Assembly: GCA_003173865.1 (NCBI GenBank)
Contig: PJMF01000010.1
Span: forward strand, 19,088-83,087
Direction: 5' to 3'
Origin: Minisyncoccota bacterium
GTDB lineage: Bacteria > Patescibacteriota > Microgenomatia > UBA1400 > PJMF01
DNA length: 64,000 bases
In this document: one piece after another, positions 1-64,000 of the stretch
Layout: each line of letters begins with the position of its first letter
Numbering within the stretch: position 1 is the first letter of the stretch
Notes under the pieces: generated by a model
The model's input: the letters and a program-made list of their open reading frames with translations, nothing else
Databases searched by the model: none
Told to the model about the DNA's origin: nothing
Made by a program: the position numbers and the translations under genes

Positions 1-463
1 CTCCTGCACGTAAAACGTTGTGTGCGCGTCGCACATCTTCGCTTTGTCTGATCATGTATTGATCTTCATCTAAAGGAAAATTAAAAACCTGATGTTGTGA
101 AGCGCGAAAAACGTGAGTATTCTCCCGAATGCAGCCAAGCGCCGAAAGCACTTCTTGAACTTGATGTTGCACTGCGGCACTGACATCATTTACTTGATTA
201 ATCCTGGTTTCAGCAAGATGAGCTTGCGTGTGCAAATCGGCAACAAGAACATGAATACTCGCATGAGGCAAATGGTGTTGGATTTCTCTTGCCAAACATA
301 ACATTGGGAGCGCATTAATACCCAAACCATGAGTTAACTCACCTTTAAATAATAGACCGATACCCATGAAAATGTTTTGATGCGTTTCGGTCTCTCGTTG
401 TGATGGTTCAACGGCAACCACCACTTCTCTCATGCGTTGTTGAATTTGTTCTACCATTTGCAT
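1..463 (-). CDS. Partial class I aminoacyl-tRNA synthetase, TrpRS-like N-terminus (3' end lies beyond window start)
   Basis: Frame not in ORF track. ATG at 463 with RBS GGGGGAG at 470-476. Translation MQMVEQ...IFMGIGLLFKGELTHGLG...IHVLVADLHTQ resembles the TrpRS N-terminal region (IFSGIQPSG..TLGNY ... IVDQHAIT). Lies directly downstream of a T-box leader. Confidence 0.45.
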   Translation of the reverse strand, partial: MQMVEQIQQRMREVVVAVEPSQRETETHQNIFMGIGLLFKGELTHGLGINALPMLCLAREIQHHLPHASIHVLVADLHTQAHLAETRINQVNDVSAAVQHQVQEVLSALGCIRENTHVFRASQHQVFNFPLDEDQYMIRQSEDVRRAHNVLRAG

Positions 464-480
464 ACGCTCCCCCTTTTTTA

Positions 481-846
481 AATAAATAAAACGCCCATGT
501 ATCCACATCCGTAAAAGATGCAAATACACGGGCGTATAGGGAACGCGGTACCACCGTGCTTTCATAGTTTTGGTTTAAGTACAAAAAATCCCGCCACTGC
601 GGGACTCGAAACAAACCAAGACTATGCTTGTTGTTCGAGCACTCTGTTTCTGTCGTGACATGCTCTAGCGCTATAATGGGCGCTCCCATTCCGTGCTACT
701 ATCTTGAAGTTCAAGAATTGGTTTGGACTGCTCGGGAAGGTATTTCAGTTTTCTCAAGCTTGTTCAGCTTTCACCACCCGCTGAATCTCTCGTTACCACT
801 TGAGGACTTACTTGGTCTTCCGTCACTGCTTTATATATTTACTTGT
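481..846 (-). promoter_or_regulatory. T-box riboswitch leader with promoter and intrinsic terminator upstream of the aaRS gene
   Basis: Minus-strand -35 TTGACT (880-875) and -10 TAAAAT (858-853). AG-bulge-like GAGAGA and a distal-loop GGUGGUGAAA hairpin. T-box motif ACGGUGGUACCGCG at 557-544 (12/13 to consensus GGGUGGNACCGCG). Terminator ACGCCCGUGUAU...AUACAUGGGCGU plus U-run at 535-481. Confidence 0.6.
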
Positions 847-912
847 TGAATTATTTTACTATGTAAGTAGGGTTAGTCAATCTTTTTTTACGTTTTAGGT
901 AAAGCGAAGAGA

Positions 913-1170
913 TTAATCTTCTGGCATCGCCGCAAAATCACTTTGCATTTTCTGATACCATTCCATACCACCTGCAGGATTTTTCCACCTTTCATCCATC
1001 ATTGCCAAAGCGGCCTTGTGAGATTCATCGCCATTGGCCACCATTTCTCTCAGATGCTTGTCACCAGCTTTAATAATTTCATCGGCGGTGTTTCCTTGCA
1101 TAGCCATATCGCACGGTCCACCCATTTGTTTACATGTCATCGTTTTCATAATTGTTACTCCTTCTCTCAA
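913..1170 (-). CDS. Small DUF1059-like protein
   Basis: ORF translation MKTMTCKQMGGPCDMAMQGNTADEII... resembles the DUF1059 family. Confidence 0.45.
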   Translation of the reverse strand: MREGVTIMKTMTCKQMGGPCDMAMQGNTADEIIKAGDKHLREMVANGDESHKAALAMMDERWKNPAGGMEWYQKMQSDFAAMPED

Positions 1171-1218
1171 ATTTTAACATTAATAAAGTAATTGTAGACT
1201 TTGTAGTTGATACTATAC

Positions 1219-1800
1219 TTAAATTTCCTTTTCTATCTTCTCAATAGTTTCCTCCAAAATTAAATCTCTGAAAATGCGTAGTGTCCGAGAAAACTCAACT
1301 TTGTCGTACGCATAAGAATAGTTAAAGTCATACTCTTTTTCATCCCATGACCTAATATCTGCTTCATTATGTTGAATCAGCACTTCTAATTTATCTAATG
1401 CGACTGCAAACTTTGCTTCAGGCGTGACCCTTGCTTCGAACTCGTGCCACAGTTCTATGAACTCCTTCGCTGTGTATTCAGGCAGGTCTTTTGTTAGCTT
1501 TTTCAAAGCTGCAAACTCTTGTTCATGTTTATTCGCTGGTATATCTCCAAATGCCCAAGAGTCTCCAGCGTAAACTTCAGCAAGGTCATGAATCAGTATC
1601 ATTTTTAGTACTTTTTCGATATCCACTTTAAAATCTAACTCTTTGTAGATGACTAATCCCATCAACGCCATTCTCCACGTGTGCTCAGCAACACTTTCTT
1701 GCCTGCCATTAGACAACCAGCTGTGGCGAAGCAGTTTTTTCAAACCTTCAACTTCATGAAGAAAATCATGGATGTGTGCAAGCTGAGTGATGGAGTTCAT
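1219..1800 (-). CDS. HD-domain phosphohydrolase (YfbR-like)
   Basis: H..HD..D motifs: SVAEHTWRMALM ... LIHDLAEVYAGD. Confidence 0.7.
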   Translation of the reverse strand: MNSITQLAHIHDFLHEVEGLKKLLRHSWLSNGRQESVAEHTWRMALMGLVIYKELDFKVDIEKVLKMILIHDLAEVYAGDSWAFGDIPANKHEQEFAALKKLTKDLPEYTAKEFIELWHEFEARVTPEAKFAVALDKLEVLIQHNEADIRSWDEKEYDFNYSYAYDKVEFSRTLRIFRDLILEETIEKIEKEI

Positions 1801-1809
1801 TTTTAATAA

Positions 1810-2070
1810 TTAAATATTAACTTCTTGACCCGTCAAACCACCAATCAGCGGTCCATTAGGCTGATTTAAATCAATATCGAGAACTTTTGAGCTTTCTTGA
1901 TCACTTTCATAAACTACTAGGCTTATTATTCCAGTAGTAAGGCCTAATCTCTCACATAAAGCGAAAAAATTCTTTTTCAGTTCATCAAGATCCTGTCCCT
2001 TCACGTTGCAATCAATAAATTCCTGACCCGAACTTTCTATTTCAAAATAACCTGAAAATGACATATTCAT
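1810..2070 (-). CDS. Hypothetical protein
   Basis: ORF only. It directly follows the HD gene on the same strand. Confidence 0.3.
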   Translation of the reverse strand: MNMSFSGYFEIESSGQEFIDCNVKGQDLDELKKNFFALCERLGLTTGIISLVVYESDQESSKVLDIDLNQPNGPLIGGLTGQEVNI

Positions 2071-2120
2071 TTCCTTTCTGACTCTGAAAGCTTATCACAG
2101 AATATGAGATAATCACCAAC

Positions 2121-3167
2121 ATGAAAGCAAAATCATTCGCAGCCCCGTCTGCAACCCAACCACTTGAATACTATGAATTTAATCGCCGAGAACCTACTCC
2201 TACAGACGTAGAAATCGATGTTCATTTCTGTGGAGTATGTCATAGCGACATACATACTGCTCGTGGCGATTGGGGTGAAGTAGCATATCCCTGTGTTCCC
2301 GGTCACGAAATTGTCGGTATTGTCAGTCGAGTTGGTAAGGCAGTAACGCAGTTTAAACCTGGAGACTCCGTGGGTGTAGGGTGCATGGTCAATAGCTGTG
2401 GCAAGTGTGAAGCTTGTAAAAGAGGATTTGAAAATTCTTGTTTTCAGGAAATAACTTGGACGTATAGTTCCAAAGATCCAATCGATGGAACAGATACTAA
2501 AGGTGGATACTCAACTTTAATTGTGGTGCCACAACACTTTGTGCTTCAACTCCCTAAATCACTTGACATGCCCCACGCTGCACCTTTGCTTTGTGCAGGC
2601 ATTACTACATACTCGCCATTAAACCACTGGAAAGTTGGTCCTGGCATGAAAGTAGGAGTGATAGGGCTTGGCGGATTGGGACACATGGGTGTTAAGTATG
2701 CTAAAGCGATGGGCGCTAAAGTTTGGGTCATTACTTCTTCACCTGAAAAAGTTGTAGCTGCCAAGTCATATCATGTGGACGGTGTAGTAGTATCAAGTGT
2801 AAAAGAAGAAATGGAAGCCGCATCACATACATTCGATTTTTTACTTGATACAATTCCTAAAGCACATGACCTTTCCCCCTACCTAAAGCTTCTTAACATT
2901 CATGGTACGCTTTGCTTAGTCGGACCCATCGAACCAATGCCCGGATTTCACTCTAGTGCAGTGATTAATGGTCAAAAATCAATTGCTGGATCAGGAATCG
3001 GTGGTATTAAAGAAACTCAAGAAATGCTTCAATACAGCAGTGAGAAAAACCTTCTTCCTGAAATTGAAATCATTACTATGGATGAGATTAATAAAGCCTG
3101 GGAATCAATGACACATAAGCAAATGTCTAAACGGTATGTGATAGATATAAAGAAGTCATTTCAGTAA
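2121..3167 (+). CDS. Zn-dependent NADP alcohol dehydrogenase (cinnamyl-ADH/YahK-like)
   Basis: GVCHSD and GHEIVG zinc-ligand motifs, Cys cluster CGKCEACK, Rossmann motif GLGGLGH. Confidence 0.85.
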   Translation: MKAKSFAAPSATQPLEYYEFNRREPTPTDVEIDVHFCGVCHSDIHTARGDWGEVAYPCVPGHEIVGIVSRVGKAVTQFKPGDSVGVGCMVNSCGKCEACKRGFENSCFQEITWTYSSKDPIDGTDTKGGYSTLIVVPQHFVLQLPKSLDMPHAAPLLCAGITTYSPLNHWKVGPGMKVGVIGLGGLGHMGVKYAKAMGAKVWVITSSPEKVVAAKSYHVDGVVVSSVKEEMEAASHTFDFLLDTIPKAHDLSPYLKLLNIHGTLCLVGPIEPMPGFHSSAVINGQKSIAGSGIGGIKETQEMLQYSSEKNLLPEIEIITMDEINKAWESMTHKQMSKRYVIDIKKSFQ

Positions 3168-3175
3168 AGACTACT

Positions 3176-3547
3176 ATGAACACCAATCCTGTAAATTGGT
3201 TTGAACTTCCAGCTCTAGACTTAGTGCGTGCAAAGAAGTTTTATGAGGAAGTATTTGGTTTTGAGATGGAACCTGAAACAAATGCAGGTTATGAAATGCT
3301 CTCATTTCCGATGCAAAGAGGCGGTGTCGGAGCCACTGGTGGTTTAATGAAAGGGTTCGGGTACAAACCAAGTCTTGAGGGAACAACCGTTTATTTAGAC
3401 ACAGATAATATTGACGAAATTGAACGAAAAATCCTCTTAGCTGGTGGAAAAATACACGTCCCTAAAAAAAGTATCGGAAAATACGGCTATATATCCATTT
3501 TTGAAGACAGTGAAGGTAATCGCGTCGGACTATTTCAGAGAAAATAG
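3176..3547 (+). CDS. VOC/glyoxalase family protein
   Basis: WFELPALDLVRAKKFYEEVFGF is a typical VOC N-terminus. Confidence 0.6.
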   Translation: MNTNPVNWFELPALDLVRAKKFYEEVFGFEMEPETNAGYEMLSFPMQRGGVGATGGLMKGFGYKPSLEGTTVYLDTDNIDEIERKILLAGGKIHVPKKSIGKYGYISIFEDSEGNRVGLFQRK

Positions 3548-3616
3548 GATTATACATGAACTCATGTATATCACAATCGCGCCACTTTCGCGCCATAATT
3601 AAGTTCGCGGCACCTC

Positions 3617-3751
3617 TCAAAAGTTTGCTTGAGCCGTGACACCTCCACTACCATTACCATGAGATCCTTTCCTCTTTCCAAGCAAAACAGTGTCATGACG
3701 AATAACAATTACACCAACACCTACTTTTGGTCTTATGCGATTGACTTTCAT
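3617..3751 (-). pseudogene. Truncated NUDIX hydrolase remnant (44 codons)
   Basis: Minus-strand ATG at 3751. MKVNRIRPKVGVGVIVIRHDTVLLGKRKGSHGNGSGG then a stop. This matches a MutT/NUDIX N-terminus, but the Nudix box is missing. Confidence 0.4.
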
Positions 3752-3855
3752 TTTTTTTCGCTATTTTACCAGGCCATTCGGGAACTCAACCTGATCTTCA
3801 TACACTGACATCCATTTGTTTTGATATTTTGCAGTGTGTGATAATTGTTTGATGC

Positions 3856-4386
3856 TCATTGCTTTATCCAGTATCGATTTTTAAGCGCGCCATTTGGAAT
3901 TTGATATGTATCCTCTAACACCCCGCCATTTTTTTGAATAACTTTACTTGAACTAACATTGTCAACATCACATGTAACTAAAACATCTTTAATCCCTAGT
4001 TCGTGCGCCTTTTGAATTCCAAGCCGAAGTGCAAGTGTCCCGTATCCCTTATTCCGCTGCGTCGGCCGAATGTAGTAACCAATGTGGCCACCTTCATTTT
4101 TTAGCGACTCATTTAATTGATGACGAATATCCACTTGACCCAAAAACATATCACCATCAACGAGCCAGTACACTGTATGGGCAACATAGCCTACCGGTAA
4201 GTCAATCCCAAACGATTCATTACGAATACGAGTAATATAACTCTCAAAATCCTTATTTACATCTTCAGCTTTGAACCGAGAGTCAGGCTGATATTCCTCT
4301 AAAGCCTCAAGATAACTTTTTTTGTATTTCGTATCTGGAAGAACAAGTTCTGGCATAGATTTCGCTACGGTTTCACAATATGCCAC
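3856..4386 (-). CDS. GNAT N-acetyltransferase
   Basis: Acetyl-CoA binding region RNKGYGTLALRLGIQKAHELGI. Confidence 0.7.
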   Translation of the reverse strand: MAYCETVAKSMPELVLPDTKYKKSYLEALEEYQPDSRFKAEDVNKDFESYITRIRNESFGIDLPVGYVAHTVYWLVDGDMFLGQVDIRHQLNESLKNEGGHIGYYIRPTQRNKGYGTLALRLGIQKAHELGIKDVLVTCDVDNVSSSKVIQKNGGVLEDTYQIPNGALKNRYWIKQ

Positions 4387-4820
4387 GTACCATCTACACC
4401 GTCACCTTGCATATCACCCACTTTTTGATCCTTCGCGTAGTAGTAGAGGGGCATGTTTTTCCAGAGAAATTGCTTCGATCCATCTGCTCTCGTCATCACC
4501 GTGATGTTTGGCGGAAAAATCGATTGGGCGGTCGCGCCTGAAGTATAAAATGGCCAAAGCCTTGCACATGCAGCAGTACAGTTGCTTACTCCAGGTGTAT
4601 CTTTATCAAATGTATATAATGTCATTCCTTGAAAATCTGTCAGATAACTGCCTTTCGCGGTATCTGTCTTCGTGAGATAAATATTATCGGATGGTGCAGT
4701 AACTGCTTGTTGAGAAGCAGTCTGCATATTTTGCTGCGAAGCTAAACTGTCACTGGGTGCACTTTTTGCACAACCTGCCAAGAGAAATATTGAAAGAGTA
4801 AGTAGGAAAGTTTTTTTCAT
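4365..4820 (-). CDS. Lipoprotein, COG4315-like secreted repeat protein
   Basis: Signal peptide with lipobox LLAGC. Repeated Y..FDKD / LW motifs. Confidence 0.5.
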   Translation of the reverse strand: MKKTFLLTLSIFLLAGCAKSAPSDSLASQQNMQTASQQAVTAPSDNIYLTKTDTAKGSYLTDFQGMTLYTFDKDTPGVSNCTAACARLWPFYTSGATAQSIFPPNITVMTRADGSKQFLWKNMPLYYYAKDQKVGDMQGDGVDGTWHIVKP

Positions 4821-4876
4821 AAAAAACGAAGCATAAATCTTACAAAATTAATTGCCAAAAGCGAAAAGCTCTTGTT

Positions 4877-5452
4877 TTACATTCTCAGTTTTTCATCCGT
4901 CAGAAAGCAGTGATCTTCTTGAACAATCTGTTTCATTTGATCTGAAGAAATTCCGGCATCTCGAAAATCTCGTAACTCATATCCTCCTGAGCCAAGTTGA
5001 TACACCCAAGCACTAAATATTTTGTCTGGCTTGTTTATAAATATCAAAGAAATTTCTTTACCGCCACCAAGAGCCTGATTATTCACCGAATAAACCATAA
5101 ATTTACTTGAATAATATGTCTTGTCAAAATTTGCCAAGCCGTCTTTAAACTCCTTCGGATTGAGTCCCTTTACGACAAAATCTCCCACTCCTTCATGAGA
5201 CCCGTGAAGATAATTATCTAATGCAATGCGGACGTGCTGAATAGAAGGATCGCTGTAGGCATCGTACAGTTTTGATAAATCGTCTTGTGAAATTCCCGCT
5301 TCTTTTAAAGAACAATCACCGACCTTAACGTTAGGCGTCTCTACCGGGAATTTTTTTGTAAAAAAGAATTTGCTCGCAAGCAAAATAGTTCCTATTAGAA
5401 TTAATAAAACCACAACTAATAGACTGATCTTCCTTTTTTCCTGCTTTTTCAT
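4877..5452 (-). CDS. Membrane-anchored hypothetical protein
   Basis: N-terminal basic segment followed by a TM helix; no recognisable domain. Confidence 0.4.
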   Translation of the reverse strand: MKKQEKRKISLLVVVLLILIGTILLASKFFFTKKFPVETPNVKVGDCSLKEAGISQDDLSKLYDAYSDPSIQHVRIALDNYLHGSHEGVGDFVVKGLNPKEFKDGLANFDKTYYSSKFMVYSVNNQALGGGKEISLIFINKPDKIFSAWVYQLGSGGYELRDFRDAGISSDQMKQIVQEDHCFLTDEKLRM

Positions 5453-5505
5453 TCTTAAATTATATCAGGCTCCGTGTAAACGTAGGCAATTTCAGAAAAG
5501 TTCGT

Positions 5506-6447
5506 TTATTTAAAAATTTTTACTAAGTCAATTACCCAATCCTCATCCCCATCATATACCCCATCTAGGTATGATTCTCTTCCAACGTCTTTGTAGCCAA
5601 GTTTTTCGTATAAAGACTTTGCGCGAGGGTTTAGAGTTGGGTTAACTGCAACACTAATTTTTTCATATCCTTTTTCTTTAGCAATTTGTTCACACTTTTG
5701 AATAAGTTGTTTACCTAAACCTTGGCTTCTTTTATTCTCTACAATATAAAGATCTTGCATGTTAGGATAACCGGGTTCTGTTTCATTTCCTTTAAGTCGA
5801 AGAAGAACTTGACCTACAATCTCATTTTTGTTTTCAATCACTAAGAAAATAGCATCTTCTGTTTTCACCTTTTCAAGAGCTGTTTGAGCAGCAACTTGAT
5901 AATTTCTTCTGTGCTCTTCATCTTTAGGACGCTTCAATCTTGAAAGCTGAGGAGTATCTTCAGATCTTGCTGAACGAATGATTATTTCTAACTTCATCTT
6001 AAAAATTAAATAATTATCTTTATCTCTTCCATCTTCAATAAAACCTACCGAAGATAAAGCCTTTTGACTAATGAGGTTAGATTCTTCCACTCCAGCAAAT
6101 AACTCCACTACACCCAGTTCATATGCTTTATCAATTAAGGTTCGAAGTAGTTCTTTACTTAAACCCTTTCCTCTGTGCACGGGATCAATGTAAAATGAGA
6201 ATGAAGCAGTTTCATTTTTATATGTTTCTAAATCTACAAATCCAATCGGTTTTGCGTCTTTATAGACAATCCATTTAAACCGCGGAGTAGTATTCGGTCG
6301 ATTAAACCAACTATCGAAATCCATGTAAAAACCAAGTTCTTTCTGGCCTGCACTATCGCCAGTAAACCACTGTGTGATAAGTGATTGATCGGTAGAAGAG
6401 ATTGGTTTAAAAGTCATTTTTTTAATTAAGTTGATTTCATTAACCAA
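5506..6447 (-). CDS. Tandem-GNAT acetyltransferase
   Basis: Two GNAT cores: HRGKGLSKELLRTLIDKAYELG and RSQGLGKQLIQKCEQIAKEKG. Confidence 0.7.
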   Translation of the reverse strand: MVNEINLIKKMTFKPISSTDQSLITQWFTGDSAGQKELGFYMDFDSWFNRPNTTPRFKWIVYKDAKPIGFVDLETYKNETASFSFYIDPVHRGKGLSKELLRTLIDKAYELGVVELFAGVEESNLISQKALSSVGFIEDGRDKDNYLIFKMKLEIIIRSARSEDTPQLSRLKRPKDEEHRRNYQVAAQTALEKVKTEDAIFLVIENKNEIVGQVLLRLKGNETEPGYPNMQDLYIVENKRSQGLGKQLIQKCEQIAKEKGYEKISVAVNPTLNPRAKSLYEKLGYKDVGRESYLDGVYDGDEDWVIDLVKIFK

Positions 6448-7307
6448 TTCACCATTATCTCCGACAACTCTTTCTGCTGTTTGCTAAAAAAGTGGTCTGC
6501 TTCAGGAATTAAGTGATACTCAAACTCTGGCTTGAGTTTTCTAAGTAGATTGACCACTCCTGGGACATCTCCATAACAGTACTGATCCTTTTCTCCGTAA
6601 ACTACGAGTGTTGGTTTATTTACTGAAGTAAAGTAGCGAAAAAGTTTTTGACTAGATAATTTAATGCTCTGTATTGTCTCTAAAAAAGGAAAAACATTGT
6701 AATCGCCGTCTGGATTGGCAATATCATAAAAGCTGCCATAAGAAAAAATCTCGTTTGGCAGAAGCTCACAAATAATATTGTCCGATTTCCCTTGTGCAAT
6801 TTTCTCTTTTGCTTCTTGAAGAAGTCGTTCAAATTTTTCTTTTCCAAATGCTGTGTAATAAATTCCAACATCATCACCACCAGCAAGCAAAATATATTTG
6901 GCGACTTTATTTTGAGGTTTGTAATGGTGATACACACAAATCTTATTCGCGCCTGTTGACTCACCAACTAAATAAAATTCTGTATATCCTTTCTCTTCAA
7001 GAAAATGAACTGCTCCATCGATATCGTGAACGCAGTCTTTGATTTTTTCGTACGCCATACCAAAGCGTTTGGATGCAAGATTTTTAATGTAGTGAGCTCC
7101 TCTGTTGTTAAATAATAAATAAGAAATTCCTTTATCGTTTAAAGCATGAGCCTGCTCTTCCCGTATATCATCGCTATAGAACACTGAAGAACTCTCATTG
7201 CCGTGGAGATATATTGCTGCTTTTTGAGAGTTTTCTGACTCGTATAACATTCCTGGTAAAGTTAAACCATCGTCTGTTGTAATTTGTACTAATTTGGGAG
7301 CATTCAT
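6426..7307 (-). CDS. Alpha/beta hydrolase
   Basis: Nucleophile elbow GESTG (LVGESTGANK). C-terminal His in ADHFF. Confidence 0.65.
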   Translation of the reverse strand: MNAPKLVQITTDDGLTLPGMLYESENSQKAAIYLHGNESSSVFYSDDIREEQAHALNDKGISYLLFNNRGAHYIKNLASKRFGMAYEKIKDCVHDIDGAVHFLEEKGYTEFYLVGESTGANKICVYHHYKPQNKVAKYILLAGGDDVGIYYTAFGKEKFERLLQEAKEKIAQGKSDNIICELLPNEIFSYGSFYDIANPDGDYNVFPFLETIQSIKLSSQKLFRYFTSVNKPTLVVYGEKDQYCYGDVPGVVNLLRKLKPEFEYHLIPEADHFFSKQQKELSEIMVNWLMKST

Positions 7308-7831
7308 GAAACTTTTCTTGGATACTGCGGGGGTATTCCATTGGGAAAATCTTTGACAACGTATCTATCCCCCTCGGGATGTTCAGGTGAGTTATCAATT
7401 AAATGTTCATCAGGACAAGCAAAAGTAAAATCGAGGGGAGTGTCACCAGTATTTCTTAATGAATGTACCTGGCCTTCCTGGACGTTGATGAAGTCTGCAG
7501 TTTTTACCGTTTTTGGTTCCTCCCATATAACTTCTCCATCTACTAGTCTTCCCAAATTCATCTCGCCATTATTTCCTGAGAGAATATGATAAGGTTCTTC
7601 TCCAATTAAATGATAATGAGGATTCACAAAATTCGGAGTAGTGGGACTGCTTGTAAATACGCGTGCTGCATGAAAATGATATTTGAGCCCTTCGGCAGTT
7701 TCGACTTCTATATGAGGAAGATTCACAATCGCTATTCCGGCAACCGGATCGGCAGTATGTTTTTCGTCTAAAAGCGGCTCCACTTCTTCGTGAGTTATTT
7801 TCAGTAGTTGGTCGTTAACGTTTTGAGACAT
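7304..7831 (-). CDS. Cupin domain protein
   Basis: Cupin motif PHYHLIGEEPYHILSG. Confidence 0.5.
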   Translation of the reverse strand: MSQNVNDQLLKITHEEVEPLLDEKHTADPVAGIAIVNLPHIEVETAEGLKYHFHAARVFTSSPTTPNFVNPHYHLIGEEPYHILSGNNGEMNLGRLVDGEVIWEEPKTVKTADFINVQEGQVHSLRNTGDTPLDFTFACPDEHLIDNSPEHPEGDRYVVKDFPNGIPPQYPRKVS

Positions 7832-7864
7832 ATCTTGTTGTGAGTCTGCTAAAGGTTTAAGCGT

Positions 7865-8494
7865 CTACGATTTTTCTTCTACTAACTTCTTTACTTCCTC
7901 AGTGAGGATATTTTTGATTTCATCTTCCGTCATCTCTCCGTTTACCCATTCAATAGGAACCATTTCAATATCTTGAAAATAGACTAAAGGTTCAAGAATC
8001 CACTTTTGTGTTACTTTGTATCTTTGTATCGCCTCATCCATACCTTGTTTGAGCGTAACCGACTTATTTTTAAGACAGCACGCAATATCTACATAATCTC
8101 GCCACACATTTCTTTTACCCAGAACGAAAAGCTTGGTAGAAAAAATATCAGCAACGGAAGCAAGTCTCGCACCATCTAATACCACTGTCTCATGAAGCAG
8201 CGGTGCTTTATCTTGAAAAACGGTTACTTTGATTCCATCCATAAATGCAGTGTATTGAGTATCTGACTGCAATCTTTGTTGTAATTCTTTTGGTTCGAGT
8301 GCAGATAAAAACTTATCAATAAAAGGAGATGTCACATTCTTCGTTATAACCCAATCAAGATCATATGATTTACGGCCACCAATTTGTAACGCCAAAGCTG
8401 TTCCACCAACCAGTGTTAGGTCAGAAAATTGAGCTGCCTTTTTGAGAATTTGCAAATGGCTCTGCGTAATCGTTTCAAGATGCCATTGAGACAT
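7865..8494 (-). CDS. AbiEii/AbiGii-family nucleotidyltransferase (type IV TA toxin-like)
   Basis: N-terminal LVGGTALALQIGGRKSYDLDWV matches the AbiEii GGTAL...R.S.DLD signature. Confidence 0.6.
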   Translation of the reverse strand: MSQWHLETITQSHLQILKKAAQFSDLTLVGGTALALQIGGRKSYDLDWVITKNVTSPFIDKFLSALEPKELQQRLQSDTQYTAFMDGIKVTVFQDKAPLLHETVVLDGARLASVADIFSTKLFVLGKRNVWRDYVDIACCLKNKSVTLKQGMDEAIQRYKVTQKWILEPLVYFQDIEMVPIEWVNGEMTEDEIKNILTEEVKKLVEEKS

Positions 8495-8774
8495 ATTTTT
8501 CTCTTGCTAAGTTTTGCTGATTCATATTTAACAGAAAATTACTGACAAAAGAAAAAGAACGGTCAGTATATATTTTCTCTGGTGAATGAACAAAAATCTC
8601 TTTGAGAGTAGGAAGGGAATAGGTTTGCTTTAACCACACAAATGCATCCAAATCGCCGTAGTTTAAAAGTTGATGAATAATGTAGCGACGGTGTTTTTGA
8701 AGATCAAGCTTGGAAAAGTCTGCAGACCAAAGGTAAGTCTTAAATGAGGTGGGTAAAGAAGAATTATTTTCCAT
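8475..8774 (-). CDS. Small protein overlapping the AbiEii gene start, putative antitoxin partner
   Basis: Overlaps the downstream gene by 20 nt (translational coupling). No clear HTH seen. Confidence 0.35.
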   Translation of the reverse strand: MENNSSLPTSFKTYLWSADFSKLDLQKHRRYIIHQLLNYGDLDAFVWLKQTYSLPTLKEIFVHSPEKIYTDRSFSFVSNFLLNMNQQNLAREKYVSMAS

Positions 8775-8810
8775 TTTTCCTATTATAGCGTAAACTTATC
8801 CTTATTTCAC

Positions 8811-9209
8811 TTGAGAAAGGAGAGAGTTCATATGAATAAACCAATTATTGTATTAGACCGAGCAGTAACGCTAAGCGAGATGATTTATGGAGTAACTGAC
8901 AGGTTAAAAGACAAAGAACATTACGGAAAATCCGGTGCCGCTAGCAATCTTCGAAACTTGTCAAATAAACTCGTTCATAATATTAGAGAAGGATGGTACT
9001 TGAAACATGGATTAAAACAAGTAAATTACTTTCACAAGGCTGTAGGTAATGCGGAGGAAATTTCTAGATTTATTAATATCTCTATTCAACTGGATAATGC
9101 TCAAGAAATTTGGGAAGAGCCCAAAAATCTTTTGCTTAAAGATCTTTTACCTCTTTTAAAAAACTTGCTCCGTACTGCTCGCAATAACGTCGTAAGCAGA
9201 GTCGAATAA
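8811..9209 (+). CDS. Hypothetical protein
   Basis: ORF with RBS AAGGAGAG. It is the only plus-strand gene in this stretch. Confidence 0.3.
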   Translation: MRKERVHMNKPIIVLDRAVTLSEMIYGVTDRLKDKEHYGKSGAASNLRNLSNKLVHNIREGWYLKHGLKQVNYFHKAVGNAEEISRFINISIQLDNAQEIWEEPKNLLLKDLLPLLKNLLRTARNNVVSRVE

Positions 9210-9265
9210 GAGAACCTTTTCTAATAGTTCGATCAACATCGAAAAAAGCGTAGGTTTTCATTTTT

Positions 9266-9838
9266 TTAAATATATTTCTTCCCCTTTTCCAGCAACTCGA
9301 TTAACAAAGGAAACTCTTTGTACTTCTCACCGGCCGTTCCAACACTAAAATGTTTTTGACCTGGAATTACCATTAATTCCGCTCCAAGTTGATTTTTCAG
9401 ATATTCCGCATGTTCTAATGGGCAATACGGGTCATCATCTGAATGAACAAAAATAATTCGTTTCGCATGTTTCTTTATTTTTTCAAAATCAAAAGGTTTC
9501 AGAAAAAGATCATCAAGCGCATCCCAGTTCAAGTTATTTTTGAAAGCTCCAACGAGGATGCATCTGTCGACAATGACATCTTCAGGCAGATTTTGTAAAA
9601 TCCCCAAAATTGCTACTGCACCTGATGAGTGACCAATAAGAACAGAGTTTTTATCAAATTTCCACTCTTTGTTACCGAATATAAAATTATTGTATGTTTG
9701 TATATTTGGTTTATCTGCATGGGGTAAATCGGGAACCCAAACTTTCCAGTTTTTCTTTTCCAACTCAATTCGCAACCAATCAAACCAGTTTTCTTTTGAG
9801 TGACCATTTGTTCCGTGCAAGATGAGTGCGTTTTTCAT
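9266..9838 (-). CDS. RBBP9/YdeN-family serine hydrolase
   Basis: ILHGTNGHSKENWF ... GHSSGAVAIL with GHSSG nucleophile. Confidence 0.65.
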   Translation of the reverse strand: MKNALILHGTNGHSKENWFDWLRIELEKKNWKVWVPDLPHADKPNIQTYNNFIFGNKEWKFDKNSVLIGHSSGAVAILGILQNLPEDVIVDRCILVGAFKNNLNWDALDDLFLKPFDFEKIKKHAKRIIFVHSDDDPYCPLEHAEYLKNQLGAELMVIPGQKHFSVGTAGEKYKEFPLLIELLEKGKKYI

Positions 9839-10239
9839 TTTGCTCCAATGTAGACAATTTCAAATAGGAGGTTATCCGGAGTAGCAAACATGACTTGATA
9901 GTATGTCTCATTTTGTGCGGACGTAAACTCTGGACGATGACGTGGGGTGTCAAAGAGAGACTCGATGTTGTTTTCTTTCAAATAACTTACTACTTGATCA
10001 AGATTACTTTGTTTTTCGACGCGGATAGAGAGATGGTTCATGCCTTTTTTGTCATAATCTAGTTTTTCCATGCTCGAATTATCAACAAACCACAGGTCAC
10101 CATTATGATTACTTTTGAATCCAATCGTGTCTAGTGTTTCAAAAATAATCGACCAACCTAAAAAGGCAAAAAGTCCTTTATAGAATGCGAGGTTTGCAAA
10201 AGAAATGTTCAGTTGGAGATGATAAATGTAAGACTTCAT
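9835..10239 (-). CDS. VOC-like small protein
   Basis: Weak glyoxalase-like pattern. Confidence 0.35.
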   Translation of the reverse strand: MKSYIYHLQLNISFANLAFYKGLFAFLGWSIIFETLDTIGFKSNHNGDLWFVDNSSMEKLDYDKKGMNHLSIRVEKQSNLDQVVSYLKENNIESLFDTPRHRPEFTSAQNETYYQVMFATPDNLLFEIVYIGAK

Positions 10240-10778
10240 AACTCTTTCTCCATCAATATTTGCTCAATAACTTCGTTAACCACTTTTTCTGGTTCACGTT
10301 TGATTTCTTTGAATCCATGCTTTTTGTAGAAGGCTTGGCCTTTGGGATTTAGTTCTTCAACATGTAGTTGAATTTTCTTGGCTTTAGGAAAATGGGCAGT
10401 TACGTCATCAAGAAGCAACGTGCCAATCCCTCTGTGCTGGTGCGGAGGTGAGACATAGAGGCGAAACATCATAATAGTATCTTCAGGCATATGCGCCGTT
10501 GAAAGTCCAATAACTTCGCCATTTTCCTTCACCACAGGAAAATAAAACTGAGAATTTTCAATTTGCTTGCTTAAAAATTCAACACTTTGCCACTTTTTAT
10601 ATACCTCATCTAAGGTAGTCTGAGACAAATGATCGCCATACGTATCAGCCCACGTTTCTTTGAGAAGTTGTTGAATACTTATTACATCAGATAATTGAGC
10701 TTGAAAAATTTGAAACATAATATGGTTACCAACTGCTTCACCTCTAAAGTAAGTAGGAAGCGCTTCATTTAGCAGCAA
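10236..10778 (-). CDS. GNAT N-acetyltransferase
   Basis: QHRGIGTLLLDDVTAHF acetyl-CoA motif. Confidence 0.7.
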   Translation of the reverse strand: MLLNEALPTYFRGEAVGNHIMFQIFQAQLSDVISIQQLLKETWADTYGDHLSQTTLDEVYKKWQSVEFLSKQIENSQFYFPVVKENGEVIGLSTAHMPEDTIMMFRLYVSPPHQHRGIGTLLLDDVTAHFPKAKKIQLHVEELNPKGQAFYKKHGFKEIKREPEKVVNEVIEQILMEKEL

Positions 10779-10987
10779 TTACGCTTATCTCAATTATTGC
10801 ACCTAATGGAAGGTGAAGTATATCAGAGGGCTAAATGTAATTTAATGCTCCCCTGTGGAATTTTATGCGCCCAAATTTAACTCTTTACTTTCAGCAACAC
10901 ATTTACCTTTTCACCGAGAACTAAGGGTAAAGCCATAATTTTTCTATGAAACTGAACTGCTTGGTCATACCGGTTGAAACCTCTTTC

Positions 10988-11785
10988 TCAATATAAAGAT
11001 TCAATTTGATGTATGTACTTTCTTATTTTATTAATTGCTCTTTTTTGAGTTTTATCTGAAATTTTATAGAGATCGGATAAAAGTCTTTTATGAGATTTAA
11101 AACTCAGACTGATACGTCTACGCTTCATTGATTGGTCATATTTCTCTCTAAAAGCAGTGTGCACTTTATTAAGGGTGCGTATAAACGCGTCATCCTCCCA
11201 TTTCCTGACAATACCTTTGATACTAATAAATATCAAATCTATCAAAAGGTTGACATCCTTTCTCAAAGTATGTGAGTCATGAATGTTTTCATCTACATCC
11301 TTGTTTAATCTCCATTCACCTCTTTCTAAAGAGTCATCACCGTATAAAACGGCCGAATCATTTTTTATAACTGTTTCAGAAAGTTTGGAAATATAGTAAT
11401 CCACAACGAATAAACCATACTCGGTTTCATGAATTACAGAATTAGCACTCCCACCAACAGGGCTCCAAGATTTGGAATAATGTCTGATTATGACAGGCGC
11501 AATTCTTTTAAATATGCTAGAAATTTCTTGTAGTATCGATTCAATTTCATCGTCTTGGAAAGTAATCCAAATATCTATATCACTAAATTCATCATTAAAT
11601 CCTTTAGTTCCGGATCCAAATTGATGAATAGCCACAGGCTCAAAGGATTCGAAAGTTTCGACAATTTTTTCTAGTAGTTGCCTTCTTCCTTCAACTCTTT
11701 TGTGCTTAAACTCCTCGATATTCATCGAGGCAATTGTATCATTAGAGCCGTTATATAGCAGGCGAATATGATAAACTGAGTTCAT
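10988..11785 (-). CDS. Pol-beta-superfamily nucleotidyltransferase (aminoglycoside/lincosamide NTase-like)
   Basis: GSGTKGFNDEFSDIDIW is a classic GS...D.D NTase motif. Confidence 0.55.
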   Translation of the reverse strand: MNSVYHIRLLYNGSNDTIASMNIEEFKHKRVEGRRQLLEKIVETFESFEPVAIHQFGSGTKGFNDEFSDIDIWITFQDDEIESILQEISSIFKRIAPVIIRHYSKSWSPVGGSANSVIHETEYGLFVVDYYISKLSETVIKNDSAVLYGDDSLERGEWRLNKDVDENIHDSHTLRKDVNLLIDLIFISIKGIVRKWEDDAFIRTLNKVHTAFREKYDQSMKRRRISLSFKSHKRLLSDLYKISDKTQKRAINKIRKYIHQIESLY

Positions 11786-12062
11786 GACAATACTTGCCGG
11801 CTTAGCAACAATAACTGGCGTTTTTTTGGGCTTAGGTAGTCTTCCTCAAGCAATTAAAATATTCCAAACAAAAAGGGCTACAGATATTGCCCCTTTGACA
11901 TATGTCATCATGGTGTTTGGATCATCGATTTGGATTCTCTATGGATTAGAATTACACAATCTACCACTCGTTATTCCTAATGTATTAGGAGATATTCTTG
12001 GAACGATAATATTAGTAGGTTGGTTTTTCTACGGAAGGCCACGCAAAAAGCACCTTAAATGA
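11784..12062 (+). CDS. SemiSWEET (PQ-loop) sugar transporter
   Basis: 92 aa, three TM helices, PQ motif GSLPQAIKIF. Confidence 0.55.
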   Translation: MTILAGLATITGVFLGLGSLPQAIKIFQTKRATDIAPLTYVIMVFGSSIWILYGLELHNLPLVIPNVLGDILGTIILVGWFFYGRPRKKHLK

Positions 12063-12087
12063 ATATTTTGATTTGGTCGCTGTATAA

Positions 12088-12105
12088 GACTTTATCCGAA
12101 CGATA
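12088..12105 (+). repeat. Dispersed repeat copy A (partial)
   Basis: GACTTTATCCGAACGATA matches the 3' half of the roughly 30-bp repeat family. Confidence 0.5.
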
Positions 12106-12215
12106 GTTTAAGCATTGTTGCAGAAACCAATGGTTTGCGCACCTTCCTGTTCTGGTCCCGGCGCGGCAAGCCGTGGGGAAACGAGTTCTACAACAGTTCT
12201 GCAACTTCTTTCTTT

Positions 12216-13787
12216 TTATGCCGGATTCATCACAACAGAAACAGGTAAATAATTAGCAATACCATGGTCATACTGCTTTGGCGATACGTCACCAACAATG
12301 TTTATGACTGCATCTTGCTCGTCAGCATACTCAACTAAATAATATGACGCTTCCACAGGTCCACGCTTGGCATATGGTGTACCAGTACATTTTCTCCATC
12401 CTTCGCTCAATGGGTCAAATTGAGATGATTTTTCGTCCAATACCCCTTTTTGCACTAAAAATTGCCAGAAGTAATTAAGTGCAACAACGTATGTTTGCAT
12501 AATGTCATACGGTAAAAGCTCGCCTGATATACTTGGCAATTCCGCTTGCTTTCCCGGATTAATTGCCCCCTGAACAGTTTGCCAACCAGTAGTTTCTTCA
12601 TGAAGATCATCCAACAATTCCCGCATAACAGGCTCTCTCATGAGGATAGGAAAGCTAACCGGTAATGCACCCATGTCTTTGTCTTCTTCTTCATTCTTCT
12701 TCGCATTTTTTTCTTTGACTCTTCGGACCCCCTCAACAAACTTTTGCCAACTTTGAGGATCTTTGAATATATTCACTTCTAAATTGGTTGTCGTTTGATA
12801 CATATTCTCTACACCGGCGACCATTAGAGTGAAAAACTCGTCTGTTATTTGTTTTCTCGTCCAGCCATATTCTGCATTATGCTCTAGCATTTCATATAAA
12901 ACGCAATCTTGCGGAATCATTTTACTTTGATCTCGCTGGTCTTCAGGTTTCTCCATTTCACTTAGGTGACTATTGATCTTATCAACCACTTGTTGTTTGG
13001 TAGCTGCAACAACACGCAAATTCTCTGTTTTGAGATCACCATCCCCAGTTGCAGCATGAGCTGCATCCATATATGCTCGAATTCCTTCATCATATTGATC
13101 TGCAGTTTCCCAGCTACCCGTAAATGTTTGCGCTAATGCTTCTCCCAAAATCTGTTTGTTGAGAGCTTGGAGGATAAATGGCTTCCCCATTTCTAATCTT
13201 GATAATGCTACTTGTGATCGCTCTTTCACAGCTCTATCAAATGCTCCTGTCATATTGGTCAAGAGTCTCATGATCACTTCCTTGTGATGGTACATTTCTG
13301 GGTCGTTGATATGATGATGAGAATCATCAATTTGTCGTAAATGCGCTTGCAACATTGGTGAACGACCATATGTTTCATCCGGCCCATAATTATCATAATA
13401 ATTTCTAACATCTTGCGGCATCATACGAACAACATTGCGAACTATGCGTTCACCAGCTCTAGAGAGGTAAGCAAAACTTGCTGTTTTACCTTCTGTTTTT
13501 TCATAAACCCACATGGCAAGTTTAAGTATCAAATCAGATCCTCTGCCCGGATTCAAAAGTTGTTCACCAATTTCCACAGGAAAGACATAGAGTGGTGGTT
13601 TTCCATTTTCTTCGTTCAACAATGCTTCTTTAAAAACAAGACCTTGTAGAAAAACGTCAATCGGATCTGAGTCTCCATTGGATCCATCTTCTCTTGGTAA
13701 TTTTTCGGACGCATCCTTATTAATAAATGACATACTACCCCTTTCATAACTCATACTAACTAATAATGTGGAAATGGCATTTTCCAA
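12216..13787 (-). CDS. Hypothetical 523-aa protein (orphan)
   Basis: Long ORF with no motif recognisable by eye. Flanked by dispersed repeat copies A and B. Confidence 0.4.
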   Translation of the reverse strand: MENAISTLLVSMSYERGSMSFINKDASEKLPREDGSNGDSDPIDVFLQGLVFKEALLNEENGKPPLYVFPVEIGEQLLNPGRGSDLILKLAMWVYEKTEGKTASFAYLSRAGERIVRNVVRMMPQDVRNYYDNYGPDETYGRSPMLQAHLRQIDDSHHHINDPEMYHHKEVIMRLLTNMTGAFDRAVKERSQVALSRLEMGKPFILQALNKQILGEALAQTFTGSWETADQYDEGIRAYMDAAHAATGDGDLKTENLRVVAATKQQVVDKINSHLSEMEKPEDQRDQSKMIPQDCVLYEMLEHNAEYGWTRKQITDEFFTLMVAGVENMYQTTTNLEVNIFKDPQSWQKFVEGVRRVKEKNAKKNEEEDKDMGALPVSFPILMREPVMRELLDDLHEETTGWQTVQGAINPGKQAELPSISGELLPYDIMQTYVVALNYFWQFLVQKGVLDEKSSQFDPLSEGWRKCTGTPYAKRGPVEASYYLVEYADEQDAVINIVGDVSPKQYDHGIANYLPVSVVMNPA

Positions 13788-13883
13788 AATGTATCAACTT
13801 GGGTTACTGATGTCAATCATGTCTCCATTTTTGTTTCGTGGTGGAGTGAAGACACCCTAAAATTCTGATGGTTCCCTACTTTG

Positions 13884-14123
13884 TTATTTTCCAATCGTGG
13901 GTTGAATATAAACAGTAGTTTTTCCACTTCCCTGAACTTTCAAGAGACTTTTATCGACTAAGTTCTTCAACCTTCTCTGGGCAGTTCTCCGGGGAATATT
14001 TAGAATATCGAGAGTTTCTTCTAAAGAGATTGAGCCCATCTGTTTCACATAATCAAGCATTGTTATTTCTTCTCTAGAGAGCCGGATAACTTTTTGTTCT
14101 GCATGAGAAACTTCAGCTATCAA
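13884..14123 (-). CDS. Small HTH DNA-binding protein
   Basis: 79 aa. LDILNIPRRTAQRRLKNLVDKSLL looks like a winged-helix or HTH segment. Confidence 0.45.
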   Translation of the reverse strand: MIAEVSHAEQKVIRLSREEITMLDYVKQMGSISLEETLDILNIPRRTAQRRLKNLVDKSLLKVQGSGKTTVYIQPTIGK

Positions 14124-14226
14124 TACTTCCGTTTTGAGTTTTTTCGCGACACATTCGCGCCACTTTGCGCGCCAGAAAATGAAAAGACCATGGTTACTTG
14201 AAGAAAATGTGGCTAGGATAGAGAAA

Positions 14227-14254
14227 ACTCCCCGTGTGGGATTTTATCCAAACG
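14227..14254 (+). repeat. Dispersed repeat copy B
   Basis: CTCCCCGTGTGGGATTTTATCCAAACGG. Confidence 0.55.
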
Positions 14255-14266
14255 GTTGTTTAATCC

Positions 14267-15547
14267 TTAGTTTTCTAGCAACCACTCATACAGAGGAATC
14301 ACTTGTAAAGTTAATCCATCTTGTTGATGGATCATTTTTTCACTTTCGGTTACTATTACCAGTTTGGCTTTTTTCTGCTCTACAGCTGCTTCGACAAGAG
14401 CTCTCACTTCTCTTTCTTTAGTATTTTCATCACCAAGATGCTGGACAACTTGCAGTAAAACAGTATCTTTCGGCAGGAAAAAATCAACTTCATGGTCTTT
14501 ATTTGTCTTATAATAGTAAATATCCTTTGTTTTTCGTCTTAATTGCAAATAGACAGCATTCTCAATGAGCTTCCCTTTATTCTTTGAAAAAGAAAAACCA
14601 ACCGATTGCGTCAAACCGGTGTCAATGCAGTACAACTTTTTAGCAGCAATTTGTTGCTCTTTCACTGAGTAGGCATATTTGTTTACAACAAAAAAAAGCC
14701 AACTATTTTCTAAATACTCGATATAGCTAGAGACTGTATTCACACTTCCTAATTTAAGTAACTCTTTGAGTTTGTTAAACGAAAGAGCAGAAGATATATT
14801 ACTTATCAGATAGAAACTCAGTTCTTTCAAGCTTTTAACATTATCGAGCTTGTAACGCGTCGCAATATCTCTATAGAGAACATCGTCATACAAAGTTTTG
14901 TGAATCTCCAATTCAGGATATTTCAGTGCATCAGGAATTCCCCCTAAAACAATATATTCGTTGACATGCCGCAGAAGTTGTCCTCTTTGTTTTGTTGTTA
15001 ATACCTTTAAACTTGGAATCTCTACTTCACGAAAGCGTAAAAATTCTCGAAACGAAAATGGGAACAACTCAACCCGAATCGACCGACCAGTAAGCCGTGT
15101 CCCTAGCTCTTGACTAAGCAAAGAAGCATTCGAACCAGTTACGATAAACTTATATCCTTGGTCATGGAGTCTTCGTACAAACCGCTCCCACTCAGGTATA
15201 TTCTGTATTTCATCAAACAGGAATGTCTTTTTTTCTCCAAACAAGCTCATGAGTATCTCGTGCAGCTTATCGAAATCCTGAACTTGGAAGTTCAATAATC
15301 GTTCATCTTCAAAGTTGACGAAGTAAAAATCATCTTTCAGGTACCTTTTGGCTACTTGAGCTAAAAGTGTGGACTTTCCCACCCTCCGGAGACCTGTGAC
15401 AACCATGATTTGGGGAGTTTTTACAATATCACCCAAACTGCTTAAAAGCTCCCGTTCTACCCCAATGTCCTTCGCTAGAAATGCCTCATGCTGCTCTTTA
15501 AGAACAGAGGAAAGAACTTCTTTTGTTAATTGTTGATTTGATGTCAT
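14267..15547 (-). CDS. AAA+ ATPase (COG1373/DUF4143 family)
   Basis: Walker A GLRRVGKST; Walker B FLFDEIQ. Confidence 0.8.
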   Translation of the reverse strand: MTSNQQLTKEVLSSVLKEQHEAFLAKDIGVERELLSSLGDIVKTPQIMVVTGLRRVGKSTLLAQVAKRYLKDDFYFVNFEDERLLNFQVQDFDKLHEILMSLFGEKKTFLFDEIQNIPEWERFVRRLHDQGYKFIVTGSNASLLSQELGTRLTGRSIRVELFPFSFREFLRFREVEIPSLKVLTTKQRGQLLRHVNEYIVLGGIPDALKYPELEIHKTLYDDVLYRDIATRYKLDNVKSLKELSFYLISNISSALSFNKLKELLKLGSVNTVSSYIEYLENSWLFFVVNKYAYSVKEQQIAAKKLYCIDTGLTQSVGFSFSKNKGKLIENAVYLQLRRKTKDIYYYKTNKDHEVDFFLPKDTVLLQVVQHLGDENTKEREVRALVEAAVEQKKAKLVIVTESEKMIHQQDGLTLQVIPLYEWLLEN

Positions 15548-15564
15548 ACAAAGACTATACTACA

Positions 15565-15593
15565 AATAGTTTTCACTGTCAATGAAAACTATT
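15565..15593. promoter_or_regulatory. Perfect 11-bp inverted repeat, operator-like, upstream of the ATPase gene
   Basis: AATAGTTTTCA-ctgtcaa-TGAAAACTATT, about 18 nt upstream of the start at 15547. Confidence 0.4.
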
Positions 15594-15674
15594 TGAATAT
15601 AGTTTTCAATATTGGTGAAAGAAAATTTTCCTCCACCAGATGTATTTTGATTCATTTGCTCCCTGTCCATGAGG

Positions 15675-16277
15675 TTATTCGGACTCATTCTTTTTTAGCT
15701 TTCTTGTCTTTCTCTTCATGAGATACCATACTCCACCTCCGCCCACAAGCAACCCAAAAAGAAAGGATCCTCCACTGCCACTATTTGATTGACTCTCTGC
15801 CATTGATTGAGGTGTAGTAGATGGCTGAATGATTGGAGCAGGAGTTGGTAAAGACAAAGCTTCAGGAGGGGGAGTCGGAACCGGTAATATTGAAGGAGAT
15901 GGCGTAACAACTGTTTGCGCTTTAAAAACTGGAGAAGGTATAGGAGAAGGATTTGCAGGAACTACAGCTTGTATTGTTGAAGTTCCGCCGCACTCAACCA
16001 TACTACTATAACTGCAAGAAGAGCCAGTCCATCCATCTTTGCAAATAACCGCACCATCTGTTTGAGGGCCCGCACCACAATCAGCTCCACCATGTCCTGA
16101 GCAACAACCACTTCGTGCAAACACAACAGACGCTGAAATGAAAAAAAGAGAGAAAAATAAAAATGAAGTGAAGAGAGACCTACTCACATATTTAGAGTAT
16201 AGAAACCTTACAGAGTTGTTAAGTAGTAACTTCAATAAAGAATTGCTGTTATCTTTTAAACCATTCCTGAACAGCAT
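15675..16277 (-). CDS. Secreted or anchored Cys-rich/Pro-Thr-rich protein with C-terminal TM and basic tail
   Basis: N-terminal TM or signal, Cys-rich domain, PSP/PTP-rich linker, C-terminal GGGGVWYLMKRKTRK sorting-signal-like tail. Confidence 0.45.
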   Translation of the reverse strand: MLFRNGLKDNSNSLLKLLLNNSVRFLYSKYVSRSLFTSFLFFSLFFISASVVFARSGCCSGHGGADCGAGPQTDGAVICKDGWTGSSCSYSSMVECGGTSTIQAVVPANPSPIPSPVFKAQTVVTPSPSILPVPTPPPEALSLPTPAPIIQPSTTPQSMAESQSNSGSGGSFLFGLLVGGGGVWYLMKRKTRKLKKNESE

Positions 16278-16432
16278 AAGCTATTGTTGGAAGTCTTCCG
16301 TTTATTCCTATCCAACCAGCGACTAGAAGTATTAAATCTGACCATTCAAATTTTACTTGAGAGAAAAATGTATATACCTTTCGACTACCCATGCTGCAGG
16401 TGCGTCCTTTTTAATTTTATCCGTATCCTGAG

Positions 16433-16458
16433 TTTTATTTTACGAATGCAAAAGCGTT
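16433..16458 (+). repeat. Direct repeat DR-1 flanking the SLOG-like gene
   Basis: TTTTATTTTACGAATGCAAAAGCGTT, identical at 25 of 26 positions to 17817-17842. Confidence 0.6.
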
Positions 16459-16484
16459 ACTTCAATTCCCAAACTCATTTACCT

Positions 16485-17699
16485 TTATACACCACTTCCC
16501 ATCATATTTTGACCTATAGACTGGATGAGCGCACTTGAATTTTCACTCTCAACATATTCCAACCACGCCTCTGAGTTATTGAAGAGAGACTTGTACTGTG
16601 GATCTCTCTGAAAAGGAACTAGGGCTTTCTCAAATGTTTCTTTTTCTGAGAAACCACCAACTCCACCTACAACTACAATACGATATCTTTTTCCTTGTCG
16701 AATAGCCGTCAATGCATTATCGAGATAAATTTGGAGTTGAGCTGTCGTCTTCTCTCCACCTCCAATAAGAAAAACTGTTTCTACATTAAATTTTCGTGAA
16801 GCAATCCCATATTCACCTACGAGTTCATCCCCCCATTTACTCTCACTATCTGATGGGGGTTGAGCTATCAAAATTAAACTATTACTATCCACAACATACT
16901 TTTCAGGGTTTTTTGCTAATGGGAGAGACATCAAACTTTCAATTCCTTGTTCTTCTAACGGAGCTAAAATTTGCTTTTGAATTCCTGCACTATTACCAGC
17001 AGCTACTATGAGTGGTCTTTTCCCACCTACTTTTGAAGACTTGTACTCCAAAATTTCACTTACAATGAGCTGGCACACAGATTTTGCTCTTTGTGCCTGT
17101 TCAACAGTGAGACCTTCTTGCGTTTCACCGCTTTGGAGAACTGCATCCATTGTTTTTGCCCATCCATCAATAAGTACTTTGCGTGCGTAAAAAAATTCTG
17201 GATAGTGATCTCTTAATTTTTCTGCCTCAATTATACGATATTTATTTTCACCATTTCCACCGGCCATTTCATAACGCAGTTGTGAAACAATATTTTTAGC
17301 TTCTCGTAGTAACTCTTGTTGATCGACTATGTAAGAAAAAGGATCGTCAAGTTCGCGTTGCAGTACAGTATTCGTTGACTTGTACTCAGCAATTGTCACA
17401 CGGCGATCGATTGTTAAATCAGGAGAACTAAATCGCAAATATACTCTAAATCTTCCCCTATATACAATTTCCTCTCCAAAACTCCCATGTGTTTCCTCTT
17501 CTTCTGATTCAGATAATTCAAGTGTCCACCCTTTATGCATAAGGGGTGCAATCGTATCAAAAAGATGCTGGACTGACTTCATCCGCCGACCTCCCGGTCG
17601 CGGTTCTAAGTACGGAACTAGAGAAGACAATTTATTTCTGAGATCGTATCCACCAATTTTTTGTTCTTGGGAGTGATTGTCACCTTCTTTCCGCATCAT
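16485..17699 (-). CDS. SLOG/LOG-like Rossmann nucleotide-binding protein with N-terminal extension
   Basis: C-terminal half has PLIVAAGNSAGIQ and VVVGGVGGFSEKETFE, resembling LOG/DprA GGxGxM and PGGxGTxEE motifs. N-terminal roughly 200 aa unassigned. Confidence 0.4.
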   Translation of the reverse strand: MMRKEGDNHSQEQKIGGYDLRNKLSSLVPYLEPRPGGRRMKSVQHLFDTIAPLMHKGWTLELSESEEEETHGSFGEEIVYRGRFRVYLRFSSPDLTIDRRVTIAEYKSTNTVLQRELDDPFSYIVDQQELLREAKNIVSQLRYEMAGGNGENKYRIIEAEKLRDHYPEFFYARKVLIDGWAKTMDAVLQSGETQEGLTVEQAQRAKSVCQLIVSEILEYKSSKVGGKRPLIVAAGNSAGIQKQILAPLEEQGIESLMSLPLAKNPEKYVVDSNSLILIAQPPSDSESKWGDELVGEYGIASRKFNVETVFLIGGGEKTTAQLQIYLDNALTAIRQGKRYRIVVVGGVGGFSEKETFEKALVPFQRDPQYKSLFNNSEAWLEYVESENSSALIQSIGQNMMGSGV

Positions 17700-17816
17700 A
17701 GTATTGTGGATTATATCAAAAGTGGTTCTGAAATCGTCCTATAAAGTATCGTTTTGCTCGCTCGGTGGGACAATTTCAGAGTAACAAACTGGGCAGAAGT
17801 CACTCCATATCTTGAT

Positions 17817-17842
17817 TTTTATTTTACAAATGCAAAAGCGTT
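17817..17842 (+). repeat. Direct repeat DR-2 flanking the SLOG-like gene
   Basis: TTTTATTTTACAAATGCAAAAGCGTT. Confidence 0.6.
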
Positions 17843-17882
17843 GTTGAACTTTGCTCTCTAGCCTACAACCTTCTTCTCCTTG

Positions 17883-18170
17883 CTATTTATTTTTGGAAAA
17901 TTTTCTTTTTTCGAGCTCAACTAGGATATCATCTAAAGTGATTCCTCGCTCAACCAGTAAGACAAGTGTGTGAAATGTGAGATCCGCTATTTCAGAAATC
18001 AGACGCCCTTTGCTCTCATTCTTTGCGGCAATCACAACTTCAACGACTTCTTCACCAACTTTTTGAATAATTCGATCATCTCCATCGCGAAAAAGCGACG
18101 CAACATATGAGCCCTCGGGCATTGCTTTCTTTCGAGCCAAGATCGTATTGTAAAGTTCCTCAAGTGTCAT
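17883..18170 (-). CDS. hisE: Phosphoribosyl-ATP pyrophosphatase
   Basis: MazG-like LEELYNTILARK...EEVVEVVIAAKNE. Confidence 0.85.
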   Translation of the reverse strand: MTLEELYNTILARKKAMPEGSYVASLFRDGDDRIIQKVGEEVVEVVIAAKNESKGRLISEIADLTFHTLVLLVERGITLDDILVELEKRKFSKNK

Positions 18171-18508
18171 AGATCTCCTTGTGATATTTCATTAAAAAAA
18201 CAGGAATAGCTCCCCGTGTGACAAACAGCACTACCCATCAGTTCGGCCTTTATGAGGATCGCATCACAATCACAGTCAGTAATAATCGATTTCACCTTCA
18301 ATTTATTTCCTGATTCTTCACCTTTCATCCACAGTTTTTGTCTGCTTCTACTCCAGAAGTACACAAAGCCAGTTTCTTGAGTTTTTTCCAACGCTAATTG
18401 ATTCATATAGCCAAGCATCAAAATAAGACCAGTTTTGTCTTCCTGAATAATAGTTGGAACTAAACCATAGCCCTTTTTAAAATTAATTGTCTGTTTTTTC
18501 ATATTCAA
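18167..18508 (-). CDS. hisI: Phosphoribosyl-AMP cyclohydrolase
   Basis: [25 protein letters not shown]. Confidence 0.85.
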
Positions 18509-19260
18509 CTTCTCACAATAATGTTTTTTGATCGCAAAAAATCTTTTACTTCTTTAATTCTCAATTCGCCGAAGTGAAACAGGGAAGCAGCTAAAGCTGC
18601 ATCAGCTGATCCTTTTTGAAAAACATCCAAGAAGTCACTTTTCTCTCCAGCTCCCCCCGAGGCAATGACTGGCACTGTGACCACCTTAGAAATAGCTTTG
18701 GTCAGCACAAGATCATATCCTTGTTTGGTTCCATCTCTATCCATACTGGTTAAAAGAATTTCACCCGCACCTCTCCGAACTCCTTCCTTTGCCCACTCTA
18801 AAGCATTTAAACCAGTTTCAAGTTTGCCACCATTTATCAGTACTTCCCACCCAGAATCTTTTTTCTTGGCATCGATGGCTAAAACAATACATTGACTACC
18901 AAACAGTTTTGCAGCCTCTGTAATCAGATTAGGATTCTTTACAGCCGCTGTATTCAAAGAAACTTTATCTGCTCCTGCTAGTAAAACACTACGAATGTCC
19001 TGAATAGAATTAATGCCACCGCCCACGGTAAAAGGAATAAAAATTTCTTTTGCGACCTTTTTCACTACCTCTACCATTGTTTTTCGCTTTTCATTTGAGG
19101 CTGTTATATCAAGAAAAACTAATTCGTCAGCTCCTTCATCATTGTAGAATTTAGCCAACTCAACTGGATCACCAGCATCTTTTAAATCAACGAAGTTGAC
19201 ACCTTTAACTACACGACCGTTGTTTACATCGAGGCAAGGAATAATGCGTTTAGCTAACAT
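18505..19260 (-). CDS. hisF: Imidazole glycerol phosphate synthase cyclase subunit
   Basis: [12 protein letters not shown]... Start trimmed to M23 of the track ORF so that it abuts hisA. Confidence 0.9.
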
Positions 19261-19960
19261 TGTTTGCCTCTTGTAAATCAATTCGCCCTTCATAAATGGC
19301 CTTCCCAATAATGACTCCTGCAACATTCATCGTCTTCAGTTTTTTAATGTCAGTAATTGATGAGACACCACCAGCTACGATCAAAGGAGCTTTAACGATC
19401 TCAAGCAACTTACTTATGCCTTCATAGTCAGGTTGGGTGAGAGTGCCATCTTTCAATACATTAGTATAGATAAATTTCTTTACCCCTAACTGTTCAAGTC
19501 TTTGCGCTGTTTTCATCAAATCTTCACTTGTTTCTTCTTGCCAACCTCTTTTTGCTAGTTTCCCATTCTTGCTATCTAGAGAAACGATAACTTCTTCAGC
19601 ATAGAGACTAAGAATTTGTTTCAAAAGGTCTTCATTTTCTATAGCCAAAGTACCAATAATTACCTTACTGACCCCAATTGAAAGGAGTTGTTCAATTGTT
19701 TTTAAAGTTTGAATCCCACCCCCAACTTGAACAGGTACGGTAACTTTGACCATGATTTTTTGAACGGCTTCAAAGTTCTCTACTGCGCCGCTTTTCGCTC
19801 CATCTAAATCAACAATGTGTAATGCTTTTGCTCCTGCCAAGGTCCATTTCTGAGCCATTATCGTAGGATCGTCACTATAGACAGTTTCTTCAGAGAAATT
19901 GCCCTGTTTGAGGCGGACACACTTTCCGTTTCTGATATCGATAGCCGGAATAATTAACAT
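19250..19960 (-). CDS. hisA: ProFAR isomerase
   Basis: [17 protein letters not shown]. Confidence 0.9.
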
Positions 19961-20556
19961 ATGCGTTTTCCAAAATTGTTTAACAACTGCAGACCTGCTT
20001 CACTGCTTTTTTCTGGGTGAAACTGCACTCCAAAAATATTTTTCACTTCTAAAACGCTGCAAAAAGTTTGATTGTAATCTGTTTGACCTATGATAACGGC
20101 TTTATCATCGGGTTCACAATAATATGAGTGAACAAAGTAAAAATAACTGTCATCTAGAACGTCTTTAAATAGTTTTGATCGCGAGTTAGCTCTGACCTGA
20201 TTCCAACCAATTTGAGGGACTTTTAAGTCAGTAGCAAACTTTTTGACTTTCCCTTTCACAATATTTAAGCAGTCAACATTTCCTTCTTCACTTTGCGAAA
20301 AAAGCAATTGCATGCCTAAGCAAATTCCCAGAAGGGGTTTCCCTGAACGTACATACTCCACAATAACTTTTTCTAAACCTCTTTGTTGTAAATTCCTCAT
20401 CCCTTCTCCCGCAGCACCAACTCCAGGCAAAATAAGTCCTTGAGCATTTTTAATCACAGTAGGGTCACTCGAAATCTGAACAGGAATTTCAAGTTTTTCT
20501 AGAGCATTTTTGACGCTGGTCAGATTACCTAGTCCATAATCGATGATCGTTATCAT
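19954..20556 (-). CDS. hisH: Imidazole glycerol phosphate synthase glutaminase subunit
   Basis: MITIIDYGLGNL; catalytic Cys in GICLGMQ. Confidence 0.9.
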   Translation of the reverse strand: MITIIDYGLGNLTSVKNALEKLEIPVQISSDPTVIKNAQGLILPGVGAAGEGMRNLQQRGLEKVIVEYVRSGKPLLGICLGMQLLFSQSEEGNVDCLNIVKGKVKKFATDLKVPQIGWNQVRANSRSKLFKDVLDDSYFYFVHSYYCEPDDKAVIIGQTDYNQTFCSVLEVKNIFGVQFHPEKSSEAGLQLLNNFGKRIC

Positions 20557-21209
20557 AGTAATGCTTTTTCTTTTAACTTAGCTCTTAATTCCTCGAGATT
20601 TTTAATAACAAGATCTGCCCCAATCGATGGATAATCATTAGGCAAATTCTCGGTTAGACAGACTGTAAAAGCTCCACTCTCCTTTCCTGCTTGAACGCCT
20701 TTGTTGGAATCTTCAAGTACAATTGTTGAATCTGGTTGTGACCCTAACATTTCCATTGCTTTTACATACCCATCAGGAGCGGGTTTCGGCTTCATTCCTT
20801 CCGTATCGTTTAAAGACATCACGAATTGAAAAGTGTTTTTTGCTTCTAGTTTTGCAAGAACTAAATCAATCCAATTCTGTCGAGAAGAGGAAACTAGCCC
20901 AAGCGTAAAACCTTTCTCTATTAACTCGCTTAAAAATCTTTTAATTCCAGGAGTAAGTTTTGCTTCTGCATAAACAGTTTTGGCGTACTCATCATAAATA
21001 CGTAGATAATCTTGTTTACTGATCTGTAATCCATATTGACAAGCAATTTCATAAATAGCATTAATAGAGTTACCTAAAATCTGATCTTTAATTTTCGGGT
21101 AAGTTTCTTCTCCCATTAACTCAGCGAGAAAAACTTGCTCGTATTTTTCCCAGACAGGTTCACTATCAATAATTACGCCATCCATGTCAAAGATAAAAGC
21201 TTTTGTCAT
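20553..21209 (-). CDS. HAD-IA hydrolase, candidate histidinol-phosphate phosphatase
   Basis: MTKAFIFDMDGVIIDS (DxDG motif). Sits between hisB and hisH. Start trimmed from the track ORF; ATGA overlap with the hisB stop. Confidence 0.65.
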   Translation of the reverse strand: MTKAFIFDMDGVIIDSEPVWEKYEQVFLAELMGEETYPKIKDQILGNSINAIYEIACQYGLQISKQDYLRIYDEYAKTVYAEAKLTPGIKRFLSELIEKGFTLGLVSSSRQNWIDLVLAKLEAKNTFQFVMSLNDTEGMKPKPAPDGYVKAMEMLGSQPDSTIVLEDSNKGVQAGKESGAFTVCLTENLPNDYPSIGADLVIKNLEELRAKLKEKALL

Positions 21210-21865
21210 AGCTTGCCTTCCATCCCTGTACCTTTCAAACCAATGGTTGTACCAGCACGGTAAGGACATGGCCCTAAGGACTCTCGTAGGGCTTCACCAA
21301 AGGCTTTGAAAGCAGCTTCCCAGGTGTGGTGAGAATCTTCTCCAGCAAAAAACTGCACTTGAACAACACAACCTGCACCTTGGGAAAATCCATCAAAGAA
21401 TTGACGCAAGTTAGTGCTTAAAATATCTTCGACTTGCTCTAGTTTCATTCCTGGCACTTCACCCCTTAAAAAGGTATAGGCCCTTCCGTCAAAGGCAAGT
21501 GTGACAGCAACGAGCGCTTCATCAAAAGCCACGGTATAAAAACCTCTCTGATTCACGCCTTCCTCTTTACGAGCATCGAGCATTTCTCGCACAGCTCGTC
21601 CCAGGGCCAAGCCAGTATCTTCTACCACTATGTGATCGAGAGGTTCTGCGATAGTAGGAGTATAGGTGATGTCAAAATTCAAGCAGGCGCGTGAAGCTAT
21701 GCCTGTTAGCATGTGATTGAAAAATCGATTGCCGGTTTGGATTTTGTACTCACGTCGAGGCACATCTTCGATTGCTATATCGATTTGTGATTCCAATGTC
21801 ACTCGAGATAAAGAAATTTTTTCTTTTTTTGCTTCGTTAATAAACAAACCTAATTTTTTATTCAT
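21206..21865 (-). CDS. hisB: Imidazoleglycerol-phosphate dehydratase
   Basis: HMLTGIASRA; DSHHTWEAAFKAFG. Confidence 0.9.
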   Translation of the reverse strand: MNKKLGLFINEAKKEKISLSRVTLESQIDIAIEDVPRREYKIQTGNRFFNHMLTGIASRACLNFDITYTPTIAEPLDHIVVEDTGLALGRAVREMLDARKEEGVNQRGFYTVAFDEALVAVTLAFDGRAYTFLRGEVPGMKLEQVEDILSTNLRQFFDGFSQGAGCVVQVQFFAGEDSHHTWEAAFKAFGEALRESLGPCPYRAGTTIGLKGTGMEGKL

Positions 21866-23162
21866 ATACTCTCCTTTTTTGATTCAGTCGAACATTGACG
21901 CTATTCCAGTGTGCATCTAATTTTTCAATTCCGGACACAACATCAACAATCTCAGCTAAGTTTTCTAAACCTTCTTTAGTGAGATACTGTATTTCTGAAG
22001 ATTTCTGAAAGGTTTCAACACTTACTGCTGACACCATCTTTGACCAGTAGCCAGTCGGTAAAATGTGATTCGTGCCACTGGCATAATCTCCCACAGCGAC
22101 TGGAGCGTATTGGCCGAGAAATATAGACCCTGCATTTTTAATTTGGGGCAAAACCGCAAATGGTTCTGCAACCAACACTTCTAAGTGTTCGGGGCTGTAG
22201 TCATTCGTAAAATCAATCGCTTCTTGCCAGGATTCTGTGATAACTGCACAAGAATATTTTGCAAGTGATTTTTCAATTACTTCCCGTCTGGATAAATATT
22301 GAATTTGCCGCTCAACTTCTTTTTGCGTAGCTTTGGCCAGCTTTTCTGAATCAGTGACTAAAACTCCAGCAGCATCAGGCGCATGCTCAGCACGAGCCAA
22401 AATATCCGCCGCACAGAAAATTGGATTAGCATCTTTATCAGCCAAGATGATTGCTTCAGATGGTCCCGCCACCATATCAATATTAACTTTGCCATAGGCC
22501 AACATTTTGGCAGCTTGGGTATAAATGCTTCCTGGTCCGGAAATTTTTAAAACAGGCTGAATCGTTTCTGTTCCATAGGTCATCGCCGCAATTCCAGCAA
22601 TACCACCAACTCTATACACCTCATCACAACCAGCTAAGTCAGCAGCAATTAACATTTCTGGATACTCACCAGTAGGCGGGTAACACGCAACAACTCGGGG
22701 AACACCGGCCGCTTTGGCAGTAACGGTCAGAATTTGCATCACAGTTGGTAGCGGAACTTGACCAGCTGGCACTGCCAAACCAACTGAGGCGATTGGCGCA
22801 ATCTTGTAACCAACTTGTACTCCAGGCACAAAAGATTTCAATACAGTTTCCTGCTCAGCTTTTGAAAGCGCATTTTGTTTGGAAATACTGATTTGACGTT
22901 TCAGCACTTCCACTACACGAGGATCGACAATTTTATATGCGTTCTCAATATCCTTGCGCGTGACTCTCAAATCTTTCAATTCAAAATCTTTTTTATCAAA
23001 CTGACGCGTGTACTTTACAATTCCCACATCACCTTCATTTTTAATGGTTTCCATCCAGCCGGCCACGTATTCTTTGATTTCAGAAATATCGAGCATGGCA
23101 CGCTCAGTAATTTTTTTCTTTACTTGTGGGTCGGTTTCAGACCAGCGATAAATATTAAGCAT
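21858..23162 (-). CDS. hisD: Histidinol dehydrogenase
   Basis: Start trimmed to MLNIYRW. Typical HisD core. Confidence 0.9.
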   Translation of the reverse strand: MLNIYRWSETDPQVKKKITERAMLDISEIKEYVAGWMETIKNEGDVGIVKYTRQFDKKDFELKDLRVTRKDIENAYKIVDPRVVEVLKRQISISKQNALSKAEQETVLKSFVPGVQVGYKIAPIASVGLAVPAGQVPLPTVMQILTVTAKAAGVPRVVACYPPTGEYPEMLIAADLAGCDEVYRVGGIAGIAAMTYGTETIQPVLKISGPGSIYTQAAKMLAYGKVNIDMVAGPSEAIILADKDANPIFCAADILARAEHAPDAAGVLVTDSEKLAKATQKEVERQIQYLSRREVIEKSLAKYSCAVITESWQEAIDFTNDYSPEHLEVLVAEPFAVLPQIKNAGSIFLGQYAPVAVGDYASGTNHILPTGYWSKMVSAVSVETFQKSSEIQYLTKEGLENLAEIVDVVSGIEKLDAHWNSVNVRLNQKRRVYE

Positions 23163-24249
23163 AAGTTTTTTTTTCCTCCAAAACCTTGTTAATGCAATCG
23201 ACAACTTTTTGCTGATACTGTTCTTGGGGAATCCCTAAATAAAAATACTGTTCGCCAAATCCTTCATAAATAGAGCAGTCTTTGATAAAAATATTTTCTT
23301 TTTTTAGCTGCTCTTTGAGTTGAGCCCCAGTTGTTTTGGAAAGAATCTTGACGATAGAAAAGGTCGTTTTTGTGTCGAGAACTTCTAACTGATTAATTTG
23401 CCGGAGCTTGGTTTCAAACTTTTTCTTTAACTCCTGAAATTCTTTGATTGATTGTTTAATTAATTCTGGTTGCCGTAGGATCGTAATGGCGGCGGCTTGA
23501 GCAAATCGGTTAACACAAAACACTTGATTTGTCTGTTGAAGTCTATTTAAGTAGGCAGCGACTTCTTGATTACAGATTACATACCCCAATCTTGCACCGG
23601 CCAAAGCAAATACTTTTGAGAAACTTCGGATGATAATCAAGTTTGGATAATTTTTTGCTAGTTGAGCAGCTGTCACTCCACCTAATTCAAAGTAACACTC
23701 ATCAATTACCAGCAAACACTTGATCTTCTTCGCAATATATTCAATTTGGTCTTTAGTTAATAAAAGATTTCCAGTCGGATTATTTGGGTTGGCAATCCAG
23801 ACAACTTTTGTTTTTTCTGTTACAGCACCCAACAGTTTTTCTACATTCAGAGAAAAGTCTTCCTCTAATGACACAGTGACTGTCTTTGCACCCATCATTT
23901 GACTGACTGATTCAAAACAGGGATATGAAGGTAGGGGCATGACCACTTCATCACCTTCAGCAATAAATACTTTGGCAATTAGCTCCAGTGCCTCATCACT
24001 GCCATTGGTGGGAATAATATTCCCAGCCTCAACTTGATTGTATTGAGCAAGCTCTTCTCTCAATTCTTTTTTTGTTGGACTGAGATAAAGATTAATTTTC
24101 TCAATTTCTTTTTCGACCGCTTCTTTATATACCTCAATAAACTTTTGATTTTCTCCCCACAACAATCTCATCCCCGTATTGTCGGGAATATCACCCCAGT
24201 TTATTTCTTGCATCTCTCGAATTTGTTTGCGGACTAGTTGGACAATCAT
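23155..24249 (-). CDS. hisC: Histidinol-phosphate aminotransferase
   Basis: PLP-lysine region SFSKVFALAGARLGY. Confidence 0.85.
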   Translation of the reverse strand: MIVQLVRKQIREMQEINWGDIPDNTGMRLLWGENQKFIEVYKEAVEKEIEKINLYLSPTKKELREELAQYNQVEAGNIIPTNGSDEALELIAKVFIAEGDEVVMPLPSYPCFESVSQMMGAKTVTVSLEEDFSLNVEKLLGAVTEKTKVVWIANPNNPTGNLLLTKDQIEYIAKKIKCLLVIDECYFELGGVTAAQLAKNYPNLIIIRSFSKVFALAGARLGYVICNQEVAAYLNRLQQTNQVFCVNRFAQAAAITILRQPELIKQSIKEFQELKKKFETKLRQINQLEVLDTKTTFSIVKILSKTTGAQLKEQLKKENIFIKDCSIYEGFGEQYFYLGIPQEQYQQKVVDCINKVLEEKKTYA

Positions 24250-25508
24250 ATGTCTTGATCTTTCAACTTCTCTAAAACTTCTTGAAAACTGCAGGTAGTT
24301 TGTTCTCCTGTCTGGAGATTCTTGAGAACTAACTGTTGTTTACTCACCTCGTCAGAACCTGCAATAATGGCAAAGGGGATATTTTTCCTATCCGCGTATT
24401 TCAAGTGAGTAGATAATTTTTCTTGGCTGTTCAGGTATATCTCGGTATTAATACCTTGATCACGTAAGTCGCTTGCTATTTTGAGTGAATACTCTTCAAA
24501 AGATGGATCAAAAATGGACACAAACACTTGAGCTGTAGACTTGGCCGAATCTGGCCAGAGATTTTGATCAAGAATGACATCAACGATGCGATCTAGTCCC
24601 AAAGTTGTTCCTACTGCTGGCAAATCGGTACTTCCAAGTGAACCCATCAATTTGTCATATCTGCCCCCACCCGTAATTGACCCGATCTTCGGTTCAGTCA
24701 CTACAGTTTCAAAAATTGGACCAGTATAGTAATCAAGTCCACGAGCTAAAGTGGGGTCAAACTTCCACGAAGATTTTTGAACACCCAGACTCTCAAGAGC
24801 GGCAATGACTTTTTGGAGATACTCGTCCGGCTGAGCATTCTTGAGTGAAACAAAAATATTCTTGATTGTGTTTGAAGAGATGCCCTTTTCTGCAAGTTCT
24901 ACTTCTACTTCTTCTTGAGTCTTTTTATCTAACTTATCAATGGACTGGATAACCGATAAAGTTTTGTCTTTCGGCACTCCAGCTTTTTCCATCACATTAA
25001 ACAAGACTTGGCGACTATTGATACGAATCGTGAACTCGGCAAAATCAAGTCGCTGCAAACACTTTTCGATTAAAGCGACAATTTCCGCATCAGCCAGAGG
25101 TGAGGTATTCCCCACAATATCAATGTCGCATTGGGTAAATTCACGATACCGACCTTTGGCAGGTTTATCTGCTCGAAAAACATTCTGAATTTGATACCGC
25201 TTAAATGGTAAAGGCAAATCATTTTTATATTGAGAGACCACTCTCGCCAAAGGCACAGTGAGGTCATATCGCAAACCGACTTTGCGCTTCCCGTTATCTA
25301 GAAATTTATAGACAAGCTTATCTGCTTCATCACCATACTTCCCAAGCAACAACGCTTGTTGCTCTAATGTAGGCGTTTCCAGAGGCTCATAGCCAAAGGA
25401 CTCAAACACTTCTACAAGAGTTTCTTTCACTTGCTTTCTGATCGTCGCTTGCGCTGGTAATAAATCGCGAAAGCCTTTCAAAGTGATCGGTTGATTCTTT
25501 TTCTTCAT
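24246..25508 (-). CDS. hisS: Histidyl-tRNA synthetase, full length with anticodon-binding domain
   Basis: N-terminal KGFRDLLP. 420 aa including the C-terminal anticodon-binding domain, so not a HisZ. Confidence 0.8.
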   Translation of the reverse strand: MKKKNQPITLKGFRDLLPAQATIRKQVKETLVEVFESFGYEPLETPTLEQQALLLGKYGDEADKLVYKFLDNGKRKVGLRYDLTVPLARVVSQYKNDLPLPFKRYQIQNVFRADKPAKGRYREFTQCDIDIVGNTSPLADAEIVALIEKCLQRLDFAEFTIRINSRQVLFNVMEKAGVPKDKTLSVIQSIDKLDKKTQEEVEVELAEKGISSNTIKNIFVSLKNAQPDEYLQKVIAALESLGVQKSSWKFDPTLARGLDYYTGPIFETVVTEPKIGSITGGGRYDKLMGSLGSTDLPAVGTTLGLDRIVDVILDQNLWPDSAKSTAQVFVSIFDPSFEEYSLKIASDLRDQGINTEIYLNSQEKLSTHLKYADRKNIPFAIIAGSDEVSKQQLVLKNLQTGEQTTCSFQEVLEKLKDQDI

Positions 25509-25519
25509 ACTTCTCCTTT

Positions 25520-26392
25520 TTACAAAATCATTTTTTCAATTGGTAAAACGATAATTCCTGATGCACCAACACTCTTGAGTTTTTCAATAGTTTCCCAAAA
25601 CGTGTCTTCTTTAATGACTGTTTGCACTGATAACCACCCTTCTTTTGCTAAAGGGGAAATCGTTGGTGCTTTTAATCCAGGTGTAATCTTCTTTAATTTC
25701 GGCAGAATTTCTGCTGGAGCATTCATCATCACGTATTTGTAATTCTGGGCTGACAAAACCCCTTTGAAACGGATCATGAGTTTTTCTAGCAATACTCGTT
25801 TACTCTCTACGGATGAAGTTTTATCGTTTGCAATAAGAACCGCTTCTGAATCATAAATTTTCGTGAGCGGGCGCAAATCATTTAATGTCAGGGTACTCCC
25901 CGTTGATGTGAGATCGGCAATGGCTTGTGCTACACCCAACGTTGGCGCAATTTCCACGGAGCCATTAATTTTGATTGTTTCAACGGAAATTCCATTTTTC
26001 TTAAAGAAGTTTTTGGTTGAGTTGGGATAGGTGGTGGCGATAGTTTTTCCGCTCAAATCGGCTATTGCTTGTACTCCTGATTCCTTTGGTACAGCTAAGG
26101 TTAAGGCACAGAATCCATATCTCAAATTCAAAAGTTTCTTCACATTTGCCGGTCTTTCTTCATACAGCAAATTTTGACCAAGAATCCCAATATCCACGCT
26201 TCCTGAAGCCACATAATCTGGAATGTCATCATCACGAACATACACAATTTCGAGTGGAAAGTTTCGACAACTTGCAAAGAGCTTCTGCGTGTAACTTTCA
26301 AACTCCAAACCTGATTTCCGCAAAAAATCGAGCGTGTCATCAGTCAGACGACCACCCTTTTGAATTGCGAGTTTTAAACTTTTGTTGTTCAT
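25520..26392 (-). CDS. hisG: ATP phosphoribosyltransferase, long form
   Basis: MNNKSLKLAIQKGGRL. 290 aa implies the long regulatory form. The track ORF 25520..26602 is an artefactual extension through tRNA-His. Confidence 0.85.
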   Translation of the reverse strand: MNNKSLKLAIQKGGRLTDDTLDFLRKSGLEFESYTQKLFASCRNFPLEIVYVRDDDIPDYVASGSVDIGILGQNLLYEERPANVKKLLNLRYGFCALTLAVPKESGVQAIADLSGKTIATTYPNSTKNFFKKNGISVETIKINGSVEIAPTLGVAQAIADLTSTGSTLTLNDLRPLTKIYDSEAVLIANDKTSSVESKRVLLEKLMIRFKGVLSAQNYKYVMMNAPAEILPKLKKITPGLKAPTISPLAKEGWLSVQTVIKEDTFWETIEKLKSVGASGIIVLPIEKMIL

Positions 26393-26422
26393 ATTTGCTA
26401 TATATTCCTTTTTCAAATCTCT

Positions 26423-26497
26423 TGGACGGCTGAGGGGAGTTGAACCCCCGACTCTCTTCTCCACAGGAAGATGCTCTACCGCTGAGCTACAGCCGTC
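26423..26497 (-). tRNA. tRNA-His (GUG) with encoded G-1
   Basis: Minus strand reads GACGGCUG-UAGCUCAGCGGUAGAGC-A-UCUUC-CUGUGGA-GAAGA-...TTCAACT...CAGCCGUC. Anticodon GUG. 8-bp acceptor stem GACGGCUG/CAGCCGUC (G-1:C73). Full CCA not encoded. Confidence 0.85.
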
Positions 26498-26511
26498 ATA
26501 TTTTTTACAAC

Positions 26512-26757
26512 AAAAAACCTCCCGTTCATTACTCGCCACGTCAAAAACAACATGACAAATAAGGAACGAGAGGCAATAAAAAAGGACCTCCCGCGGTCCC
26601 ATCCTTAGTTCCTAAAAGTATTTCTCTTCTAGGCTCTTAGGCCGGCTCCGCTAATGCGACATCGGCTGTTGGATTTAACGGTTCAACTTCCGTAAGGCAT
26701 TTTGGCCTTCAGCTCGTGGATCGTGACTCCACTCAAACGCTTTTGTATTAACTTGTA
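26512..26757 (-). promoter_or_regulatory. His-specific T-box riboswitch leader with short Stem I
   Basis: Hairpin GUGGA-GUCACGA-UCCAC with CAC in the loop (26725-26723). F-box CCGUUA (26681-26676). T-box motif GGAUGGGACCGCGG (26610-26591) where UGGG's G matches the His C73 discriminator. Antiterminator element GGGAGG versus terminator CCUCUCGUUCC...GAACGGGAGG plus U6 (26573-26512). Confidence 0.6.
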
Positions 26758-26763
26758 ACAGGT

Positions 26764-26811
26764 ATTGTAGAGTATTAATTTAAAATGTCAACATGTTAAC
26801 TTATTAACATG
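26764..26811 (-). promoter_or_regulatory. Sigma-70-like promoter (-35 TTGACA, 16-nt spacer, -10 TACAAT) with abutting palindromic operator
   Basis: Minus strand -35 at 26791-26786 and -10 at 26769-26764. Inverted repeat CATGTTAA-ctta-TTAACATG at 26792-26811 lies immediately upstream of the -35. Confidence 0.45.
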
Positions 26812-26814
26812 GAT

Positions 26815-27117
26815 TTATCTTTTGGAAGAACCATATGTTCTCTGAAGAATAGCTGCATACCCTTGCCACTTTTCCTTGTAAAGCCATTGAGCAACTCGCG
26901 TCACAGTGGTTGTGCTTGTGCCCACTTTCTTGGAAATATCGAGGTATGAAAGTTTCGTCGTCCAGAGCAACTTAGCAATTTGAAATCGACTAGAGAACTC
27001 TTCAATTTCAGCGGGGGTGAGGATATCTCTCAAAAAAGAAGCTACTTCTTTTTGTCCTTTAAGAGAGGAAACAGCATTGATAAGCTCTTTGTCTTGTTTT
27101 GAAGGGTATGTTTGCAT
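26815..27117 (-). CDS. TrpR-family (YerC/YecD-like) DNA-binding protein
   Basis: 100 aa. ...LWTTKLSYLDISKKVGTSTTTVTRVAQWL carries an HTH resembling the YerC/TrpR-like family. Confidence 0.5.
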   Translation of the reverse strand: MQTYPSKQDKELINAVSSLKGQKEVASFLRDILTPAEIEEFSSRFQIAKLLWTTKLSYLDISKKVGTSTTTVTRVAQWLYKEKWQGYAAILQRTYGSSKR

Positions 27118-27272
27118 GTTAATATTTTAACATTGAGAATCTTGCAGACCAACATCAGCTTGCCAATTATTCAGGATTAATCACATAGAAGAGAATGACC
27201 CTAAATCTTAATTCAAATAAACTCAAATCTGAAGCTATGTTGATTTAGTGCTACTTGATTCAGCGATGCTGC

Positions 27273-27295
27273 ACGTGTGGGAGTTTATCCGAACA
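27273..27295 (+). repeat. Dispersed repeat copy C
   Basis: CACGTGTGGGAGTTTATCCGAAC. Confidence 0.55.
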
Positions 27296-27467
27296 TTTTT
27301 TAGTTGAGAATATTTCACTAGCATTTTAATTTCTGAGGTAAGTAAAAAACAACAAAAGCTCCTTAAGGAGCTTTTGCTTTTGCCTGGAAAAGGCACAATT
27401 GTAGGGTATACAATACCCTTATTATACATAAGAAAAAGAAAAAATCAAATTACTATAGGCTATATTG

Positions 27468-27573
27468 CGGAGGAAGCGGGATTCGAACCCGCGAAAAACA
27501 TTCCTGTATACCCTACAAATATGTCTTTTCCAGATTGTCACTCTAGTGCATTCGGCCGCTCTGCCACCCCTCC
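27468..27573 (-). tRNA. Atypical 106-nt tRNA-like gene (Tyr-like type II architecture, anticodon loop GUGACAA)
   Basis: GGAGGGG-UG-GCAGAGCGGCCGAAUGC-A-CUAGA-GUGACAA-UCUGG, then a 37-nt variable hairpin, then GCGGG-UUCGAAU-CCCGC-UUCCUCC-G. Acceptor 5 WC plus 2 G.U pairs. Too long for a standard tRNA. Confidence 0.4.
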
Positions 27574-28464
27574 CTTTTCATTCATACTTTTAAGTTGATT
27601 TTTCAAGTAATCTATTCCCTTTTGTAAAATGGAATAGCCATTCCCTTTTTGCTTCACATAAGTGCTCTTTATATTAGAGATATTTCCACTAGTAAAGTTA
27701 GATGTAGATATAGAGTCTTTTAGCTTATCAGATAGATATTCAATATCAGTTGCTGTTAATGATTTGATATTTCCCTTGGCTTCTGCATATATTAAGAGCC
27801 ACAAAATCTTATCGGATCTTTTCGCGAGATGATGAAATCGTGGGAATCCTTCTAATTCTGACATTACTTCTAGAGATTCCAGTCCTGCAGTTAAGATTTG
27901 TTTTTTCTTTTTGGTTTTATTGGTTCCTACTGAGAAGCCACCTTTTGGACGATTTGCGAAGTTTGAACTAAGTACTGAAAGCCCCGTTCTTGTGACGTAG
28001 TATTTGTTAGAATTTCCCAATTGAGAAATATATCCTAACTTAACTGTGTGTTTAAAATCACGAGCTAAATTTTTTGTTGGGTCTTTTTCTCCTGCTTTTA
28101 TGAAAAGATCTTTAATGTCACTTGGAGAAAAGTTATCCTGAGAATTAACTTTTTGAAAATAATTCCCCAAAATTAATACTTTATCTGGATTAAACTTAGC
28201 TTCTGGGTAAGATAAAAGCTCTTCTTGAGGAGAAAGACTTGGCGAAGTGTATTGGGAAAAACCCATTTCAGGATTTTGAGGAATTTGAGTCAAGCTAGAA
28301 TTTGAAACACCCTCTTCTTTTTCATCCTCATTACCGACTTTAATAGCAGCTATAATTTTTAAAGCAAGTTCAAAAGAAATTTCATTTTCAAATGATAGAG
28401 ATTCATCTGTTATTAAAATTTTTGGCATGTTTTGAACAGTATGCCTTCCAGTCCGTGATGTCAA
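27538..28464 (-). CDS. Hypothetical 308-aa protein whose stop lies inside the tRNA-like gene
   Basis: ORF with no recognisable domain. The last 12 codons overlap the 5' half of the tRNA-like sequence. Confidence 0.35.
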   Translation of the reverse strand: MTSRTGRHTVQNMPKILITDESLSFENEISFELALKIIAAIKVGNEDEKEEGVSNSSLTQIPQNPEMGFSQYTSPSLSPQEELLSYPEAKFNPDKVLILGNYFQKVNSQDNFSPSDIKDLFIKAGEKDPTKNLARDFKHTVKLGYISQLGNSNKYYVTRTGLSVLSSNFANRPKGGFSVGTNKTKKKKQILTAGLESLEVMSELEGFPRFHHLAKRSDKILWLLIYAEAKGNIKSLTATDIEYLSDKLKDSISTSNFTSGNISNIKSTYVKQKGNGYSILQKGIDYLKNQLKSMNEKGGVAERPNALE

Positions 28465-28500
28465 TGAGGAAAATTATGAGGAAAAAAATTAAAATAGTGC

Positions 28501-28836
28501 TCACTTAGTAGAACAAACAAAAACCAATTTTGGCACTATGGTTTCGGACAATAAGAAACTTTTGTCTGCATGGTGTTGTTTTCCATAATATTGCTCCCAA
28601 GTTCCCCAACCTCTGTAGAAACTTGAAAGTGTCTTATCTATAAAATTAACAATGTGTAAATCTCCGTCATGTTGAAAATCTTTCAGGTCGAGAAAAACTG
28701 TTTCAATAGCCATCTGATTACCTGGCGGTTGAGTTACAATACAACCCATCAATTTGTTTCGGACTGCCCCTCTCTGAGTAACTCCTGAATCGGTTAATTC
28801 TTGCAAATAAGTTCCTGGTAAAGGCAATGTTGCCAA
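28501..28836 (-). CDS. Hypothetical 111-aa protein
   Basis: ORF only. Confidence 0.3.
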   Translation of the reverse strand: MATLPLPGTYLQELTDSGVTQRGAVRNKLMGCIVTQPPGNQMAIETVFLDLKDFQHDGDLHIVNFIDKTLSSFYRGWGTWEQYYGKQHHADKSFLLSETIVPKLVFVCSTK

Positions 28837-28910
28837 AGAGCGAGGGTTTGAAGTCTTTGAGAAAAAGCCGACAACTGAGGTTGAGAAAGTGATCTTATTA
28901 TATTTTTCAT

Positions 28911-28943
28911 TAGCTCCCCGTGTGGGACTTTATCCGAACGATA
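28911..28943 (+). repeat. Dispersed repeat copy D (full length)
   Basis: TAGCTCCCCGTGTGGGACTTTATCCGAACGATA. Confidence 0.6.
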
Positions 28944-28984
28944 ACAGATCTGAGCTAAGAACGGAATTATTACTTCTAGTCAAA

Positions 28985-30832
28985 CTAAATTGCGTTGTAC
29001 TCCTTAAGGGTGAATTCCAATGCCTCTTCGTGTCTATTTTTAACATTATCTTCTAAATCACCCATCCCAACTCTTCTTTGTCTTCTCATATAATCTGCTC
29101 TTAACCGCTCTTTTACGGTCTCTCTGTTGTCTAGATCTGGAGAAAAATTTAACTTCATGAAATGACAACCAATGCAGGTATAGACCCTATCTTCGCCAGT
29201 CATATCTGCTTCATTTTGTGCTTCACAAAGGGCAAAGGCCAAAGGCCTATTTTCTCCTATACACTGTTTAAAAAAAGACGACGCAACATTTATTGCATCC
29301 TCATTCCCAACTTTTTTGACGGTACCGACGTAAAAATTAGCTCCCGCAAAAATAAAATTAACGGACATCGTGTAGTTAGAAACGCAAGCATTATTGAAAA
29401 CAAAAGGAGCAGATGATGGATCTGAGATACCGTGAATCATAGGAATGTATGGACCCAAAGGATCTTGAGTAATGATGACGTTGCAAAATCTCATTTGCTC
29501 ATTTTCCTTTTCTTCTAAAACCTCCCATTTCTCTCTTTCTATTGCCATAAAATCTTCAACTACTGTTTTGGATGATCCTTTTTTATACTCTTTCTTATAC
29601 CAAGGATTGCCATCAAGCTCCACAAACTCATAAAAGGTTTTTACATTAACAATTCGATTAGTGCCTTCGCCTTTATTTGTTATGTCGAAGGAATCAAGGG
29701 TATCAATAGTAATGACATGGTCACAACTCTCCTTGTCGAGAAATTTAATTTTGAAACGATTGCCTTTTGGAAAACCTGCATGGCTACAAACAAACAATAA
29801 ATCATATGGGTAATACTGGATACTTTGATCCAAATCAAAGTTCCTAAACTGATTTTCTCTGAGTTCTTTAACAAATACATTTTTTTGTGCTAATAAATCA
29901 CAGATACCATCTGTTTCTGAATTTTTAAAAAAACCTGTGTCGACAAGTAGAGCTGAGTTTACTTGAATGTATGGTTCTGCCACAGAGGAAGCTATCAAAT
30001 AAGATGGTAGCGATTTATTGTATATGTGAGTTGAAGGAATTTTGGGGAAAAGGTAACCATACGTGAAGTCGTTAGTAAAAAAAGTGATCAATTTGTATTG
30101 TTCCACATTTTTTATGTCTAACTCAAAATCCGATTTCACTTCTCCGAAAATTTGTCTTGCAAGTTCACCTCCTCTATCTTCATGCACCGATTCTCCAATC
30201 ATGTCATAAATTTCCCTTGAGCTATATTTACTTTTACTCACAAAAAATCGGATATCAGCTTTTACAGAAAAAGCATAATTGGCTAAAATCACAGGATTAT
30301 GGAGGTCCGACGAATCTGAGGCTAACAGGTGTTCTTGTTCTACCGACTGAACAATTCGATAATCTGCATCCGATTTGATTATTAATTTTAATTTTCTCCG
30401 TTTTGCTTCTAATAACGCAAACGTGACTTTTTCTCTATCTGGAGGACATTCAATTACTCCTTCAAATTTTATTCCGAAATTGGACGCTAATGTGTTAATC
30501 TCGGTTTTTTTGTTGATGTATATATATCTATCTTCTCTTAAACCAAGGTGATCCTTAATTAGATTCATCATCTTTGAAGGTACATCAGCAAAAATAATTT
30601 TTTCTGCCTTTACTCTCGCAAGAACATTATTTAATTTAACGAATTCGTTGCGCCAGTATTTATGAAGCGACCGTGGAAGTTCAAGTACAGCAAAGTACGT
30701 ATTCTCATCGTTAAAACATGACGATATTTGGGCACTTAATACAAAGTTCCCACTAATGCACACGACTCTTTTTTCTATTTTAGGTGGGAAGCTTAATGAG
30801 TCATTTATTGGATCAGGCATGGGTAAATTCAA
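28985..30832 (-). CDS. Hypothetical 615-aa protein (orphan)
   Basis: Long ORF; no motif identifiable by eye. Confidence 0.4.
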   Translation of the reverse strand: MNLPMPDPINDSLSFPPKIEKRVVCISGNFVLSAQISSCFNDENTYFAVLELPRSLHKYWRNEFVKLNNVLARVKAEKIIFADVPSKMMNLIKDHLGLREDRYIYINKKTEINTLASNFGIKFEGVIECPPDREKVTFALLEAKRRKLKLIIKSDADYRIVQSVEQEHLLASDSSDLHNPVILANYAFSVKADIRFFVSKSKYSSREIYDMIGESVHEDRGGELARQIFGEVKSDFELDIKNVEQYKLITFFTNDFTYGYLFPKIPSTHIYNKSLPSYLIASSVAEPYIQVNSALLVDTGFFKNSETDGICDLLAQKNVFVKELRENQFRNFDLDQSIQYYPYDLLFVCSHAGFPKGNRFKIKFLDKESCDHVITIDTLDSFDITNKGEGTNRIVNVKTFYEFVELDGNPWYKKEYKKGSSKTVVEDFMAIEREKWEVLEEKENEQMRFCNVIITQDPLGPYIPMIHGISDPSSAPFVFNNACVSNYTMSVNFIFAGANFYVGTVKKVGNEDAINVASSFFKQCIGENRPLAFALCEAQNEADMTGEDRVYTCIGCHFMKLNFSPDLDNRETVKERLRADYMRRQRRVGMGDLEDNVKNRHEEALEFTLKEYNAI

Positions 30833-31446
30833 GAATTACTATAAATGTCGAGAAAATCAAAAATTGTTTGAGGGAATAAAAGCGAAAGGCCAATCCCCAA
30901 AATATGTTCAGGTGTATACACGAGCGTGTTGTGAGCTCCTTCAAGTGGTACAGTCTCTGGTGGTACAGCTTCATCGCCGAATGCTGGCCTAATGGTCATC
31001 AACCGAGCTCGATCCTGTTTGGTTAAGAGGTGTTCGCTGGCTTCAAACTGCAAAACTGACTGTTTGAAAGCAGGACTTTTTTGACTCACACTCTCAAGAG
31101 ACCGAAACGTTCTATTTGGGTTACCTCTTCGCAAACGGCCACAATTATTTACTGCTTTTTCAATAACATCCTGTCGCTCTCGAAATACATTAAATGCAAA
31201 ACTTCCACCTGCACTTGAGCCAATAACATAAACCTTTCCACGTTTGTGCAACTCGTCGATAAGTACCAGCATCCGTTCAAGCTTGGGCTCAAAATCTTCA
31301 CCGTCATACCAGCCAACCCTAGATATGTGTGTTTCCACACCCATTTTCTTCCAACCTTTAGTTGCCCAAGTCATAGCTTCAATGTTATCGCCGAGTCCAG
31401 GAATAAAAATGATTTGTGGTTTTGCCTCAGGAGATGTCATCTTCAT
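30829..31446 (-). CDS. Alpha/beta hydrolase (GxSxG)
   Basis: IIFIPGLGDN ... VYVIGSSAGG nucleophile elbow. Confidence 0.5.
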   Translation of the reverse strand: MKMTSPEAKPQIIFIPGLGDNIEAMTWATKGWKKMGVETHISRVGWYDGEDFEPKLERMLVLIDELHKRGKVYVIGSSAGGSFAFNVFRERQDVIEKAVNNCGRLRRGNPNRTFRSLESVSQKSPAFKQSVLQFEASEHLLTKQDRARLMTIRPAFGDEAVPPETVPLEGAHNTLVYTPEHILGIGLSLLFPQTIFDFLDIYSNS

Positions 31447-31795
31447 CCTTAAGGTGCTTTCGCGCTTTTTTAACTTCTCTATGCATAGATTGCATTAAAT
31501 CTGCATAAGACTCTGGTGTCATCCCTTTTGGAGGGTTTTCAATCAGACTTCTTTCAAGTTCGAGAAAAGCTTCGAGCATTCGATCAGGAGTGACATCAGG
31601 GCTAAAAGTTGCATGTGCGCCCATTTGCCCATTTTCATCAATACTTGTGTAGTCAATGTGGTAGCCGATTCCTGGAAAAGTGTCAGTATCTATTTCTATT
31701 GTCCCTCCACTTCCAACTGGCCGAGTTTTTGGTTTTTGTTGTTCCTCTTGTCCTTGGCCTCGTCTTTTTCTCCACCATCGCTCAAGTCTTTGCAT
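31427..31795 (-). CDS. Hypothetical basic protein
   Basis: ORF; overlaps the neighbouring stop by 20 nt. Confidence 0.3.
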   Translation of the reverse strand: MQRLERWWRKRRGQGQEEQQKPKTRPVGSGGTIEIDTDTFPGIGYHIDYTSIDENGQMGAHATFSPDVTPDRMLEAFLELERSLIENPPKGMTPESYADLMQSMHREVKKARKHLKDEDDIS

Positions 31796-31813
31796 ATTTA
31801 CCTTTCTGAAATC

Positions 31814-32671
31814 TCACCACTTATAAGCCTTGTGAAGGATTGCTTCCCAAATCGAATCGGGAGTAATTTTCCTCACAAATGTGTATAGTTTCGTATCAAT
31901 GCCGATTTTATACCTGATGCGTGTTTTGGGCAGATTTGCTATCTCAAATAATTTATTGACTACGTGCTGGGGATCAACAATCCTTTTGATTATGGGGTTG
32001 TCAATTACTTTTTCTTTCGTGAGCGTTTCACGGTCTAATGGATTACGTAAACCAGAATAAGCAGTTTTGCCAGACTTATACCCCTTTAATACTTTGCTGT
32101 GATTTTGAAAATCAGTTAAAAATGCTCCTGGTTCAACCACCGTAACATCTACTCCAAATGGTTTGACTTCAAAGCGGAGCACCTCAGACATCGTTTCTAA
32201 AGCAAACTTAGAAGATGAATACACACCATATAATCCAAAGGATAGTAAACCGTTTAACGAAGTTACATTGATAATCCTTCCTGACTTTCTTTGCCTCATA
32301 GAGGGTAAAACTGCTTGAATCATTCTCAACGCACCAAAAATATTCACGTCATACTGTTCTTGAATTTGCTCAATATCAAACTCTTCTAACGGACCGAAGT
32401 AGCCGAAGCCTGCATTGTTAATCAGTACGTCAATATGGCCATTAGCTTTGAGAATTTTCTGCACTTCGAAATCAATTTCATTTTGTTTGGTTACATCAAT
32501 CTTCACTACTTCTAAATCTAGCTTTTCCTTGTCGGCAGTTGATTGCAATTTTTTTGATCGTTCATCCAAACTTTTTACCGATGCAAAAACCTTCCAGCCA
32601 TTACGAGCAAATTTCAAAGCAGCGAGATAACCAAAGCCAGATGAGCAACCTGTAATGAGAATAATTTTCAT
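31814..32671 (-). CDS. Short-chain dehydrogenase/reductase
   Basis: TGCSSGFG Rossmann motif, NNAG, catalytic YSSSK. Confidence 0.8.
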   Translation of the reverse strand: MKIILITGCSSGFGYLAALKFARNGWKVFASVKSLDERSKKLQSTADKEKLDLEVVKIDVTKQNEIDFEVQKILKANGHIDVLINNAGFGYFGPLEEFDIEQIQEQYDVNIFGALRMIQAVLPSMRQRKSGRIINVTSLNGLLSFGLYGVYSSSKFALETMSEVLRFEVKPFGVDVTVVEPGAFLTDFQNHSKVLKGYKSGKTAYSGLRNPLDRETLTKEKVIDNPIIKRIVDPQHVVNKLFEIANLPKTRIRYKIGIDTKLYTFVRKITPDSIWEAILHKAYKW

Positions 32672-33102
32672 AAATTTAAGGTATAGATAAGGTAGTTATC
32701 TTTATCCTTCGCATTTTGAATAAAACCGACTGAACTAAGTGCTTTTTGACTTGCGATATTTTTTTCTTCCGCACCTGCTTCCAGCTGTTTAATTTCCAAG
32801 CTTTTAGCCTTCTCAATGAGAGTTAGAAGGAGTTGCTTACCTTTGCCTTTACCTCTTTCATCGGGTGAAATATAAAAAGAGAAATAGCCAACCCCATAAG
32901 GTCCCTTTTCAAGGTCTGTAAAACCAATTGCATTGTCATCTTCGTAAACGATCCATCCATACCGAGACTCGGGATTAAGTAATTTCAGCCAAGAAGCTAG
33001 ATGTGTATATGAACTCAATTCTTTTTGTCCTTCAATATCATCCTCAAACCATTGGGTAATGAGTTCCTGATCTGAAACTGAAACTGGAACGAAATGAATC
33101 AT
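32668..33102 (-). CDS. GNAT acetyltransferase
   Basis: RGKGKGKQLLLTLIEKAKSLEI; paralogous to the N-terminal domain of the 5506..6447 protein. Confidence 0.65.
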   Translation of the reverse strand: MIHFVPVSVSDQELITQWFEDDIEGQKELSSYTHLASWLKLLNPESRYGWIVYEDDNAIGFTDLEKGPYGVGYFSFYISPDERGKGKGKQLLLTLIEKAKSLEIKQLEAGAEEKNIASQKALSSVGFIQNAKDKDNYLIYTLNL

Positions 33103-33124
33103 AGCTTCAATCTCTACTTTTTAA

Positions 33125-33664
33125 CTATTTTAAAAGTCCCTCAATCTTCAATAGAGCATATGCACTAATACTCGGGGCATCCTTAATTTCTCCTTGTACA
33201 ATCATTTTTTCCAGATCTTCAACTGTAAATTTAGACATAGTCATTCCCATCTCACTTATTTCTAAATTCTGTGAACCTTTTTCAAAATCAGTTGCAAGAA
33301 AAATATGGAAACCTTGGTTACAGTACCCATACGCTTCATAGAAAAAACCAATCTCCTGCCAACTCTTAGCTCTTAGACCTGCTTCTTCTAATAATTCTTT
33401 TTGAGCAACTTCTTTTGCACTCGTCTCTGGCTTTTCTTCATAAGAACCCTGAGGAAATTCCCAAAATGATTTGCCAACTGGGTAACGGAACTGTCGTACT
33501 AAGTAAAAATGAGTTCCATCGAATGGAATAATTAGTGCAAAGTCGGGTTTTTCAACAATCCCGTAAATACCTTTCTTCCCGTTTGCAAACTCCACCTCGT
33601 CTTCGTAAACAGACATCCATTTATTCTTATACTTTGGAATTCGCGATAATTGCTTGATGCTCAT
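33125..33664 (-). CDS. NUDIX hydrolase
   Basis: Nudix box GSYEEKPETSAKEVAQKELLEEAGL. Confidence 0.75.
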   Translation of the reverse strand: MSIKQLSRIPKYKNKWMSVYEDEVEFANGKKGIYGIVEKPDFALIIPFDGTHFYLVRQFRYPVGKSFWEFPQGSYEEKPETSAKEVAQKELLEEAGLRAKSWQEIGFFYEAYGYCNQGFHIFLATDFEKGSQNLEISEMGMTMSKFTVEDLEKMIVQGEIKDAPSISAYALLKIEGLLK

Positions 33665-33674
33665 ATATTTCTTT

Positions 33675-34595
33675 CTACTTTTTCATTTCTTCATATGAAC
33701 CATAAATTAGCTGAGGATTTCGCAACTCAGTCACTTCAACTTCATCTCCAATTTGGATTACTCCCTCTCCATGTGGATTGATGTTCTCGCCAAAAATGGG
33801 ATTCAGTTCATCATGAATGTTCTTCCATACGCGGTACTTCATCATTGTGCGATTTGGTTCAGCTGTTTTCTCACCGGTCTCAGGATTAATCTGCGGAATA
33901 GGGCATCGTTCACAGGGTTTTGGTTGATCACAGGGAATGCCAGCAACATTGAGCGCAAAAATCGCATGGACAAATTGAGGTTCAAAACCCTCTGCAACAA
34001 ATTGCGGTCGAAAACGCTCCCAACCTAATGAAACTCCTGCTCTTTGCTCTAATTCTGTAACATCTTCTTGTGGAAACCAATGAATTGGATAGCCGTCTTG
34101 AAACCGCGCTGTATTATCATTCTTGAGATAATTTTGACGAGTTGGACGATGAAATGCTTCACCAACTGCCCGCACCAATCGTACCGGCTTTCCTAAATGA
34201 TCACTAAACCAGGTTGCGAGTTGGTCGTCTTGATCAACCGCTTGGCAAACATCATCCCAAACTTTCACTGGAATAACTTTACCGCTAATGTTGTCTAAAG
34301 GCACAGTGATTGAATCTTTATCACCCCAACTTACACTTAGTATTCCATTCTCAAATCTAGGCAGGATTTGGGTCATAATATTCATACCTCGCTGTCTTTG
34401 TTGAACAAATTCATGCACTCCATCGGCGTTTACTTCTGCGCTGACTACCATAAAGTCATGATCTTTGAGTCCACCTTCTACTGTTTCTAGTCCTGCTTTA
34501 GTAAGTCGTGCCTGAGTAAGCTCTAAGCGATGTGTGCTTTTAATTGGATACAAAGCAAGCTGAGAAATTCGACCTTTTGCTTCTACTGATGGCAT
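33675..34595 (-). CDS. MOSC-domain protein
   Basis: Length and conserved C-terminal Cys region (CERCPIP) are typical of MOSC beta-barrel proteins. Confidence 0.6.
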   Translation of the reverse strand: MPSVEAKGRISQLALYPIKSTHRLELTQARLTKAGLETVEGGLKDHDFMVVSAEVNADGVHEFVQQRQRGMNIMTQILPRFENGILSVSWGDKDSITVPLDNISGKVIPVKVWDDVCQAVDQDDQLATWFSDHLGKPVRLVRAVGEAFHRPTRQNYLKNDNTARFQDGYPIHWFPQEDVTELEQRAGVSLGWERFRPQFVAEGFEPQFVHAIFALNVAGIPCDQPKPCERCPIPQINPETGEKTAEPNRTMMKYRVWKNIHDELNPIFGENINPHGEGVIQIGDEVEVTELRNPQLIYGSYEEMKK

Positions 34596-35209
34596 AGTTG
34601 TTTCACCTTTCTTGGATTTCTAAATTTCTTTCCATGACCTGGAATTACCCAATCTGCTTTCTCCAACACTAATTTTCGAGAGGCAATTTGTGCATCTCGA
34701 TCAGTTGCAAATGGGTCCTGAAGCTCAAGTAAATCTGCTTCTGTTTCCGATTTCTGTTTTCCATCTTCCCACCAAAACACATCCTGAGCTATGCAAACCC
34801 AACCATCATCCGTATTTACTAACAATGAAGTATGTTCAGGACTGTGGCCGGGGGTTGGCAAGATTTCAATATGGGTTCCTGGAATAAACTCTTTATGGAA
34901 ATACTCCTCATCGCCTTTCCAAAAGACACCACCATCGTAAATGTGCGTATCAGGAAAAAGACGAATGTTCAAAAAATGATCAGGGTGATAATGAGTTAAG
35001 TAAATGAAATCAATATCTTGAGGTTTGAGCTTCAAACTTTTCAGGGAAGCCAATAACTTCTCTTTATTGGTTCCAGGGTCAACTAATATTTTCTTTCCAT
35101 CAGCCTCAATAAGAGTAGTTGTGGGACTCGCAACGAATGATCCATCTTCTTTTGGGTACGCATATCCTTCAATTAAAATGTGAACTTTATCCATAGCTGG
35201 CTTCTCCAA
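34583..35209 (-). CDS. MBL-fold metallo-hydrolase
   Basis: THYHPDH metal-binding motif. Confidence 0.75.
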   Translation of the reverse strand: MEKPAMDKVHILIEGYAYPKEDGSFVASPTTTLIEADGKKILVDPGTNKEKLLASLKSLKLKPQDIDFIYLTHYHPDHFLNIRLFPDTHIYDGGVFWKGDEEYFHKEFIPGTHIEILPTPGHSPEHTSLLVNTDDGWVCIAQDVFWWEDGKQKSETEADLLELQDPFATDRDAQIASRKLVLEKADWVIPGHGKKFRNPRKVKQLCHQ

Positions 35210-35370
35210 GGTTCTTTATATGGCAATTTTACACTCAAGTGTATCAAACCAAAAGTGACCGGAATTGATGAAGAAAAGAAATGCTTCCAATGCTTGCATT
35301 GCCACCACACCAGATACATAGATCTCATCAAGATATGGAAGCATGGCAGCAATGGAAGCAAAAATGAGAA

Positions 35371-36030
35371 TTATTTGCCTAAGTCTATTTGTACCCCGTC
35401 CGTAAACAATCCACCTTGGGCGAGTAGTTTGAGCCCAGTTGCGTCTTTTGGTACATCAAACACAATTTTGCCGGTGACCGACAAACTTGGTTGAACTTGC
35501 TGCAAGAAGAAGGAAGTACCACCATTCGTTTCTTCCATAGCCAGCTGTCCATCGGTCGAATAGTCGAACTTTCTTCCCTGGCTATCAACGACATGGAAAT
35601 CGGAAGCATTAATTGTCTTGGTATCTTTGCCATTATTCTGGATCTTCACCGTTAAAACATAAAATATGCCTTGAGCTGTTTTGGACGTAAAACTGTTCCC
35701 TATGGTTGATGCCGTACTCACCGACTGAACCGTAAATCCAAGATCATCATCAGTAGTGGTGTCTCCCACCTTTGCCTGTTTTACTTGCGGTTGATCGGAA
35801 GTTGAACCAACAGCTGCCGCTGTATTCCCACTCGTTGAATTAGATGATGTGCTACTCGAACTTGATTTGCTACCTCCGGCTACTCCTACCAGGATAAAGA
35901 AGACGGTGACCGCCAAGATACCAGTCATGATCTTGTGCTTCATAAACCAGTTTCGCTGGTCAGTTTGACAATTCGGACACTTCGTCGCTTTATCATCAAT
36001 TTCTTTTCGGCAACTTTTACACATTTTCAT
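35371..36030 (-). CDS. Zinc-ribbon membrane protein with DUF4352-like extracellular domain
   Basis: CKSC..CPNC zinc ribbon, TM helix, Ser-rich linker, beta-rich C-terminal domain. Confidence 0.45.
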   Translation of the reverse strand: MKMCKSCRKEIDDKATKCPNCQTDQRNWFMKHKIMTGILAVTVFFILVGVAGGSKSSSSSTSSNSTSGNTAAAVGSTSDQPQVKQAKVGDTTTDDDLGFTVQSVSTASTIGNSFTSKTAQGIFYVLTVKIQNNGKDTKTINASDFHVVDSQGRKFDYSTDGQLAMEETNGGTSFFLQQVQPSLSVTGKIVFDVPKDATGLKLLAQGGLFTDGVQIDLGK

Positions 36031-36125
36031 ATATTTTTCCTTTTCTATCGAGCGCCCAAATATTGTACAGTATAATTTCCATATATGGAATGGTTAAATA
36101 TGGCAAGTCCTCAAATAATGAGAGG

Positions 36126-36365
36126 ATGCCGAGTAGATACCAACAAAAGAACGAATACCAGAGAGAACGGGAACAGTTGGGACAAACCATCAAGAGACTT
36201 CGTAATGAACGCAAAATGACCCAAGAGGATCTTGCCGATGAAGCGGACATTAACGTTTCGTATTTGGCCAAAATTGAGAATGGGTACGTGAATACCTCGA
36301 TTCGCTACCTAATTAAGATCTCCCGCGGTCTGAAAGCCAAAGTCCAAGAATTGTTTGAGTTTTAA
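36126..36365 (+). CDS. XRE-family HTH transcriptional regulator
   Basis: QLGQTIKRLRNERKMTQEDLADEADINVSYLAKIENG. Start chosen at M22 of the track ORF (RBS GAGAGG). Confidence 0.6.
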   Translation: MPSRYQQKNEYQREREQLGQTIKRLRNERKMTQEDLADEADINVSYLAKIENGYVNTSIRYLIKISRGLKAKVQELFEF

Positions 36366-36469
36366 GTCTCCTTATTTTGGTGTTGCAAACCCCAACCTTT
36401 CCAGCTTTACAGTTCTGGTTTTTTTCGTATTATGAGGATAAATGAAAATTATCATAAGAATCAATTAAT

Positions 36470-37876
36470 ATGCAAAATTCAACTTTGCAGTCAAATGACG
36501 AAGTTACATTACGTTTAAAAGCCTCCCTAGTTAGAAAAAGTGAAGGTCTGAGTCATCTTAACAATCCAAGAGATTTTTTTAGTGAACTTGCTAATATTTA
36601 TAAATTTATTTCCTCAAGAAACGAGCTGGTGATTATCTTAGAGGAAATGCTCGCGGATTACCAAAAAGAGTTTGTGGAAACGGAGAAGTTAAGACTACAA
36701 GTAGAAAAGGAATTAAATCAATCTTTGGATGAAATTAAAGACATTGCAATCAAAAATAATTTAGTTACTAAGTCCCAGTGGAATGAAGTAAAAGCTTATT
36801 ATGAGAATCACATGGCAAATCCTGTCATACCTGACTTATTGAAAAATCAAGATTCGCCTTCATCGTTAGGAATTACCATTGGTGAATACTATTCCGTGGC
36901 GTATGGATCTACTCAAGCTATGTCTGAAGACGTTACCAGGGAAAGAATGCTACTTGTATATTTAGGTCGTATCGTAGCAACAATTTTTAGCAAAAATCCA
37001 GAATTAGTAAAAAGGTACGTTATCCTTTTCAAGGATGATAAAGGTCAAGAAGTTATTCAGGATTATAAAATTTCGACAACCTATCGGGAATTCGAAAATA
37101 AAAGAGCTCTTGCTACAGTGAAATCGCAAATTTCCCCCTGGTTTGCCTTTTCAAGGCTACAATTAGTACCCCTTTGTATGTATGACTATGTAGAATATAT
37201 GGCTAGATTAAAGGAGCAAAATGACATAGTTAGGTCAATGAATCTCAATTTGCTCGTAGGAGAAATGAGAAATATTTTGGGGAATAAACAGACTTATTCT
37301 AACCAACCTACCATCTTCGTTGTTCAAGATTATAAAAATTATTTCTTAAGGGTTATAGATCACATTTTGGATTACCTAGACTTTACCTCTGAGGAAACTA
37401 AAGAGAAGATAACTCCTTTACAGATTACTCCGAGTCAATCACAAAACATAAAATCCCCTAGCCTTCCTCAATTTCTACCTCAAGACGATCTTGATTCTCT
37501 TTTTTTAGCTAAATTTAGTTTTAATCCAGAGCCCCAAAAAGGCAAATACTTTCTGCGTTACGGTTCTCATATACCAGCAACATTTGATATGAATTCTGAT
37601 TTGGGAAATGTCTGTTATGCGCTTGCCAAAAAAATAGGTGGGTGGGTGCATGCACAGGAAATCGTTTCTCAGGCATGGCCGAAGATAAATTATGAAGCGG
37701 AAACATCGGAGAAGGGCAAAAAGCTTCACAAAAAAGTTCGAGATACAATAAGTGACATACGTATAAAAAAATTAGTACCACATGGGTTGGCTGATGCTAT
37801 TGTTATCCAATCTGGATACGATCTTATCGGTGATAAGGGCAGTAATTGGTTCAGATTTATGCTTATTGCTCCATAG
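36470..37876 (+). CDS. Hypothetical 468-aa element protein
   Basis: ORF only. Confidence 0.35.
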   Translation: MQNSTLQSNDEVTLRLKASLVRKSEGLSHLNNPRDFFSELANIYKFISSRNELVIILEEMLADYQKEFVETEKLRLQVEKELNQSLDEIKDIAIKNNLVTKSQWNEVKAYYENHMANPVIPDLLKNQDSPSSLGITIGEYYSVAYGSTQAMSEDVTRERMLLVYLGRIVATIFSKNPELVKRYVILFKDDKGQEVIQDYKISTTYREFENKRALATVKSQISPWFAFSRLQLVPLCMYDYVEYMARLKEQNDIVRSMNLNLLVGEMRNILGNKQTYSNQPTIFVVQDYKNYFLRVIDHILDYLDFTSEETKEKITPLQITPSQSQNIKSPSLPQFLPQDDLDSLFLAKFSFNPEPQKGKYFLRYGSHIPATFDMNSDLGNVCYALAKKIGGWVHAQEIVSQAWPKINYEAETSEKGKKLHKKVRDTISDIRIKKLVPHGLADAIVIQSGYDLIGDKGSNWFRFMLIAP

Positions 37877-37880
37877 GTTT

Positions 37881-37928
37881 CCGTTACTTCTGTTAGTCTC
37901 CGTTACTTTTTTCCGTCACCTCCGTCAC
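37881..37928 (+). repeat. Iteron-like direct repeats (4 x CCGT[T/C]AC)
   Basis: CCGTTACT at 37881 and 37900; CCGTCAC at 37913 and 37922. Confidence 0.5.
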
Positions 37929-37963
37929 TTTTTCAGAATAAAGAGCCGATCAATACTAGGCTC

Positions 37964-38212
37964 ATGTCAAATTATTCTGTAAATGATTATTTCAACACTT
38001 TCGATTTAGGCCTTAGCGCAGCTTTAGTCTCCCTTGGCTTCCCCATTGATCATCTCGATAAGTCAAATGCTCGTAAAGTCGAGTTTGTATTTCTGCGCGT
38101 CGATGGCTTAGACCAGGCTATCCAATCGTATTGGTCTAATTCTCTTTCTGTCTCTGCCTTGTCGTATTTCAATGCCACAAAAATGATCAAGAACAGGATC
38201 TATAGCGAGTAG
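37964..38212 (+). CDS. Small hypothetical protein
   Basis: ORF only. Confidence 0.3.
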   Translation: MSNYSVNDYFNTFDLGLSAALVSLGFPIDHLDKSNARKVEFVFLRVDGLDQAIQSYWSNSLSVSALSYFNATKMIKNRIYSE

Positions 38213-38231
38213 CAAAAGTTGAAAGTAAAAA

Positions 38232-38423
38232 ATGAAAATTACAAAAGATTACCTTCCAGAAACTCCACCACTAGAACCAATCTCAGGGTCTTTTTATTCT
38301 TTAGCACAACTTCTCTCGATTTGGTGGGATAAACACAATCTTGATGAAAAGTTAGCAACTCACACGATGGATGAAGTTCTTCAAGAAATGATTAGAGAGA
38401 GAAATAAGGAGGAAAAAATGTAA
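38232..38423 (+). CDS. Small hypothetical protein
   Basis: ORF only. Confidence 0.3.
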   Translation: MKITKDYLPETPPLEPISGSFYSLAQLLSIWWDKHNLDEKLATHTMDEVLQEMIRERNKEEKM

Positions 38424-38471
38424 AACAAAATACTCCACCAAAAAAAATACTTAACAATCAAAGGAGCCAAC

Positions 38472-38858
38472 ATGGCAAACAACATAACACTAACAGTCAA
38501 AGAATCGGCAATGCCGGAGCCAATCCCAGTTGGGGTATATCCAGCAAAGCTCACCGATATTGAAAAAGGTGAAGGTGAATTCGGAGTTTACTTAAAATTG
38601 AAATTCACGATCACCGATGGCGAGCATAAGGACACTGAGCGATCGACGATCGCCAAGCTGACCTTAACCAAAGGCAGTAAAAAGAATTCAAAGCTGTACG
38701 ACATTGTTACAGCACTCTCAGGCAAGGCTCCTGAGGCAGAAAAAGAAATCAGCTTCAACAGCCTACTGAACAAAGAATGTCAAATCTTGGTGAAAGACAA
38801 ACCTGGAGACAAAGAAGGCTGGCAAATCATTTCTGAGGTGATGCCAGCCAACAAATAA
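38472..38858 (+). CDS. Hypothetical 128-aa protein
   Basis: ORF with RBS AAGGAG. Confidence 0.35.
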   Translation: MANNITLTVKESAMPEPIPVGVYPAKLTDIEKGEGEFGVYLKLKFTITDGEHKDTERSTIAKLTLTKGSKKNSKLYDIVTALSGKAPEAEKEISFNSLLNKECQILVKDKPGDKEGWQIISEVMPANK

Positions 38859-38861
38859 AAA

Positions 38862-41225
38862 GTGAAAACAACGGAGGGCGGGTATCTGCTCGCCCTCCGC
38901 AGATATATGACTACTGTATCAAACAAAATACCATCAAACAATCTTGAGTGGCAAGAGCTCGGACAAGCCTATCTTGACCTTGGCTGGTCAATTATTCCAG
39001 TCGGCTCTGACAAAAAACCACTGGTAAAGTGGAAAGAATACCAAGATCGTAAACCTACCGTAGATGAACTCAAGGAGTGGTGCGAAAAGAGTAACTTATC
39101 TGGTTTTGCAATCGTGACGGGTAAAATCTCGGGTGTAGTTGTGTTAGACCTTGATCAAGGATCGAAGTTTGACACATCTGTACTCACTCCTACGGTTCAT
39201 TCGCAAACGGGATCAGGTGGTCACCATTATTTTTTCAAGGCTTCTGTTGAAATAGAGCTTGGCAATGCCACTGGCTTCATCGAAAAAACTGATTTTCGTG
39301 GCGAGGGCGGTTATGCAATCTTGCCCCCCTCAAAACATCCCAGTGGCAAGCAGTATTTTTGGCTGGAAAACCCTATCGATACCACATTAGCAGACTTGCC
39401 TGCCTCTCTGATCGAGCAATTGACTAAAGTACCCAAAAAAGAAAGCCTCACCGCACAAGTAAAAGAAGAGATCAACATTTTTGAAGGTGTGGGTGAATCA
39501 AAACGCAATGACTCAGCAGCCAAAGTCGTGGGTTTCTTGATGAAGTATGTGCCTCAAGATCAATGGGAAGCAGTGGTATGGCATTTACTCAAGGGCTGGA
39601 ACCGTTTAAACCAACCACCATTATCTGAAACCGAACTTCGTTCCGTGTATGAATCTATCGCAGAAAGAGCCATTTTTGACAACCAAGGGAGTGAAAAACC
39701 TAATCAGGCGCAAATTATTGTAGGCATGGTGCTCGATTCTCCGATCAAACTTTTTACCAACCAGTTCCATGAAGCCGTTTTGACATTGCCAGATTCATCA
39801 TTTTTAACTTGCAAAATTGATTCTGAAATGACGAGGCATTTACTCTTCAAAATGTTCTGGGATTCGGAGGGCAAGCCTCCCAGTGCTGAGGGAGTCAACA
39901 ATGCAATCAAAACTTTGCAGGGTATTGCCGTTTTTGATCAACCTCAAATTGAGGTATTTAATCGAGTTGGTCGAAAAGGTAACACTGTGTACTACGACAT
40001 TGGCGATGGCACTCATATTGTAAAAATTAGCCCCGATGGCTGGACGCTTGAAGCTGAGTCACCCATTTATTTCCGTCGTTTTTCTCATCAAAAGAAACAA
40101 GTACTGCCACAACGCGGTGGAAACCTTATCGAGCTTTTTAAATTCATCAATGTTCAACAAGACCCCCAAAAGCTACTTGTGCTGACGTTTCTGGTCGTGA
40201 GCTTCATTCCCGACATTCCCAGAGCAATGCTTATTCTTCATGGAGACCAAGGCTCTGCCAAATCGACACTCCTTCGTTTATTACGCGAACTTATTGACCC
40301 AAGTGAGGTGGCTCTCCTTACCCCACCAGATTCCATTCGCGAATTGGTCCAGTTTGCCAGTCATCATTACGCTATTTTTTTGGACAATCTCTCTGAGATC
40401 GCACCCAATTTTTCAGATGCAATGTGTCGCTTAATCACTGGCGATGGATTTACCAAACGACAACTATTTAGTGACGATGAGGACGTTCTATACGCCTATA
40501 AAAGGGTCGTTGGTATTTGTGGTATCAATCAGGTAGCTACCAAACCAGATTTGCTTGACCGAAGCATTATTGTTCCCCTTGAGCGCATTCCTGATGGTAT
40601 GCGCGAAGAAGAAAAACAACTTGAAGCTGAATTCGAACAAATTAAACCATACCTACTGGGCTCTCTATTTGACGCTATCTCTACCACACTTCGCCTTGCC
40701 CCAACTTTGGAGCTAACCTCCAAACCTCGTATGGCTGATTACTTCAAATACGCCACGGCAGCAGCGAAGCATTTCAACTTTACTGAAATTCAACTCGCAG
40801 ACGCATTCAATCAAAATGTGAAGCAACAAAACGAAGAAGCCATCGATTCATCACCCGTCGCCCAAACTCTGATTGAGTTCATGGCAAACCAGTCCACCTG
40901 GCAAGGCAAGAGTTCTGAACTTTACGACAAACTTGAAGACATCGCTGACAAAATTAAAATCAAAAAAGGCTTTCCTAAGGCACCCAGTTGGCTGTGGCGG
41001 AAAATCAAAGACATTCGCCCTAACCTCATGGCTTGTGGTATTTCGATCAACAAAGAAAAGCAGATTGAAGGGACATTCATTGTTATCGAGAAAAATGCTG
41101 CCACTGCTTCCAATGCCACCATAACACCAACGCAGACCGAATCAAGTCATGCAAGCAATGGAAGCACTGCAAGCACAGTTGAGGATTTATCCGAGGATGA
41201 AACGATGAAGTTGCTGGGCGCATGA
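38862..41225 (+). CDS. Bifunctional primase-polymerase (Prim-Pol) fused to a P-loop helicase-like domain
   Basis: N-terminal GWSIIPVGSDKKPLVKWKEY...GFAIVTGKISGVVVLDLD matches the Prim-Pol signature. Walker A HGDQGSAKST; Walker B-like AIFLDNLSE. Confidence 0.7.
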   Translation: MKTTEGGYLLALRRYMTTVSNKIPSNNLEWQELGQAYLDLGWSIIPVGSDKKPLVKWKEYQDRKPTVDELKEWCEKSNLSGFAIVTGKISGVVVLDLDQGSKFDTSVLTPTVHSQTGSGGHHYFFKASVEIELGNATGFIEKTDFRGEGGYAILPPSKHPSGKQYFWLENPIDTTLADLPASLIEQLTKVPKKESLTAQVKEEINIFEGVGESKRNDSAAKVVGFLMKYVPQDQWEAVVWHLLKGWNRLNQPPLSETELRSVYESIAERAIFDNQGSEKPNQAQIIVGMVLDSPIKLFTNQFHEAVLTLPDSSFLTCKIDSEMTRHLLFKMFWDSEGKPPSAEGVNNAIKTLQGIAVFDQPQIEVFNRVGRKGNTVYYDIGDGTHIVKISPDGWTLEAESPIYFRRFSHQKKQVLPQRGGNLIELFKFINVQQDPQKLLVLTFLVVSFIPDIPRAMLILHGDQGSAKSTLLRLLRELIDPSEVALLTPPDSIRELVQFASHHYAIFLDNLSEIAPNFSDAMCRLITGDGFTKRQLFSDDEDVLYAYKRVVGICGINQVATKPDLLDRSIIVPLERIPDGMREEEKQLEAEFEQIKPYLLGSLFDAISTTLRLAPTLELTSKPRMADYFKYATAAAKHFNFTEIQLADAFNQNVKQQNEEAIDSSPVAQTLIEFMANQSTWQGKSSELYDKLEDIADKIKIKKGFPKAPSWLWRKIKDIRPNLMACGISINKEKQIEGTFIVIEKNAATASNATITPTQTESSHASNGSTASTVEDLSEDETMKLLGA

Positions 41226-41268
41226 ATGCCACCCCACAAGCGTTGCTAATGAATCAGGAGAAAAAAAT

Positions 41269-41652
41269 ATGCAGTGTACTTATGTCAAAGCTAATAACGA
41301 ACAATGCCAAGCTAATGCCATGAAGGGCGCGGAATATTGTTTTACACATAACCCGCAAACCAGAGAACAACACGCGGCCGCAGTCCTTGCTGGTGGCAAA
41401 AACTCATCGCGAAAAGATGTGATCGAGCTTGAGCCACTGCAACTTCACAATCCTGATAATGCGATCGATCTCTTGGAGCAAACCATCAATGGAGTCCGAG
41501 ATGGGAGTATCCCACCGAATATCGCAAATACTATTGGTTACTTAGTTGGGCATCTATTAAAAGCAATTGAGGCTGCTGATCTCGATAAACGGCTTGAGTC
41601 CATTGAGCGGGTCATCTTTGAACGAAAAACTGTGGCAAAGAGGTCCAAATGA
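41269..41652 (+). CDS. Zinc-ribbon-containing hypothetical protein
   Basis: CTYVKANNEQCQ...YCFTHN Cys/His cluster. Confidence 0.3.
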   Translation: MQCTYVKANNEQCQANAMKGAEYCFTHNPQTREQHAAAVLAGGKNSSRKDVIELEPLQLHNPDNAIDLLEQTINGVRDGSIPPNIANTIGYLVGHLLKAIEAADLDKRLESIERVIFERKTVAKRSK

Positions 41653-42941
41653 AACAATTTCCAATCAATACCATTAGCCAGGTATTAACGGCAAAAGAGC
41701 GAGCCAAAATGGTCGCCAACCTCTTCATAGAAGAAAGTGAAACGAAAGTTGATCGTAAGGGCGAAGTTGAAACGATCAAAGCTGCTATCCCAGATAGCCA
41801 AGTCAGTGAGTACAACTTTTACATGGATCTTATTTACTCGCTACAAGTCGGCATAGATCTCGATTTACAAACGCTGTACTACCAATTAGCACTCTGCGCT
41901 GCTCAATTGCAAGGTGTCTATCGAATTTTGCACATGGGTATTGTGGCTGACATCTTACTGTTTCAGTTACGTTGGTTTCCTACCATCATGACTGAAAATC
42001 AGTTTCAAAAACTCTATCAAGAACTTCGCCAAGAACAGTTGGCAGCAATATTTAGCATCGATACTTTGGCTGAACACGAAGCATTAACTATTTTCCGAAA
42101 ACAAGAGAAGTACAAAGATTGGGATTCCTATCAAATGGAGTGTGCTACTCAAGAGGAAACGTTTGAGGATAAAGAGCTTTGGTTGACGACACTCCAAAAT
42201 CAAAAAGACAAAATTGAGCATGCAATTGTCGATGGTTCACTTATGGAAGCTATCGTGACTACCGGTGACGGATACTACAGTACCGAAAACGACATCGGAA
42301 AACGCGGCATTACTGCATCAAGTTGGTATCAGTATCAAGGAAAAGAAAACCAAGATTTTAACAGCTACATTGATGAGGCCAGGCATTTGGTTCACTTCCA
42401 TAAGAACGCCGTAGCAATTGACTACTCCCCATTCGTAGATGATGAAGAAGACCATGATCGAAATAAGCAAAGAACTATGGAAATTGTCGAACAGATGGCA
42501 GTCATCAAACGAAAATACACCGATAAGTATGATGCACTTCATTTAACAGTTGATTCCAGTGTAATTGAACAAATTCGAGACATTTCCCAAACAATCAATG
42601 TGATTTACGCGAGAGTTCGTGCCTACATGAATATAACGGTTCAAATTGAAAACACTTATTTTGACGGTCAGGAAGTTGTCTCTCGCAAACTCTGGTCAGG
42701 CACAAAAGCGAAAGACGCGTATGAACAAGTTAAGCTCTCCTATCAAGAAATGATCAAGGAAATTCTTGAGTATTTTGGCAAGATGTTTTCTGAAAAGGTA
42801 AGTTTTGAAAATCCTGAAATTGCCGACATCTTTGAGCATTCAACTGGTGAATACCAAAAAAACTTTGATGAAACTTTAGATAGCTTGATGGAAAGCGCCA
42901 AGAAAAGGAGTGGTTTCCGTCCAAGATATTTACCAAGTTGA
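41649..42941 (+). CDS. Hypothetical 430-aa element protein
   Basis: ORF; 4-nt overlap with the upstream gene. Confidence 0.35.
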   Translation: MKQFPINTISQVLTAKERAKMVANLFIEESETKVDRKGEVETIKAAIPDSQVSEYNFYMDLIYSLQVGIDLDLQTLYYQLALCAAQLQGVYRILHMGIVADILLFQLRWFPTIMTENQFQKLYQELRQEQLAAIFSIDTLAEHEALTIFRKQEKYKDWDSYQMECATQEETFEDKELWLTTLQNQKDKIEHAIVDGSLMEAIVTTGDGYYSTENDIGKRGITASSWYQYQGKENQDFNSYIDEARHLVHFHKNAVAIDYSPFVDDEEDHDRNKQRTMEIVEQMAVIKRKYTDKYDALHLTVDSSVIEQIRDISQTINVIYARVRAYMNITVQIENTYFDGQEVVSRKLWSGTKAKDAYEQVKLSYQEMIKEILEYFGKMFSEKVSFENPEIADIFEHSTGEYQKNFDETLDSLMESAKKRSGFRPRYLPS

Positions 42942-42976
42942 CATATATGGCAATTGATCGAAAATAATAGGAGAAG

Positions 42977-44527
42977 GTGGCAAAGATGTATCAGCAACTG
43001 AATGGCTCTGACGACTACGCTAGTGTCAAAAACTGCCTACTCTATGCCCGTGTGAGCACGGATCGCCAAGTACGTGAGGGTCATTCTTTTGAAGACCAAA
43101 TCGAGCGATTAAGTAAGTTCGCCCGAGATCGAAACTGGCATATTATCGATGTGTATAAAGATGGGGGTAAAAGTGGTGGCTCAACTACTGGCAGACCAGA
43201 GTTTAACCGCATGCTTGAACGATGTGCCAGTGATCCAGAAGTTCATGCCGTTTTGCTCGAAGAAACTGACCGCTTCGCCCGCAATGCTCAGGATCATTTA
43301 GCCGTCAAATCATTTCTCAAAAAACATAACGTACTCTTGATAGCAACCGAGCAACCCAACTTCGGTGATGACCCAGTCGGAAAGTTTGTCGACTTAATCA
43401 TGGCTGGAGCCAACCAACTACAACGCGAAATAACTGGTCAAAAAACCAAACGCACAATGGTCTCACTTGCTGAGAAAGGTATCCAACCTGGCCCTGCCAT
43501 TATTGGGTATCGTAACTCTTATAAAAAGGGTGAGCCTTGGTCGATTGATCAAGAACGTGAGTACTTTGTCAAAGAAGTTTTTCGCCGTTACCACACTGCG
43601 ATGTACTCCATTTATCGATTAGAAGATGAATTGTTCAATGAAGGGTTTCGCACTCCAAAAAGCTGCCGTGTTCGAGCTAACGCCATTGCGCGAATGTTGG
43701 TCGATGTCCGTTATGCTGGGAAAGTGCTGTACGACGGAAAGACCTATGATGGTCTTCACCCTTGCATCGTCACCATGGAAGATATACAAAAATCAAAGGA
43801 CATTATGCAAAAACACAATAAAGGTGCAGACCGCACTCGCAAACACAACTGGTTTTTGGCTGGCCTGGCATATTGCAAAACATGCGGCACATTGATGTCT
43901 GGCGAGCAACATATCAAAGAGACTGGTCAAATCAATTTGTATTACCGGTGTCTTGGTCAAAAGAGCTATGGCAAAAGCTGCACAGAACCATATGCCATCA
44001 TGGATGACATTCACGATCAACTGGAAACGTGGATTAAAGGTTTGAAATTTGAAGAAGGTTTCTACGATGGACTGCGCCAAGAGCTATATGGCTTAATGCA
44101 AAGCCAAGGCTCAGATGTCCCGAGCCAAATACGTACACTCAAAAAACGGAAAATGGTAATTGAGAAAAAGATGGATGCGCTCGAAGATCAATTATTTGGC
44201 GAGATTGTTTCTAAAGAGCGCATTGAAAAGAAATATGCGCCACTTCGTAAAGAGTTAGAAAAGGTCGAGTCACAGATTGCAGCACTGAGTAAACCATCAG
44301 CGAACTTAGATGAAAAGAAAATTGAAAAGATCATCGACTTTTTGAAACGTTTACCCGAGCTCTATAAAGCTTTCACCAAACCAGAACGAAAACTGTTCTT
44401 ACACTGGCTCGTCAAAAATATCTGGATACAAGGCAAAAAAATCGTCGATGTGAGTTACACCGAAGGCTTCCAAGCCTTAATCGACCGTGATTTGGTTCGG
44501 ATAAGCAACACGTGGCTCCTCGGCTAG
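42977..44527 (+). CDS. Large serine recombinase/integrase
   Basis: Resolvase N-terminus LLYARVSTDRQ with catalytic Ser. Recombinase domain and Cys cluster CKTCG...C. The stop lies within the tRNA-Asn 3' end. Confidence 0.8.
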   Translation: MAKMYQQLNGSDDYASVKNCLLYARVSTDRQVREGHSFEDQIERLSKFARDRNWHIIDVYKDGGKSGGSTTGRPEFNRMLERCASDPEVHAVLLEETDRFARNAQDHLAVKSFLKKHNVLLIATEQPNFGDDPVGKFVDLIMAGANQLQREITGQKTKRTMVSLAEKGIQPGPAIIGYRNSYKKGEPWSIDQEREYFVKEVFRRYHTAMYSIYRLEDELFNEGFRTPKSCRVRANAIARMLVDVRYAGKVLYDGKTYDGLHPCIVTMEDIQKSKDIMQKHNKGADRTRKHNWFLAGLAYCKTCGTLMSGEQHIKETGQINLYYRCLGQKSYGKSCTEPYAIMDDIHDQLETWIKGLKFEEGFYDGLRQELYGLMQSQGSDVPSQIRTLKKRKMVIEKKMDALEDQLFGEIVSKERIEKKYAPLRKELEKVESQIAALSKPSANLDEKKIEKIIDFLKRLPELYKAFTKPERKLFLHWLVKNIWIQGKKIVDVSYTEGFQALIDRDLVRISNTWLLG

Positions 44528-44776
44528 GATTCGAACCTAGAACCATCTCCTTACAAAGGTCCCTTAGTTACCTAAAGGTTTGGACTATCTTATCCGCCAA
44601 ACTGTGTTTGGTGGCTGGGTATATAGTCTCTACACATTTACCCCGCCGCGGCGGGGATTTAGCTCGGGATTTTCCTCTGAAGAGGAGTTCCCCGAATTAG
44701 CCCAGTTTTCCACTATCTATTACTAGACAGCGCTGCCATGTAACAGGGAGCCGCGCTACCATTGCGCCACCGAGGA
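44513..44776 (-). tRNA. tRNA-Asn (GUU) interrupted in the anticodon loop by a group I intron
   Basis: 5' exon UCCUCGG-UG-GCGC-AAUGGUA-GCGC-G-GCUCC-CUGU. 3' exon UAAGGAGA-UGGUU-CUAGG-UUCGAAU-CCUAG-CCGAGGA-G-CCA. Spliced anticodon loop is CUGUUAA. Confidence 0.7.
44554..44742 (-). ncRNA. Group I intron (about 189 nt, no ORF)
   Basis: P-like AAUUCGGGGAA, Q-like AAUCCCCGCC, R-like GUAGAGACUAUA, S-like AAGAUAGUCC. 5' exon ends in U. omega-G precedes the 3' exon. IGS GCAG pairs with exon CUGU. Confidence 0.65.
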
Positions 44777-44839
44777 ATGTTAAGCTACGTCCGCTATTTT
44801 ATCAGCAAAAATCAGAGAAATCTATGCTATTCTGGAAGC

Positions 44840-45301
44840 ATGTTGAAACCTCCTTCCAAAGCTCCCACATTTGCACTTCCAGATCAAGACGGAGCTACTC
44901 ATACGCTTGAGCAATACAAAGGCAAGTGGTTGGTGGTGTATTTCTATCCCAAAGACGACACACCTGGCTGCACAAAGGAAGCGTGCTCGTTTCGCGATAG
45001 CTTCAACGAACTTCAAAAACGTAACGTGGCAGTATTCGGCATTTCCAAAGATTCTGTGAAATCACATAAAAAATTTCAAGAAAAATTTCACTTAAACTTT
45101 CCGTTATTAAGCGATATATCCACGGAAATTATTCAGAAATTCGGCGTTTGGGTACCAAAAAAATTCATGGGCCGCGAGTATACAGGCATCGCGCGCACAA
45201 CATTTTTAATTGATCCTGAGGGAAAAATTGCGAAAGTATTTGAAAATGTCAATCCAGTTGATCATGCGGCAGAGATCCTTAGTGCGCTGCCATCTGCTTA
45301 A
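44840..45301 (+). CDS. bcp: Thiol peroxidase / peroxiredoxin Bcp
   Basis: PKDDTPGCTKEAC peroxidatic Cys motif. Start trimmed to MLKPP, because the track ORF start overlaps the tRNA. Confidence 0.8.
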   Translation: MLKPPSKAPTFALPDQDGATHTLEQYKGKWLVVYFYPKDDTPGCTKEACSFRDSFNELQKRNVAVFGISKDSVKSHKKFQEKFHLNFPLLSDISTEIIQKFGVWVPKKFMGREYTGIARTTFLIDPEGKIAKVFENVNPVDHAAEILSALPSA

Positions 45302-45403
45302 ACCCCATTAACTAAAAACTAACGCAATCAAAAATTTCCTACAGTTTTTGTCATGTTGGTACAGTACGCTTCCTGATATTTTCTCAATAAGAAGGGAGCT
45401 TTT

Positions 45404-45799
45404 ATGGGCAACACTTTAGAAACAGTTTATGCATTTATTGATAGTCAAAATGTCAACTTGGGTATTCAGGGAGCTGGTTGGAGACTTGATTTTGCTCGTT
45501 TTAACGTTTACTTGAAAGATAAATACCATGTTAAAACGGCATTTTTGTTCATTGGATATGTTGCTACATACCAAAAGTTGTACGATTTTTTGGGAAAGGC
45601 TGGCTATATTTTAATTTTCAAACACACACTTGATTTGCATGGGTTAATCAAAGGCAATGTTGACGCAGAACTGGTATTACACACGATGATTCAGTACCCC
45701 AATTATGATCAGGCGATTATTATTTCTGGCGACGGAGATTTTTATTGCTTAGTGGAATATTTAGCAAAAAAAATTTTCCCAATTATTCATGAAGTTTGA
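45404..45799 (+). CDS. NYN/LabA-like domain protein
   Basis: FIDSQNV...IISGDGDF is the NYN pattern. Confidence 0.55.
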   Translation: MGNTLETVYAFIDSQNVNLGIQGAGWRLDFARFNVYLKDKYHVKTAFLFIGYVATYQKLYDFLGKAGYILIFKHTLDLHGLIKGNVDAELVLHTMIQYPNYDQAIIISGDGDFYCLVEYLAKKIFPIIHEV

Positions 45800-45948
45800 A
45801 GGACACCTCGAGTATATAAGTAAATTTAAAGAGAAACTTGCAAAAAAACCATAAAAACGGGGGGCTCGCCTTTAAGTACTAATCCTAAATGCTTCTCCCC
45901 CCTCGTAATTGAGTGAATTATAACAAACGCAAAAACTCCGGACAAGCA

Positions 45949-47037
45949 TCATTCCAAGAAATCCTGCAACCTCTTTCGCTTACTCGGATGGCGCAACTTG
46001 CGCAAAGCTTTGGCTTCGATTTGGCGGATACGTTCACGAGTGACACCAAACTTTTGACCAACTTCTTCGAGTGTCATTGGGCGAGAACCATTTAAGCCAA
46101 AACGCATCTTCAGCACACGCGCTTCGCGGTCGCTCAGCGCGTTCAACACCTCATCCACATTCTCCTTGAGCATGCGCTGACTCGTCGCGTCATACGGCGA
46201 AATCTGTGTGTCATCAGCGATAAAGTCACCCAAGTAACTGTCGTCTTCGTCACCAATTGGCGTTTCGAGCGAAGTTGTCTTCTGGGAAATCTTCAAAATC
46301 TCGCGAACCCGATCGGGCTCCATATCCATGACCTTGCCGATTTCCTCGGGGGTCGGCTCGCGGCCAAGATCTTGCATCAACTTGCGCGACGTGCGCATCA
46401 ACTTGTTGATCGTCTCGACCATGTGGACCGGAATACGAATCGTCCGAGCTTGGTCCGCAATCGCGCGTGTAATCGCTTGGCGAATCCACCACGTTGCATA
46501 CGTGGAAAACTTAAAGCCTTTGGTCCAGTCATACTTCTCGACCGCGCGAATGAGACCTTTGTTTCCTTCTTGAATGAGATCCAAGAACGTCATTCCGCGA
46601 CCAATATATTTCTTGGCAATCGAGACAACTAAACGGAGATTAGAGGCGGTCAACTTCTCTTTTGCTTTGGGATCACCAGCCTCAGTACGCTGCGCCAGAT
46701 CGATTTCCTGCTCACGATTGAGCAATGGAATGCGCCCAATTTCCTTGAGGTACATGCGCACCGGATCAGTACCAGCTTTAGAATCTAAAGTGGTCAACAT
46801 TTCCAGTTCGCGCTGAATCTCATTGGGACCTTCCGGTTCTTCTTCCGAAACGGATTCAAAAATATCGATGTTGTTCTTGAGAATGTTATCGTAAAACTCA
46901 TCCAAAATATCGATGTACAGCTCTGGCTCGATAATCGCTTCGAGTACTTCTTCTTGCGTGACAAAACCACGACTTATCGCCTTTTTTAGCAATGTATCGA
47001 TATCACTCTGGATGGCTTGGGTTACTTTGGCGGTCAT
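45949..47037 (-). CDS. rpoD: RNA polymerase primary sigma factor (SigA-size)
   Basis: Region 2.4 [11 protein letters not shown]; region 4 [31 protein letters not shown]. Confidence 0.9.
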
Positions 47038-47079
47038 GTTCTATTTTCCTTGGGGCTTAGGGCGTCATTATACAATAAA

Positions 47080-47102
47080 CTTGCCCCTAAATTAGGGGCA
47101 AG
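47080..47102. terminator. Perfect hairpin terminator CTTGCCCCT-aaatt-AGGGGCAAG
   Basis: 9-bp stem followed by a T-rich tract in the minus sense. Sits between the dsbA-like gene and rpoD. Confidence 0.55.
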
Positions 47103-47123
47103 TCAACGTTTTTGATGTTAAGG

Positions 47124-48017
47124 TTAGTTTGCCTTATCCAAAATTGCTTGGAAAGCGGACAATGGTTGGGCACCGACCACTGGCTGCTTCTCGATAAAGA
47201 AGGTTGGCGTACCGTTGGCACCAACTTTTTGGCCAAGTGCAGCTGAGTCATCAACCACTTTGCCGAACTTTTCAGTTTTTACACAGTCCATTAATTGGTC
47301 ACCGTTCATCCCTGCCGCTTTGGCGTACTCACCATATTTTTTAATTGCGTCATCTTTACTTAGGACTGCCCAGTCGTTTTGGTGAGAGAAGAGTGCATCG
47401 TGCATAGCTTCGAGATTCTTATCTTTATTCGCACCCATGAAGCCACCTTGGTCAGCGGCACAACGAGCTGCAAGTGCCCCGATACGAGCATTTGGATGCA
47501 TACTCAATGGCTCATCTTGCATCACTAATTTTAGTTTACCAGTGTCAATATACTGCTTTTTGAGTTGCGGATAGGTCTCGGTAAAGTGACGGCCACAGAA
47601 TGGACATTGATAATCGGTAAACTCCACCATTGTTAACTTTGCATCTTTATTCCCGATGATACCAGATGGATTTTCTTGAATTTTTTGCCAATCAGCGTCG
47701 CTGAGTGGCTGTGCTGGAGCTGCGTCTGGTTGTGCGGCTGGTGCTGCTGCAACTGAACCTCCTTTGACAAAGCCATCTTTGAGCATTTTATTTTCTGTCC
47801 AAATTGAGCCAGCTAAGAAACCTACCATGAAAATCGCGAGTGCCATGAAAAGCAACCCTGCATTATTCATGATAAAAAACATCATTGCATTGGCAGAGTA
47901 CGGTCCAACGGCGCGCATTTCCTTTTTTTCTGGAGTGGTCTTTACAATTTTTTCAGCTTTTGCTGCCGGTACTTTTGCAACTGGTGTTTTTTTGGAACGA
48001 ACTGCTACTTTTGCCAT
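47124..48017 (-). CDS. Membrane-anchored DsbA-family thiol:disulfide oxidoreductase
   Basis: TM helix then thioredoxin fold with CPFC active site. Confidence 0.65.
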   Translation of the reverse strand: MAKVAVRSKKTPVAKVPAAKAEKIVKTTPEKKEMRAVGPYSANAMMFFIMNNAGLLFMALAIFMVGFLAGSIWTENKMLKDGFVKGGSVAAAPAAQPDAAPAQPLSDADWQKIQENPSGIIGNKDAKLTMVEFTDYQCPFCGRHFTETYPQLKKQYIDTGKLKLVMQDEPLSMHPNARIGALAARCAADQGGFMGANKDKNLEAMHDALFSHQNDWAVLSKDDAIKKYGEYAKAAGMNGDQLMDCVKTEKFGKVVDDSAALGQKVGANGTPTFFIEKQPVVGAQPLSAFQAILDKAN

Positions 48018-48220
48018 ACAACCCTTTCATGAAATTGAAGATCTCAATGACCTTACCTTGTTTGGTGCAGGATGTCAAGCGAAGCTCTGGGGATTTTTGA
48101 GGTGGGACACTTCTTTTTTGGCAATATCCCAAAGTTGGTCAAAAATCTCCACGAAGTCGTTTGTTTTTGAGACATTAATGCGACTTTTTGAACTACGTTT
48201 AGTCAACTTTAATATATCGA

Positions 48221-49477
48221 TCAAAAAGGAGTGTCCAACTCTACCTTCCACCCATGCGGATTAATCGGAATCGGCGCGCGAGAACCTCCCTCCAAAGCGC
48301 GAGCATGTGTAAACCAATTAAAATTTTCTTCGTGAATGGCACTTGGAAAAAATAAAAGCCCCGCAACAACTTGCACAAAAAAACAAAAAAGAATCAATGG
48401 CTTTTGAAATTTGCTTTCTGCAAGCGCAACCACGCCCAAAAGCAACACCGCCACGTACGAAATATAAAAATAACGACCGCCCACGTATGTTTCTACTTCG
48501 CCAATTCGCGCAATATCGGCCAACACAATGGGCCGCGCAACCAAGAGCATCAGTACATTCATTACGCAAATTGCAACCACCCAAAACACAAGGGTTTTTT
48601 TCTTTATCACTATGCTATAAGAAATAAAAATAATTCCCGCGGCGAAGACTACAACTAAATACTGCGCTATCAATTGATCTGCAACATTATACGGAATCAA
48701 GTTCTGAATGAGTTCACGCGTTGTGACAACGCGACTCACTTTTTTCCAGTTCAATTCAGGTTTTGCCCCCAATTGCTCTACAGACAAGATATTTGAGGCA
48801 AATGTCGCCGAGTGCACCGTTTGATATTGATTCCAACTATAACTGACTGTCTGCGCTACGATGCCTAGAGCAAATGCGGCTACAAACAAACGCGAAGTTT
48901 TTCCCAAAGTATGCCGCTGTCGCCATGCTTCAAGAAAAACCAACGGCACCATCAAAAACGCCTGCGGACTTGAAACGACTACCAAAAAAATCAGCGTAGA
49001 CCACAACCAACGCAACTTGACATTTTTTGAAGAAAAAAAATGCAACCACACTAATAAATGCAATCCCAGCAAACCAAAGTAGGTGTGAATATTTGCCAAA
49101 TTTCCCAAAATTTCCGGCTGAGAACCACCAGCAGCGGCCAGTACCATCAGCAGCCAACGCAGCTGTTTCTGCGGGATCAACTTTTCATACAACTGCGTGC
49201 CAAAAAATCCAATCATCACAGATGCCATCAACAACGATAAAACATTCCAAATCAGTGGTGTAGCTACATAGAGATGCGAGCCAACCGTCACACCCGCAAT
49301 CAAGCGCTGAATAATTTGCAGATAGCCAAAACTCGGTTTGAATAGGTTTTCCCAAAACGGCAACTGATACGCATCTTTAAAGAAAATCGCTCCATCCTCA
49401 GCCCATAGCTGTGGTACAAGCAACTTCGCTGGTGCGCGCAAAAAAAGAATGACAAAAACAACAAGAATATTCAGCAC
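48221..49477 (-). CDS. Polytopic membrane protein, function unknown
   Basis: 418 aa, roughly 10 predicted TM helices. Confidence 0.4.
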   Translation of the reverse strand: MLNILVVFVILFLRAPAKLLVPQLWAEDGAIFFKDAYQLPFWENLFKPSFGYLQIIQRLIAGVTVGSHLYVATPLIWNVLSLLMASVMIGFFGTQLYEKLIPQKQLRWLLMVLAAAGGSQPEILGNLANIHTYFGLLGLHLLVWLHFFSSKNVKLRWLWSTLIFLVVVSSPQAFLMVPLVFLEAWRQRHTLGKTSRLFVAAFALGIVAQTVSYSWNQYQTVHSATFASNILSVEQLGAKPELNWKKVSRVVTTRELIQNLIPYNVADQLIAQYLVVVFAAGIIFISYSIVIKKKTLVFWVVAICVMNVLMLLVARPIVLADIARIGEVETYVGGRYFYISYVAVLLLGVVALAESKFQKPLILFCFFVQVVAGLLFFPSAIHEENFNWFTHARALEGGSRAPIPINPHGWKVELDTPF

Positions 49478-49486
49478 GAAATTATT

Positions 49487-50776
49487 CTACACCCAGCCAC
49501 GTAACATCATGGCATCGATGACTCGCTTCACTGCTTTCATGTAGGTGGCCATACGTGCGGATTGATTGGTTTGCGTTTTGAGCTCCCACATTTGATCAAA
49601 AGCTGTCTCCATCAATGGCTGTAACTTGGCCAGCACTTCTTCTTTCTTCCAATAATATCCTTGCAGATTTTGGACCCATTCAAAGTAGGAAGTCGTCACA
49701 CCGCCGGCATTTGCTAACACATCCGCAATCACCGTCACTCCATTTTTTTCTAAGATTTGATCTGCTTCTGGTGTCACTGGACCATTTGCCATCTCAATAA
49801 TCGCTTTCGCTTTAATTTGGGCCGCATTTTGATCAGTGATGACGTTTTCGAGAGCTGAAGGTACCACAATTTCAACCGGCAGTTCCAGCAACGCTTCGTT
49901 TGTGATCGTCTGGACACTTGCCTTTACCGAACCAAGTTTGCCATTTTGTTTTTTGTACTCAGCAACTTCAACAGGATCAAGACCGCCATCGGCATATATC
50001 CCACCTTTGGAATCCGAAACAGCCACAACTTTATACCCCAAACGGTGTGCATGAAATGCAAACCAATATCCAACGTTGCCAAATCCCTGGATTGCTACCC
50101 TCACTTCATTTTTTGGTTTTGCGGAAAAAAGTTTAGCGACCAAACGCTCCAATACAAAGACACCACCAAGACCAGTTGCTTCTTCGCGACCCTCAGAGCC
50201 TCCGAGACCAAGTGGCTTGCCTGTAAAAGTTGCAAGTGGATTCGCTTGAAGTGATTCTCCTTTCGCAATTTTCACTTTTTGCCATTCATCTACCATCCAC
50301 GACATAATTTCACCAGTTGTGTTGACATCAGGTGCAGGCACATCCACCCATGGGCCAACATGATCGGCAACTAAACGCGCAAAGGCGCGACTCAGCTCTT
50401 GCAGTTCGCGCGAACTTAATTTGCGCGGGTCAACTACTACGCCGCCCTTTCCACCCCCATACGGAATCTCCGTCACTGCACATTTCCACGTCATCCACGT
50501 TGAAAGCGCCATTACTTCTTCTTTTGTCACTCCCGGATGAAAACGAATCCCACCTTTGTATGGTCCACGCGCATTATTGTGTTGTGAACGATACGCTTGA
50601 AACTCTTGCGTTGAACCATCGTCCATTGTGATTTGTAACTTGCCTTCGATAATTTGGTCTGGATTTTTAAGGCGAGCAATTGCCGCATCGAAGCGATTTT
50701 TATCTGGGTAGAGCGGCGCGAGCAGCGCCGCGACTTCGTCAATTTGTTTCACTGCATTTTCATGAGGGTTGTTCAT
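49487..50776 (-). CDS. gdhA: NADP-specific glutamate dehydrogenase
   Basis: KGGIRFHP; GGGKGG; NAD(P)-binding GFGNVG. Confidence 0.9.
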   Translation of the reverse strand: MNNPHENAVKQIDEVAALLAPLYPDKNRFDAAIARLKNPDQIIEGKLQITMDDGSTQEFQAYRSQHNNARGPYKGGIRFHPGVTKEEVMALSTWMTWKCAVTEIPYGGGKGGVVVDPRKLSSRELQELSRAFARLVADHVGPWVDVPAPDVNTTGEIMSWMVDEWQKVKIAKGESLQANPLATFTGKPLGLGGSEGREEATGLGGVFVLERLVAKLFSAKPKNEVRVAIQGFGNVGYWFAFHAHRLGYKVVAVSDSKGGIYADGGLDPVEVAEYKKQNGKLGSVKASVQTITNEALLELPVEIVVPSALENVITDQNAAQIKAKAIIEMANGPVTPEADQILEKNGVTVIADVLANAGGVTTSYFEWVQNLQGYYWKKEEVLAKLQPLMETAFDQMWELKTQTNQSARMATYMKAVKRVIDAMMLRGWV

Positions 50777-50928
50777 CTATTTCTCCAGTTCTTTTCTATT
50801 TTTATTATTCACTCACTAGTCTCTAGTACTAAATATGGTATTCATACGAAGGAAAGACTTGAAAGCTGTGTGAGTGTCTGCGAAAAACTCTGGTGCGATC
50901 TCGTCTTTCTGGAGTATGAATACCATAC

Positions 50929-51996
50929 TCATCTCATTTCTAACCATCGTTCGGCATCGATTGCGGCACTCGATCCTTGACCAGCCGCGGTAATTGCTTG
51001 CCAAAATCGCACGTCCACCACATCACCGGCGGCAAACACTCCTTCGACTGATGTCATCGTGGGATATCGTACAATACCTTCTTCGTTGAATGCATTTCCA
51101 GCCATTTCAACTCCAGCTTTGGTTAAACTTTGACGTGTCAAAATAAATCCATGCTTATCTAATTGCAGTTCATTGTGAAAAATTTTGGTCATTGGCTGAT
51201 GACCGATTGCCACAAATACACCGTCGATTGGCATCACTGTCTCTTTGTTCTCAACCGCATTCATGAGCACAACTTCTTTGACAGCGCCTTCACCGCGAAT
51301 CTCTTTAATCGTAGTGTTATAGAGAAATGTCACTTTCGAATTACTTTGCAAACGTTCTTGCATGACTTTACTCGCGCGCAGTTTATCGGTACGGACCAGA
51401 ATCGTCACTGTTTTTGCAAACTTTGTGAGCGCAAGTGCATCTTCCATCGCAGTATCACCACCACCAACGACGATTGTGTTTTTTTCACGATAAAAAGCCG
51501 CATCACATACTGCACATGTGCTCACACCTCGGCCGAGAAATTCTTTTTCTCCCGGCACCCCAAGTGCTTTTGACTGTGAACCAACTGCCAAAATCACTGC
51601 ATCAGCTTCTACATCATGCATTTTTGCTTTAATACTCTGCGTAAAAACTGCGATTTCTTCTGGTGTACCCTTTTCTAAAATTTCCCCAGTTGCACCTTCT
51701 GGAAATGAGGCCCAGAGTTTAAAAGGTCGCTGACTAAAATCCACTGCTGTGACGTATTTTTCCTGCATTTGTGCGCCAAACTTCTCAGCTTGCGAGCGCA
51801 TATTCATCATCAATTGCGGGCCTTCAATACCTTCTGGAAACCCAGGAAAATTTTCAATCACGGTAGTGTACATCAATTGGCCACCTTGTTTTTCACCGGT
51901 AAAAACAAGCGGTGCTAAGTTAGCCCGCGCTGTGTACAGCGCGGCCGTGTATCCAGAGGGACCACTGCCAATGATTGCGACTTTGGTTTTTTGCAT
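50929..51996 (-). CDS. trxB: Thioredoxin reductase
   Basis: FAD motif GSGPSGYTAA, redox CAVCD, NAD motif GGGDTAMEDA. Confidence 0.85.
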   Translation of the reverse strand: MQKTKVAIIGSGPSGYTAALYTARANLAPLVFTGEKQGGQLMYTTVIENFPGFPEGIEGPQLMMNMRSQAEKFGAQMQEKYVTAVDFSQRPFKLWASFPEGATGEILEKGTPEEIAVFTQSIKAKMHDVEADAVILAVGSQSKALGVPGEKEFLGRGVSTCAVCDAAFYREKNTIVVGGGDTAMEDALALTKFAKTVTILVRTDKLRASKVMQERLQSNSKVTFLYNTTIKEIRGEGAVKEVVLMNAVENKETVMPIDGVFVAIGHQPMTKIFHNELQLDKHGFILTRQSLTKAGVEMAGNAFNEEGIVRYPTMTSVEGVFAAGDVVDVRFWQAITAAGQGSSAAIDAERWLEMR

Positions 51997-52013
51997 AATT
52001 TTTTTCTCTCGAA

Positions 52014-52379
52014 TTACGCCACTTTCCCAAGCATCTCACGATATCCCTGTTCACCAGGAAAACCAATTTTGCGATCAACTTCTTTCATTTCATCGCCAAC
52101 TTTGTTGAACATAACGACGGTGGGAATACTCATCACGCCGTATTTCTGCGCGGTCGCTGAGTTTTCATCAACATCAAGTTTGACAATTTCGACCTTGCCA
52201 CGGAACTCATCCGACAATTTGTCCACGATCGGAGCTGCTAACTTGCATGGACCACACCACTCAGCATAGAAATCAACGAAGACAGGGGTTTTGCTATTTT
52301 TTAATAATTGATCAAAGTCAGCGTCACCCACGTGAGCTGCACCTTTTTTCATTGTTTGTTGTGTTTGAGTATCAGACAT
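52014..52379 (-). CDS. trxA: Thioredoxin
   Basis: WCGPCK active site. Confidence 0.85.
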   Translation of the reverse strand: MSDTQTQQTMKKGAAHVGDADFDQLLKNSKTPVFVDFYAEWCGPCKLAAPIVDKLSDEFRGKVEIVKLDVDENSATAQKYGVMSIPTVVMFNKVGDEMKEVDRKIGFPGEQGYREMLGKVA

Positions 52380-52393
52380 ACTCCTCCTTTTAA

Positions 52394-52648
52394 TTAATAT
52401 CGAAATGCTTCTCGTAAAATCTCATCCATCTCTTCTACTTTGCGCTCCTTGTGACAACGACTCGCTTCGCCAGAAAGCAGTTTGCGTACTACAGTGCCGA
52501 GTGAGTTACGAACAGCAATTACTTGGCGCACAATATCAACGCAACTCTGCTCTTGTTCGTACATTGAAATCACACCATCGATTTGACCGCGAATGCGTTT
52601 GAGCTGAACGAGTATTTCATCGGGAGCTTGGGACATACGAGAGAGCAT
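52394..52648 (-). CDS. CsoR/RcnR/FrmR-family metal- or redox-sensing repressor
   Basis: LKRIRGQIDGVISMYEQEQSCVDIVRQVIAVRNSL is the DUF156 signature; candidate sensing residues C...CH. Confidence 0.65.
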   Translation of the reverse strand: MLSRMSQAPDEILVQLKRIRGQIDGVISMYEQEQSCVDIVRQVIAVRNSLGTVVRKLLSGEASRCHKERKVEEMDEILREAFRY

Positions 52649-52663
52649 ACCCCTAGGGGGTAT
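52647..52663. promoter_or_regulatory. GC-rich palindrome ATACCCC-TAG-GGGGTAT, CsoR-operator-like, at the csoR start
   Basis: Perfect 7-bp arms resembling known CsoR operators (TACCC...GGGTA). Overlaps the first ATG; a second in-frame ATG lies 12 nt downstream. Confidence 0.45.
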
Positions 52664-52745
52664 ACAGTGTCAAGCTGGAGTTTGAAGAGAACCGCTTTTT
52701 TTCCCCGCCACTCTTTGCTGTTCGCGGCGGAAGTTTACCCAGCAC

Positions 52746-54560
52746 TTAAAACTTCGCTTGCTGCCTCGCTCGCAACTGCACAATTTTGCGCAATAACTCT
52801 GCGTGCCGCAGTTCATCGTCGGCAGTTTTTTCATTTTTTTGTTCGAGTTGATCGAGTTCTGCGCCCATTTCATTGACTTCTTCAGCAATATCTAAATTGA
52901 TGAGTTCTTGAATAGATTTTTTCCATTCTTTTTCAAAATCAAGTTCTGCAGCCATTTCCACATATTTTTTATTCATCGATACATCCATTAATAACTGCTG
53001 CAAATCTTCTGGTAAACTTTTTGCAAAATCCGCTAAGTGGAAAGGCTCGGTCTGAGCGATTATTTGGTTTATTAATTGTCGCAAAGCATTTCGTGCAAAA
53101 TGAACATGCTTTAGCTGTTCTGCTCTCGCAAAAATTTGTTCTTCTACACCGTTGAACAACAAAAATAAAACATATTCTTCCAGGCGTGATTTACGCGTTT
53201 CTTTTTCAGGGAGTTCTTTTTCTTCGGTTACTTGTGGTTTTGGCGATGGAGTGCGCAACAAACCAGCGCGTTTCACCTGTTTAAATTTTTCTAAGTCAGC
53301 TTTGACAATGCTTGTTTTCACTTGCAGTGCAGTCGCCAACTTTTCGACATAATACTCCAGCTCAACTGCATGTGAAATTCCACCAAAAATTGGCGCTAAT
53401 TCATCAATAATTTTTCGTTTTCCTTCTGGAGTTTCTGCATTATGGCTTTTCAAAGAAGCTGCTAAGAAAAAATCATAAACTGAGATAGATGACTTCACGA
53501 TGTGTCGCCATTCTTGTGGTTGCGTTCGAGCCAGCTCATCAGGATCTTTCGAGTTTAATTCTGCTGGTAAACGAATCACGCGCAGTTCCAAACCAAATGG
53601 TTTGGCCACTTCAATCGCCCGCTTCGTTGCGGTGATACCAGCACTATCCATATCAAAACTTAAAATTATTTTGTTCACCGTGCGACTGAGTAACTTCATT
53701 TGCTGATCGGTAAGTACTGATCCCTTCACTGCTACCACATTATTCACATGCGCTTGCGCTGACGAAATCACATCGAACTCACCTTCGACAATCAGCACTT
53801 CATTTTCTTTGCGCAAAAATTGATAGAGTTGCGAGTACCCAAACAGCATTTCGCTTTTGTGATACACCATTGTCTCGGGGCTATTAATATACTTGGCTTC
53901 TTTTGTCTCTTTTTCCAAGACACGACCAGAGAAACCAACCACACGGCCGCGATGATCAGTCAACGGAAACATGACCCGACCACGGAATCGATCATAGTAA
54001 CGACCCCCATTGCCTTTGATGATGAGGCCCGCGGCCTCCAAATCACTCAGAGAATATTTTTTCTTTTCATGCAAATACTTAATGACGCCATCCCATCCTG
54101 GTAAGGAAAAGCCAATTTGAAACAACTTGATCGAGTCATTTGTGATACCACGCCCCTGCAGATACTTCAGCGCCACTTCACCCGTTTTATGTTTTGTCAG
54201 TAAAAAGTGATAGTACTCTTTGGCTAAATCTAAAATTTCTAAGACGCGTTTACGCGTATCATCCTCAGCAGAAAAAGATTGTTTTGTCAACGTAATTCCA
54301 GCACGTTCAGCCAATGTTTGTAACGCTTCTGCGAATGTCATGCCTTCATATTTTTCTAAAAATGTAAAAACGTCACCTGTTTCTTGACACCCAAAACAGC
54401 GATATCGTTGAATCTGTTCACTGACAAAGAACGAAGGAGATTTCTCAGAATGAAAGGGACACAAACCACGCCAACTCGAACCCGATCGTTGAAGTGTGAC
54501 CTTCTCGCCGATCAGTTGCACAATATCAGTAGCGTTTTTGACGTCTTGAACTTGGGACAT
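52746..54560 (-). CDS. dnaG: DNA primase
   Basis: Zinc ribbon CPFHSEKSPSF...CFGC; TOPRIM EGEFDVIS. Confidence 0.9.
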   Translation of the reverse strand: MSQVQDVKNATDIVQLIGEKVTLQRSGSSWRGLCPFHSEKSPSFFVSEQIQRYRCFGCQETGDVFTFLEKYEGMTFAEALQTLAERAGITLTKQSFSAEDDTRKRVLEILDLAKEYYHFLLTKHKTGEVALKYLQGRGITNDSIKLFQIGFSLPGWDGVIKYLHEKKKYSLSDLEAAGLIIKGNGGRYYDRFRGRVMFPLTDHRGRVVGFSGRVLEKETKEAKYINSPETMVYHKSEMLFGYSQLYQFLRKENEVLIVEGEFDVISSAQAHVNNVVAVKGSVLTDQQMKLLSRTVNKIILSFDMDSAGITATKRAIEVAKPFGLELRVIRLPAELNSKDPDELARTQPQEWRHIVKSSISVYDFFLAASLKSHNAETPEGKRKIIDELAPIFGGISHAVELEYYVEKLATALQVKTSIVKADLEKFKQVKRAGLLRTPSPKPQVTEEKELPEKETRKSRLEEYVLFLLFNGVEEQIFARAEQLKHVHFARNALRQLINQIIAQTEPFHLADFAKSLPEDLQQLLMDVSMNKKYVEMAAELDFEKEWKKSIQELINLDIAEEVNEMGAELDQLEQKNEKTADDELRHAELLRKIVQLRARQQAKF

Positions 54561-54607
54561 GAAGGTAACTTCATTTTACCAGTAAACCCGAAAGAAAGGA
54601 AAAGATA

Positions 54608-55249
54608 TTACACTTTGTGTTGCCGCGCTTTTATCAACTCAATCGCAACCGGCACCACCGACACCAAAATGATCGCAACCATTGCTAATTCAAAGTGATC
54701 ACGGACAACGGGAATATTGCCAAAGAAAAATCCGGCGAGTGTAAATAAAAGCACCCATAATACGCCACCAAGCAAGTTATACATTAAAAATGTCATGTAA
54801 CTCATCTGACTAATTCCAGCCACAAATGGTGCAAATGTGCGGACGATTGGCACAAAGCGCGACAATACAATCGCAAATGCACCGTGCTTTTCATAAAATT
54901 CATGTGCTTTTTTCAAGTGAGCTTTTTTGATGAAACGATTGTCTCTCTCAAAAATTTGCGGACCAACGAAGCGGCCAATCCAGTAGTTCACTGTGTCACC
55001 AAGAAATGCAGCAACAATACTTACCGCTAAAACCCTCCAGATATTAAACGCGCCAAACGAAGAAAGCGACCCAGCCGCAAATAACAGCGAATCACCAGGC
55101 AAAAATGGCATCAGCACAAAACCAGTTTCCATAAACAAAATCCCAAACAAAAATGCATAACTGAGCATGCCGTACTGCTGCGTCACGAACAAAAGATTTT
55201 TGTCGATATGAAGAACAAAATCCATCACCGACTTTACTGCATTAAGCAT
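54608..55249 (-). CDS. DedA/SNARE-associated family membrane protein
   Basis: FGILFMETGFVLMPFLPGDSLLFAAG is the DedA signature. Confidence 0.7.
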   Translation of the reverse strand: MLNAVKSVMDFVLHIDKNLLFVTQQYGMLSYAFLFGILFMETGFVLMPFLPGDSLLFAAGSLSSFGAFNIWRVLAVSIVAAFLGDTVNYWIGRFVGPQIFERDNRFIKKAHLKKAHEFYEKHGAFAIVLSRFVPIVRTFAPFVAGISQMSYMTFLMYNLLGGVLWVLLFTLAGFFFGNIPVVRDHFELAMVAIILVSVVPVAIELIKARQHKV

Positions 55250-56444
55250 ACGTTTCCTTTACTTTTTGAGGGACTGATATCACAAGCAAAACGAGACACA
55301 GTATAACCAGAATCGACTCAGAAACAAAGGGCAAACCATATGCATATTGATATAGCCACGCTGCCAGCAATGGTCCAGCAATTCTTGTTAATGACTGCAT
55401 CCCTTGATTGGTGCCGTGAATTCTCCCTTGCATAGAAGGAGAGACTACATTCGAAATCAATCCCGCAAATGATGGTTCAAAGAATCCATCACCCAACGTG
55501 ACCATAATTACACTCACATATAGTAAAAATGGAATTGGCAGTACAGAAGTGCTTCCCTCCATCATGAACCCAACCGCACATAATACCAATCCAACGATCG
55601 CAACTTTTTCATCTCCCCAGAGAGGCAAAAGTTTAGGTACTAAAAAACCCATCGAGACAATATCAATCAAACCGACTAAAAATAAAATCCAGCCAATGTG
55701 AGTGACATCCCATGAAAAAACATCTTTAAAAAAGACTGACGCGTTCCCTTGTAACATTGATAGGGCGAGAAAAAAAATCGCACCGGAGATGAACAGACGC
55801 CGCAAAACTTTGATCCCGATAATTGTTTTAAATTGGTTGAATGGATTCATGTGTTCCCAATTTAATTTTGATATCTTATGTTCGTGTCGCAAGCTCTCTG
55901 GCAAAATCACGTACCCCCAAACCATGTTTGCTAAAGTGATCGCCGCCGCAAAGTAAAGTGGAGCCACCAAGCTAAAATGAGCAATCACTCCACCAATGGC
56001 TGGTCCAATCATAAATCCCACACCACCTGCCGCACCCAGCCAACCAAAGTACTTGCCACGATCTTTTGGCTCGGTAATATCAGCCATGTACGCATACAAA
56101 GTACTAATGTTGCCACCCGTCAGACCATCAATGATTCTTCCCAGAAAAAGAATCCAGATACTTCCACCTAAAGCAAACAATAAATAGCCAATAATCGAAC
56201 CCAGTAAACTCACCAGCAAAATTGGCCGTCGACCAAAACGATCACTGAGTGCGCCGAGCACTGGAGCTCCAAAAAATTGACACAATGCGTACACTGAGAT
56301 CAAGAAACCAACATAGAGCGCCACTACTCCATGTTGATTTTCCCCAATGTGCTGTTGCACCAAAAAAGGAACGACCGGAATAATGATGCTAAAACCCATA
56401 AACGTCAAAAAAGTAGTAAAGAGGATAAAGCTGAGTTGTTTCAT
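55242..56444 (-). CDS. MFS transporter
   Basis: 12 TM helices; GALSDRFGRRP motif A. Confidence 0.75.
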   Translation of the reverse strand: MKQLSFILFTTFLTFMGFSIIIPVVPFLVQQHIGENQHGVVALYVGFLISVYALCQFFGAPVLGALSDRFGRRPILLVSLLGSIIGYLLFALGGSIWILFLGRIIDGLTGGNISTLYAYMADITEPKDRGKYFGWLGAAGGVGFMIGPAIGGVIAHFSLVAPLYFAAAITLANMVWGYVILPESLRHEHKISKLNWEHMNPFNQFKTIIGIKVLRRLFISGAIFFLALSMLQGNASVFFKDVFSWDVTHIGWILFLVGLIDIVSMGFLVPKLLPLWGDEKVAIVGLVLCAVGFMMEGSTSVLPIPFLLYVSVIMVTLGDGFFEPSFAGLISNVVSPSMQGRIHGTNQGMQSLTRIAGPLLAAWLYQYAYGLPFVSESILVILCLVLLVISVPQKVKETYA

Positions 56445-56495
56445 GAAGCACTTATTATATTACAGAATAAATCTTGGCATGTTTTAGGAAATAAA

Positions 56496-56525
56496 AAAAA
56501 TCCTCAGCAAATGCTGAGGATTTTT
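56496..56525. terminator. Bidirectional hairpin terminator
   Basis: AAAAATCCTCAGC-aaat-GCTGAGGATTTTT. Confidence 0.6.
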
Positions 56526-56729
56526 GATTTGACTTACTGTTGGTACAGAAGAGAGCCGAATTTGCGAATTACAGTAATTTTATCACAAAATTCCGATGTG
56601 GAGGTAAGGAGAATCGAAACCCCCACATCGTTTTCGAGAATAAGTCACAATGAGGTTGCTTTTTAAACCCAAAAACCGCGATCAAAAAAGAGGGAAAAGA
56701 TGTAAAATAGAAAGCTCTAAGCAAAGTTT

Positions 56730-56817
56730 GGAGGTGTCGCATAGTGGTCAATTGCACACGCCTGGAAAGCGTGATCCTTCACGGGATACAAGGGTTCGAA
56801 CCCCTTCACCTCCGCCC
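56730..56817 (+). tRNA. tRNA-Ser (GGA), type II with long variable arm
   Basis: GGAGGUG...anticodon stem CACGC-CUGGAAA-GCGUG (anticodon GGA), variable hairpin AUCCUUCACGGGAU, T arm AAGGG-UUCGAAC-CCCUU, acceptor CACCUCC-G. Confidence 0.8.
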
Positions 56818-56836
56818 ACTGCAGTTCTCTCACCCC

Positions 56837-57184
56837 TTACTTAAATATCCCCAATAAGGATTGAATCAAGCTCTGTAAACCCAAGACTCGGGCGACAAAA
56901 TTGAAGATCGAAAAAACAATACCTACCATTACACTGGCTCCTATGGTTACTCCCAATCCTGTCAAGAGCCCCCGCATGAAAACTTGATACCAAGAATTTT
57001 GCCTGTGGAGTTGAACAGCAATTTTTTCAAGTTCCTGAGCTACTTCTCTCTTTTTTTCCATAGCCATCACAATAACTATCAAAATAGTAGTACTAAAGCA
57101 AGCGTGAAGCAAGAGAAAAATGTAGGAGGTGAAATTAGTTATGGGACATAAAAAACATACTCTAGATATCTCTACAACCTGCAA
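56837..57184 (-). CDS. Small membrane protein, unknown
   Basis: 115 aa, 3 TM helices. Confidence 0.3.
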   Translation of the reverse strand: MQVVEISRVCFLCPITNFTSYIFLLLHACFSTTILIVIVMAMEKKREVAQELEKIAVQLHRQNSWYQVFMRGLLTGLGVTIGASVMVGIVFSIFNFVARVLGLQSLIQSLLGIFK

Positions 57185-57329
57185 ACGGCTTTCCAGCCGT
57201 ATCCTATATCTTTTTTGACCAAACTATGGGAAAATAGTACTATCAGTATACATTTGAGCGTAAATAGATAATGTAGTGTCTGTTTCTAGGCTTTTAGCCT
57301 GGTAAATCAGGCAAAATTGCATAACAGAC

Positions 57330-58619
57330 ATGATACTCCTTCTTACTCTGCTAAGCTTGGTTTTCATCCTTCACGGGCTCTGTAACCTGTATTGGCTTCT
57401 GTATGCCTGGCAGGATCTAGAGCACCTGGAAAAGATCACTTCCCCCACGAAATACCTCAACCCTCAGATCTCTTTCACGGCGCTTGTTCCTGCTCGTCAT
57501 GAAGCCTATGTCATCTCTGAAACTATCCGCTCAATCAATGCAATTGAGTATCCAGACCACCTGAAGGAGGTCCTCATCATCTGTAAATCAGATGACAAAG
57601 AAACGGTTAAAGCCGCTCAAAAAACCATTGATGAGCTTCACTCCAGTCGCATTCGGGTCGTTACTTTTAGTGGAGGACCCACCAACAAGCCCCATGGTCT
57701 GAACATTGGTTTGCTCACGGCCAGCCATGACGTCATCGTTATTTTCGACGCCGAGGATCAACCACATACACATCTCTATAAAATTGCAAACACCCTGATG
57801 ACCGAGCAACACCTTGATGTACTTCAATCTGGTGTCCAACTTATGAACTACCGTTCGCACTGGTTTTCCACGCTGAACGTACTCGAGTACTTCTTTTGGT
57901 TTAAGTCAACGCTGCAATTTTTCGCCCAAAGAAAAACGATCCCGCTTGGGGGAAACACCGTCTTCTTCCGCAGGGATGTGTTACTCAAAGCAAATGGCTG
58001 GGATGAAACTTGTTTAACTGAAGACGCTGATATCGGTATTCGGCTGAGTATCGCCGGAGCTAAGATTGGTGTCACATATGATGAAAAGTACGTCACACGA
58101 GAAGAGACACCTTCCTCAATCAATCACTTTATCAAGCAACGCACACGTTGGAATCAAGGCTTTTTACAAATTTTACTCAAAGGTGAGTGGCTTCAACTTC
58201 CTACTATGAGCCAAAGAATACTTTCTGCATATATTTTACTTACGCCGTACATGCAGTCAGTGTTTTTCTTATTTATTCCGTTCTCGCTGTACTTGGCAGT
58301 GACCGCTGCTTTGCCCGTTTGGCTTGTGCTCATCCTGATCGTTCCTTTTTATCTCTTAGTGCTTCAACTTATTATCTGTAACATCGGTCTGTATTTATTT
58401 TGCCGAGCGTACAAAAAACCCTACTACATTTGGTTGCCACTCAAAGTATGTGTGACGTTTTTCCCGTATCAACTTTTACTTGGTATGAGCTCCACTCGTG
58501 CTTTGTGGCGAAATGTATTTGGTAACACGAATTGGGAAAAAACCCTTCATTTGAATGCTCATCGTGAGCCCCAACATGCTACAGTTGATCTTACTTCTTT
58601 CGTTGAAGCAAACGTATGA
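57330..58619 (+). CDS. Processive family-2 glycosyltransferase (cellulose/chitin-synthase-like)
   Basis: DAED (FDAEDQP), TED (CLTEDAD), QRTRW (QxxRW) and C-terminal TM helices. Confidence 0.75.
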   Translation: MILLLTLLSLVFILHGLCNLYWLLYAWQDLEHLEKITSPTKYLNPQISFTALVPARHEAYVISETIRSINAIEYPDHLKEVLIICKSDDKETVKAAQKTIDELHSSRIRVVTFSGGPTNKPHGLNIGLLTASHDVIVIFDAEDQPHTHLYKIANTLMTEQHLDVLQSGVQLMNYRSHWFSTLNVLEYFFWFKSTLQFFAQRKTIPLGGNTVFFRRDVLLKANGWDETCLTEDADIGIRLSIAGAKIGVTYDEKYVTREETPSSINHFIKQRTRWNQGFLQILLKGEWLQLPTMSQRILSAYILLTPYMQSVFFLFIPFSLYLAVTAALPVWLVLILIVPFYLLVLQLIICNIGLYLFCRAYKKPYYIWLPLKVCVTFFPYQLLLGMSSTRALWRNVFGNTNWEKTLHLNAHREPQHATVDLTSFVEANV

Positions 58620-61252
58620 AACATTGGAAATACTGGCTTGTAAAACACTGGTTTGTGATTGTGTTACTGAGTGCGTGTGTAGTTTTTTCGGGAGTTCTTC
58701 ACGCCTGGAACATGACGCATTTCCCATATTATGAAAATGACGAAGCGATTTACTTCACACAAGCATGGACAGTGCTCACTCAAGGCAAGTTATCTCCGTA
58801 TACCTATTGGTATGATCACGCTCCGTTTGGTTGGATTGTCGCATCTGGTTGGATTGCAGTGACAGGAGGTTTATTTACTTTTGGCTTCTCGTTGAACTCG
58901 GCGCGCTGGTTGATGTTTGTGGTTCACTTATGCTCTACTTTTTTACTTTTTTGGGTTGCGAAAAAAGTGACGAAGTCCTACTTTGCAGTAGTCTTAACGC
59001 TTTTTTTCTTTTCGGTCTCACCAATTGCCATTTACTTTCAACGGCGATTTTTACTTGATAACATGATGACGTTTTGGATATTGCTGGGATTGTTTCTCAT
59101 TCTATACGCCCGCAAACGTCTGTGGTACTTTTTTGCAAGCGCAGTGTGTGTGGGCCTCGCTGCTGTATCAAAAGAAAACGGCATCTTCTTCTTTCCGATT
59201 TTTTGGGTGCTCGCAGTTCTGTATGGCCATCCGAAACAAAGAATTTTTATCTTTTTGCAGTGGTGTGCAATTGCCGGCATGACGATCTCGTTTTATCCTC
59301 TGTATGCATTGTTGAAACAAGAGCTTTTCCCGACGGGAACTCTGTTGGGCGGGAGCAAAGAGCACGTGAGTTTGCTGCAAACCCTACAACAACAAACCAG
59401 TCGCGGTTCAGGGCTACCCTTTTGGAAGTGGAACAGCGACTTTCAATTTAATTATCGTTTCTGGTTGTTGAAAGATTCTCTCTTCGTAATTGCAGCATCG
59501 ATCTCATTCGTGATACAGGGGGTGTTAGGAATTTTCCATAAACGAAGTCGTGTAATCTTTTTTCTGACGCTGCCGATGGCGGCTTTTTTAATGAGTGGCA
59601 AGTTAGTAATTAATTTTTATATTATTCCGATCATCCCTTTTGCATCTTTGTGTATTGGATATGCACTGAGCTTAATCATCACGCCAGTCTATCGCGTGAA
59701 TAAAATATTGGGTGTTTTGCTGTTTGTCGTGATACTCGGAGGACTCAGTTATCACTACCTCCAAAGCACTTTTTTACATAGTGTCTTTTTTGATAACGAC
59801 ACTGTGTATCAAGTCCAAGCCATTAACTGGGTGAAAGCAAATCTTGATCCTAAAGCACACATCGCGATGGATTATTATGGCAATCTTGATTTAACAAACT
59901 CACGTTTTAAGGGAGATCCAGCTTTTCAAAATGCAGATTGGTACTGGAAAGTCGATTTTGATCCTGACACACGATACAAAAAACTTGCAAATAATTTTCA
60001 CAATCTCCAATACGTACTCGTGACACCACAGCTCTATAAGGACGTTGCCAGTTACGAATACATCAATCCATTAACTCAACAAGCACTCGAAAATAGCGTT
60101 CAAATAAAATACTTTGGCCCATTGTTTAAACAAGAAAATGACATGACTGCATTTGTTTTGAGTCATCCAAATGGTGACTGGGTCTCGATTTACAAACAAC
60201 TTTCAACCGAAGAAACCCTTCAATATGCATGGCAGTCGTATCGCACTCACCAAGTACTACTCAATGGCGAAGTTCGAGCGCCAAGTGGAAGTAAGACGAG
60301 TAGTAGTGATATTGGACGCACGTTACTCATCGCTGTGCTCCAAAACGATCAGCAAACGTTTGCAAAAGTCTGGAACTGGACCCAGCAAAACATGACACTC
60401 CCAGAAAATAAATTATTCGCGGCTCAACTTGGCGACTCAAATACTTCCAGTGACGCAGATCAATTGATTGCTTTTGCCCTTGACCAAGCCAGTAAAAAAT
60501 GGTCGTCAGAAACATACCGTAACGCTGCAAGAGCAATCGCTCAATCAATTTGGAACCACGAAGTAGTCGAGATTAACAATCGCCACTACCTCGTCGCTGG
60601 TACGTGGACTGCGCAAGCAAACCGGCCAGTTTACTCGCTCAACTTGTCGCATTTTGTGCCACTTTTTTATCGCAGTTTTGCCAAAATTGATAACTCACAT
60701 CCTTGGATGCAGCTCCGGCGAGATATGTATGTCACACTTGATGAGTGTTCGGCAAGTACGTTTGAAACCAAAAACGCTGCATATTTACCTCCCAACTGGT
60801 GCGATGTGACGAATAAAGGACAGATTGTCTTGGCCAAAGAAATTGATCCTCATGCCACTGATTTTTCTTACGAAGCGTATCGTGTGCTGTGGAATATTAG
60901 TTTAGAAGCAGTAATATCCCAAAGTCCCGAAGCAACTGCTTACTTGAAAAAGGTGAATACTCTTTCTCAAGATTGGCAGTCTAAACACATGATCTTTTCG
61001 CAGTATGATCACCAGGGAAAACCTCTTTCCAGTGATGGTTCACTTGATCAATACGTCGCCACATTTGGTTACTTTATCACTCGTGGTGAGCAAGATACTG
61101 CACGCGCAATTTATGAAAAATACGTCTCACCCAGCTTCAAACACAACCAAGACAGTTACTACTGGAGTGATGGCCAAAATACGTTTGAACAAAACTGGAT
61201 TTGGTTAAATATATGGATGTTTCAAGGAAAATTAGAAACAATATCTCCCTAA
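58616..61252 (+). CDS. GT-C-like polytopic membrane glycosyltransferase fused to a C-terminal GH8-like domain
   Basis: N-terminal roughly 400 aa with 11 or more TM helices and a YYENDEAIY loop. C-terminal region resembles GH8/BcsZ (VWNWTQQNM; SNTSSDADQLIAFALDQASKKW). 4-nt overlap with the GT2 gene. Confidence 0.55.
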   Translation: MKHWKYWLVKHWFVIVLLSACVVFSGVLHAWNMTHFPYYENDEAIYFTQAWTVLTQGKLSPYTYWYDHAPFGWIVASGWIAVTGGLFTFGFSLNSARWLMFVVHLCSTFLLFWVAKKVTKSYFAVVLTLFFFSVSPIAIYFQRRFLLDNMMTFWILLGLFLILYARKRLWYFFASAVCVGLAAVSKENGIFFFPIFWVLAVLYGHPKQRIFIFLQWCAIAGMTISFYPLYALLKQELFPTGTLLGGSKEHVSLLQTLQQQTSRGSGLPFWKWNSDFQFNYRFWLLKDSLFVIAASISFVIQGVLGIFHKRSRVIFFLTLPMAAFLMSGKLVINFYIIPIIPFASLCIGYALSLIITPVYRVNKILGVLLFVVILGGLSYHYLQSTFLHSVFFDNDTVYQVQAINWVKANLDPKAHIAMDYYGNLDLTNSRFKGDPAFQNADWYWKVDFDPDTRYKKLANNFHNLQYVLVTPQLYKDVASYEYINPLTQQALENSVQIKYFGPLFKQENDMTAFVLSHPNGDWVSIYKQLSTEETLQYAWQSYRTHQVLLNGEVRAPSGSKTSSSDIGRTLLIAVLQNDQQTFAKVWNWTQQNMTLPENKLFAAQLGDSNTSSDADQLIAFALDQASKKWSSETYRNAARAIAQSIWNHEVVEINNRHYLVAGTWTAQANRPVYSLNLSHFVPLFYRSFAKIDNSHPWMQLRRDMYVTLDECSASTFETKNAAYLPPNWCDVTNKGQIVLAKEIDPHATDFSYEAYRVLWNISLEAVISQSPEATAYLKKVNTLSQDWQSKHMIFSQYDHQGKPLSSDGSLDQYVATFGYFITRGEQDTARAIYEKYVSPSFKHNQDSYYWSDGQNTFEQNWIWLNIWMFQGKLETISP

Positions 61253-62338
61253 GACTATCATCTGTGGCTGGTCGTGAACTTGACCACCGTAGGTAACGGG
61301 CTGAACGCTTAAAGGATAATTTTTCCACCAAGGACCGGCACTCCAGTACACTACGCCAACAATGTTGTGATCGGCAAACGCATTTTTCATAAAGCGGTCC
61401 ATCACATCCAGCCATTGTGGTTGGTTGCCAGGCACACCAAACTCTGTAAACATTCCTTGAGCATGATGCTGCTCAAGCCAATCCAAGAATGGTTTAGAAT
61501 CCGCCTCTACTTGCTGTGGAGCAGTATGGTTTGCTGCAAATGGTCTGAGATATTTTCCTGAGTAGTCATCATCAAAGTATTGATGTGCTGTGTAAATAAT
61601 TTTATTGCTTGGATCTTGAATCGCGAGCCCAGCATTTTGAGCTTGCCATATGCGTGCTTGTTGCCACTCGTACCCGGGAACGAGAATCGGCGTATTTTGG
61701 TCAACACTACGAATTCCAGTGACTACTGTTTGTGCAATCTCTGCCCAACCACTTCCACCTTCAGGCAAGTCATGTGGTTCGTTCATTAACTCGTAACCAT
61801 ATATGTTTGGTGCATCTTTAAATTCTGTCGCAATTCTTTTCCACACGTTAGCAAGTTGTGCTGCGTTTTGGCGGGTGACCGGTTGACGGTAGTAGTATCC
61901 GAAGTTATGTAAATCTAAAATCACTTTTTGGTTTGCAGATTGAGCAATCGAAACCATGTTTTTTAGACCAGCTAAATCAGCTGCGGAAAGCGCTTGCAAC
62001 GGACGAGGTTGAAGGCGTTCCCAAAGGAAGGGAATTCGAACAATTTTTAGATTTTTTTGTGAAAAATATTGAAAATCCTCTGTTTGCGCTGGGTAGTGAT
62101 AATCTTTATTCAAGATACCTGGAATTGCATAATCACCAAACTCTCCGCCACTCATGTTTACGCCACACCTCTTCGCAGCTGTTGGTGCTGCCGTTGGGTT
62201 GCCAGCTTGATTTGCTGGCTGGGTGGTGTTGTTACTCAATTGTGGTGCGTGCGTATTGAGCCAAAAAATGTAGCCCCCAAAGATAAGAATACCGATTAAA
62301 GCAAAGAGATTTTTTTGAGAGAAGAGACGACCGGGCAT
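61232..62338 (-). CDS. Secreted GH5-family glycoside hydrolase
   Basis: Signal peptide, LMNEPHD (NEP acid/base motif), GH5-like TEFG nucleophile region. Confidence 0.7.
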   Translation of the reverse strand: MPGRLFSQKNLFALIGILIFGGYIFWLNTHAPQLSNNTTQPANQAGNPTAAPTAAKRCGVNMSGGEFGDYAIPGILNKDYHYPAQTEDFQYFSQKNLKIVRIPFLWERLQPRPLQALSAADLAGLKNMVSIAQSANQKVILDLHNFGYYYRQPVTRQNAAQLANVWKRIATEFKDAPNIYGYELMNEPHDLPEGGSGWAEIAQTVVTGIRSVDQNTPILVPGYEWQQARIWQAQNAGLAIQDPSNKIIYTAHQYFDDDYSGKYLRPFAANHTAPQQVEADSKPFLDWLEQHHAQGMFTEFGVPGNQPQWLDVMDRFMKNAFADHNIVGVVYWSAGPWWKNYPLSVQPVTYGGQVHDQPQMIVLGRYCF

Positions 62339-62361
62339 TGTGTCATTCTAACATTTTATTT

Positions 62362-62952
62362 TTATTTTTGCTTTTGTTTCTTCCTTTTTTTCCCGCTGAC
62401 GTATTTAAAGTCTTCCCTTTTTATCTGAAAACGAGAACCATTTGCACGATTGGAAATACTTACTCTCACCAAAGTGCCATTAAAATTGAGTAATTCATGA
62501 TCTTCGATTATCCAGTCGATAATGGTAACTTGTTGTAAACTAAGTTCTATACCACATTGCTCGAGATCGTTTAAAAGGTTATTGAAGAAATTTTCACAAA
62601 AAACTTCAAATCTATTGCTTTTTAAAGCATCTTTCGCTTGCTGTGTCATTAACAACTCCATAAAAACCGAAATGCCAATTTTATGGAAATCACAGAAATA
62701 GACAATATCTGCAAATAATTCTGGGATATCCGACAATAACTTTTGAAGCTCCAAGTAAGCATTGTCCATATTGGATGTCTGATCTGCAATTTGTTTTTTC
62801 AATGCGGCAGCTTGTTCGTATTTCGCAACTCGTTTTCTCTTAGCTTCTTGACTCTCTTTGGGAATAGGTTGATGGTTATGGCGAGAACCGGAATGAATTT
62901 CAATCATAAAACCTTTTAGTTGAATATATTTTGGGGAGTATAAAGCACTCAT
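62362..62952 (-). CDS. Hypothetical 196-aa protein
   Basis: ORF only. Confidence 0.3.
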   Translation of the reverse strand: MSALYSPKYIQLKGFMIEIHSGSRHNHQPIPKESQEAKRKRVAKYEQAAALKKQIADQTSNMDNAYLELQKLLSDIPELFADIVYFCDFHKIGISVFMELLMTQQAKDALKSNRFEVFCENFFNNLLNDLEQCGIELSLQQVTIIDWIIEDHELLNFNGTLVRVSISNRANGSRFQIKREDFKYVSGKKRKKQKQK

Positions 62953-63047
62953 TTAATTTTTTAAAATACCAAAAAACCCTCTTTCTGTAACCTCCACTGC
63001 ACTATATACTTTGAATTACTATTATTTGTGAGTGAAAGGGTAGTGTT

Positions 63048-63368
63048 ATGAAACTTTCCACTAAATTTGTAAAATCGGCAGGAGTACTCGTTGCAACGGC
63101 CGCAACCTCTGCAGTGCTCTTCAGTGCATGCAGCAAAGCCAGTACGGACGTTACTGCATCACCAAGCCCAGATGTTACTGAAGCGACACCAGTAGCAACG
63201 GCAATGCCATCGGCAACACCCGAAGCATCTTTAATGCCAACAGCAAAGCCAACGCCTACCCCAAAACCAACGCCCACTCCAAAACCAGTCAAAGGTAAAA
63301 CGAAGATGTCTGCAACTCCAGTTGCTTCACCAGTAGCATCCCCAGCTGATGGTGGCGGTGATCAATAA
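63048..63368 (+). CDS. Lipoprotein with Pro-Thr-rich repeats
   Basis: Lipobox LFSAC; PTPTPKPTPTPKP repeats. Confidence 0.5.
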   Translation: MKLSTKFVKSAGVLVATAATSAVLFSACSKASTDVTASPSPDVTEATPVATAMPSATPEASLMPTAKPTPTPKPTPTPKPVKGKTKMSATPVASPVASPADGGGDQ

Positions 63369-63394
63369 ATTGATCCTTAATGTAAAGAGAAAAA

Positions 63395-63422
63395 CCCCGG
63401 ATTTATCATCTGGGGTTTTTTT
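63395..63422. terminator. Bidirectional intrinsic terminator
   Basis: CCCCGGAT-ttatcat-CTGGGG followed by T7. Confidence 0.6.
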
Positions 63423-63444
63423 ATGCAGTGAAGATAGACAAAAA

Positions 63445-64000
63445 TTAACTTCGGCGCCAATTGTCAATCATTGAGTAGTAAAAGACCTTTGCCCCATCAA
63501 GCAGAAGAAAATACACAATAGTCATTCCAAACACGAATCCAATTGTGCTTGCAGAAAGTGGTACAAATGAAAGTAACTGCGCGATTGGTGGTATATACAG
63601 CAAGAGAAGTGACAACGCGAAAACAACAATCACTGCAATCGTTAATAAACTTGATGGACGGACAGCATTGAAAAACGGTTTTTTTGTCCTGACTGAAAAA
63701 ATGATGATTAACTGAACTAAGGTCAAGAAAAGAAACACCATTGTCTCGGTGCGAACACCTCCCTTCATATGCACAAAACCAAAGAAAATAAACTCGATAA
63801 GAGTTGTTAAAGTTCCGAGGAAAAGAGAGATGAACATCAATGGACGTGGATCATATTTTTGTGGCTGAGCAACTTCTTCCGCATCGATAGTATCAGAATA
63901 AATTGCAATCAACGGAACATCAGTCAGTAAGCTTGTCAATAAAATTTGAATTGGGAGCAAAGGCAAGTTATTGGAAATTAAGTACAACGCGGCTAACGCA
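63445..64000 (-). CDS. P-type cation ATPase, C-terminal portion (gene continues beyond window end)
   Basis: LPLLPIQILLTSLLTDVPLIAIYSDTIDAEEV...YDPRPLM matches the P-type ATPase C-terminal TM7-10 region. The true start is outside the window. Confidence 0.6.
   Translation of the reverse strand, partial: ALAALYLISNNLPLLPIQILLTSLLTDVPLIAIYSDTIDAEEVAQPQKYDPRPLMFISLFLGTLTTLIEFIFFGFVHMKGGVRTETMVFLFLTLVQLIIIFSVRTKKPFFNAVRPSSLLTIAVIVVFALSLLLLYIPPIAQLLSFVPLSASTIGFVFGMTIVYFLLLDGAKVFYYSMIDNWRRS

Follow-up and report, generated by a model that had tools for sequence, protein, structure and literature searches.

A class II tRNA gene with a serine-type scaffold and a GAC anticodon, overlapped by a conserved protein gene of CPR/Patescibacteria-type bacteria

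A 64,000-nt stretch of DNA from a Minisyncoccota bacterium (the window) carries on its minus strand, at 27468-27573, what its Rfam match and predicted fold indicate is a genuine and intact but abnormal tRNA-type gene of class II. The encoded RNA combines a scaffold of serine type with the anticodon GAC, and its 5' half doubles as the end of a protein-coding gene, here called X. We hold with about even confidence that the element would be a functional, selection-maintained, serine-type tRNA-shaped RNA that forms the 3' end of a conserved X module and is not a standard decoder.

A serine-type tRNA that bears a non-serine anticodon breaks the link between amino acid and anticodon, which is rare in nature, and the known cases (allo-tRNAs, nev-tRNAs) are isolated curiosities whose use is unclear. 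The tRNA described here is fused to a conserved protein gene and lies within ribosomal-protein operons in several lineages; its scaffold is kept while the anticodon changes from lineage to lineage, and a partial self-copy co-evolves with it. The module offers a concrete system in which to ask what non-cognate tRNAs are for, be it decoding, regulation or conflict, and it bears on how a potentially toxic tRNA is held in check and on how translation of an mRNA is coupled with maturation of a tRNA on the same transcript. Both halves of the module are missed by default tRNA finders and word-indexed protein searches.

The tRNA gene and its overlap with gene X

The features of the locus are as follows.

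27468..27573, minus strand: class II tRNA gene with long variable arm, 106 nt, 7/5 cloverleaf (Rfam RF00005, fold, L150 homology)
27530..27546, minus strand: anticodon arm CUAGA-GUGACAA-UCUGG (sequence, Rfam alignment, ARAGORN with introns)
27537-27539, minus strand: anticodon GAC (reported as gac by ARAGORN with introns)
27493..27529, minus strand: 37-nt variable arm (fold and comparison with the closest homologue)
27538..28428, minus strand: gene X, 296 aa from the NCBI ATG (phmmer, alignment, AF2, Foldseek)
27505..27533, minus strand: repeat copy 1, within the tRNA (nt 41-69), covering the 3' strand of the anticodon stem and then the 5' strand and tip of the variable arm (repeat search)
27384..27412, minus strand: repeat copy 2, inverted, complementary to copy 1 at 26 of 29 nt (90%) (repeat search)
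27421..27448, minus strand: sigma-70-like match TTGATT-16-TATAAT with TG one base upstream of TATAAT (consensus match only)
27351..27378, no strand assigned: hairpin terminator (repeat and terminator search)

The minus strand of the tRNA gene reads GGAGGGG-UG-GCAG-AGCGGCCGAA-UGC-A-CUAGA-GUGACAA-UCUGG, followed by the 37-nt variable region and by GCGGG-UUCGAAU-CCCGC-UUCCUCC-G. A preliminary description of this DNA, made from the sequence alone, had proposed a 106-nt type II tRNA-like gene here, and this proposal was borne out by an end-to-end match to RF00005 at exactly 27468-27573 on the minus strand (45.0 bits against a gathering cut-off of 29 bits; model positions 1-71). Its account of the acceptor stem (five Watson-Crick pairs plus two G.U), the canonical T arm, the GUGACAA loop and the 37-nt variable hairpin was likewise confirmed in the sequence. 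Other Rfam models remained below gathering (YrlA, 18.3 against 69; permuted tmRNA, 10.5 against 47), and no T-box match in Rfam covers the element. ARAGORN gave a divided answer: no tRNA was called at 27468-27573 by default, while the same program with introns allowed reported tRNA-Val(gac) there by way of a spurious 17-nt "intron", which arises because the long arm must be absorbed.

Folding prediction returned the cloverleaf, at -39.2 kcal/mol (z = -3.5 against shuffles), with an acceptor stem of 7 bp, a D stem of 3 bp closing a 10-nt loop and a T stem of 5 bp. The variable arm is built of an 8-bp outer stem with one bulged G, AAAA(G)ACAU/AUGUUUUU, and an inner hairpin of 5-6 bp, UUGUA-GGGUA-UACAG. 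The conserved tertiary set is complete (U8, A14, G18G19, U33, A37, C48), and G53-C61, the T loop UUCGAAU (T54-Psi55-C56) and A58 are also intact; the exception among conserved positions is position 32, a G where a pyrimidine is usual. CCA is not encoded, a trait shared with two of the window's three ordinary tRNAs.

The reading frame of gene X, which extends over 27538-28464, stops inside the 5' half of the tRNA, as had been noticed before: its TGA (27538-27540) is tRNA nt 34-36, that is U33-G34-A35 of the anticodon loop, and the last 11 residues of the protein, GGVAERPNALE, are read from tRNA nt 1-33. X had also been taken for an orphan, an impression that a word-indexed protein search, returning the self-match alone, falsely reinforced and that exhaustive HMMER (phmmer) reversed by recovering 475 relatives, in a family of proteins of ~280 aa. 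The AF2 model of X (pLDDT 87; a single-sequence model, at pLDDT 34, was not usable) comprises a small N-terminal domain and two winged-helix-like domains, and its best Foldseek matches, weak and all with E-values > 0.001, were winged-helix DNA binders. X is thus predicted from these models to be a tandem winged-helix protein of the DNA/RNA-binding type. Comparison of X with PADLOC, PHROGs, NCBIfam, Pfam and PDB sequences yielded zero matches.

Serine-type scaffold and the module in six lineages

The architecture had been described as Tyr-like. The identity nucleotides instead mark the scaffold as Ser-type, not Tyr-type: the SerRS identity set (long variable arm, G73, G1-C72, G2-C71, A3-U70 and C11-G24) is present, whereas tRNA-Tyr is expected to have GUA and A73, against GAC and G73 here. 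A tRNA-Sec was also rejected, as it needs an 8/5 configuration (13-bp acceptor/T domain), a 6-bp D stem and UCA, while the element is 7/5 with GAC and finds its best clan match in RF00005. Canonical bacterial tRNA-Ser shares G73 and the four identity pairs, the 3-bp D stem with G13-A22, and a variable arm that begins 1 nt past the anticodon stem and ends 1 nt (C48) before the T stem. It is distinguished from the 106-nt tRNA by the GAC anticodon of the latter, which replaces a serine anticodon (NGA or GCU), by G32 and by the coding sequence laid over the 5' half; the variable region is 37 nt long, while that of the tRNA-Ser(GGA) encoded in the same window has 16 nt. The identity rules that apply in bacteria predict that SerRS would accept the RNA as a substrate. 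GUC and GUU, the codons that GAC would read, account for 3.8% of all codons and align with V/I/A/L in relatives, the same as GUA and GUG, so that GUY codons behave, in these alignments, as still meaning Val.

In the window and in five other lineages, the X gene reads, in the same frame, into a 7/5 class II G73 tRNA, whose nt 1 serves as a first codon position. The lineages were recovered through the tRNA-encoded tails of X members P0081, P0111, P0128, P0126 and P0104 (GGVAERP.., GEVPERP.., GGVAESD, GGVA), on whose contigs a 90-97-nt class II tRNA starts in frame at the tail. The six-lineage set therefore carries an ascertainment bias, and because any real tRNAs show cloverleaf covariation, the family claim rests on synteny, frame, the class II/G73 scaffold and the terminator-plus-copy layout described below. 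The anticodons of the five are GAC (L150), CAU, CAU, AGU in an enlarged loop, and UAG, and the relatives' modules are located inside str/S10 ribosomal-protein clusters. The layout of gene, tRNA, terminator and copy is kept among X proteins that are ~30-37% identical. At three further X genes (L154-156) a tRNA is absent, and an ORF of 240-260 aa comes next instead.

When the six tRNAs were aligned, 95.8% of cells paired and 13 of the 20 pairs showed double changes, a result reached by none of 500 shuffles; slid controls were 41-53% paired. G1-C72, G2-C71, C11-G24 and G73 are invariant, and pair 3-70 is A-U or U-A. A 7-nt anticodon loop with U33 and A37A38 is kept in five of the six lineages, and that of L161 is enlarged to 8-10 nt. 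The canonical U33...A37A38 loop fits an RNA that is decoding or recognised by an aaRS better than a pure processing signal.

The closest homologue, the 91-nt L150 tRNA with the same GAC anticodon (loop CUGACAA in L150-153), aligns over its full length, with compensatory pairs at 3-70, 12-23 and 51-63 and a 16-nt gap in the variable loop. This alignment shows that the variable loop of the window tRNA gained ~16 nt, and in the window lineage position 32 has changed to G. The earlier suggestion of an insertion-disrupted tRNA is correct, then, as to an insertion, but its size is ~16 nt and not 25-30. The companion suggestion, a degenerate tRNA, is contradicted by the intact tertiary positions and by homologues that keep the cloverleaf through compensatory changes. 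On the comparative evidence, the overlap of ORF and tRNA and the second copy are conserved features of the module and not accidents of the window locus, and the module is, as judged by these loci, common to several ultra-small bacteria of the CPR/Patescibacteria type.

Under the preferred reading, the tRNA would be transcribed as the tail of the X mRNA, and an RNase P cut at its 5' end would remove the last 11 codons of X along with the stop. Because the cut takes away the last codons of X, any one transcript could yield either a mature tRNA or a complete X, but not both. Given that the anticodon drifts between lineages while GUY stays Val, the 106-nt tRNA is probably no routine decoder, and the RNA would more likely be a partner or regulatory RNA of X.

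A different, and rather unlikely, account is that of an active missense tRNA, in which serine attached by SerRS would be delivered to GUC/GUU, giving low-level or conditional Val-to-Ser mistranslation, with the same occurring at AUG, ACU or CUA codons in the relatives, in parallel to allo-tRNAs and nematode nev-tRNAs. Charging is conceivable because SerRS ignores the anticodon, and the complete Ser identity set, the intact cloverleaf and the 7-nt loop that all but one of the six lineages keep, U33 and A37A38 included, are all consistent with activity. Moreover, many tRNAs with a Ser scaffold and a non-Ser anticodon (variable arms of 30-49 nt, 52-59 bits) are found in public metagenomes and viral contigs, allo-tRNAs of this kind insert Ser in E. 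coli (PMC5389517), and engineered tRNAs with aptamer-tipped variable arms remain translationally active (PMC7590224). Constitutive missense activity would nevertheless harm the whole proteome, because GUY is common and behaves as Val. A further objection is that relatives carry the module within core ribosomal operons. Poor activity is also indicated by G32, by the bulge in the variable-arm stem and by the weak acceptor base, as well as by the finding that a V-stem bulge abolished SerRS charging of allo-tRNAs in E. coli (PMC7590224), and the enlarged L161 loop likewise speaks against a missense tRNA.

The second copy, the inverted repeat and its surroundings

The 14-nt sequence TTGTAGGGTATACA has two exact occurrences, at 27399-27412 (plus strand) and 27505-27518 (minus strand), against a chance expectation of 0.17. 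The first of these had been reported as an inverted copy of part of the variable hairpin; it is one, but belongs to a larger 29-nt inverted repeat with arms 92 nt apart. Among inverted repeats within 300 nt it ranks first in the whole 64-kb window; of 1000 dinucleotide shuffles made from the surrounding 317 nt, only 2 reached its score. The promoter-like match lies between the tRNA and copy 2, in a 2.4-kb region with 10 sigma-70-like sites where 6.2 are expected. The hairpin at 27351-27378 scores as a terminator on both strands because an A-run and a U-run flank it.

Within ~100 nt downstream of each module tRNA lie a hairpin terminator and a second, partial version of that tRNA's anticodon-stem/V-arm segment. 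In five lineages this copy is direct and follows the terminator; in the window it is inverted, and the order reversed. Copy scores are 15-20 in all six lineages, with each copy matching its own tRNA, compared with direct scores of at most 13 (one tandem duplicate excepted) and inverted scores of at most 10 for 63 other long class II tRNAs used as controls, and mostly 6-9 for ordinary CPR tRNAs. Copy 2 of the window is the counterpart of the direct partial copies that follow the homologous tRNAs, and it contains the window-specific V-loop insertion. The terminator-plus-copy block is inverted in the window lineage, and the 29-nt inverted repeat is the result. Two other explanations of the repeat were rejected: a MITE, for which target duplications and a further copy in the window are lacking and whose excision would take the T arm, and a DGR template/variable repeat pair, since a reverse transcriptase is missing and the differences show no adenine specificity.

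Returning to the preferred reading, the second copy would be a second binding site, either a DNA operator or an RNA mimic, for whatever recognises the anticodon-stem/V-arm segment, and X is the obvious candidate for a putative recogniser of both copies. We consider improbable a more specific proposal, that X, tRNA and copy form an undescribed tRNA-based system in which X binds the V-arm hairpin and the decoy copy and so controls the release of a non-cognate tRNA. X would then be translated from an mRNA ending in its own Ser-chargeable tRNA, whose anticodon would diversify between lineages; the unit might serve, for example, in conflict or defence or as a device for conditional mistranslation. 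Inversion of the decoy would have turned it into a 29-nt antisense mask in the window lineage.

The inverted repeat might itself be the functional core in the window lineage, a reading to which we assign very little probability. In one form, the 92-nt segment containing the T arm, the 3' acceptor strand and the promoter-like site would flip as a DNA inversion switch, turning the tRNA gene on or off; in the other, a 3' trailer, or an sRNA of ~70 nt initiated at the promoter-like site, would pair with the anticodon-stem/V-arm segment as a mask and block tRNA folding. The rank of the repeat within the window is consistent with such a role, as is its position, enclosing the TTGATT-16-(TG)TATAAT match and preceding the terminator. 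A 234-nt read-through transcript is predicted to favour the long-range duplex, at -80.0 kcal/mol, over a fold constrained to the cloverleaf, at -67.4 kcal/mol, and for the duplex of tRNA and putative sRNA the prediction lies between about -51 and -53 kcal/mol. The conserved role can be neither inversion nor antisense pairing, though, because the other five lineages have the copy direct and post-terminator. A recombinase gene is neither adjacent nor found within 15 kb, the only other assembly of the locus (L001) has the repeat in the same orientation, and a promoter match is weak evidence in AT-rich DNA.

It is also unlikely, in our judgment, that the element is an evolutionary relic, a tRNA copy in decay or a scar of recombination bordering strain-specific DNA, with the repeat a functionless leftover of integration or rearrangement. 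Synteny with relatives ends just upstream of a TrpR-like gene, and in a search of genome contigs none of the 26 loci found through this neighbour has the class II tRNA upstream of it. At a distance of 10-17 kb there are a Prim-Pol/large-serine-recombinase element and a tRNA-Asn that bears an intron, L011 has relatives of two genes of that element, the recombinase included, between tRNA-Asn and the TrpR-like gene, and att-type partial tRNA duplications are present near other CPR tRNAs (L003 Ser, L019 Met). The window tRNA has the lowest Rfam score of the family (45 bits, against 49-53 in relatives) and could be heading for inactivation, considering this score together with G32, the two G.U pairs at the acceptor base and the bulged V stem. 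Set against decay are the retention of every conserved tertiary nucleotide, the good pairing of the V-arm extension itself, a layout maintained at ~30-37% identity of X, and copies that in each lineage follow the sequence of the tRNA they belong to. The earlier idea of an att site serving a neighbouring island is opposed by the repeat being inverted, 29 nt long, 92 nt away and internal to the tRNA instead of at its 3' end, by the absence of an adjacent integrase, and by the same partial copy standing, direct, beside homologous tRNAs inside ribosomal-protein operons.

Homologues of a second neighbour, a CHAT-like protein of 615 aa, have no linked tRNA. Searches of viral contigs with exact loop and V-arm patterns returned nothing, or one chance match in a coding region, and the module pattern had 0 matches there; phage and plasmid collections, compared by BLAST, contained no relevant match. 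Broad Ser-D-arm/long-spacing DNA patterns retrieved analogues and no homologue.

Comparison with known systems

What defines allo-tRNAs is an acceptor/T configuration of 8/4 or 9/3, combined with a long D stem that a tetraloop closes (Mukai et al. 2017, NAR; PMC5389517). They resemble the 106-nt element in being bacterial and in combining a long variable arm and G73/U73 serine identity with non-serine anticodons; they are often irregular, sometimes lie near transposon or toxin-antitoxin genes, and include one pseudogene that overlaps an ORF (PMC5389517). The element, in contrast, has the canonical 7/5 configuration and the D arm of an ordinary tRNA-Ser and so falls outside that definition, and neither an in-frame fusion to a winged-helix gene nor a downstream partial copy has been described for allo-tRNAs. 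The nev-tRNAs of nematodes are also of class II and conserved within their lineage, with charging dictated by the variable arm and anticodons that match neither Ser nor Leu (Hamashima et al. 2012; PMC3333845). They differ in being eukaryotic, in their Leu identity, in an anticodon fixed per type (Gly CCC, Ile UAU) and in having no linked protein gene (PMC3333845).

Closer in scaffold are the IS-borne long-V-arm tRNAs of soil metagenomes (L098, L101, L112, L120, L123, L130, L144), which have a Ser-type scaffold with G73-CCA, variable arms of 35-43 nt and the anticodons GCA and UAG, and which are likewise tied to a specific neighbouring gene. That gene is a DDE_Tnp_1/SWIM transposase ~300 nt downstream, and in L120 and L101 both tRNA and transposase are enclosed by shared inverted repeats of the GGCTTTGC type, which stand 3.1-3.5 kb apart. 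Unlike the module described here, the IS-borne tRNAs have no X gene and no partial tRNA copy, and they belong to high-G+C, non-CPR genomes.

The thrS operator mimics the anticodon arm of tRNA-Thr, and mascRNA is a tRNA-like 3' end. Elements of these types are comparable to the module in that a coding transcript ends in a tRNA shape and a separate anticodon-arm-like copy could act as a mimic, but they are partial mimics, whereas the 106-nt element is a complete tRNA with all tertiary nucleotides.

A structurally intact serine-type tRNA gene

The gene at 27468-27573 on the minus strand can be read from the sequence as a complete cloverleaf, whose parts are listed below.

Parts of the window tRNA (27468-27573, minus strand)
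Acceptor stem: GGAGGGG/UUCCUCC, 5 Watson-Crick pairs plus 2 G.U
Between acceptor and D stems: U8-G9
D arm: stem of 3 bp, loop AGCGGCCGAA
Between D and anticodon stems: A26
Anticodon arm: CUAGA-GUGACAA-UCUGG
Variable region: 37 nt, followed by C48
T arm: GCGGG-UUCGAAU-CCCGC; discriminator G

The Rfam tRNA model matches end to end at exactly these coordinates with 45.0 bits (gathering score 29), bearing out the preliminary description of a tRNA-type gene. The proposed ARAGORN check was silent at default settings and, with introns allowed, returned tRNA-Val(gac) only through an invented 17-nt intron, a way round the program's limit on variable-arm length. The folding energy is -39.2 kcal/mol (z = -3.5 against dinucleotide shuffles), and in the predicted fold the variable arm has an 8-bp stem, in which one G is bulged, with a 5-6-bp hairpin at its tip. 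An independent assembly (L001, a Logan contig from SRR490139) shows no difference from the window over the 969 nt compared. Since an encoded CCA is also missing from 2/3 ordinary tRNAs in the window, its absence here is uninformative.

The scaffold had been described as Tyr-like, and tyrosine identity would require A73 together with a GUA anticodon. The window tRNA, which failed the defining test for tRNA-Tyr and the structural test that defines tRNA-Sec, has G73 and GAC, with G1-C72, G2-C71, A3-U70, C11-G24 and a long variable arm. These elements other than the anticodon make up the established bacterial serine identity set (PMC7609411, PMC5389517), and the gene encodes a class II tRNA of Ser type whose structure is intact. 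Its D-arm pattern TGGCNGAGYGGNNGAANGC is also found, among viral-contig matches, in tRNAs with the serine anticodon GCU.

As judged from its sequence, the window tRNA could be charged by SerRS, and its GAC anticodon reads the valine codons GUC and GUU, which account for 3.8% of codons across the confident genes of the window. Positions with GUC or GUU align with V/I/A/L in relatives, as do those with GUA and GUG, and thus give no sign of codon reassignment; we consider an active missense tRNA unlikely.

Gene X and the X-tRNA module in other lineages

Gene X (ORF 27538-28464, minus strand; 296 aa from the NCBI ATG) reads into the tRNA, so that its TGA stop is U33-G34-A35 of the anticodon loop and its final 11 residues, GGVAERPNALE, are the translation of tRNA nucleotides 1-33. 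X had been taken for an orphan, and a word-indexed protein search matched only the ORF itself. An exhaustive phmmer search of 1.84 billion representatives overturned this, with 475 proteins at E <= 1e-3 and 142 at E <= 1e-10. The best 150 of the 475 are 96-365 aa long, mostly 260-300 aa, and show 24-41% identity (37% or less for near-full-length members); the sole named family member is from Candidatus Roizmanbacteria. X has no match in Pfam, PDB sequence search, PADLOC, PHROGs or NCBIfam. A confident AlphaFold model built from 40 family members (pLDDT 87.3) contains a small N-terminal domain of beta-hairpin/helix type, then two winged-helix-like domains with a basic linker between them, and Foldseek returned weak PDB matches only (best E = 0.006), to winged-helix DNA binders and tandem winged-helix proteins.

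Family alignments stop at about residue 277-284 of 296. When the C-termini of the best 150 phmmer matches were scanned for tRNA-encoded tails, five proteins were found, ending in ...KGGVAERPKASG (P0081), GEVPERPNGETS (P0111), GEVPERSNGSAS (P0128), GGVAESD (P0126) and GGVA (P0104). On their contigs X lies within the str/S10 region, and a class II tRNA of 90-97 nt with G73 begins exactly at the start of the tail in all five lineages; with the window included, codon position 1 coincides with tRNA nucleotide 1 in six of six. Sampling through tails is biased towards overlap cases, and three X genes (L154-156) have no tRNA and are followed instead by a 240-260-aa ORF.

X-tRNA loci in the five other lineages (contig handles)
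L150-153: EF-Tu-S10-X-tRNA; anticodon GAC, loop CUGACAA; tRNA 91 nt
L157: EF-Tu-X-tRNA-L3-L4-L23-L2, no S10 gene called; anticodon CAU; tRNA 90 nt
L158-160: anticodon CAU; tRNA 93 nt
L161: S10-X-tRNA-L3-L4-L23-L2; anticodon AGU, enlarged loop; tRNA 93 nt
L162-164: S12-S7-X-tRNA; anticodon UAG; tRNA 97 nt

In the GAC types X stops at a UGA in anticodon-loop positions 33-35, and in the CAU types at a UAA in positions 36-38; for L161 and L162-164 the stop codon is within the D loop. An alignment of the window tRNA with that of L150 spans the full length, with compensatory changes at 3-70, 12-23 and 51-63 and a 16-nt gap within the variable loop; the suggested insertion is thus seen as extra variable-loop nucleotides, but at 16 nt rather than 25-30. 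Across the alignment of all six lineages, 95.8% of cells are paired and both sides change in 13 of 20 pairs, a result matched by none of 500 shuffles, while sliding the partners lowers pairing to 41-53%. A decaying relic seems still less likely than a missense tRNA.

The second copy and a probable role

The 14-mer reported to recur in inverted form near the tRNA occurs exactly twice (0.17 expected) and extends to an inverted repeat of 29 nt, 90% matched, with 92 nt between its arms (27384-27412 and 27505-27533). No other short-range inverted repeat in the 64-kb window scores as high, and only 2 of 1000 local shuffles reached its score. The second-best (50834-50858 and 50903-50927) has arms of 25 nt that are 84% complementary and separated by 44 nt. 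The window tRNA failed the defining test of a classical att site.

Downstream of the tRNA, the five other lineages have a short CAUAA-like trailer, a terminator (A-run/GGCCUUUCGGCC/U-run) and then a direct partial copy of the tRNA's anticodon-arm/V-arm segment, 15-27 nt long with scores of 15-20. V-arm sequences diverge widely among lineages, and each copy matches the tRNA of its own locus; in L150 the V-arm-like hairpin of the copy is one compensatory pair (C-G to U-A) from that of the tRNA. The window's homologous copy is inverted, giving the 29-nt inverted repeat, lies ahead of the terminator and includes the window-specific V-loop insertion. Among 63 other long class II tRNAs, direct scores were 13 or less except for one tandem duplicate, and inverted scores 10 or less. 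Ordinary CPR tRNAs mostly scored 6-9, with two att-like 3'-end duplications. In L019 (799-871) nucleotides 19-73 of a tRNA-Met, and in L003 (1045-1130) nucleotides 69-86 of a tRNA-Ser, are partially duplicated, direct, about 100-120 nt downstream; these resemble classical att-type scars or tandem remnants. Own-locus matching and the control scores indicate that the second copy is a specific, co-evolving part of the module, whose orientation is not conserved.

For the window only, a read-through transcript is predicted to favour the 29-bp long-range duplex (-80.0 kcal/mol) over the cloverleaf (-67.4 kcal/mol), and a sigma-70-like match lies directly upstream of the second copy. Such a duplex would suit a lineage-specific inversion or antisense switch, which we nevertheless regard as the most improbable reading, since an orientation that is not conserved speaks against antisense pairing or inversion as the conserved role; variable orientation is compatible with a putative protein-binding site. 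The motif TTGTCAAG...TATAGG is conserved in L150, L157, L158, L161 and L162, 30-60 nt past the partial copy. Between this motif and the downstream genes, L150, L157 and L161 have a TTGCxx-17-TATAAT promoter.

The window tRNA thus belongs to a conserved gene-tRNA-terminator-copy module, and its lineage is distinguished by an enlarged V arm, G32 and the inverted copy. Because scaffold, frame and copy persist while the anticodon drifts, and because GUY still means valine, an X-coupled, non-decoding role is most likely. The tRNA would be co-transcribed with X, and RNase P processing would leave X stripped of its stop codon. A pattern scan of IMG/VR viral contigs did not find the module, and a literature search found no paper describing it.

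Genomic setting and related tRNAs

The window belongs to a CPR/Patescibacteria genome. The minus strand downstream of the tRNA carries a TrpR-like gene, whose closest named relatives are from Candidatus Pacebacteria MAGs (70-78% identity), a T-box-like leader, tRNA-His, the his operon hisG-hisS-hisC-hisD and unannotated ORFs. Synteny with relatives ends directly upstream of the TrpR-like gene, and a tRNA-like gene is absent from the corresponding position in all 26 related loci. The sequence further upstream contains a CHAT-like gene pair, genes for several small enzymes and a Prim-Pol/large-serine-recombinase element.

Neighbouring features of the window
From about 26410: hisG
26424-26496, minus: tRNA-His, G-1 encoded
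26559-26746, minus: T-box-like his leader
26793-26811 and 27115-27133: palindromes ATGTTAA-N5-TTAACAT
28985-31446, minus: 615-aa CHAT-like ORF and its 205-aa upstream partner
38862-41225: Prim-Pol gene
42977-44527: large serine recombinase gene
44513-44776, minus: tRNA-Asn(GUU)

With 43.8 bits against a threshold of 93 (local E = 1.6e-8), the his leader falls short of the T-box model's cut-off. A T-box motif can be recognised in it, its stem I is truncated, and its DNA sequence is conserved in L003 and L010. The palindromes lie over the beginning of the TrpR-like (YerC/YecD-type) gene and over the his promoter's -35, and are probably operators of the TrpR-like protein. This gene precedes hisG/his operon in L003, L010, L012 and L026; the order is inverted in L017 and L024.

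The tRNA-Asn gene has a 189-nt group I intron in its anticodon loop, recognised by Rfam (Intron_gpI, 56.5 bits) and by ARAGORN when introns are allowed; the 3' end of the tRNA gene runs antisense over the stop of the adjoining recombinase gene. With its Prim-Pol gene, the region looks like an integrated element beside tRNA-Asn; in L011 the TrpR-like gene is directly preceded by a tRNA-Asn and a recombinase homologue. Homologues of the 615-aa ORF number about 47 and are mostly from CPR; a few have a CHAT (caspase-like) Pfam match, and the homologues often adjoin resolvase, HTH or Prim-Pol genes. A GxSxG hydrolase motif is present in the 205-aa partner upstream of the 615-aa ORF, and the two may form a conflict-system pair; some homologues are about 230 aa longer (~844 aa) and could be fusions with a 205-aa-like partner. 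Near a CHAT-like homologue of another CPR genome lies a LOOT RNA (L146, 1438-1550, minus; RF03000, 78 bits).

A Ser-type D arm at an over-long distance from the T loop was found in 69 viral contigs and, in a narrower form, in 48 metagenome contigs. Many are Ser-scaffold tRNAs (52-59 bits) with variable regions of 30-49 nt and the non-Ser anticodons GCA, UAG, UAC, GUC, GUA, CCA and GAA, so the 37-nt arm is abnormal, not unique in sequence space. None of these contigs held a homologue of the window tRNA, and none of the tRNAs had a comparable repeat with its own flank. Six viral contigs (L029, L030, L035, L038, L039, L073) have tRNA-like genes with Ser-type acceptor, D and T arms (GGAAGGAUGGCUGAGUGGUCGAAGGCA ... 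CGCGGGUUCGAAUCCCGCUCCUUCC) and a 60-70-nt non-canonical middle in place of the anticodon and variable arms. Seven soil-metagenome contigs (L098, L101, L112, L120, L123, L130, L144) carry GCA/UAG Ser-scaffold tRNAs of 105-112 nt with CCA ends, each followed after about 300 nt by a DDE_Tnp_1/SWIM transposase. Shared GGCTTTGC-type inverted repeats 3.1-3.5 kb apart enclose tRNA and transposase in L120 and L101, an arrangement consistent with tRNAs that are passengers of an IS family.

The window tRNA fails the 8/4 or 9/3 configuration required of an allo-tRNA. Allo-tRNAs and nev-tRNAs are nonetheless its nearest counterparts in behaviour, sharing a class II scaffold combined with a non-cognate anticodon.

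Follow-up and report, generated by a model that had tools for sequence, protein, structure and literature searches.

Serine integrases are the textbook 'non-tRNA' integrases. The large serine recombinases (LSRs) of phages, such as those of phiC31, Bxb1 and A118/LI and SprA of SPbeta, share a three-domain architecture and act on an attP that is about 47-50 bp long and has inverted outer motifs, and on a shorter attB in which the motif lies ~5 bp nearer the centre; the int gene adjoins attP, there is no long direct repeat, and the target is a protein-coding gene. To our knowledge, the mobile elements of CPR bacteria are barely known. On the use of tRNA genes by serine integrases the only large survey that turned up is that made with TIGER (Mageeney et al. 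2020, PMC7192596). It predicted S-Int islands at t(m)RNA genes in 14 of 297 cases, and its authors noted that this use 'has not been reported previously' and would have to be proved.

Here, we have analysed a window of 64,000 nucleotides from a chromosome that is patescibacterial (Microgenomates/Woesebacteria-like). The best explanation of its sequence, to which we give a probability of roughly two in three, is that one integrated LSR element lies at about 28.91-44.52 kb and was inserted at a tRNA-Asn gene. Its LSR is like those of phages in the three-domain architecture, in the proposed att sites, in the lack of a long direct repeat and in adjoining attP. Unlike theirs, its target would be the 3' end of a tRNA gene and its P arm would lie within the integrase's own last codons; moreover, the host is a CPR bacterium and the element carries no virion genes. 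In the element, a leftward variable cargo would be joined to a conserved backbone, with genes for a DUF4352 protein, an XRE regulator, an SSB-like protein, a Prim-Pol/P-loop replicase and 127-aa and 430-aa proteins as well as an orphan ORF with its iteron-like repeats, and the LSR would stand at the right end.

The LSR (42977..44527, plus strand, 516 aa; its annotated homologue P0001 starts at 42986) matches PHROG 95 'integrase' at 2e-80, and the Resolvase, Recombinase and Zn_ribbon_recom matches confirm the architecture that the earlier note had proposed. The catalytic domain (PF00239, 2.8e-26, residues 21-168) has the motif YARVSTDRQ with S27, in which Y23, R25, V26, S27, R30 and Q31 are invariant across 22 sequences, and matches the solved structures 3guv and 3bvp. 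Both DNA-binding domains score above curated cut-offs (DBD1, PF07508, 7.7e-6; DBD2, PF13408, 3e-7). Residues ~380-460, a candidate for the coiled-coil insertion of DBD2, are heptad-rich by eye, with a weak EAD9 match as the only hit. Identity to any phage LSR is only about 25%.

The tRNA-Asn(GUU) gene (44513..44776, minus strand), missed by ARAGORN, contains a group I intron at about 44554-44742 by sequence reading, with an Rfam RF00028 match at 44561-44754 (56.5 bits); this bacterial group I match rules out an archaeal-type intron. By sequence reading the intron is inserted at anticodon position 35/36, in agreement with PMC13011429, and this intron type is already published for Patescibacteria. 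As the earlier note had reported, the LSR stops inside this gene: its TAG is at 44525-44527 and the tRNA CCA end at 44513-44515, an overlap of exactly 15 nt. That note also considered that the contact might be coincidental. We argue that it is not, because relatives also end there, their last codons are frozen, and the geometry fits the attP/attB rules.

Eight distinct LSR relatives likewise run into the 3' end of tRNA-Asn. LSRs of 57-86% identity, in the same gene order, end within the gene in L001, L002-5, L086, L089, L095, L098 and L100, whether or not the tRNA has an intron, and translating the tRNA T-arm in frame gives their variable protein tails (..P(R/G)(L/V)DSN..). Two unrelated LSR lineages (20-24% identity; L007, L041) also terminate in the tRNA 3' end, and two more (L009, L012) lie just downstream of it. 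The ORF end ...VRIxxWL is common to 16 related LSR genes. Val-Arg-Ile is encoded only by GTT CGG ATA (16/16), an invariance that is partly by construction as the genes were located via that 10-mer, though none of the 16 family loci lacked it; Leu is encoded only by CTC (14/14). Among 64 invariant degenerate residues of the same 16 genes, 60 use 2-6 codons. We rejected the idea that a conserved functional tail of the LSR is swapped on integration, as the residues past ..WL are not conserved. A search for the displaced coding sequence of the tail found none, and the swap is probably neutral.

The codon freeze and the alignment of 16 junctions place the proposed attR at 44495..44519 (plus strand), where the P arm GTTCGGATAAGCAACACGTG is followed by the core GCTCC. 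This site falls within the final LSR codons (V-R-I-S-N-T-W-L) and extends over tRNA positions 70-76. An attP-like site of 47 bp, GTTCGGATAA-N27-TTATCCGAAC, is found in metagenome contigs, and its core is the tRNA 3' end CGGGGAGCCA. Such P-core-P' junctions, 47 bp long and with inverted ends that are perfect over 10 bp, are present in L102 and in a 38%-identical clade (L103/L105), and degenerate versions in L087, L093, L094, L096 and L099. On the tRNA side, the T-loop ATTCGAAC at 44529-44536 (plus strand) is the proposed outer motif of B'. Measured from the core G, the end of the outer motif is at +21 in this half-site and at +26 in P', so that the T-loop motif is 5 bp nearer the core; a 5-bp shift between attB and attP is the published rule for large serine integrases (bioRxiv 10.1101/2025.01.03.631226). 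The putative sites thus have both the inverted half-sites and the offset of LSR sites. Since attP holds the tRNA 3' end, integration would restore the gene, and the acceptor stem of the integrated tRNA is perfect.

The 47-bp length of attP is odd and leaves the central dinucleotide ambiguous, either TC or CC of the GCTCC core. No circular contig was found among the metagenome contigs: there were no terminal overlaps, and L096 and L097 overlap linearly. In L094, tRNA-Asn lies 5.3 kb past a P-core-P' junction in a tandem array, and the P-core-P' junctions may be those of tandem arrays and not free attP. We had also taken the intergenic GTTCGGATAAA..CACACGGGGAG for a genome-specific promoter or leader; this was dropped, as L102, L103 and L105 show it abutting LSR 3' ends.

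The CCA end of the tRNA bears on the same question. Genes that encode CCA abut an LSR P arm in the window and in L001, L002, L007, L012, L086, L089, L095, L098 and L100, abut an LSR-less P relic in L011 and L021, and abut sequence without an established link to an LSR in L009, L019, L022, L024 and L033. Encoded CCA is absent (end ..GGAGC|N), with no adjoining LSR P arm, in L006, L013, L016, L017, L027 and L030, and the genes of L034, L039, L042 and L043 also end ..GGAGC|N with no CCA or P arm; L041 has no encoded CCA, though it abuts an unrelated LSR. The encoded CCA therefore appears to track occupancy.

The comparison with relatives proposed in the earlier note succeeded in part: occupied sites (L001, L002, L100) and empty ones (L006, L013, L016, L027 and others) both exist, while no relative gave an exact empty site for the flank of this genome, where the 308-aa protein of segment S2 (see below) has no homologue but itself. 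In L007 a different LSR element occupies the same nucleotide position, and in L011 only 13 LSR codons remain. These data bear on whether the overlap could be a vertically inherited, fixed arrangement of a domesticated recombinase, with no site-specific insertion. The LSR does stand at the same place beside RpoD and tRNA-Asn in many relatives, as such inheritance would have it. The left flank, however, is a different one in each genome, with the tRNA side unchanged, and L006, the closest relative (RpoD 90% identical), lacks the element. Moreover, tRNA-Asn is where a number of MAG contigs break off, members of this LSR family occur at non-tRNA junctions too, and unrelated LSRs occupy the same site. 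We consider domestication very improbable.

The earlier note held that the left boundary cannot be fixed from sequence, set the left end at 36031 and took the minus-strand neighbourhood as chromosomal. We revise all three. The P' arm of the family is recognisable and marks the boundary, and the nearest P' leftward of the LSR lies at 28913-28939 (plus strand), where the core GCTCC is followed by the P' arm GCTCCCCGTGTGGGACTTTATCCGAAC. This proposed attL, or left end, scores 32.5 bits with a weight matrix built from the P' sites of other loci only, whereas the background in the window reaches at most 12.6. The 30 nt at 28913-28942 are 100% identical to the P' found after the LSR of L102, itself 82% identical. 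The DUF4352 gene and eight minus-strand cargo genes would then belong to the unit, and the element probably spans about 28.9-44.5 kb, that is ~15.6 kb rather than 8.5 kb. Eight relatives have no P' within 10 kb upstream of their LSR; therefore, units larger than 10 kb are the norm. Repeat search and ungapped scans found no direct repeat of the tRNA 3' end at the left end.

The cargo module (28985..35209, minus strand, about 6.3 kb) comprises eight genes, with families assigned by Pfam: a 615-aa gene (28985-30832), a 205-aa gene with a weak alpha/beta-hydrolase match (30829-31446), a 122-aa gene (31427-31795), an SDR (31814-32671), a GNAT (32668-33102), a NUDIX (33125-33664), a MOSC (33675-34595) and a protein of metallo-beta-lactamase (MBL) fold (34583-35209). 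Searching PADLOC gave no strong match, the MBL protein reaching ~7e-6 to LmuA/RTasMBL and the NUDIX protein 3e-4. The boundary with the backbone (35216..35360) consists of a 19-nt motif, TTATATGGCAATTTTACAC, at 35216-35234 and a stable hairpin of ~80 nt at 35280-35360 (dG -37 kcal/mol, z = -5.3) that is conserved in L001.

This boundary suggests another reading, in which the present-day mobile unit is only the 9.3-kb backbone (35216-44519), and the cargo at 28.9-35.2 kb with the P' at 28913 is the remnant of an earlier element, like segments S2-S5. Nucleotide homology with L001 and L002 stops exactly at 35216, the motif is conserved in these two elements (at 2596 in L001 and 2493 in L002) as well as here, and related backbones (P0038, 89%; L001, 86%; L002, 67%) have wholly different minus-strand genes at the cargo position. 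The window also already holds four P'-led segments without a backbone. Against this reading, neither the consensus pattern nor the weight matrix found a P' near 35216; the best score at 29.0-36.2 kb is only 6.4 bits, and there is no P'-like site at the backbone edge of L001, L002, L086, L089 or L100. The boundary motif is unlike the GTTCGGATAA-type outer motif of the same LSR's P arm, and the P' at 28913 is identical to that beside the 82%-identical LSR. We regard the backbone-only unit as unlikely and retain the 15.6-kb element.

Within the backbone, every sequence feature that the earlier note had described was found in its place. The plus-strand ORFs span 36063-44527 and begin with an XRE-family HTH regulator (36063..36365; HTH_3, 2e-15), the repressor of that note, which is 83% identical in L001 and L094. 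Divergent from it is the DUF4352 gene (35371..36030, minus strand; PF11611, 3e-26; PHROG 806, 6e-36), and DUF4352 or Ltp lipoprotein genes stand at the same position in L001, L002 and the P0038 contig. A 468-aa orphan ORF follows (36470..37876, plus strand), with no match in Pfam, PHROGs or NCBIfam; it varies among family members, and the proteins encoded at its position in L001 and L002 (348-372 aa) are not matched to it by tblastn. Its end lies 4 nt ahead of the first of four direct, iteron-like CCGT(T/C)AC repeats (37881..37928, plus strand; starts 37881, 37900, 37913 and 37922). The window has 16 matches to this pattern, four of them inside 48 nt of one intergenic gap, and L002 and L094 have other short direct repeats at the equivalent position, which are lineage-specific.

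Next on the plus strand come a DUF5659 protein (37964-38212; PF18903, 2e-10), a 63-aa ORF (38232-38423) and a 128-aa ORF (38472-38858) with weak matches to SSB and replication-initiation proteins (PHROG 378 'ssDNA binding protein', 1e-4; NF046043, 1e-5, under its cut-off), whose L089 homologue weakly matches DUF669. The 787-aa primase-polymerase (38862..41225, plus strand) has Prim-Pol (5.6e-27) and PriCT_1 (8.5e-6) matches in Pfam and a C-terminal P-loop NTPase with the Walker A motif GDQGSAKST. For the fused helicase-like module claimed previously, Pfam supports only the Walker A level (AAA_16 and similar, E 0.009-0.06, under curated cut-offs), but residues 280-755 resemble proteins that small plasmids and a Microbacterium phage encode and that are described as ATP-binding or 'helicase/primase' (28-32% identity, E down to 4e-54). 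A conserved pair upstream of the LSR (41269..42941, plus strand) encodes a Cys/His-rich protein of 127 aa and an all-helical orphan of 430 aa. In GC content the block does not stand out (backbone 0.414, cargo 0.385, right flank 0.427).

A replication protein with clustered direct repeats is what characterizes an iteron-type plasmid replicon, and this element has both; the repeats may serve as a putative origin. The relaxase, oriT, coupling-protein and T4SS families that would mark an ICE or IME have no match in the ORFs at 28.9-44.5 kb. The replicase and the repeats, together with the absence of capsid, terminase, portal and tail genes in Pfam, PHROGs and NCBIfam, support the view of the earlier note that this is an integrated, replicon-like element and not a prophage. 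PICI-like satellites, however, likewise pack integrase, repressor, primase-type replicase and small orphan ORFs into less than 10 kb. A phage satellite or defective prophage that needs a helper virus for packaging would share this layout and the absence of conjugation genes, and DUF4352/Ltp-type genes beside the repressor are at typical prophage 'moron' positions (PHROG 806). Against it, packaging-redirection families, like the virion families, have no match in the three databases, a comparison of the 430-aa protein with solved PDB structures gave no viral fold, and in IMG/VR the LSR has no relative and the Prim-Pol domains reach only 28% identity. We give a satellite little credence, and prefer the plasmid-like replicon.

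How might such an element insert? We propose that the circular form would carry the 47-bp attP, in which the P arm GTTCGGATAA..ACGTG is the last eight LSR codons, the core GCTCC is the complement of tRNA positions 70-74, and the P' arm is ..TTATCCGAAC. LSR dimers would pair attP with an attB in which B' is the T-loop and acceptor 3' strand of tRNA-Asn and B is whatever lies downstream, and strand exchange would take place in the core, around tRNA positions 70-72. The tRNA would be kept intact and acquire an encoded CCA, supplied by the LSR's Trp codon TGG, and the LSR ORF would read across the crossover into the tRNA as far as the first stop codon. On excision the circle would have the junction GTTCGGATAAGCAACACGTGGCTCCCCGTGTGGGACTTTATCCGAAC and leave the empty site ..CCGAGGAGCTAATGAAAAATAT.., and it could replicate via the Prim-Pol/P-loop protein with the iteron-like repeats. 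[quoted passage not shown]

Further to the left, four core-P' sites, all intergenic and on the plus strand, lie at 12075-12101 (18.0 bits), 14227-14253 (18.6 bits), 15658-15684 (24.6 bits) and 27268-27294 (23.9 bits), and appear to head older island segments S5 to S2. Among what the P'-led segments of the window carry are a candidate defence ATPase, a tRNA-like gene and, in one of the four older segments, a complete histidine operon under T-box control, and single-gene units occur in L011 and L021. The window thus has five attL-type junctions against one attR, an imbalance not predicted by simple attP x attB integration. It is a tentative possibility that tRNA-Asn in Microgenomates anchors a serine-recombinase gene-capture system. 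LSR elements with attP written into the 3' codons of their own integrase would insert at the tRNA end, and P'-tagged arrays of one orientation would build up as this recurs, whether through partial excision or through cassettes transferred in trans. If so, gene capture would be an integron-like route to metabolism and defence genes in genome-reduced CPR bacteria. More generally, the locus suggests how small-molecule enzymes, candidate defence genes and perhaps the his operon reach CPR bacteria.

A whole LSR family, perhaps along with several unrelated lineages, seems to have converged on a single tRNA end. The attP overlapping the coding end of the integrase would be compact, dual-coded DNA, one sequence with two functions, and the reconstructed att sites are directly testable in vitro. 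An LSR that recognises a short, widely conserved T-loop and acceptor sequence could also interest genome engineering.

Like the S-Int islands of the TIGER survey, the present case is a computational inference of a serine integrase using a tRNA gene; it goes beyond them with a conserved family, a reconstructed attP/attB geometry and a DNA-level constraint on the integrase 3' end. The islands of tyrosine integrases (P4-like, PICI-like and others) are similar in tRNA 3' insertion, in a carried tRNA end that keeps the gene functional, in tandem accumulation at one tRNA and in variable accessory or defence cargo, but differ in enzyme class and chemistry; the shared core here is only about 8-10 bp, with no long direct repeat. 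In fuselloviruses of the SSV1 type the attachment site overlaps the integrase's own reading frame and integration alters the ORF, as is proposed here; unlike here, SSV1 has a tyrosine integrase whose gene is split in two, whereas in our locus only the unconserved residues past ..WL would be swapped. Integron cassette arrays resemble the P'-led segments in their short gene segments of the same orientation, each with one recombinase-recognised site. IntI, however, is a tyrosine recombinase that acts on folded attC, while the LSR would pair double-strand half-sites and lies between the array and the tRNA. The likeness to integrons is therefore one of array layout only, and the mechanism that built the array is putative.

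The window is bacterial chromosome, with genes for RpoD (45949-47037), GDH (49487-50776) and DnaG (52746-54560), and its proteins have homologues in Patescibacteria/Microgenomates MAGs such as 'Candidatus Woesebacteria' and UBA924. The plus-strand block at 36063-44527 encodes an XRE regulator, a 468-aa orphan, a DUF5659 protein, a 63-aa ORF, a 128-aa ORF with weak SSB-like matches, a 787-aa Prim-Pol/PriCT_1 protein and, as its last genes, a 127-aa orphan, a 430-aa orphan and a 516-aa large serine recombinase (LSR) with Resolvase, Recombinase and Zn-ribbon domains. The four CCGT(T/C)AC repeats described in the earlier note are present within 48 nt (37881-37928). The same note described the Prim-Pol protein as fused to a helicase-like P-loop module. 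In Pfam, the C-terminal half gives only a Walker-A-level signal, but it shares 28-32% identity with proteins that small plasmids and a Microbacterium phage encode and that are annotated as ATP-binding or 'helicase/primase'. The 430-aa protein is conserved and has a confident structure model (pLDDT 85), for which a search of solved PDB structures found no fold relative. It and the 127-aa protein are candidate directionality factors. Downstream of the DUF4352 gene, a very stable hairpin of ~80 nt (35280-35360; dG -37 kcal/mol, z = -5.3) may be a terminator or some origin-like structure; it is kept in the related locus L001, and the Prim-Pol gene carries its arm sequence again at the 3' end (41093-41175).

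ARAGORN detects no tRNA beside the LSR, and Rfam has a minus-strand match to a group I intron there (44561-44754). By reading the sequence, we located a tRNA-Asn(GUU) at 44513-44776 (minus strand) in which the intron (~44554-44742, minus strand) separates U35 from U36; this intron class and the 35/36 position have already been published for Patescibacteria (PMC13011429). The LSR gene ends, as noted earlier, with a stop codon (44525-44527) 15 nt inside the tRNA-Asn. Proteins 57-86% identical to the LSR share its gene order, and their reading frames enter the tRNA-Asn 3' end too, whether the tRNA is intron-free (L001, L089, L095, L100) or has an intron of different size (L002, L086). The enzyme family as a whole shares this contact with the tRNA. 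As for the intron itself, some relatives have it at the same locus, with differing lengths, and others do not (L001, L002, L086 and L089 compared).

All family members have the C-terminal end ...D(L/M)VRIxxWL in common, and the variable tails that follow (PRVDSNHEP, PGLDSDQR.. etc.) are the tRNA T-arm translated in frame. In 16 LSR genes, 60 of the 64 invariant, degenerate residues use 2-6 different codons, and in the C-terminal end V-R-I is always GTT CGG ATA and L always CTC. The genes were located through the 10-mer GTTCGGATAA, which is a caveat on the V-R-I codons, although no family locus lacks this 10-mer; the CTC freeze is independent of the search. Two unrelated LSRs (20-24% identity; L007 and L041) likewise terminate in the tRNA-Asn 3' end, and a further two (L009 and L012) are located downstream of it, no more than a few hundred bases away.

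In about half of the LSR family loci, the LSR 3' end is joined to non-tRNA sequence. The junction in L102 reads GTTCGGATAAGTGAGACGTG-GCTCC-CCGTGTGGGACTTTATCCGAAC, and that in L103/L105, where the LSR is only 38% identical, reads GTTCGGATAAGGACTGAAATGTGGTCTTTGCGAGACCTTATCCGAAC. Both are 47 bp long with perfect inverted ends of 10 bp, and degenerate versions occur in L087, L093, L094, L096 and L099. Judged by its sequence, this junction is an attP-type site consisting of a P arm, the GCTCC core and a P' arm. In tRNA sense, the core CGGGGAGCCA is the tRNA-Asn 3' end. Measured from the core G, the T-loop motif ATTCGAAC of the tRNA half-site ends at 21 nt and the related ATCCGAAC of P' at 26 nt, a shift that is exactly the 5-bp difference between attB and attP described for large serine integrases (bioRxiv 10.1101/2025.01.03.631226). 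The symmetry of the site would put the crossover at the TC or CC of the core, corresponding to tRNA positions 70-72, and the circular form is predicted to have the attP junction GTTCGGATAAGCAACACGTGGCTCCCCGTGTGGGACTTTATCCGAAC.

The tRNA-Asn copies without an adjoining LSR P arm end in ..GGAGC|N and do not encode CCA, whereas the CCA-encoding copies all adjoin an LSR P arm, a P relic without an LSR, or sequence that may or may not be tied to an LSR. Since encoded CCA tracks the P arms and relics, it probably comes from the inserted elements; here, the Trp codon TGG of this LSR family would provide it.

For the left boundary, we derived a weight matrix from six P' sites, all of them at other loci, and scanned the window with it. 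Five outliers were found, every one intergenic and on the plus strand, at 28913 (32.5 bits), 15658 (24.6 bits), 27268 (23.9 bits), 14227 (18.6 bits) and 12075 (18.0 bits); the next-best score anywhere in the window is 12.6 bits. In the strongest, all 30 nt of 28913-28942 match the L102 junction. Because of this score and identity, we place the putative attL at ~28913 and attR at ~44519, so that the element would span ~15.6 kb. On this reading, it takes in the DUF4352 gene and eight minus-strand cargo genes (615 aa, 205 aa, 122 aa, SDR, GNAT, NUDIX, MOSC and MBL), and the predicted empty attB is ..GGTTCGAATCCTAGCCGAGGAGCTAATGAAAAATATAATAAG... Consistent with this extent, eight relatives lack a P' in the 10 kb that precede their LSR, and near-identical backbones (the block from the DUF4352 gene to the LSR) are found with quite different minus-strand cargo: a SAVED-domain gene in L001 (1296-2570), a SMODS-domain gene in L002 (1533-2477), and GNAT, 2-Hacid_dh, hydrolase, cupin and PNPOx genes on contig P0038, whose backbone is 89% related.

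As the main alternative, the 9.3-kb backbone alone could be the mobile unit, in which case the empty site would be the tRNA end joined to ..AACCTTGGAGAAGCCAGCTATGG... This is suggested by the backbone homology with L001 and L002, which stops at 35216 in a conserved 19-nt motif followed by the stable hairpin; the best P' score in 29.0-36.2 kb is 6.4 bits, and we consider this smaller unit unlikely. The motif, TTATATGGCAATTTTACAC, sits where the backbone homology runs out, at 35216-35234 in the window, 2596 in L001 and 2493 in L002, and its 11-mer GGCAATTTTAC also occurs, in opposite orientation, at the left edge of a Toprim-type backbone in L089 (~1940).

To the left of the ~15.6-kb element, the other four P' sites bound segments having neither an LSR nor a P arm. 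S2 (27268-28912) holds two orphans and an odd tRNA-like gene, S3 (15658-27267) a T-box, tRNA-His and his operon, S4 (14227-15657) a PDC-S01 candidate defence ATPase and S5 (12075-14226) a 523-aa orphan. The sole gene of S4 (14267-15547, minus strand) encodes an AAA_14/DUF4143 ATPase of the PADLOC candidate defence family PDC-S01 (E = 5e-109). The tRNA-like gene of S2 (27468-27573, minus strand, 106 nt; Rfam tRNA 45 bits) was missed by ARAGORN and has a class-II-like D arm, the anticodon loop GUGACAA (GAC by position) and an insertion of ~35 nt in the variable region. In S3, a T-box-like leader (26559-26746, minus strand; 43.8 bits, under the Rfam gathering score) lies directly upstream of tRNA-His (26424-26496, minus strand) and of an apparently complete histidine-biosynthesis operon (hisG, 25520-26602; hisD, 21858-23204), and two P' sites enclose all three. 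For a CPR genome this is unexpected, and it may be cargo that was acquired.

Comparable arrangements occur elsewhere. L087 and L106 show two junctions in a row, P-core-P' and then X-core-P', and in L094 5.3 kb separates the P-core-P' junction from a CCA-less tRNA-Asn. Single-gene units without a recombinase gene (L011 15040-16200, 358 aa; L021 14670-15340, 188 aa) adjoin tRNA-Asn, are bounded by an LSR P-arm relic and a P' arm, and may be non-autonomous units moved in trans. The tRNA-Asn site is clearly a hot spot. One can imagine attL-type junctions piling up without attR partners through partial excision at cryptic sites, through decay and re-use of the tRNA half-site, or through cassettes moved in trans. 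Several MAG contigs (L017, L019, L022, L030) end at tRNA-Asn or only a few bases away, which suggests that strains differ at the site and that assemblies break there as a result. Defence-like cargo is frequent beside LSR elements at tRNA-Asn (L007 11231-15858, L093 4771-9629, L001, L002), with a 1011-aa ORF resembling a restriction-modification enzyme by eye in L007 and DruA/NurA/DUF87 genes in L093.

Searches of the element with Pfam, PHROGs and NCBIfam gave no gene for virions, packaging or conjugation, and the LSR has no relative in IMG/VR. With its Prim-Pol/P-loop replicase, SSB-like protein, lineage-specific iteron-like repeats, XRE switch and variable cargo bay, it is best described as an integrative plasmid-like element that is probably self-replicating; a helper-dependent satellite is an unlikely alternative. 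We infer its crossover position, excision, replication and transfer from sequence comparison. Group I introns and LSR elements are already known. A broad survey calls the use of tRNA by serine integrases unreported and unproven, with 14/297 cases (PMC7192596). What is unusual here is that serine integrases appear to target a tRNA, that the P arm lies within the integrase's own last codons under DNA-level constraint, and that P'-tagged arrays occur in a CPR genome.

Follow-up and report, generated by a model that had tools for sequence, protein, structure and literature searches.

Two halves of a tRNA, separated by 189 nt, are encoded on the minus strand of the 64-kb stretch of DNA analysed here (the window), and the question they raise is whether the locus is a working tRNA gene interrupted by a self-splicing intron and, if so, where the intron is inserted and to which kind it belongs. 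The evidence identifies the locus, very probably, as an rpoD-linked tRNA-Asn(GUU) gene of a Patescibacteria (CPR) bacterium that carries a self-splicing group I ribozyme of 189 nt between U35 and U36.

ARAGORN run with the -i option reported tRNA-Asn(gtt) i(35,189) at 44513..44776 (minus strand), encoded CCA included, with the tRNA 5' end at 44776 and the CCA end at 44513. This call has exactly the limits that an earlier note on this DNA had given for a split tRNA-Asn(GUU) gene; the default run, with introns switched off, missed the gene. The 5' exon (34 nt; 44743..44776, minus strand) comprises the acceptor strand UCCUCGG, the D arm (GCGC/GCGC), the anticodon-stem strand GCUCC and C32-U33-G34-U35, its 3' end reading ...GCUCC-CUGU. 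The sequence of the 3' exon (41 nt; 44513..44553, minus strand), UAAGGAGA...CCGAGGA-G-CCA, consists of U36-A37-A38, the anticodon-stem strand GGAGA, the variable loop UGGUU, the T arm, the acceptor strand CCGAGGA, G73 and CCA.

The 75-nt RNA obtained by joining the exons was analyzed with ARAGORN and gave a canonical tRNA-Asn(gtt) cloverleaf, with the anticodon loop CUGUUAA that the earlier note had predicted for the spliced product. Among 72 homologues all four stems (acceptor, D, anticodon and T) show covariation; G27.A43 in the anticodon stem is unpaired, as is typical for the family. The acceptor UCCUC...GAGGA-G-CCA had been read as that of a tRNA-Asn, and discriminator G73 followed by CCA was confirmed at the 3' end of the spliced sequence; G73 is present in all of the at least 70 related tRNA-Asn genes. 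In E. coli, the G73 discriminator is one of the elements by which tRNA-Asn is recognised.

The insertion lies between positions 35 and 36, as had been deduced from the splice sites: ARAGORN placed the intron at position 35, and the sole excision that has a U before it and G as the last intron base joins CUGU to UAA. A boundary at 33/34, which would make the gene a tRNA-Thr(UGU), was rejected since the intron would then end on U; Nakagawa et al. 2026 (PMC13011429) describe this reading as a frequent mis-call for 35/36 introns.

The intervening sequence (189 nt; 44554..44742, minus strand; UACAUGG...CCUUUG) was identified as a group I intron by two models. The Rfam model RF00028 (Intron_gpI) matched 44754..44561 (minus strand) with 56.5 bits, against a gathering score of 50 bits, and E=1.2e-11, covering model positions 1-253 of 253, and the covariance check proposed with the original group I assignment was thereby passed. 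A leave-one-out nhmmer profile, built from 71 related introns with the window copy excluded, gave a sole match at 44739..44554 (minus strand; E=1.7e-42, 140 bits), ending at the terminal G. The minimum free energy of the intron had a z-score of -4.74. The longest ORF on its sense strand is 27 aa and no homing endonuclease gene was found there, in agreement with its first description as an intron without an ORF.

All helices from P1 to P9.0 pair in the window copy, with the exception of one P8 position and of G27.A43. P1 (44733..44746; this and all following elements on the minus strand) is formed by exon residues C32-U35 and intron nucleotide +1 with the guide G-GCAG, has the loop ACAU, and places a U35.G wobble at the 5' splice site. 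The pairing of guide GCAG with exon CUGU, with the splice site after the U, had been proposed from this one sequence; CUGU/GCAG and the U.G pair were identical in 72/72 sequences, while intron nucleotide +1 covaries with the base that precedes GCAG (CG 48, GC 8, AU 7, UG 7). P2 (44711..44732) is a hairpin of 9 bp with a GUAA tetraloop that pairs here and shows two-sided changes at 8/9 pairs, the loop being conserved as G..AA. In P3 the strand CUGGG (44701..44705) pairs with CCCAG (44615..44619), the latter being part of the P3/P7 pseudoknot; 3/5 pairs covary, and the proportion of paired cells is 99.4%.

The Rfam alignment places P4 (UCGGGG/UCCCGA) around P5 (UCCUC/GAGGA, loop UUCA) at 44664..44695, with 98.8% paired cells in P4 and four covarying pairs in P5. 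The P/Q pairing AAUUCGGGGAA/AAUCCCCGCC of the earlier note is therefore wrong, on the grounds of both the alignment and covariation. The CCCCGCC stretch was rejected as a P4 partner, CCCCGC/GCGGGG being the self-contained hairpin of P6 (44634..44663); this helix has a closing G.U and C-G and a conserved internal loop UAAAU/UAAAU, and 6/6 pairs of its hairpin covary.

P7 is formed by G-(A bulge)-GACUA (44624..44630) and UAGUCC (44582..44587), the latter placed by the Rfam alignment and by pairing and preceded by J8/7 AUAAGA. These strands are the R-like and S-like elements that had been assigned to P7, and the GAGACUA/UAGUCC pairing is invariant in 72/72 sequences; since the pairs never vary, support for P7 comes from conservation and not from covariation. 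The guanosine-binding G-C pair presumably lies in this helix. P8 (44594..44614; 9 bp, loop ACA) contains one A.C mismatch, at a position likewise unpaired in 13/72 relatives, and 9/9 of its pairs covary in the family. A two-base-pair P9.0 (AA/UU) surrounds P9 (7 bp, GUAA tetraloop) at 44555..44581; six pairs covary in P9, as does the second pair of P9.0 (AU 31, GC 22, CG 12). The final intron base (44554) is the terminal guanosine (omega G), the G already noticed before the 3' exon; the leave-one-out profile ends there, and it is invariant in the alignment, for which a terminal G was a selection criterion.

Over the 72 homologues 93.4% of cells were paired, compared with 36-47% when the partners were slid, and two-sided changes were found in 57/83 pairs; the observed values were reached by 0/500 shuffles. 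Covariation was seen in P3, P4, P5, P6 and P8. The invariant elements of the 72 sequences, namely CUGU/GCAG, the U.G wobble, P7, J3/4, J6/7 and J8/7, are all present in the window copy, which has the family residue at every invariant column of the alignment. No convincing pairing of the 3' exon with the P1 loop (P10) was seen, so that the anticodon stem presumably aligns the exons. There is no hairpin between P7 and P3' in the window intron.

Precise self-splicing was reported for the tRNA-Asp 35/36 intron of CP011214.1 (GCA_001029755.1), a terminal G-to-C mutant stopping at the second step (PMC13011429); the window intron shares 63-67% identity with it. On the strength of this identity to an intron spliced in vitro, the window intron is probably catalytically active as well. 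The reaction can be proposed by analogy with the known course of group I splicing and with the experiments on homologues. The precursor would be a single transcript in which the intron folds from P1 to P9.0, with the guide GCAG holding C32-U35 in P1 and U35.G marking the 5' splice site; at this stage, with its anticodon interrupted and engaged in P1, the tRNA would be unable to decode. The first attack, after U35, would come from a free guanosine nucleotide occupying P7. The terminal G (44554), placed by the 2-bp P9.0, would then take over the guanosine site, and the 3'-OH of U35 would attack after it, joining the exons into the 75-nt tRNA. Ordinary end processing would follow.

An intron at 35/36 of tRNA-Asn had been considered unusual, a view contradicted by two published surveys and by at least 70 loci of the scan described below. 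Williams 2020 (bioRxiv 10.1101/2020.01.27.920355) raised the number of tRNA classes known to be interrupted by introns from 4 to 21; its class 'Asn.4Ug' is cited for the 35/36 tRNA-Asn site by Nakagawa et al. (PMC13011429). Nakagawa et al. 2026 (mSystems, PMC13011429) found 15 tRNA-Asn introns at 35/36 among 95 complete genomes of Patescibacteria, and in their in vitro experiments self-splicing was precise. These introns and the window intron are alike in the Patescibacteria host, tRNA-Asn, the site between CUGU and N36, U-1, the terminal G and the lack of an endonuclease. The kind of intron described here is thus already known: it was catalogued in 2020 and homologues were spliced in vitro in 2025-26.

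Within this kind, differences were found with respect to Table S3 of Nakagawa et al. The core motifs GGCUAAUUCGGGGAA, AAUCCCGAGCUAAAU, GUAAAUGUGUAGAGACUAUAUACC and GAUAAGAUAGUCC are shared by the window intron and two Microgenomatia tRNA-Asp introns of that table, one of them the self-splicing intron of GCA_001029755.1, whereas the tRNA-Asn introns compared in full (10 of the 15) all lack the window core, and most of these ten have an extra P7-P3' hairpin and a length of 205-312 nt. In four further entries the intron encodes an HNH endonuclease, which the window intron does not. The compact 189-nt type occurs, in the rows of Table S3 compared, in tRNA-Asp only, whereas the window copy is in tRNA-Asn. 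Patescibacterial tRNA introns belong to subgroup IA, and not IC, according to Nakagawa et al. (PMC13011429); the window intron lacks the P7-P3' hairpin, in contrast with the tRNA-Asn rows labelled IA1 in their Table S5, in which the Leu and fMet rows compared are of subgroup IC3 (PMC13011429).

The classical insertion sites are tRNA-Leu(UAA) 34/35, tRNA-fMet 33/34 and tRNA-Arg 36/37, and the window intron differs from them in tRNA, site and guide. The Azoarcus tRNA-Ile intron is of the IC3 type. With IC3 tRNA introns the window intron shares a similar architecture, but not the insertion site or the host tRNA.

The compact subfamily was delimited by scanning species-representative genomes for the exact 20-mer AUGUGUAGAGACUAUAUACC, which yielded at least 119 loci; the best match to the window intron among the loci listed is about 75% identical. 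The 20-mer core was found at 35/36 in at least 70 tRNA-Asn and at least 13 tRNA-Asp genes of these genomes. Among the matches listed, intron lengths range from 174 to 288 nt, with a median of 194.5 for tRNA-Asn. The guide GCAG, P7 and the junction sequences are identical in these introns, and the P2, P5, P6, P8 and P9 hairpins vary freely. Some loci with the 20-mer core are tRNA-Leu(UAA) genes interrupted at 34/35, in MAGs whose titles name Paludibacteraceae, Clostridiales, Eubacteriales or Enterocola.

To judge from its RpoD, the host is a Patescibacterium: the named homologues, at 76-82% identity, are annotated as Patescibacteria group bacterium or Candidatus Pacebacteria (NCBI phylum Minisyncoccota). 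The rpoD/tRNA-Asn neighbourhood is common to more than 20 Microgenomates-type loci, including Ames-, Gottesman- and Levybacteria. A possible extended -10 element, TGATAAAAT, was read from the sequence 19 nt upstream of the tRNA (44796..44804, minus strand), and a similar TAAAATAGC..AACAT stretch precedes tRNA-Asn in the relatives L120 and L121; the consensus promoter scan found no full two-hexamer promoter. Some 50 nt beyond the 3' end of the tRNA, at 44445..44463 (minus strand), a hairpin with a T run behind it resembles a terminator, a consensus match of which 1 was found vs 0.7 expected. A serine-recombinase element adjoins the tRNA 3' end; no duplicated tRNA 3' end, the expected sign of an att site of this element, was found within the window.

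The syntenic locus was compared in six relatives whose RpoD is 88-90% identical: five are intron-less at tRNA-Asn (L120-L124) and one carries an intron (L125). The possibility that the intron-bearing allele was acquired horizontally and not inherited from the clade ancestor, a rival as to origin and not as to mechanism, appears open to doubt but deserves consideration. The routes would be homing or reverse splicing with exon co-conversion, or gene replacement, possibly aided by the adjacent integrative element. Such an acquisition would fit the absence of the intron from 5/6 relatives and its presence in L125, whose exons are the same as those of the intron-less L122 allele except at 2/72 positions, and also the position of the serine-recombinase element against the tRNA 3' end. 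It would fit the exons of the window copy too, which differ from those of the syntenic relatives at 10-14/72 positions but agree at 64/72 with alleles from distant Patescibacteria that carry the intron, although 72-nt exons hold little signal. On the other hand, the intron has no homing endonuclease gene, the sequence ahead of the tRNA is similar to its counterpart in L120 and L121, and repeated precise loss fits the pattern of presence and absence equally well. The nearest intron among the matches listed is 70-77% identical, and there is therefore no trace of a recent donor; in a neighbour-joining tree, which has no support values, the window intron forms a long isolated branch. It seems unlikely, but is conceivable, that this compact endonuclease-less intron is still mobile, entering, through recombination or reverse splicing, the C32-U33-G34-U35 site shared by tRNAs with a GUN anticodon (Asn, Asp, Tyr), and being gained and lost among close relatives.

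A regulatory role going beyond that of a tolerated selfish element, in which the intron would make tRNA-Asn maturation depend on folding conditions or on the supply of guanosine nucleotides in a genome with few protein regulators, was put forward as a perspective by Nakagawa et al. (PMC13011429). The sequestration of the anticodon in P1 before splicing and the wide retention of the intron family in reduced genomes agree with such a role, but close relatives live without the intron, which argues against an indispensable function; we consider it improbable. That the intron is a decayed, non-splicing relic and the locus a tRNA pseudogene, with a functional tRNA-Asn elsewhere, can hardly be maintained: the five intron-less syntenic relatives show that such alleles exist in the clade, P8 contains an A.C mismatch and the view of the genome is 64 kb, but the family residue is kept at all invariant columns, the core helices all pair, the mismatch position is unpaired in other members too, the joined exons fold into a perfect cloverleaf ending in G73 and CCA, and no other tRNA-Asn was found within the 64-kb window.

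The preferred reading of the locus thus remains a tRNA-Asn gene with a self-splicing group I intron. The window copy adds no new principle, since its splice site and the mechanism are already known from homologues. Its consequences are in part practical: default tRNA finders miss the gene, so that the genome would seem to be without tRNA-Asn and its completeness score would be lower, an annotation loss of intron-split tRNAs that has already been pointed out in published work. The compact type, placed in tRNA-Asp in the compared rows of the table of the 2026 paper, is common in tRNA-Asn of species-representative genomes. Finally, a narrow clade with and without the intron at a syntenic tRNA-Asn provides a natural allele pair for intron gain or precise loss.

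A tRNA-Asn(GUU) gene lies on the minus strand at 44776..44513, where the exons TCCTCGGTGGCGCAATGGTAGCGCGGCTCCCTGT and TAAGGAGATGGTTCTAGGTTCGAATCCTAGCCGAGGAGCCA are separated by 189 nt. The default tRNA search called no gene at this location; ARAGORN, run with introns allowed, identified tRNA-Asn(gtt) here, interrupted at position 35 by an intron of 189 nt. Of the possible excisions, only that proposed in the earlier note both follows a U and ends on a G; it places the intron at 44742..44554, between tRNA positions 35 and 36. Joining the exons at CUGU/UAA yielded a canonical cloverleaf of 75 nt with anticodon loop CUGUUAA, discriminator G73 and an encoded CCA. The Rfam group I intron model (RF00028) was matched end to end at 44754..44561(-), with 56.5 bits against a gathering score of 50 (E=1.2e-11). 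No ORF longer than 27 aa was found on the intron sense strand.

The intron structure is described in precursor numbering, position 1 being window 44776. P1 (31-35/40-44, CUGUU/GGCAG) carries the U35.G41 wobble at the splice site and is followed by P2 (45-53/58-66, loop GUAA), P3 (72-76/158-162), P4 (82-87/108-113), P5 (91-95/100-104) and P6 (114-115/142-143 and 121-126/131-136). P7 (147, 149-153/190-195) has a bulged A148, P8 (163-171/175-183) contains one A.C mismatch, and P9.0 (196-197/221-222) encloses P9 (199-205/210-216, loop GUAA); the terminal G is position 223. Thermodynamic folding alone recovered P1, P2, P4, P5, P6, P8 and P9 (z = -4.74 versus shuffles). The earlier structural description erred only in its P/Q pairing of UCGGGG: the CCCCGCC stretch instead forms the 5' side of the P6 hairpin.

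When a single genome of each species was searched for the 20-mer ATGTGTAGAGACTATATACC, which spans J6/7-P7-J7/3, at least 119 loci were returned. Parsing these for CTGT, an intron ending in G, and N36 with intact tRNA arms gave at least 70 tRNA-Asn(GUU) and at least 13 tRNA-Asp(GUC) genes, each with its intron at 35/36. The window precursor was aligned with 71 of them and base pairs were counted for the structure derived from the window. Standard pairs occupied 93.4% of cells, against 36-47% when the 3' partners were slid by 1-3 columns; these absolute figures are flattering, since the structure was taken from a member of the alignment and the members are related to one another, but the gap to the slid controls is wide. 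Changes on both sides were seen in 57 of 83 pairs, and none of 500 shuffles matched the observed pairing values.

Exon CUGU, guide GCAG and the U.G wobble were identical in all 72 aligned sequences. Intron nucleotide +1 and its partner just 5' of GCAG covaried (CG, GC, AU, UG), as did the second P9.0 pair (AU 31, GC 22, CG 12); P7 was invariant, and is therefore backed by conservation only. The two strands of the P6 internal loop (window 44634-44663, minus strand), CUAAAU and UAAAUG, were invariant or nearly so; judged by sequence, this loop is similar to a tetraloop-receptor motif and may be a docking site for either of the two conserved GNRA loops, L2 or L9. A profile HMM of the 71 relatives' introns, built without the window, gave a single match in the 64 kb, at 44739..44554(-) (E=1.7e-42), stopping on the terminal G.

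The same 20-nt core was also seen in tRNA-Leu(UAA) introns at 34/35 (L007, L019, L023, L027, L031, L046 and L066, in MAGs titled Paludibacteraceae, Bacteroidales, Clostridiales, Eubacteriales or Enterocola), so that it is common to more than the 35/36 class.

Splicing would proceed by the standard two-step, guanosine-initiated transesterification, by homology. The window intron is 63-67% identical to the tRNA-Asp 35/36 intron of CP011214.1 (GCA_001029755.1, locus L033), whose coordinates agree with those of an intron studied by Nakagawa et al. (2026, mSystems, PMC13011429). That intron was spliced precisely in vitro, and its terminal G-to-C mutant accumulated an intermediate (PMC13011429). Because of this identity and the in vitro splicing, the window intron is most likely active.

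Group I introns have been mapped in about 80,000 genomes, raising the number of known intron-interrupted tRNA classes from 4 to 21 (Williams 2020, bioRxiv 10.1101/2020.01.27.920355); for the tRNA-Asn 35/36 site Nakagawa et al. cite the Williams class Asn.4Ug. Among 95 complete Patescibacteria genomes they reported 35/36 introns in 15 tRNA-Asn and 3 tRNA-Asp genes, validated splicing experimentally, and showed that such introns are often missed or mislabelled by annotation tools (PMC13011429). Contrary to the earlier note, the site is not unusual, and the window intron belongs to a kind already known and experimentally validated. The observation is confirmed, and its earlier interpretation is supported except for the mis-paired element and the claim of novelty.

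The window copy is not among that study's sequences. In the available part of its Table S3, the complete tRNA-Asn introns have cores that differ from that of the window, usually with an extra hairpin after P7, and the compact core occurs only in two Microgenomatia tRNA-Asp genes; in our scan the compact type is common in tRNA-Asn (at least 70 genes). Patescibacterial tRNA introns are placed in subgroup IA by Nakagawa et al. In the window intron the extra hairpin is absent, and the core is similar to rows labelled IC3 in the available part of their Table S5 (PMC13011429).

Next to the gene, the genes in a block of about 8.5 kb (36050-44527) run on the plus strand, unlike most of their neighbours, and resemble an integrative element. 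The block contains an XRE-type HTH ORF (~36100-36366, read from the sequence), a 468-aa unknown protein, a Prim-Pol/PriCT protein (38862-41225), two further unknown proteins and a large serine recombinase of 516 aa (42977-44527), all on the plus strand. At its 3' end the recombinase gene overlaps the tRNA-Asn 3' acceptor end by 15 nt, in antisense. No att-like duplication of the tRNA-Asn end was found within the 64-kb window. In a close relative's contig, AhpC is followed by an 84-nt gap and a Resolvase gene. Serine-recombinase elements appear to have integrated repeatedly at the 3' end of tRNA-Asn (L028:1525-2991, L022:2864-4348, L011:3762-5225, L014:3708-5192, L053:4418-5914 and L116:5306-6763).

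Elsewhere in the window, a tRNA-like gene of 106 nt (27468-27573, minus strand) scored 45 bits with the Rfam tRNA model, although ARAGORN did not call it. Its body is tRNA-Ser-like (acceptor GGAGGGG, 3-bp D stem, G73), with an aberrant anticodon loop, GUGACAA (nominal anticodon GAC, Val), and an AU-rich variable arm of 36 nt; its acceptor stem includes two G.U pairs, and CCA is not encoded. Among 120 metagenomic tRNAs sharing its first 18 nt, 111 were Ser(UGA/CGA) and 8 Tyr, and none exceeded 97 nt, counting 16 nt of 3' flank. The gene represents either a pseudogene or a Ser-type tRNA carrying a Val anticodon.

Named homologues of the window's RpoD (45949-47037, minus strand), 76-82% identical to it, come from "Patescibacteria group bacterium" and "Candidatus Pacebacteria", the latter placed by NCBI in phylum Minisyncoccota, the CPR; other homologues, unnamed, reach 91%. 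In more than 20 scanned loci rpoD lies within a few kb of the intron-bearing tRNA-Asn. The loci L001, L004, L024 and L093 (OZ246397.1, a 615-kb chromosome) and about 30 others come from species-representative MAGs titled "uncultured Gammaproteobacteria" or "uncultured Pseudomonadales bacterium", apparently in error; their tRNA-Asn exons are identical to those of Gottesmanbacteria, their RpoD is 62-66% identical to that of the window, and they appear to be Patescibacteria.

The syntenic locus, with tRNA-Asn downstream of rpoD, was compared in the six closest relatives with available DNA. Five carry an intron-less tRNA-Asn (L120, GCA_040384245.1; L121, GCA_964574595.1; L122, L123 and L124; RpoD 88-90% identical to that of the window). 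The sixth, L125 (RpoD 90% identical), has the intron, in a gene 77% identical to that of the window. Against these relatives the window exons show 10-14 differences in 72 positions; they are closer (64/72) to intron-bearing alleles of distant Patescibacteria, and the window's intron-bearing allele may have been acquired horizontally. Two compensating T-stem positions are the sole differences between the L125 exons and the L122 allele, which has no intron; with an intron in L125 and none in L120-L124, gain or precise loss of the intron therefore took place within this clade.
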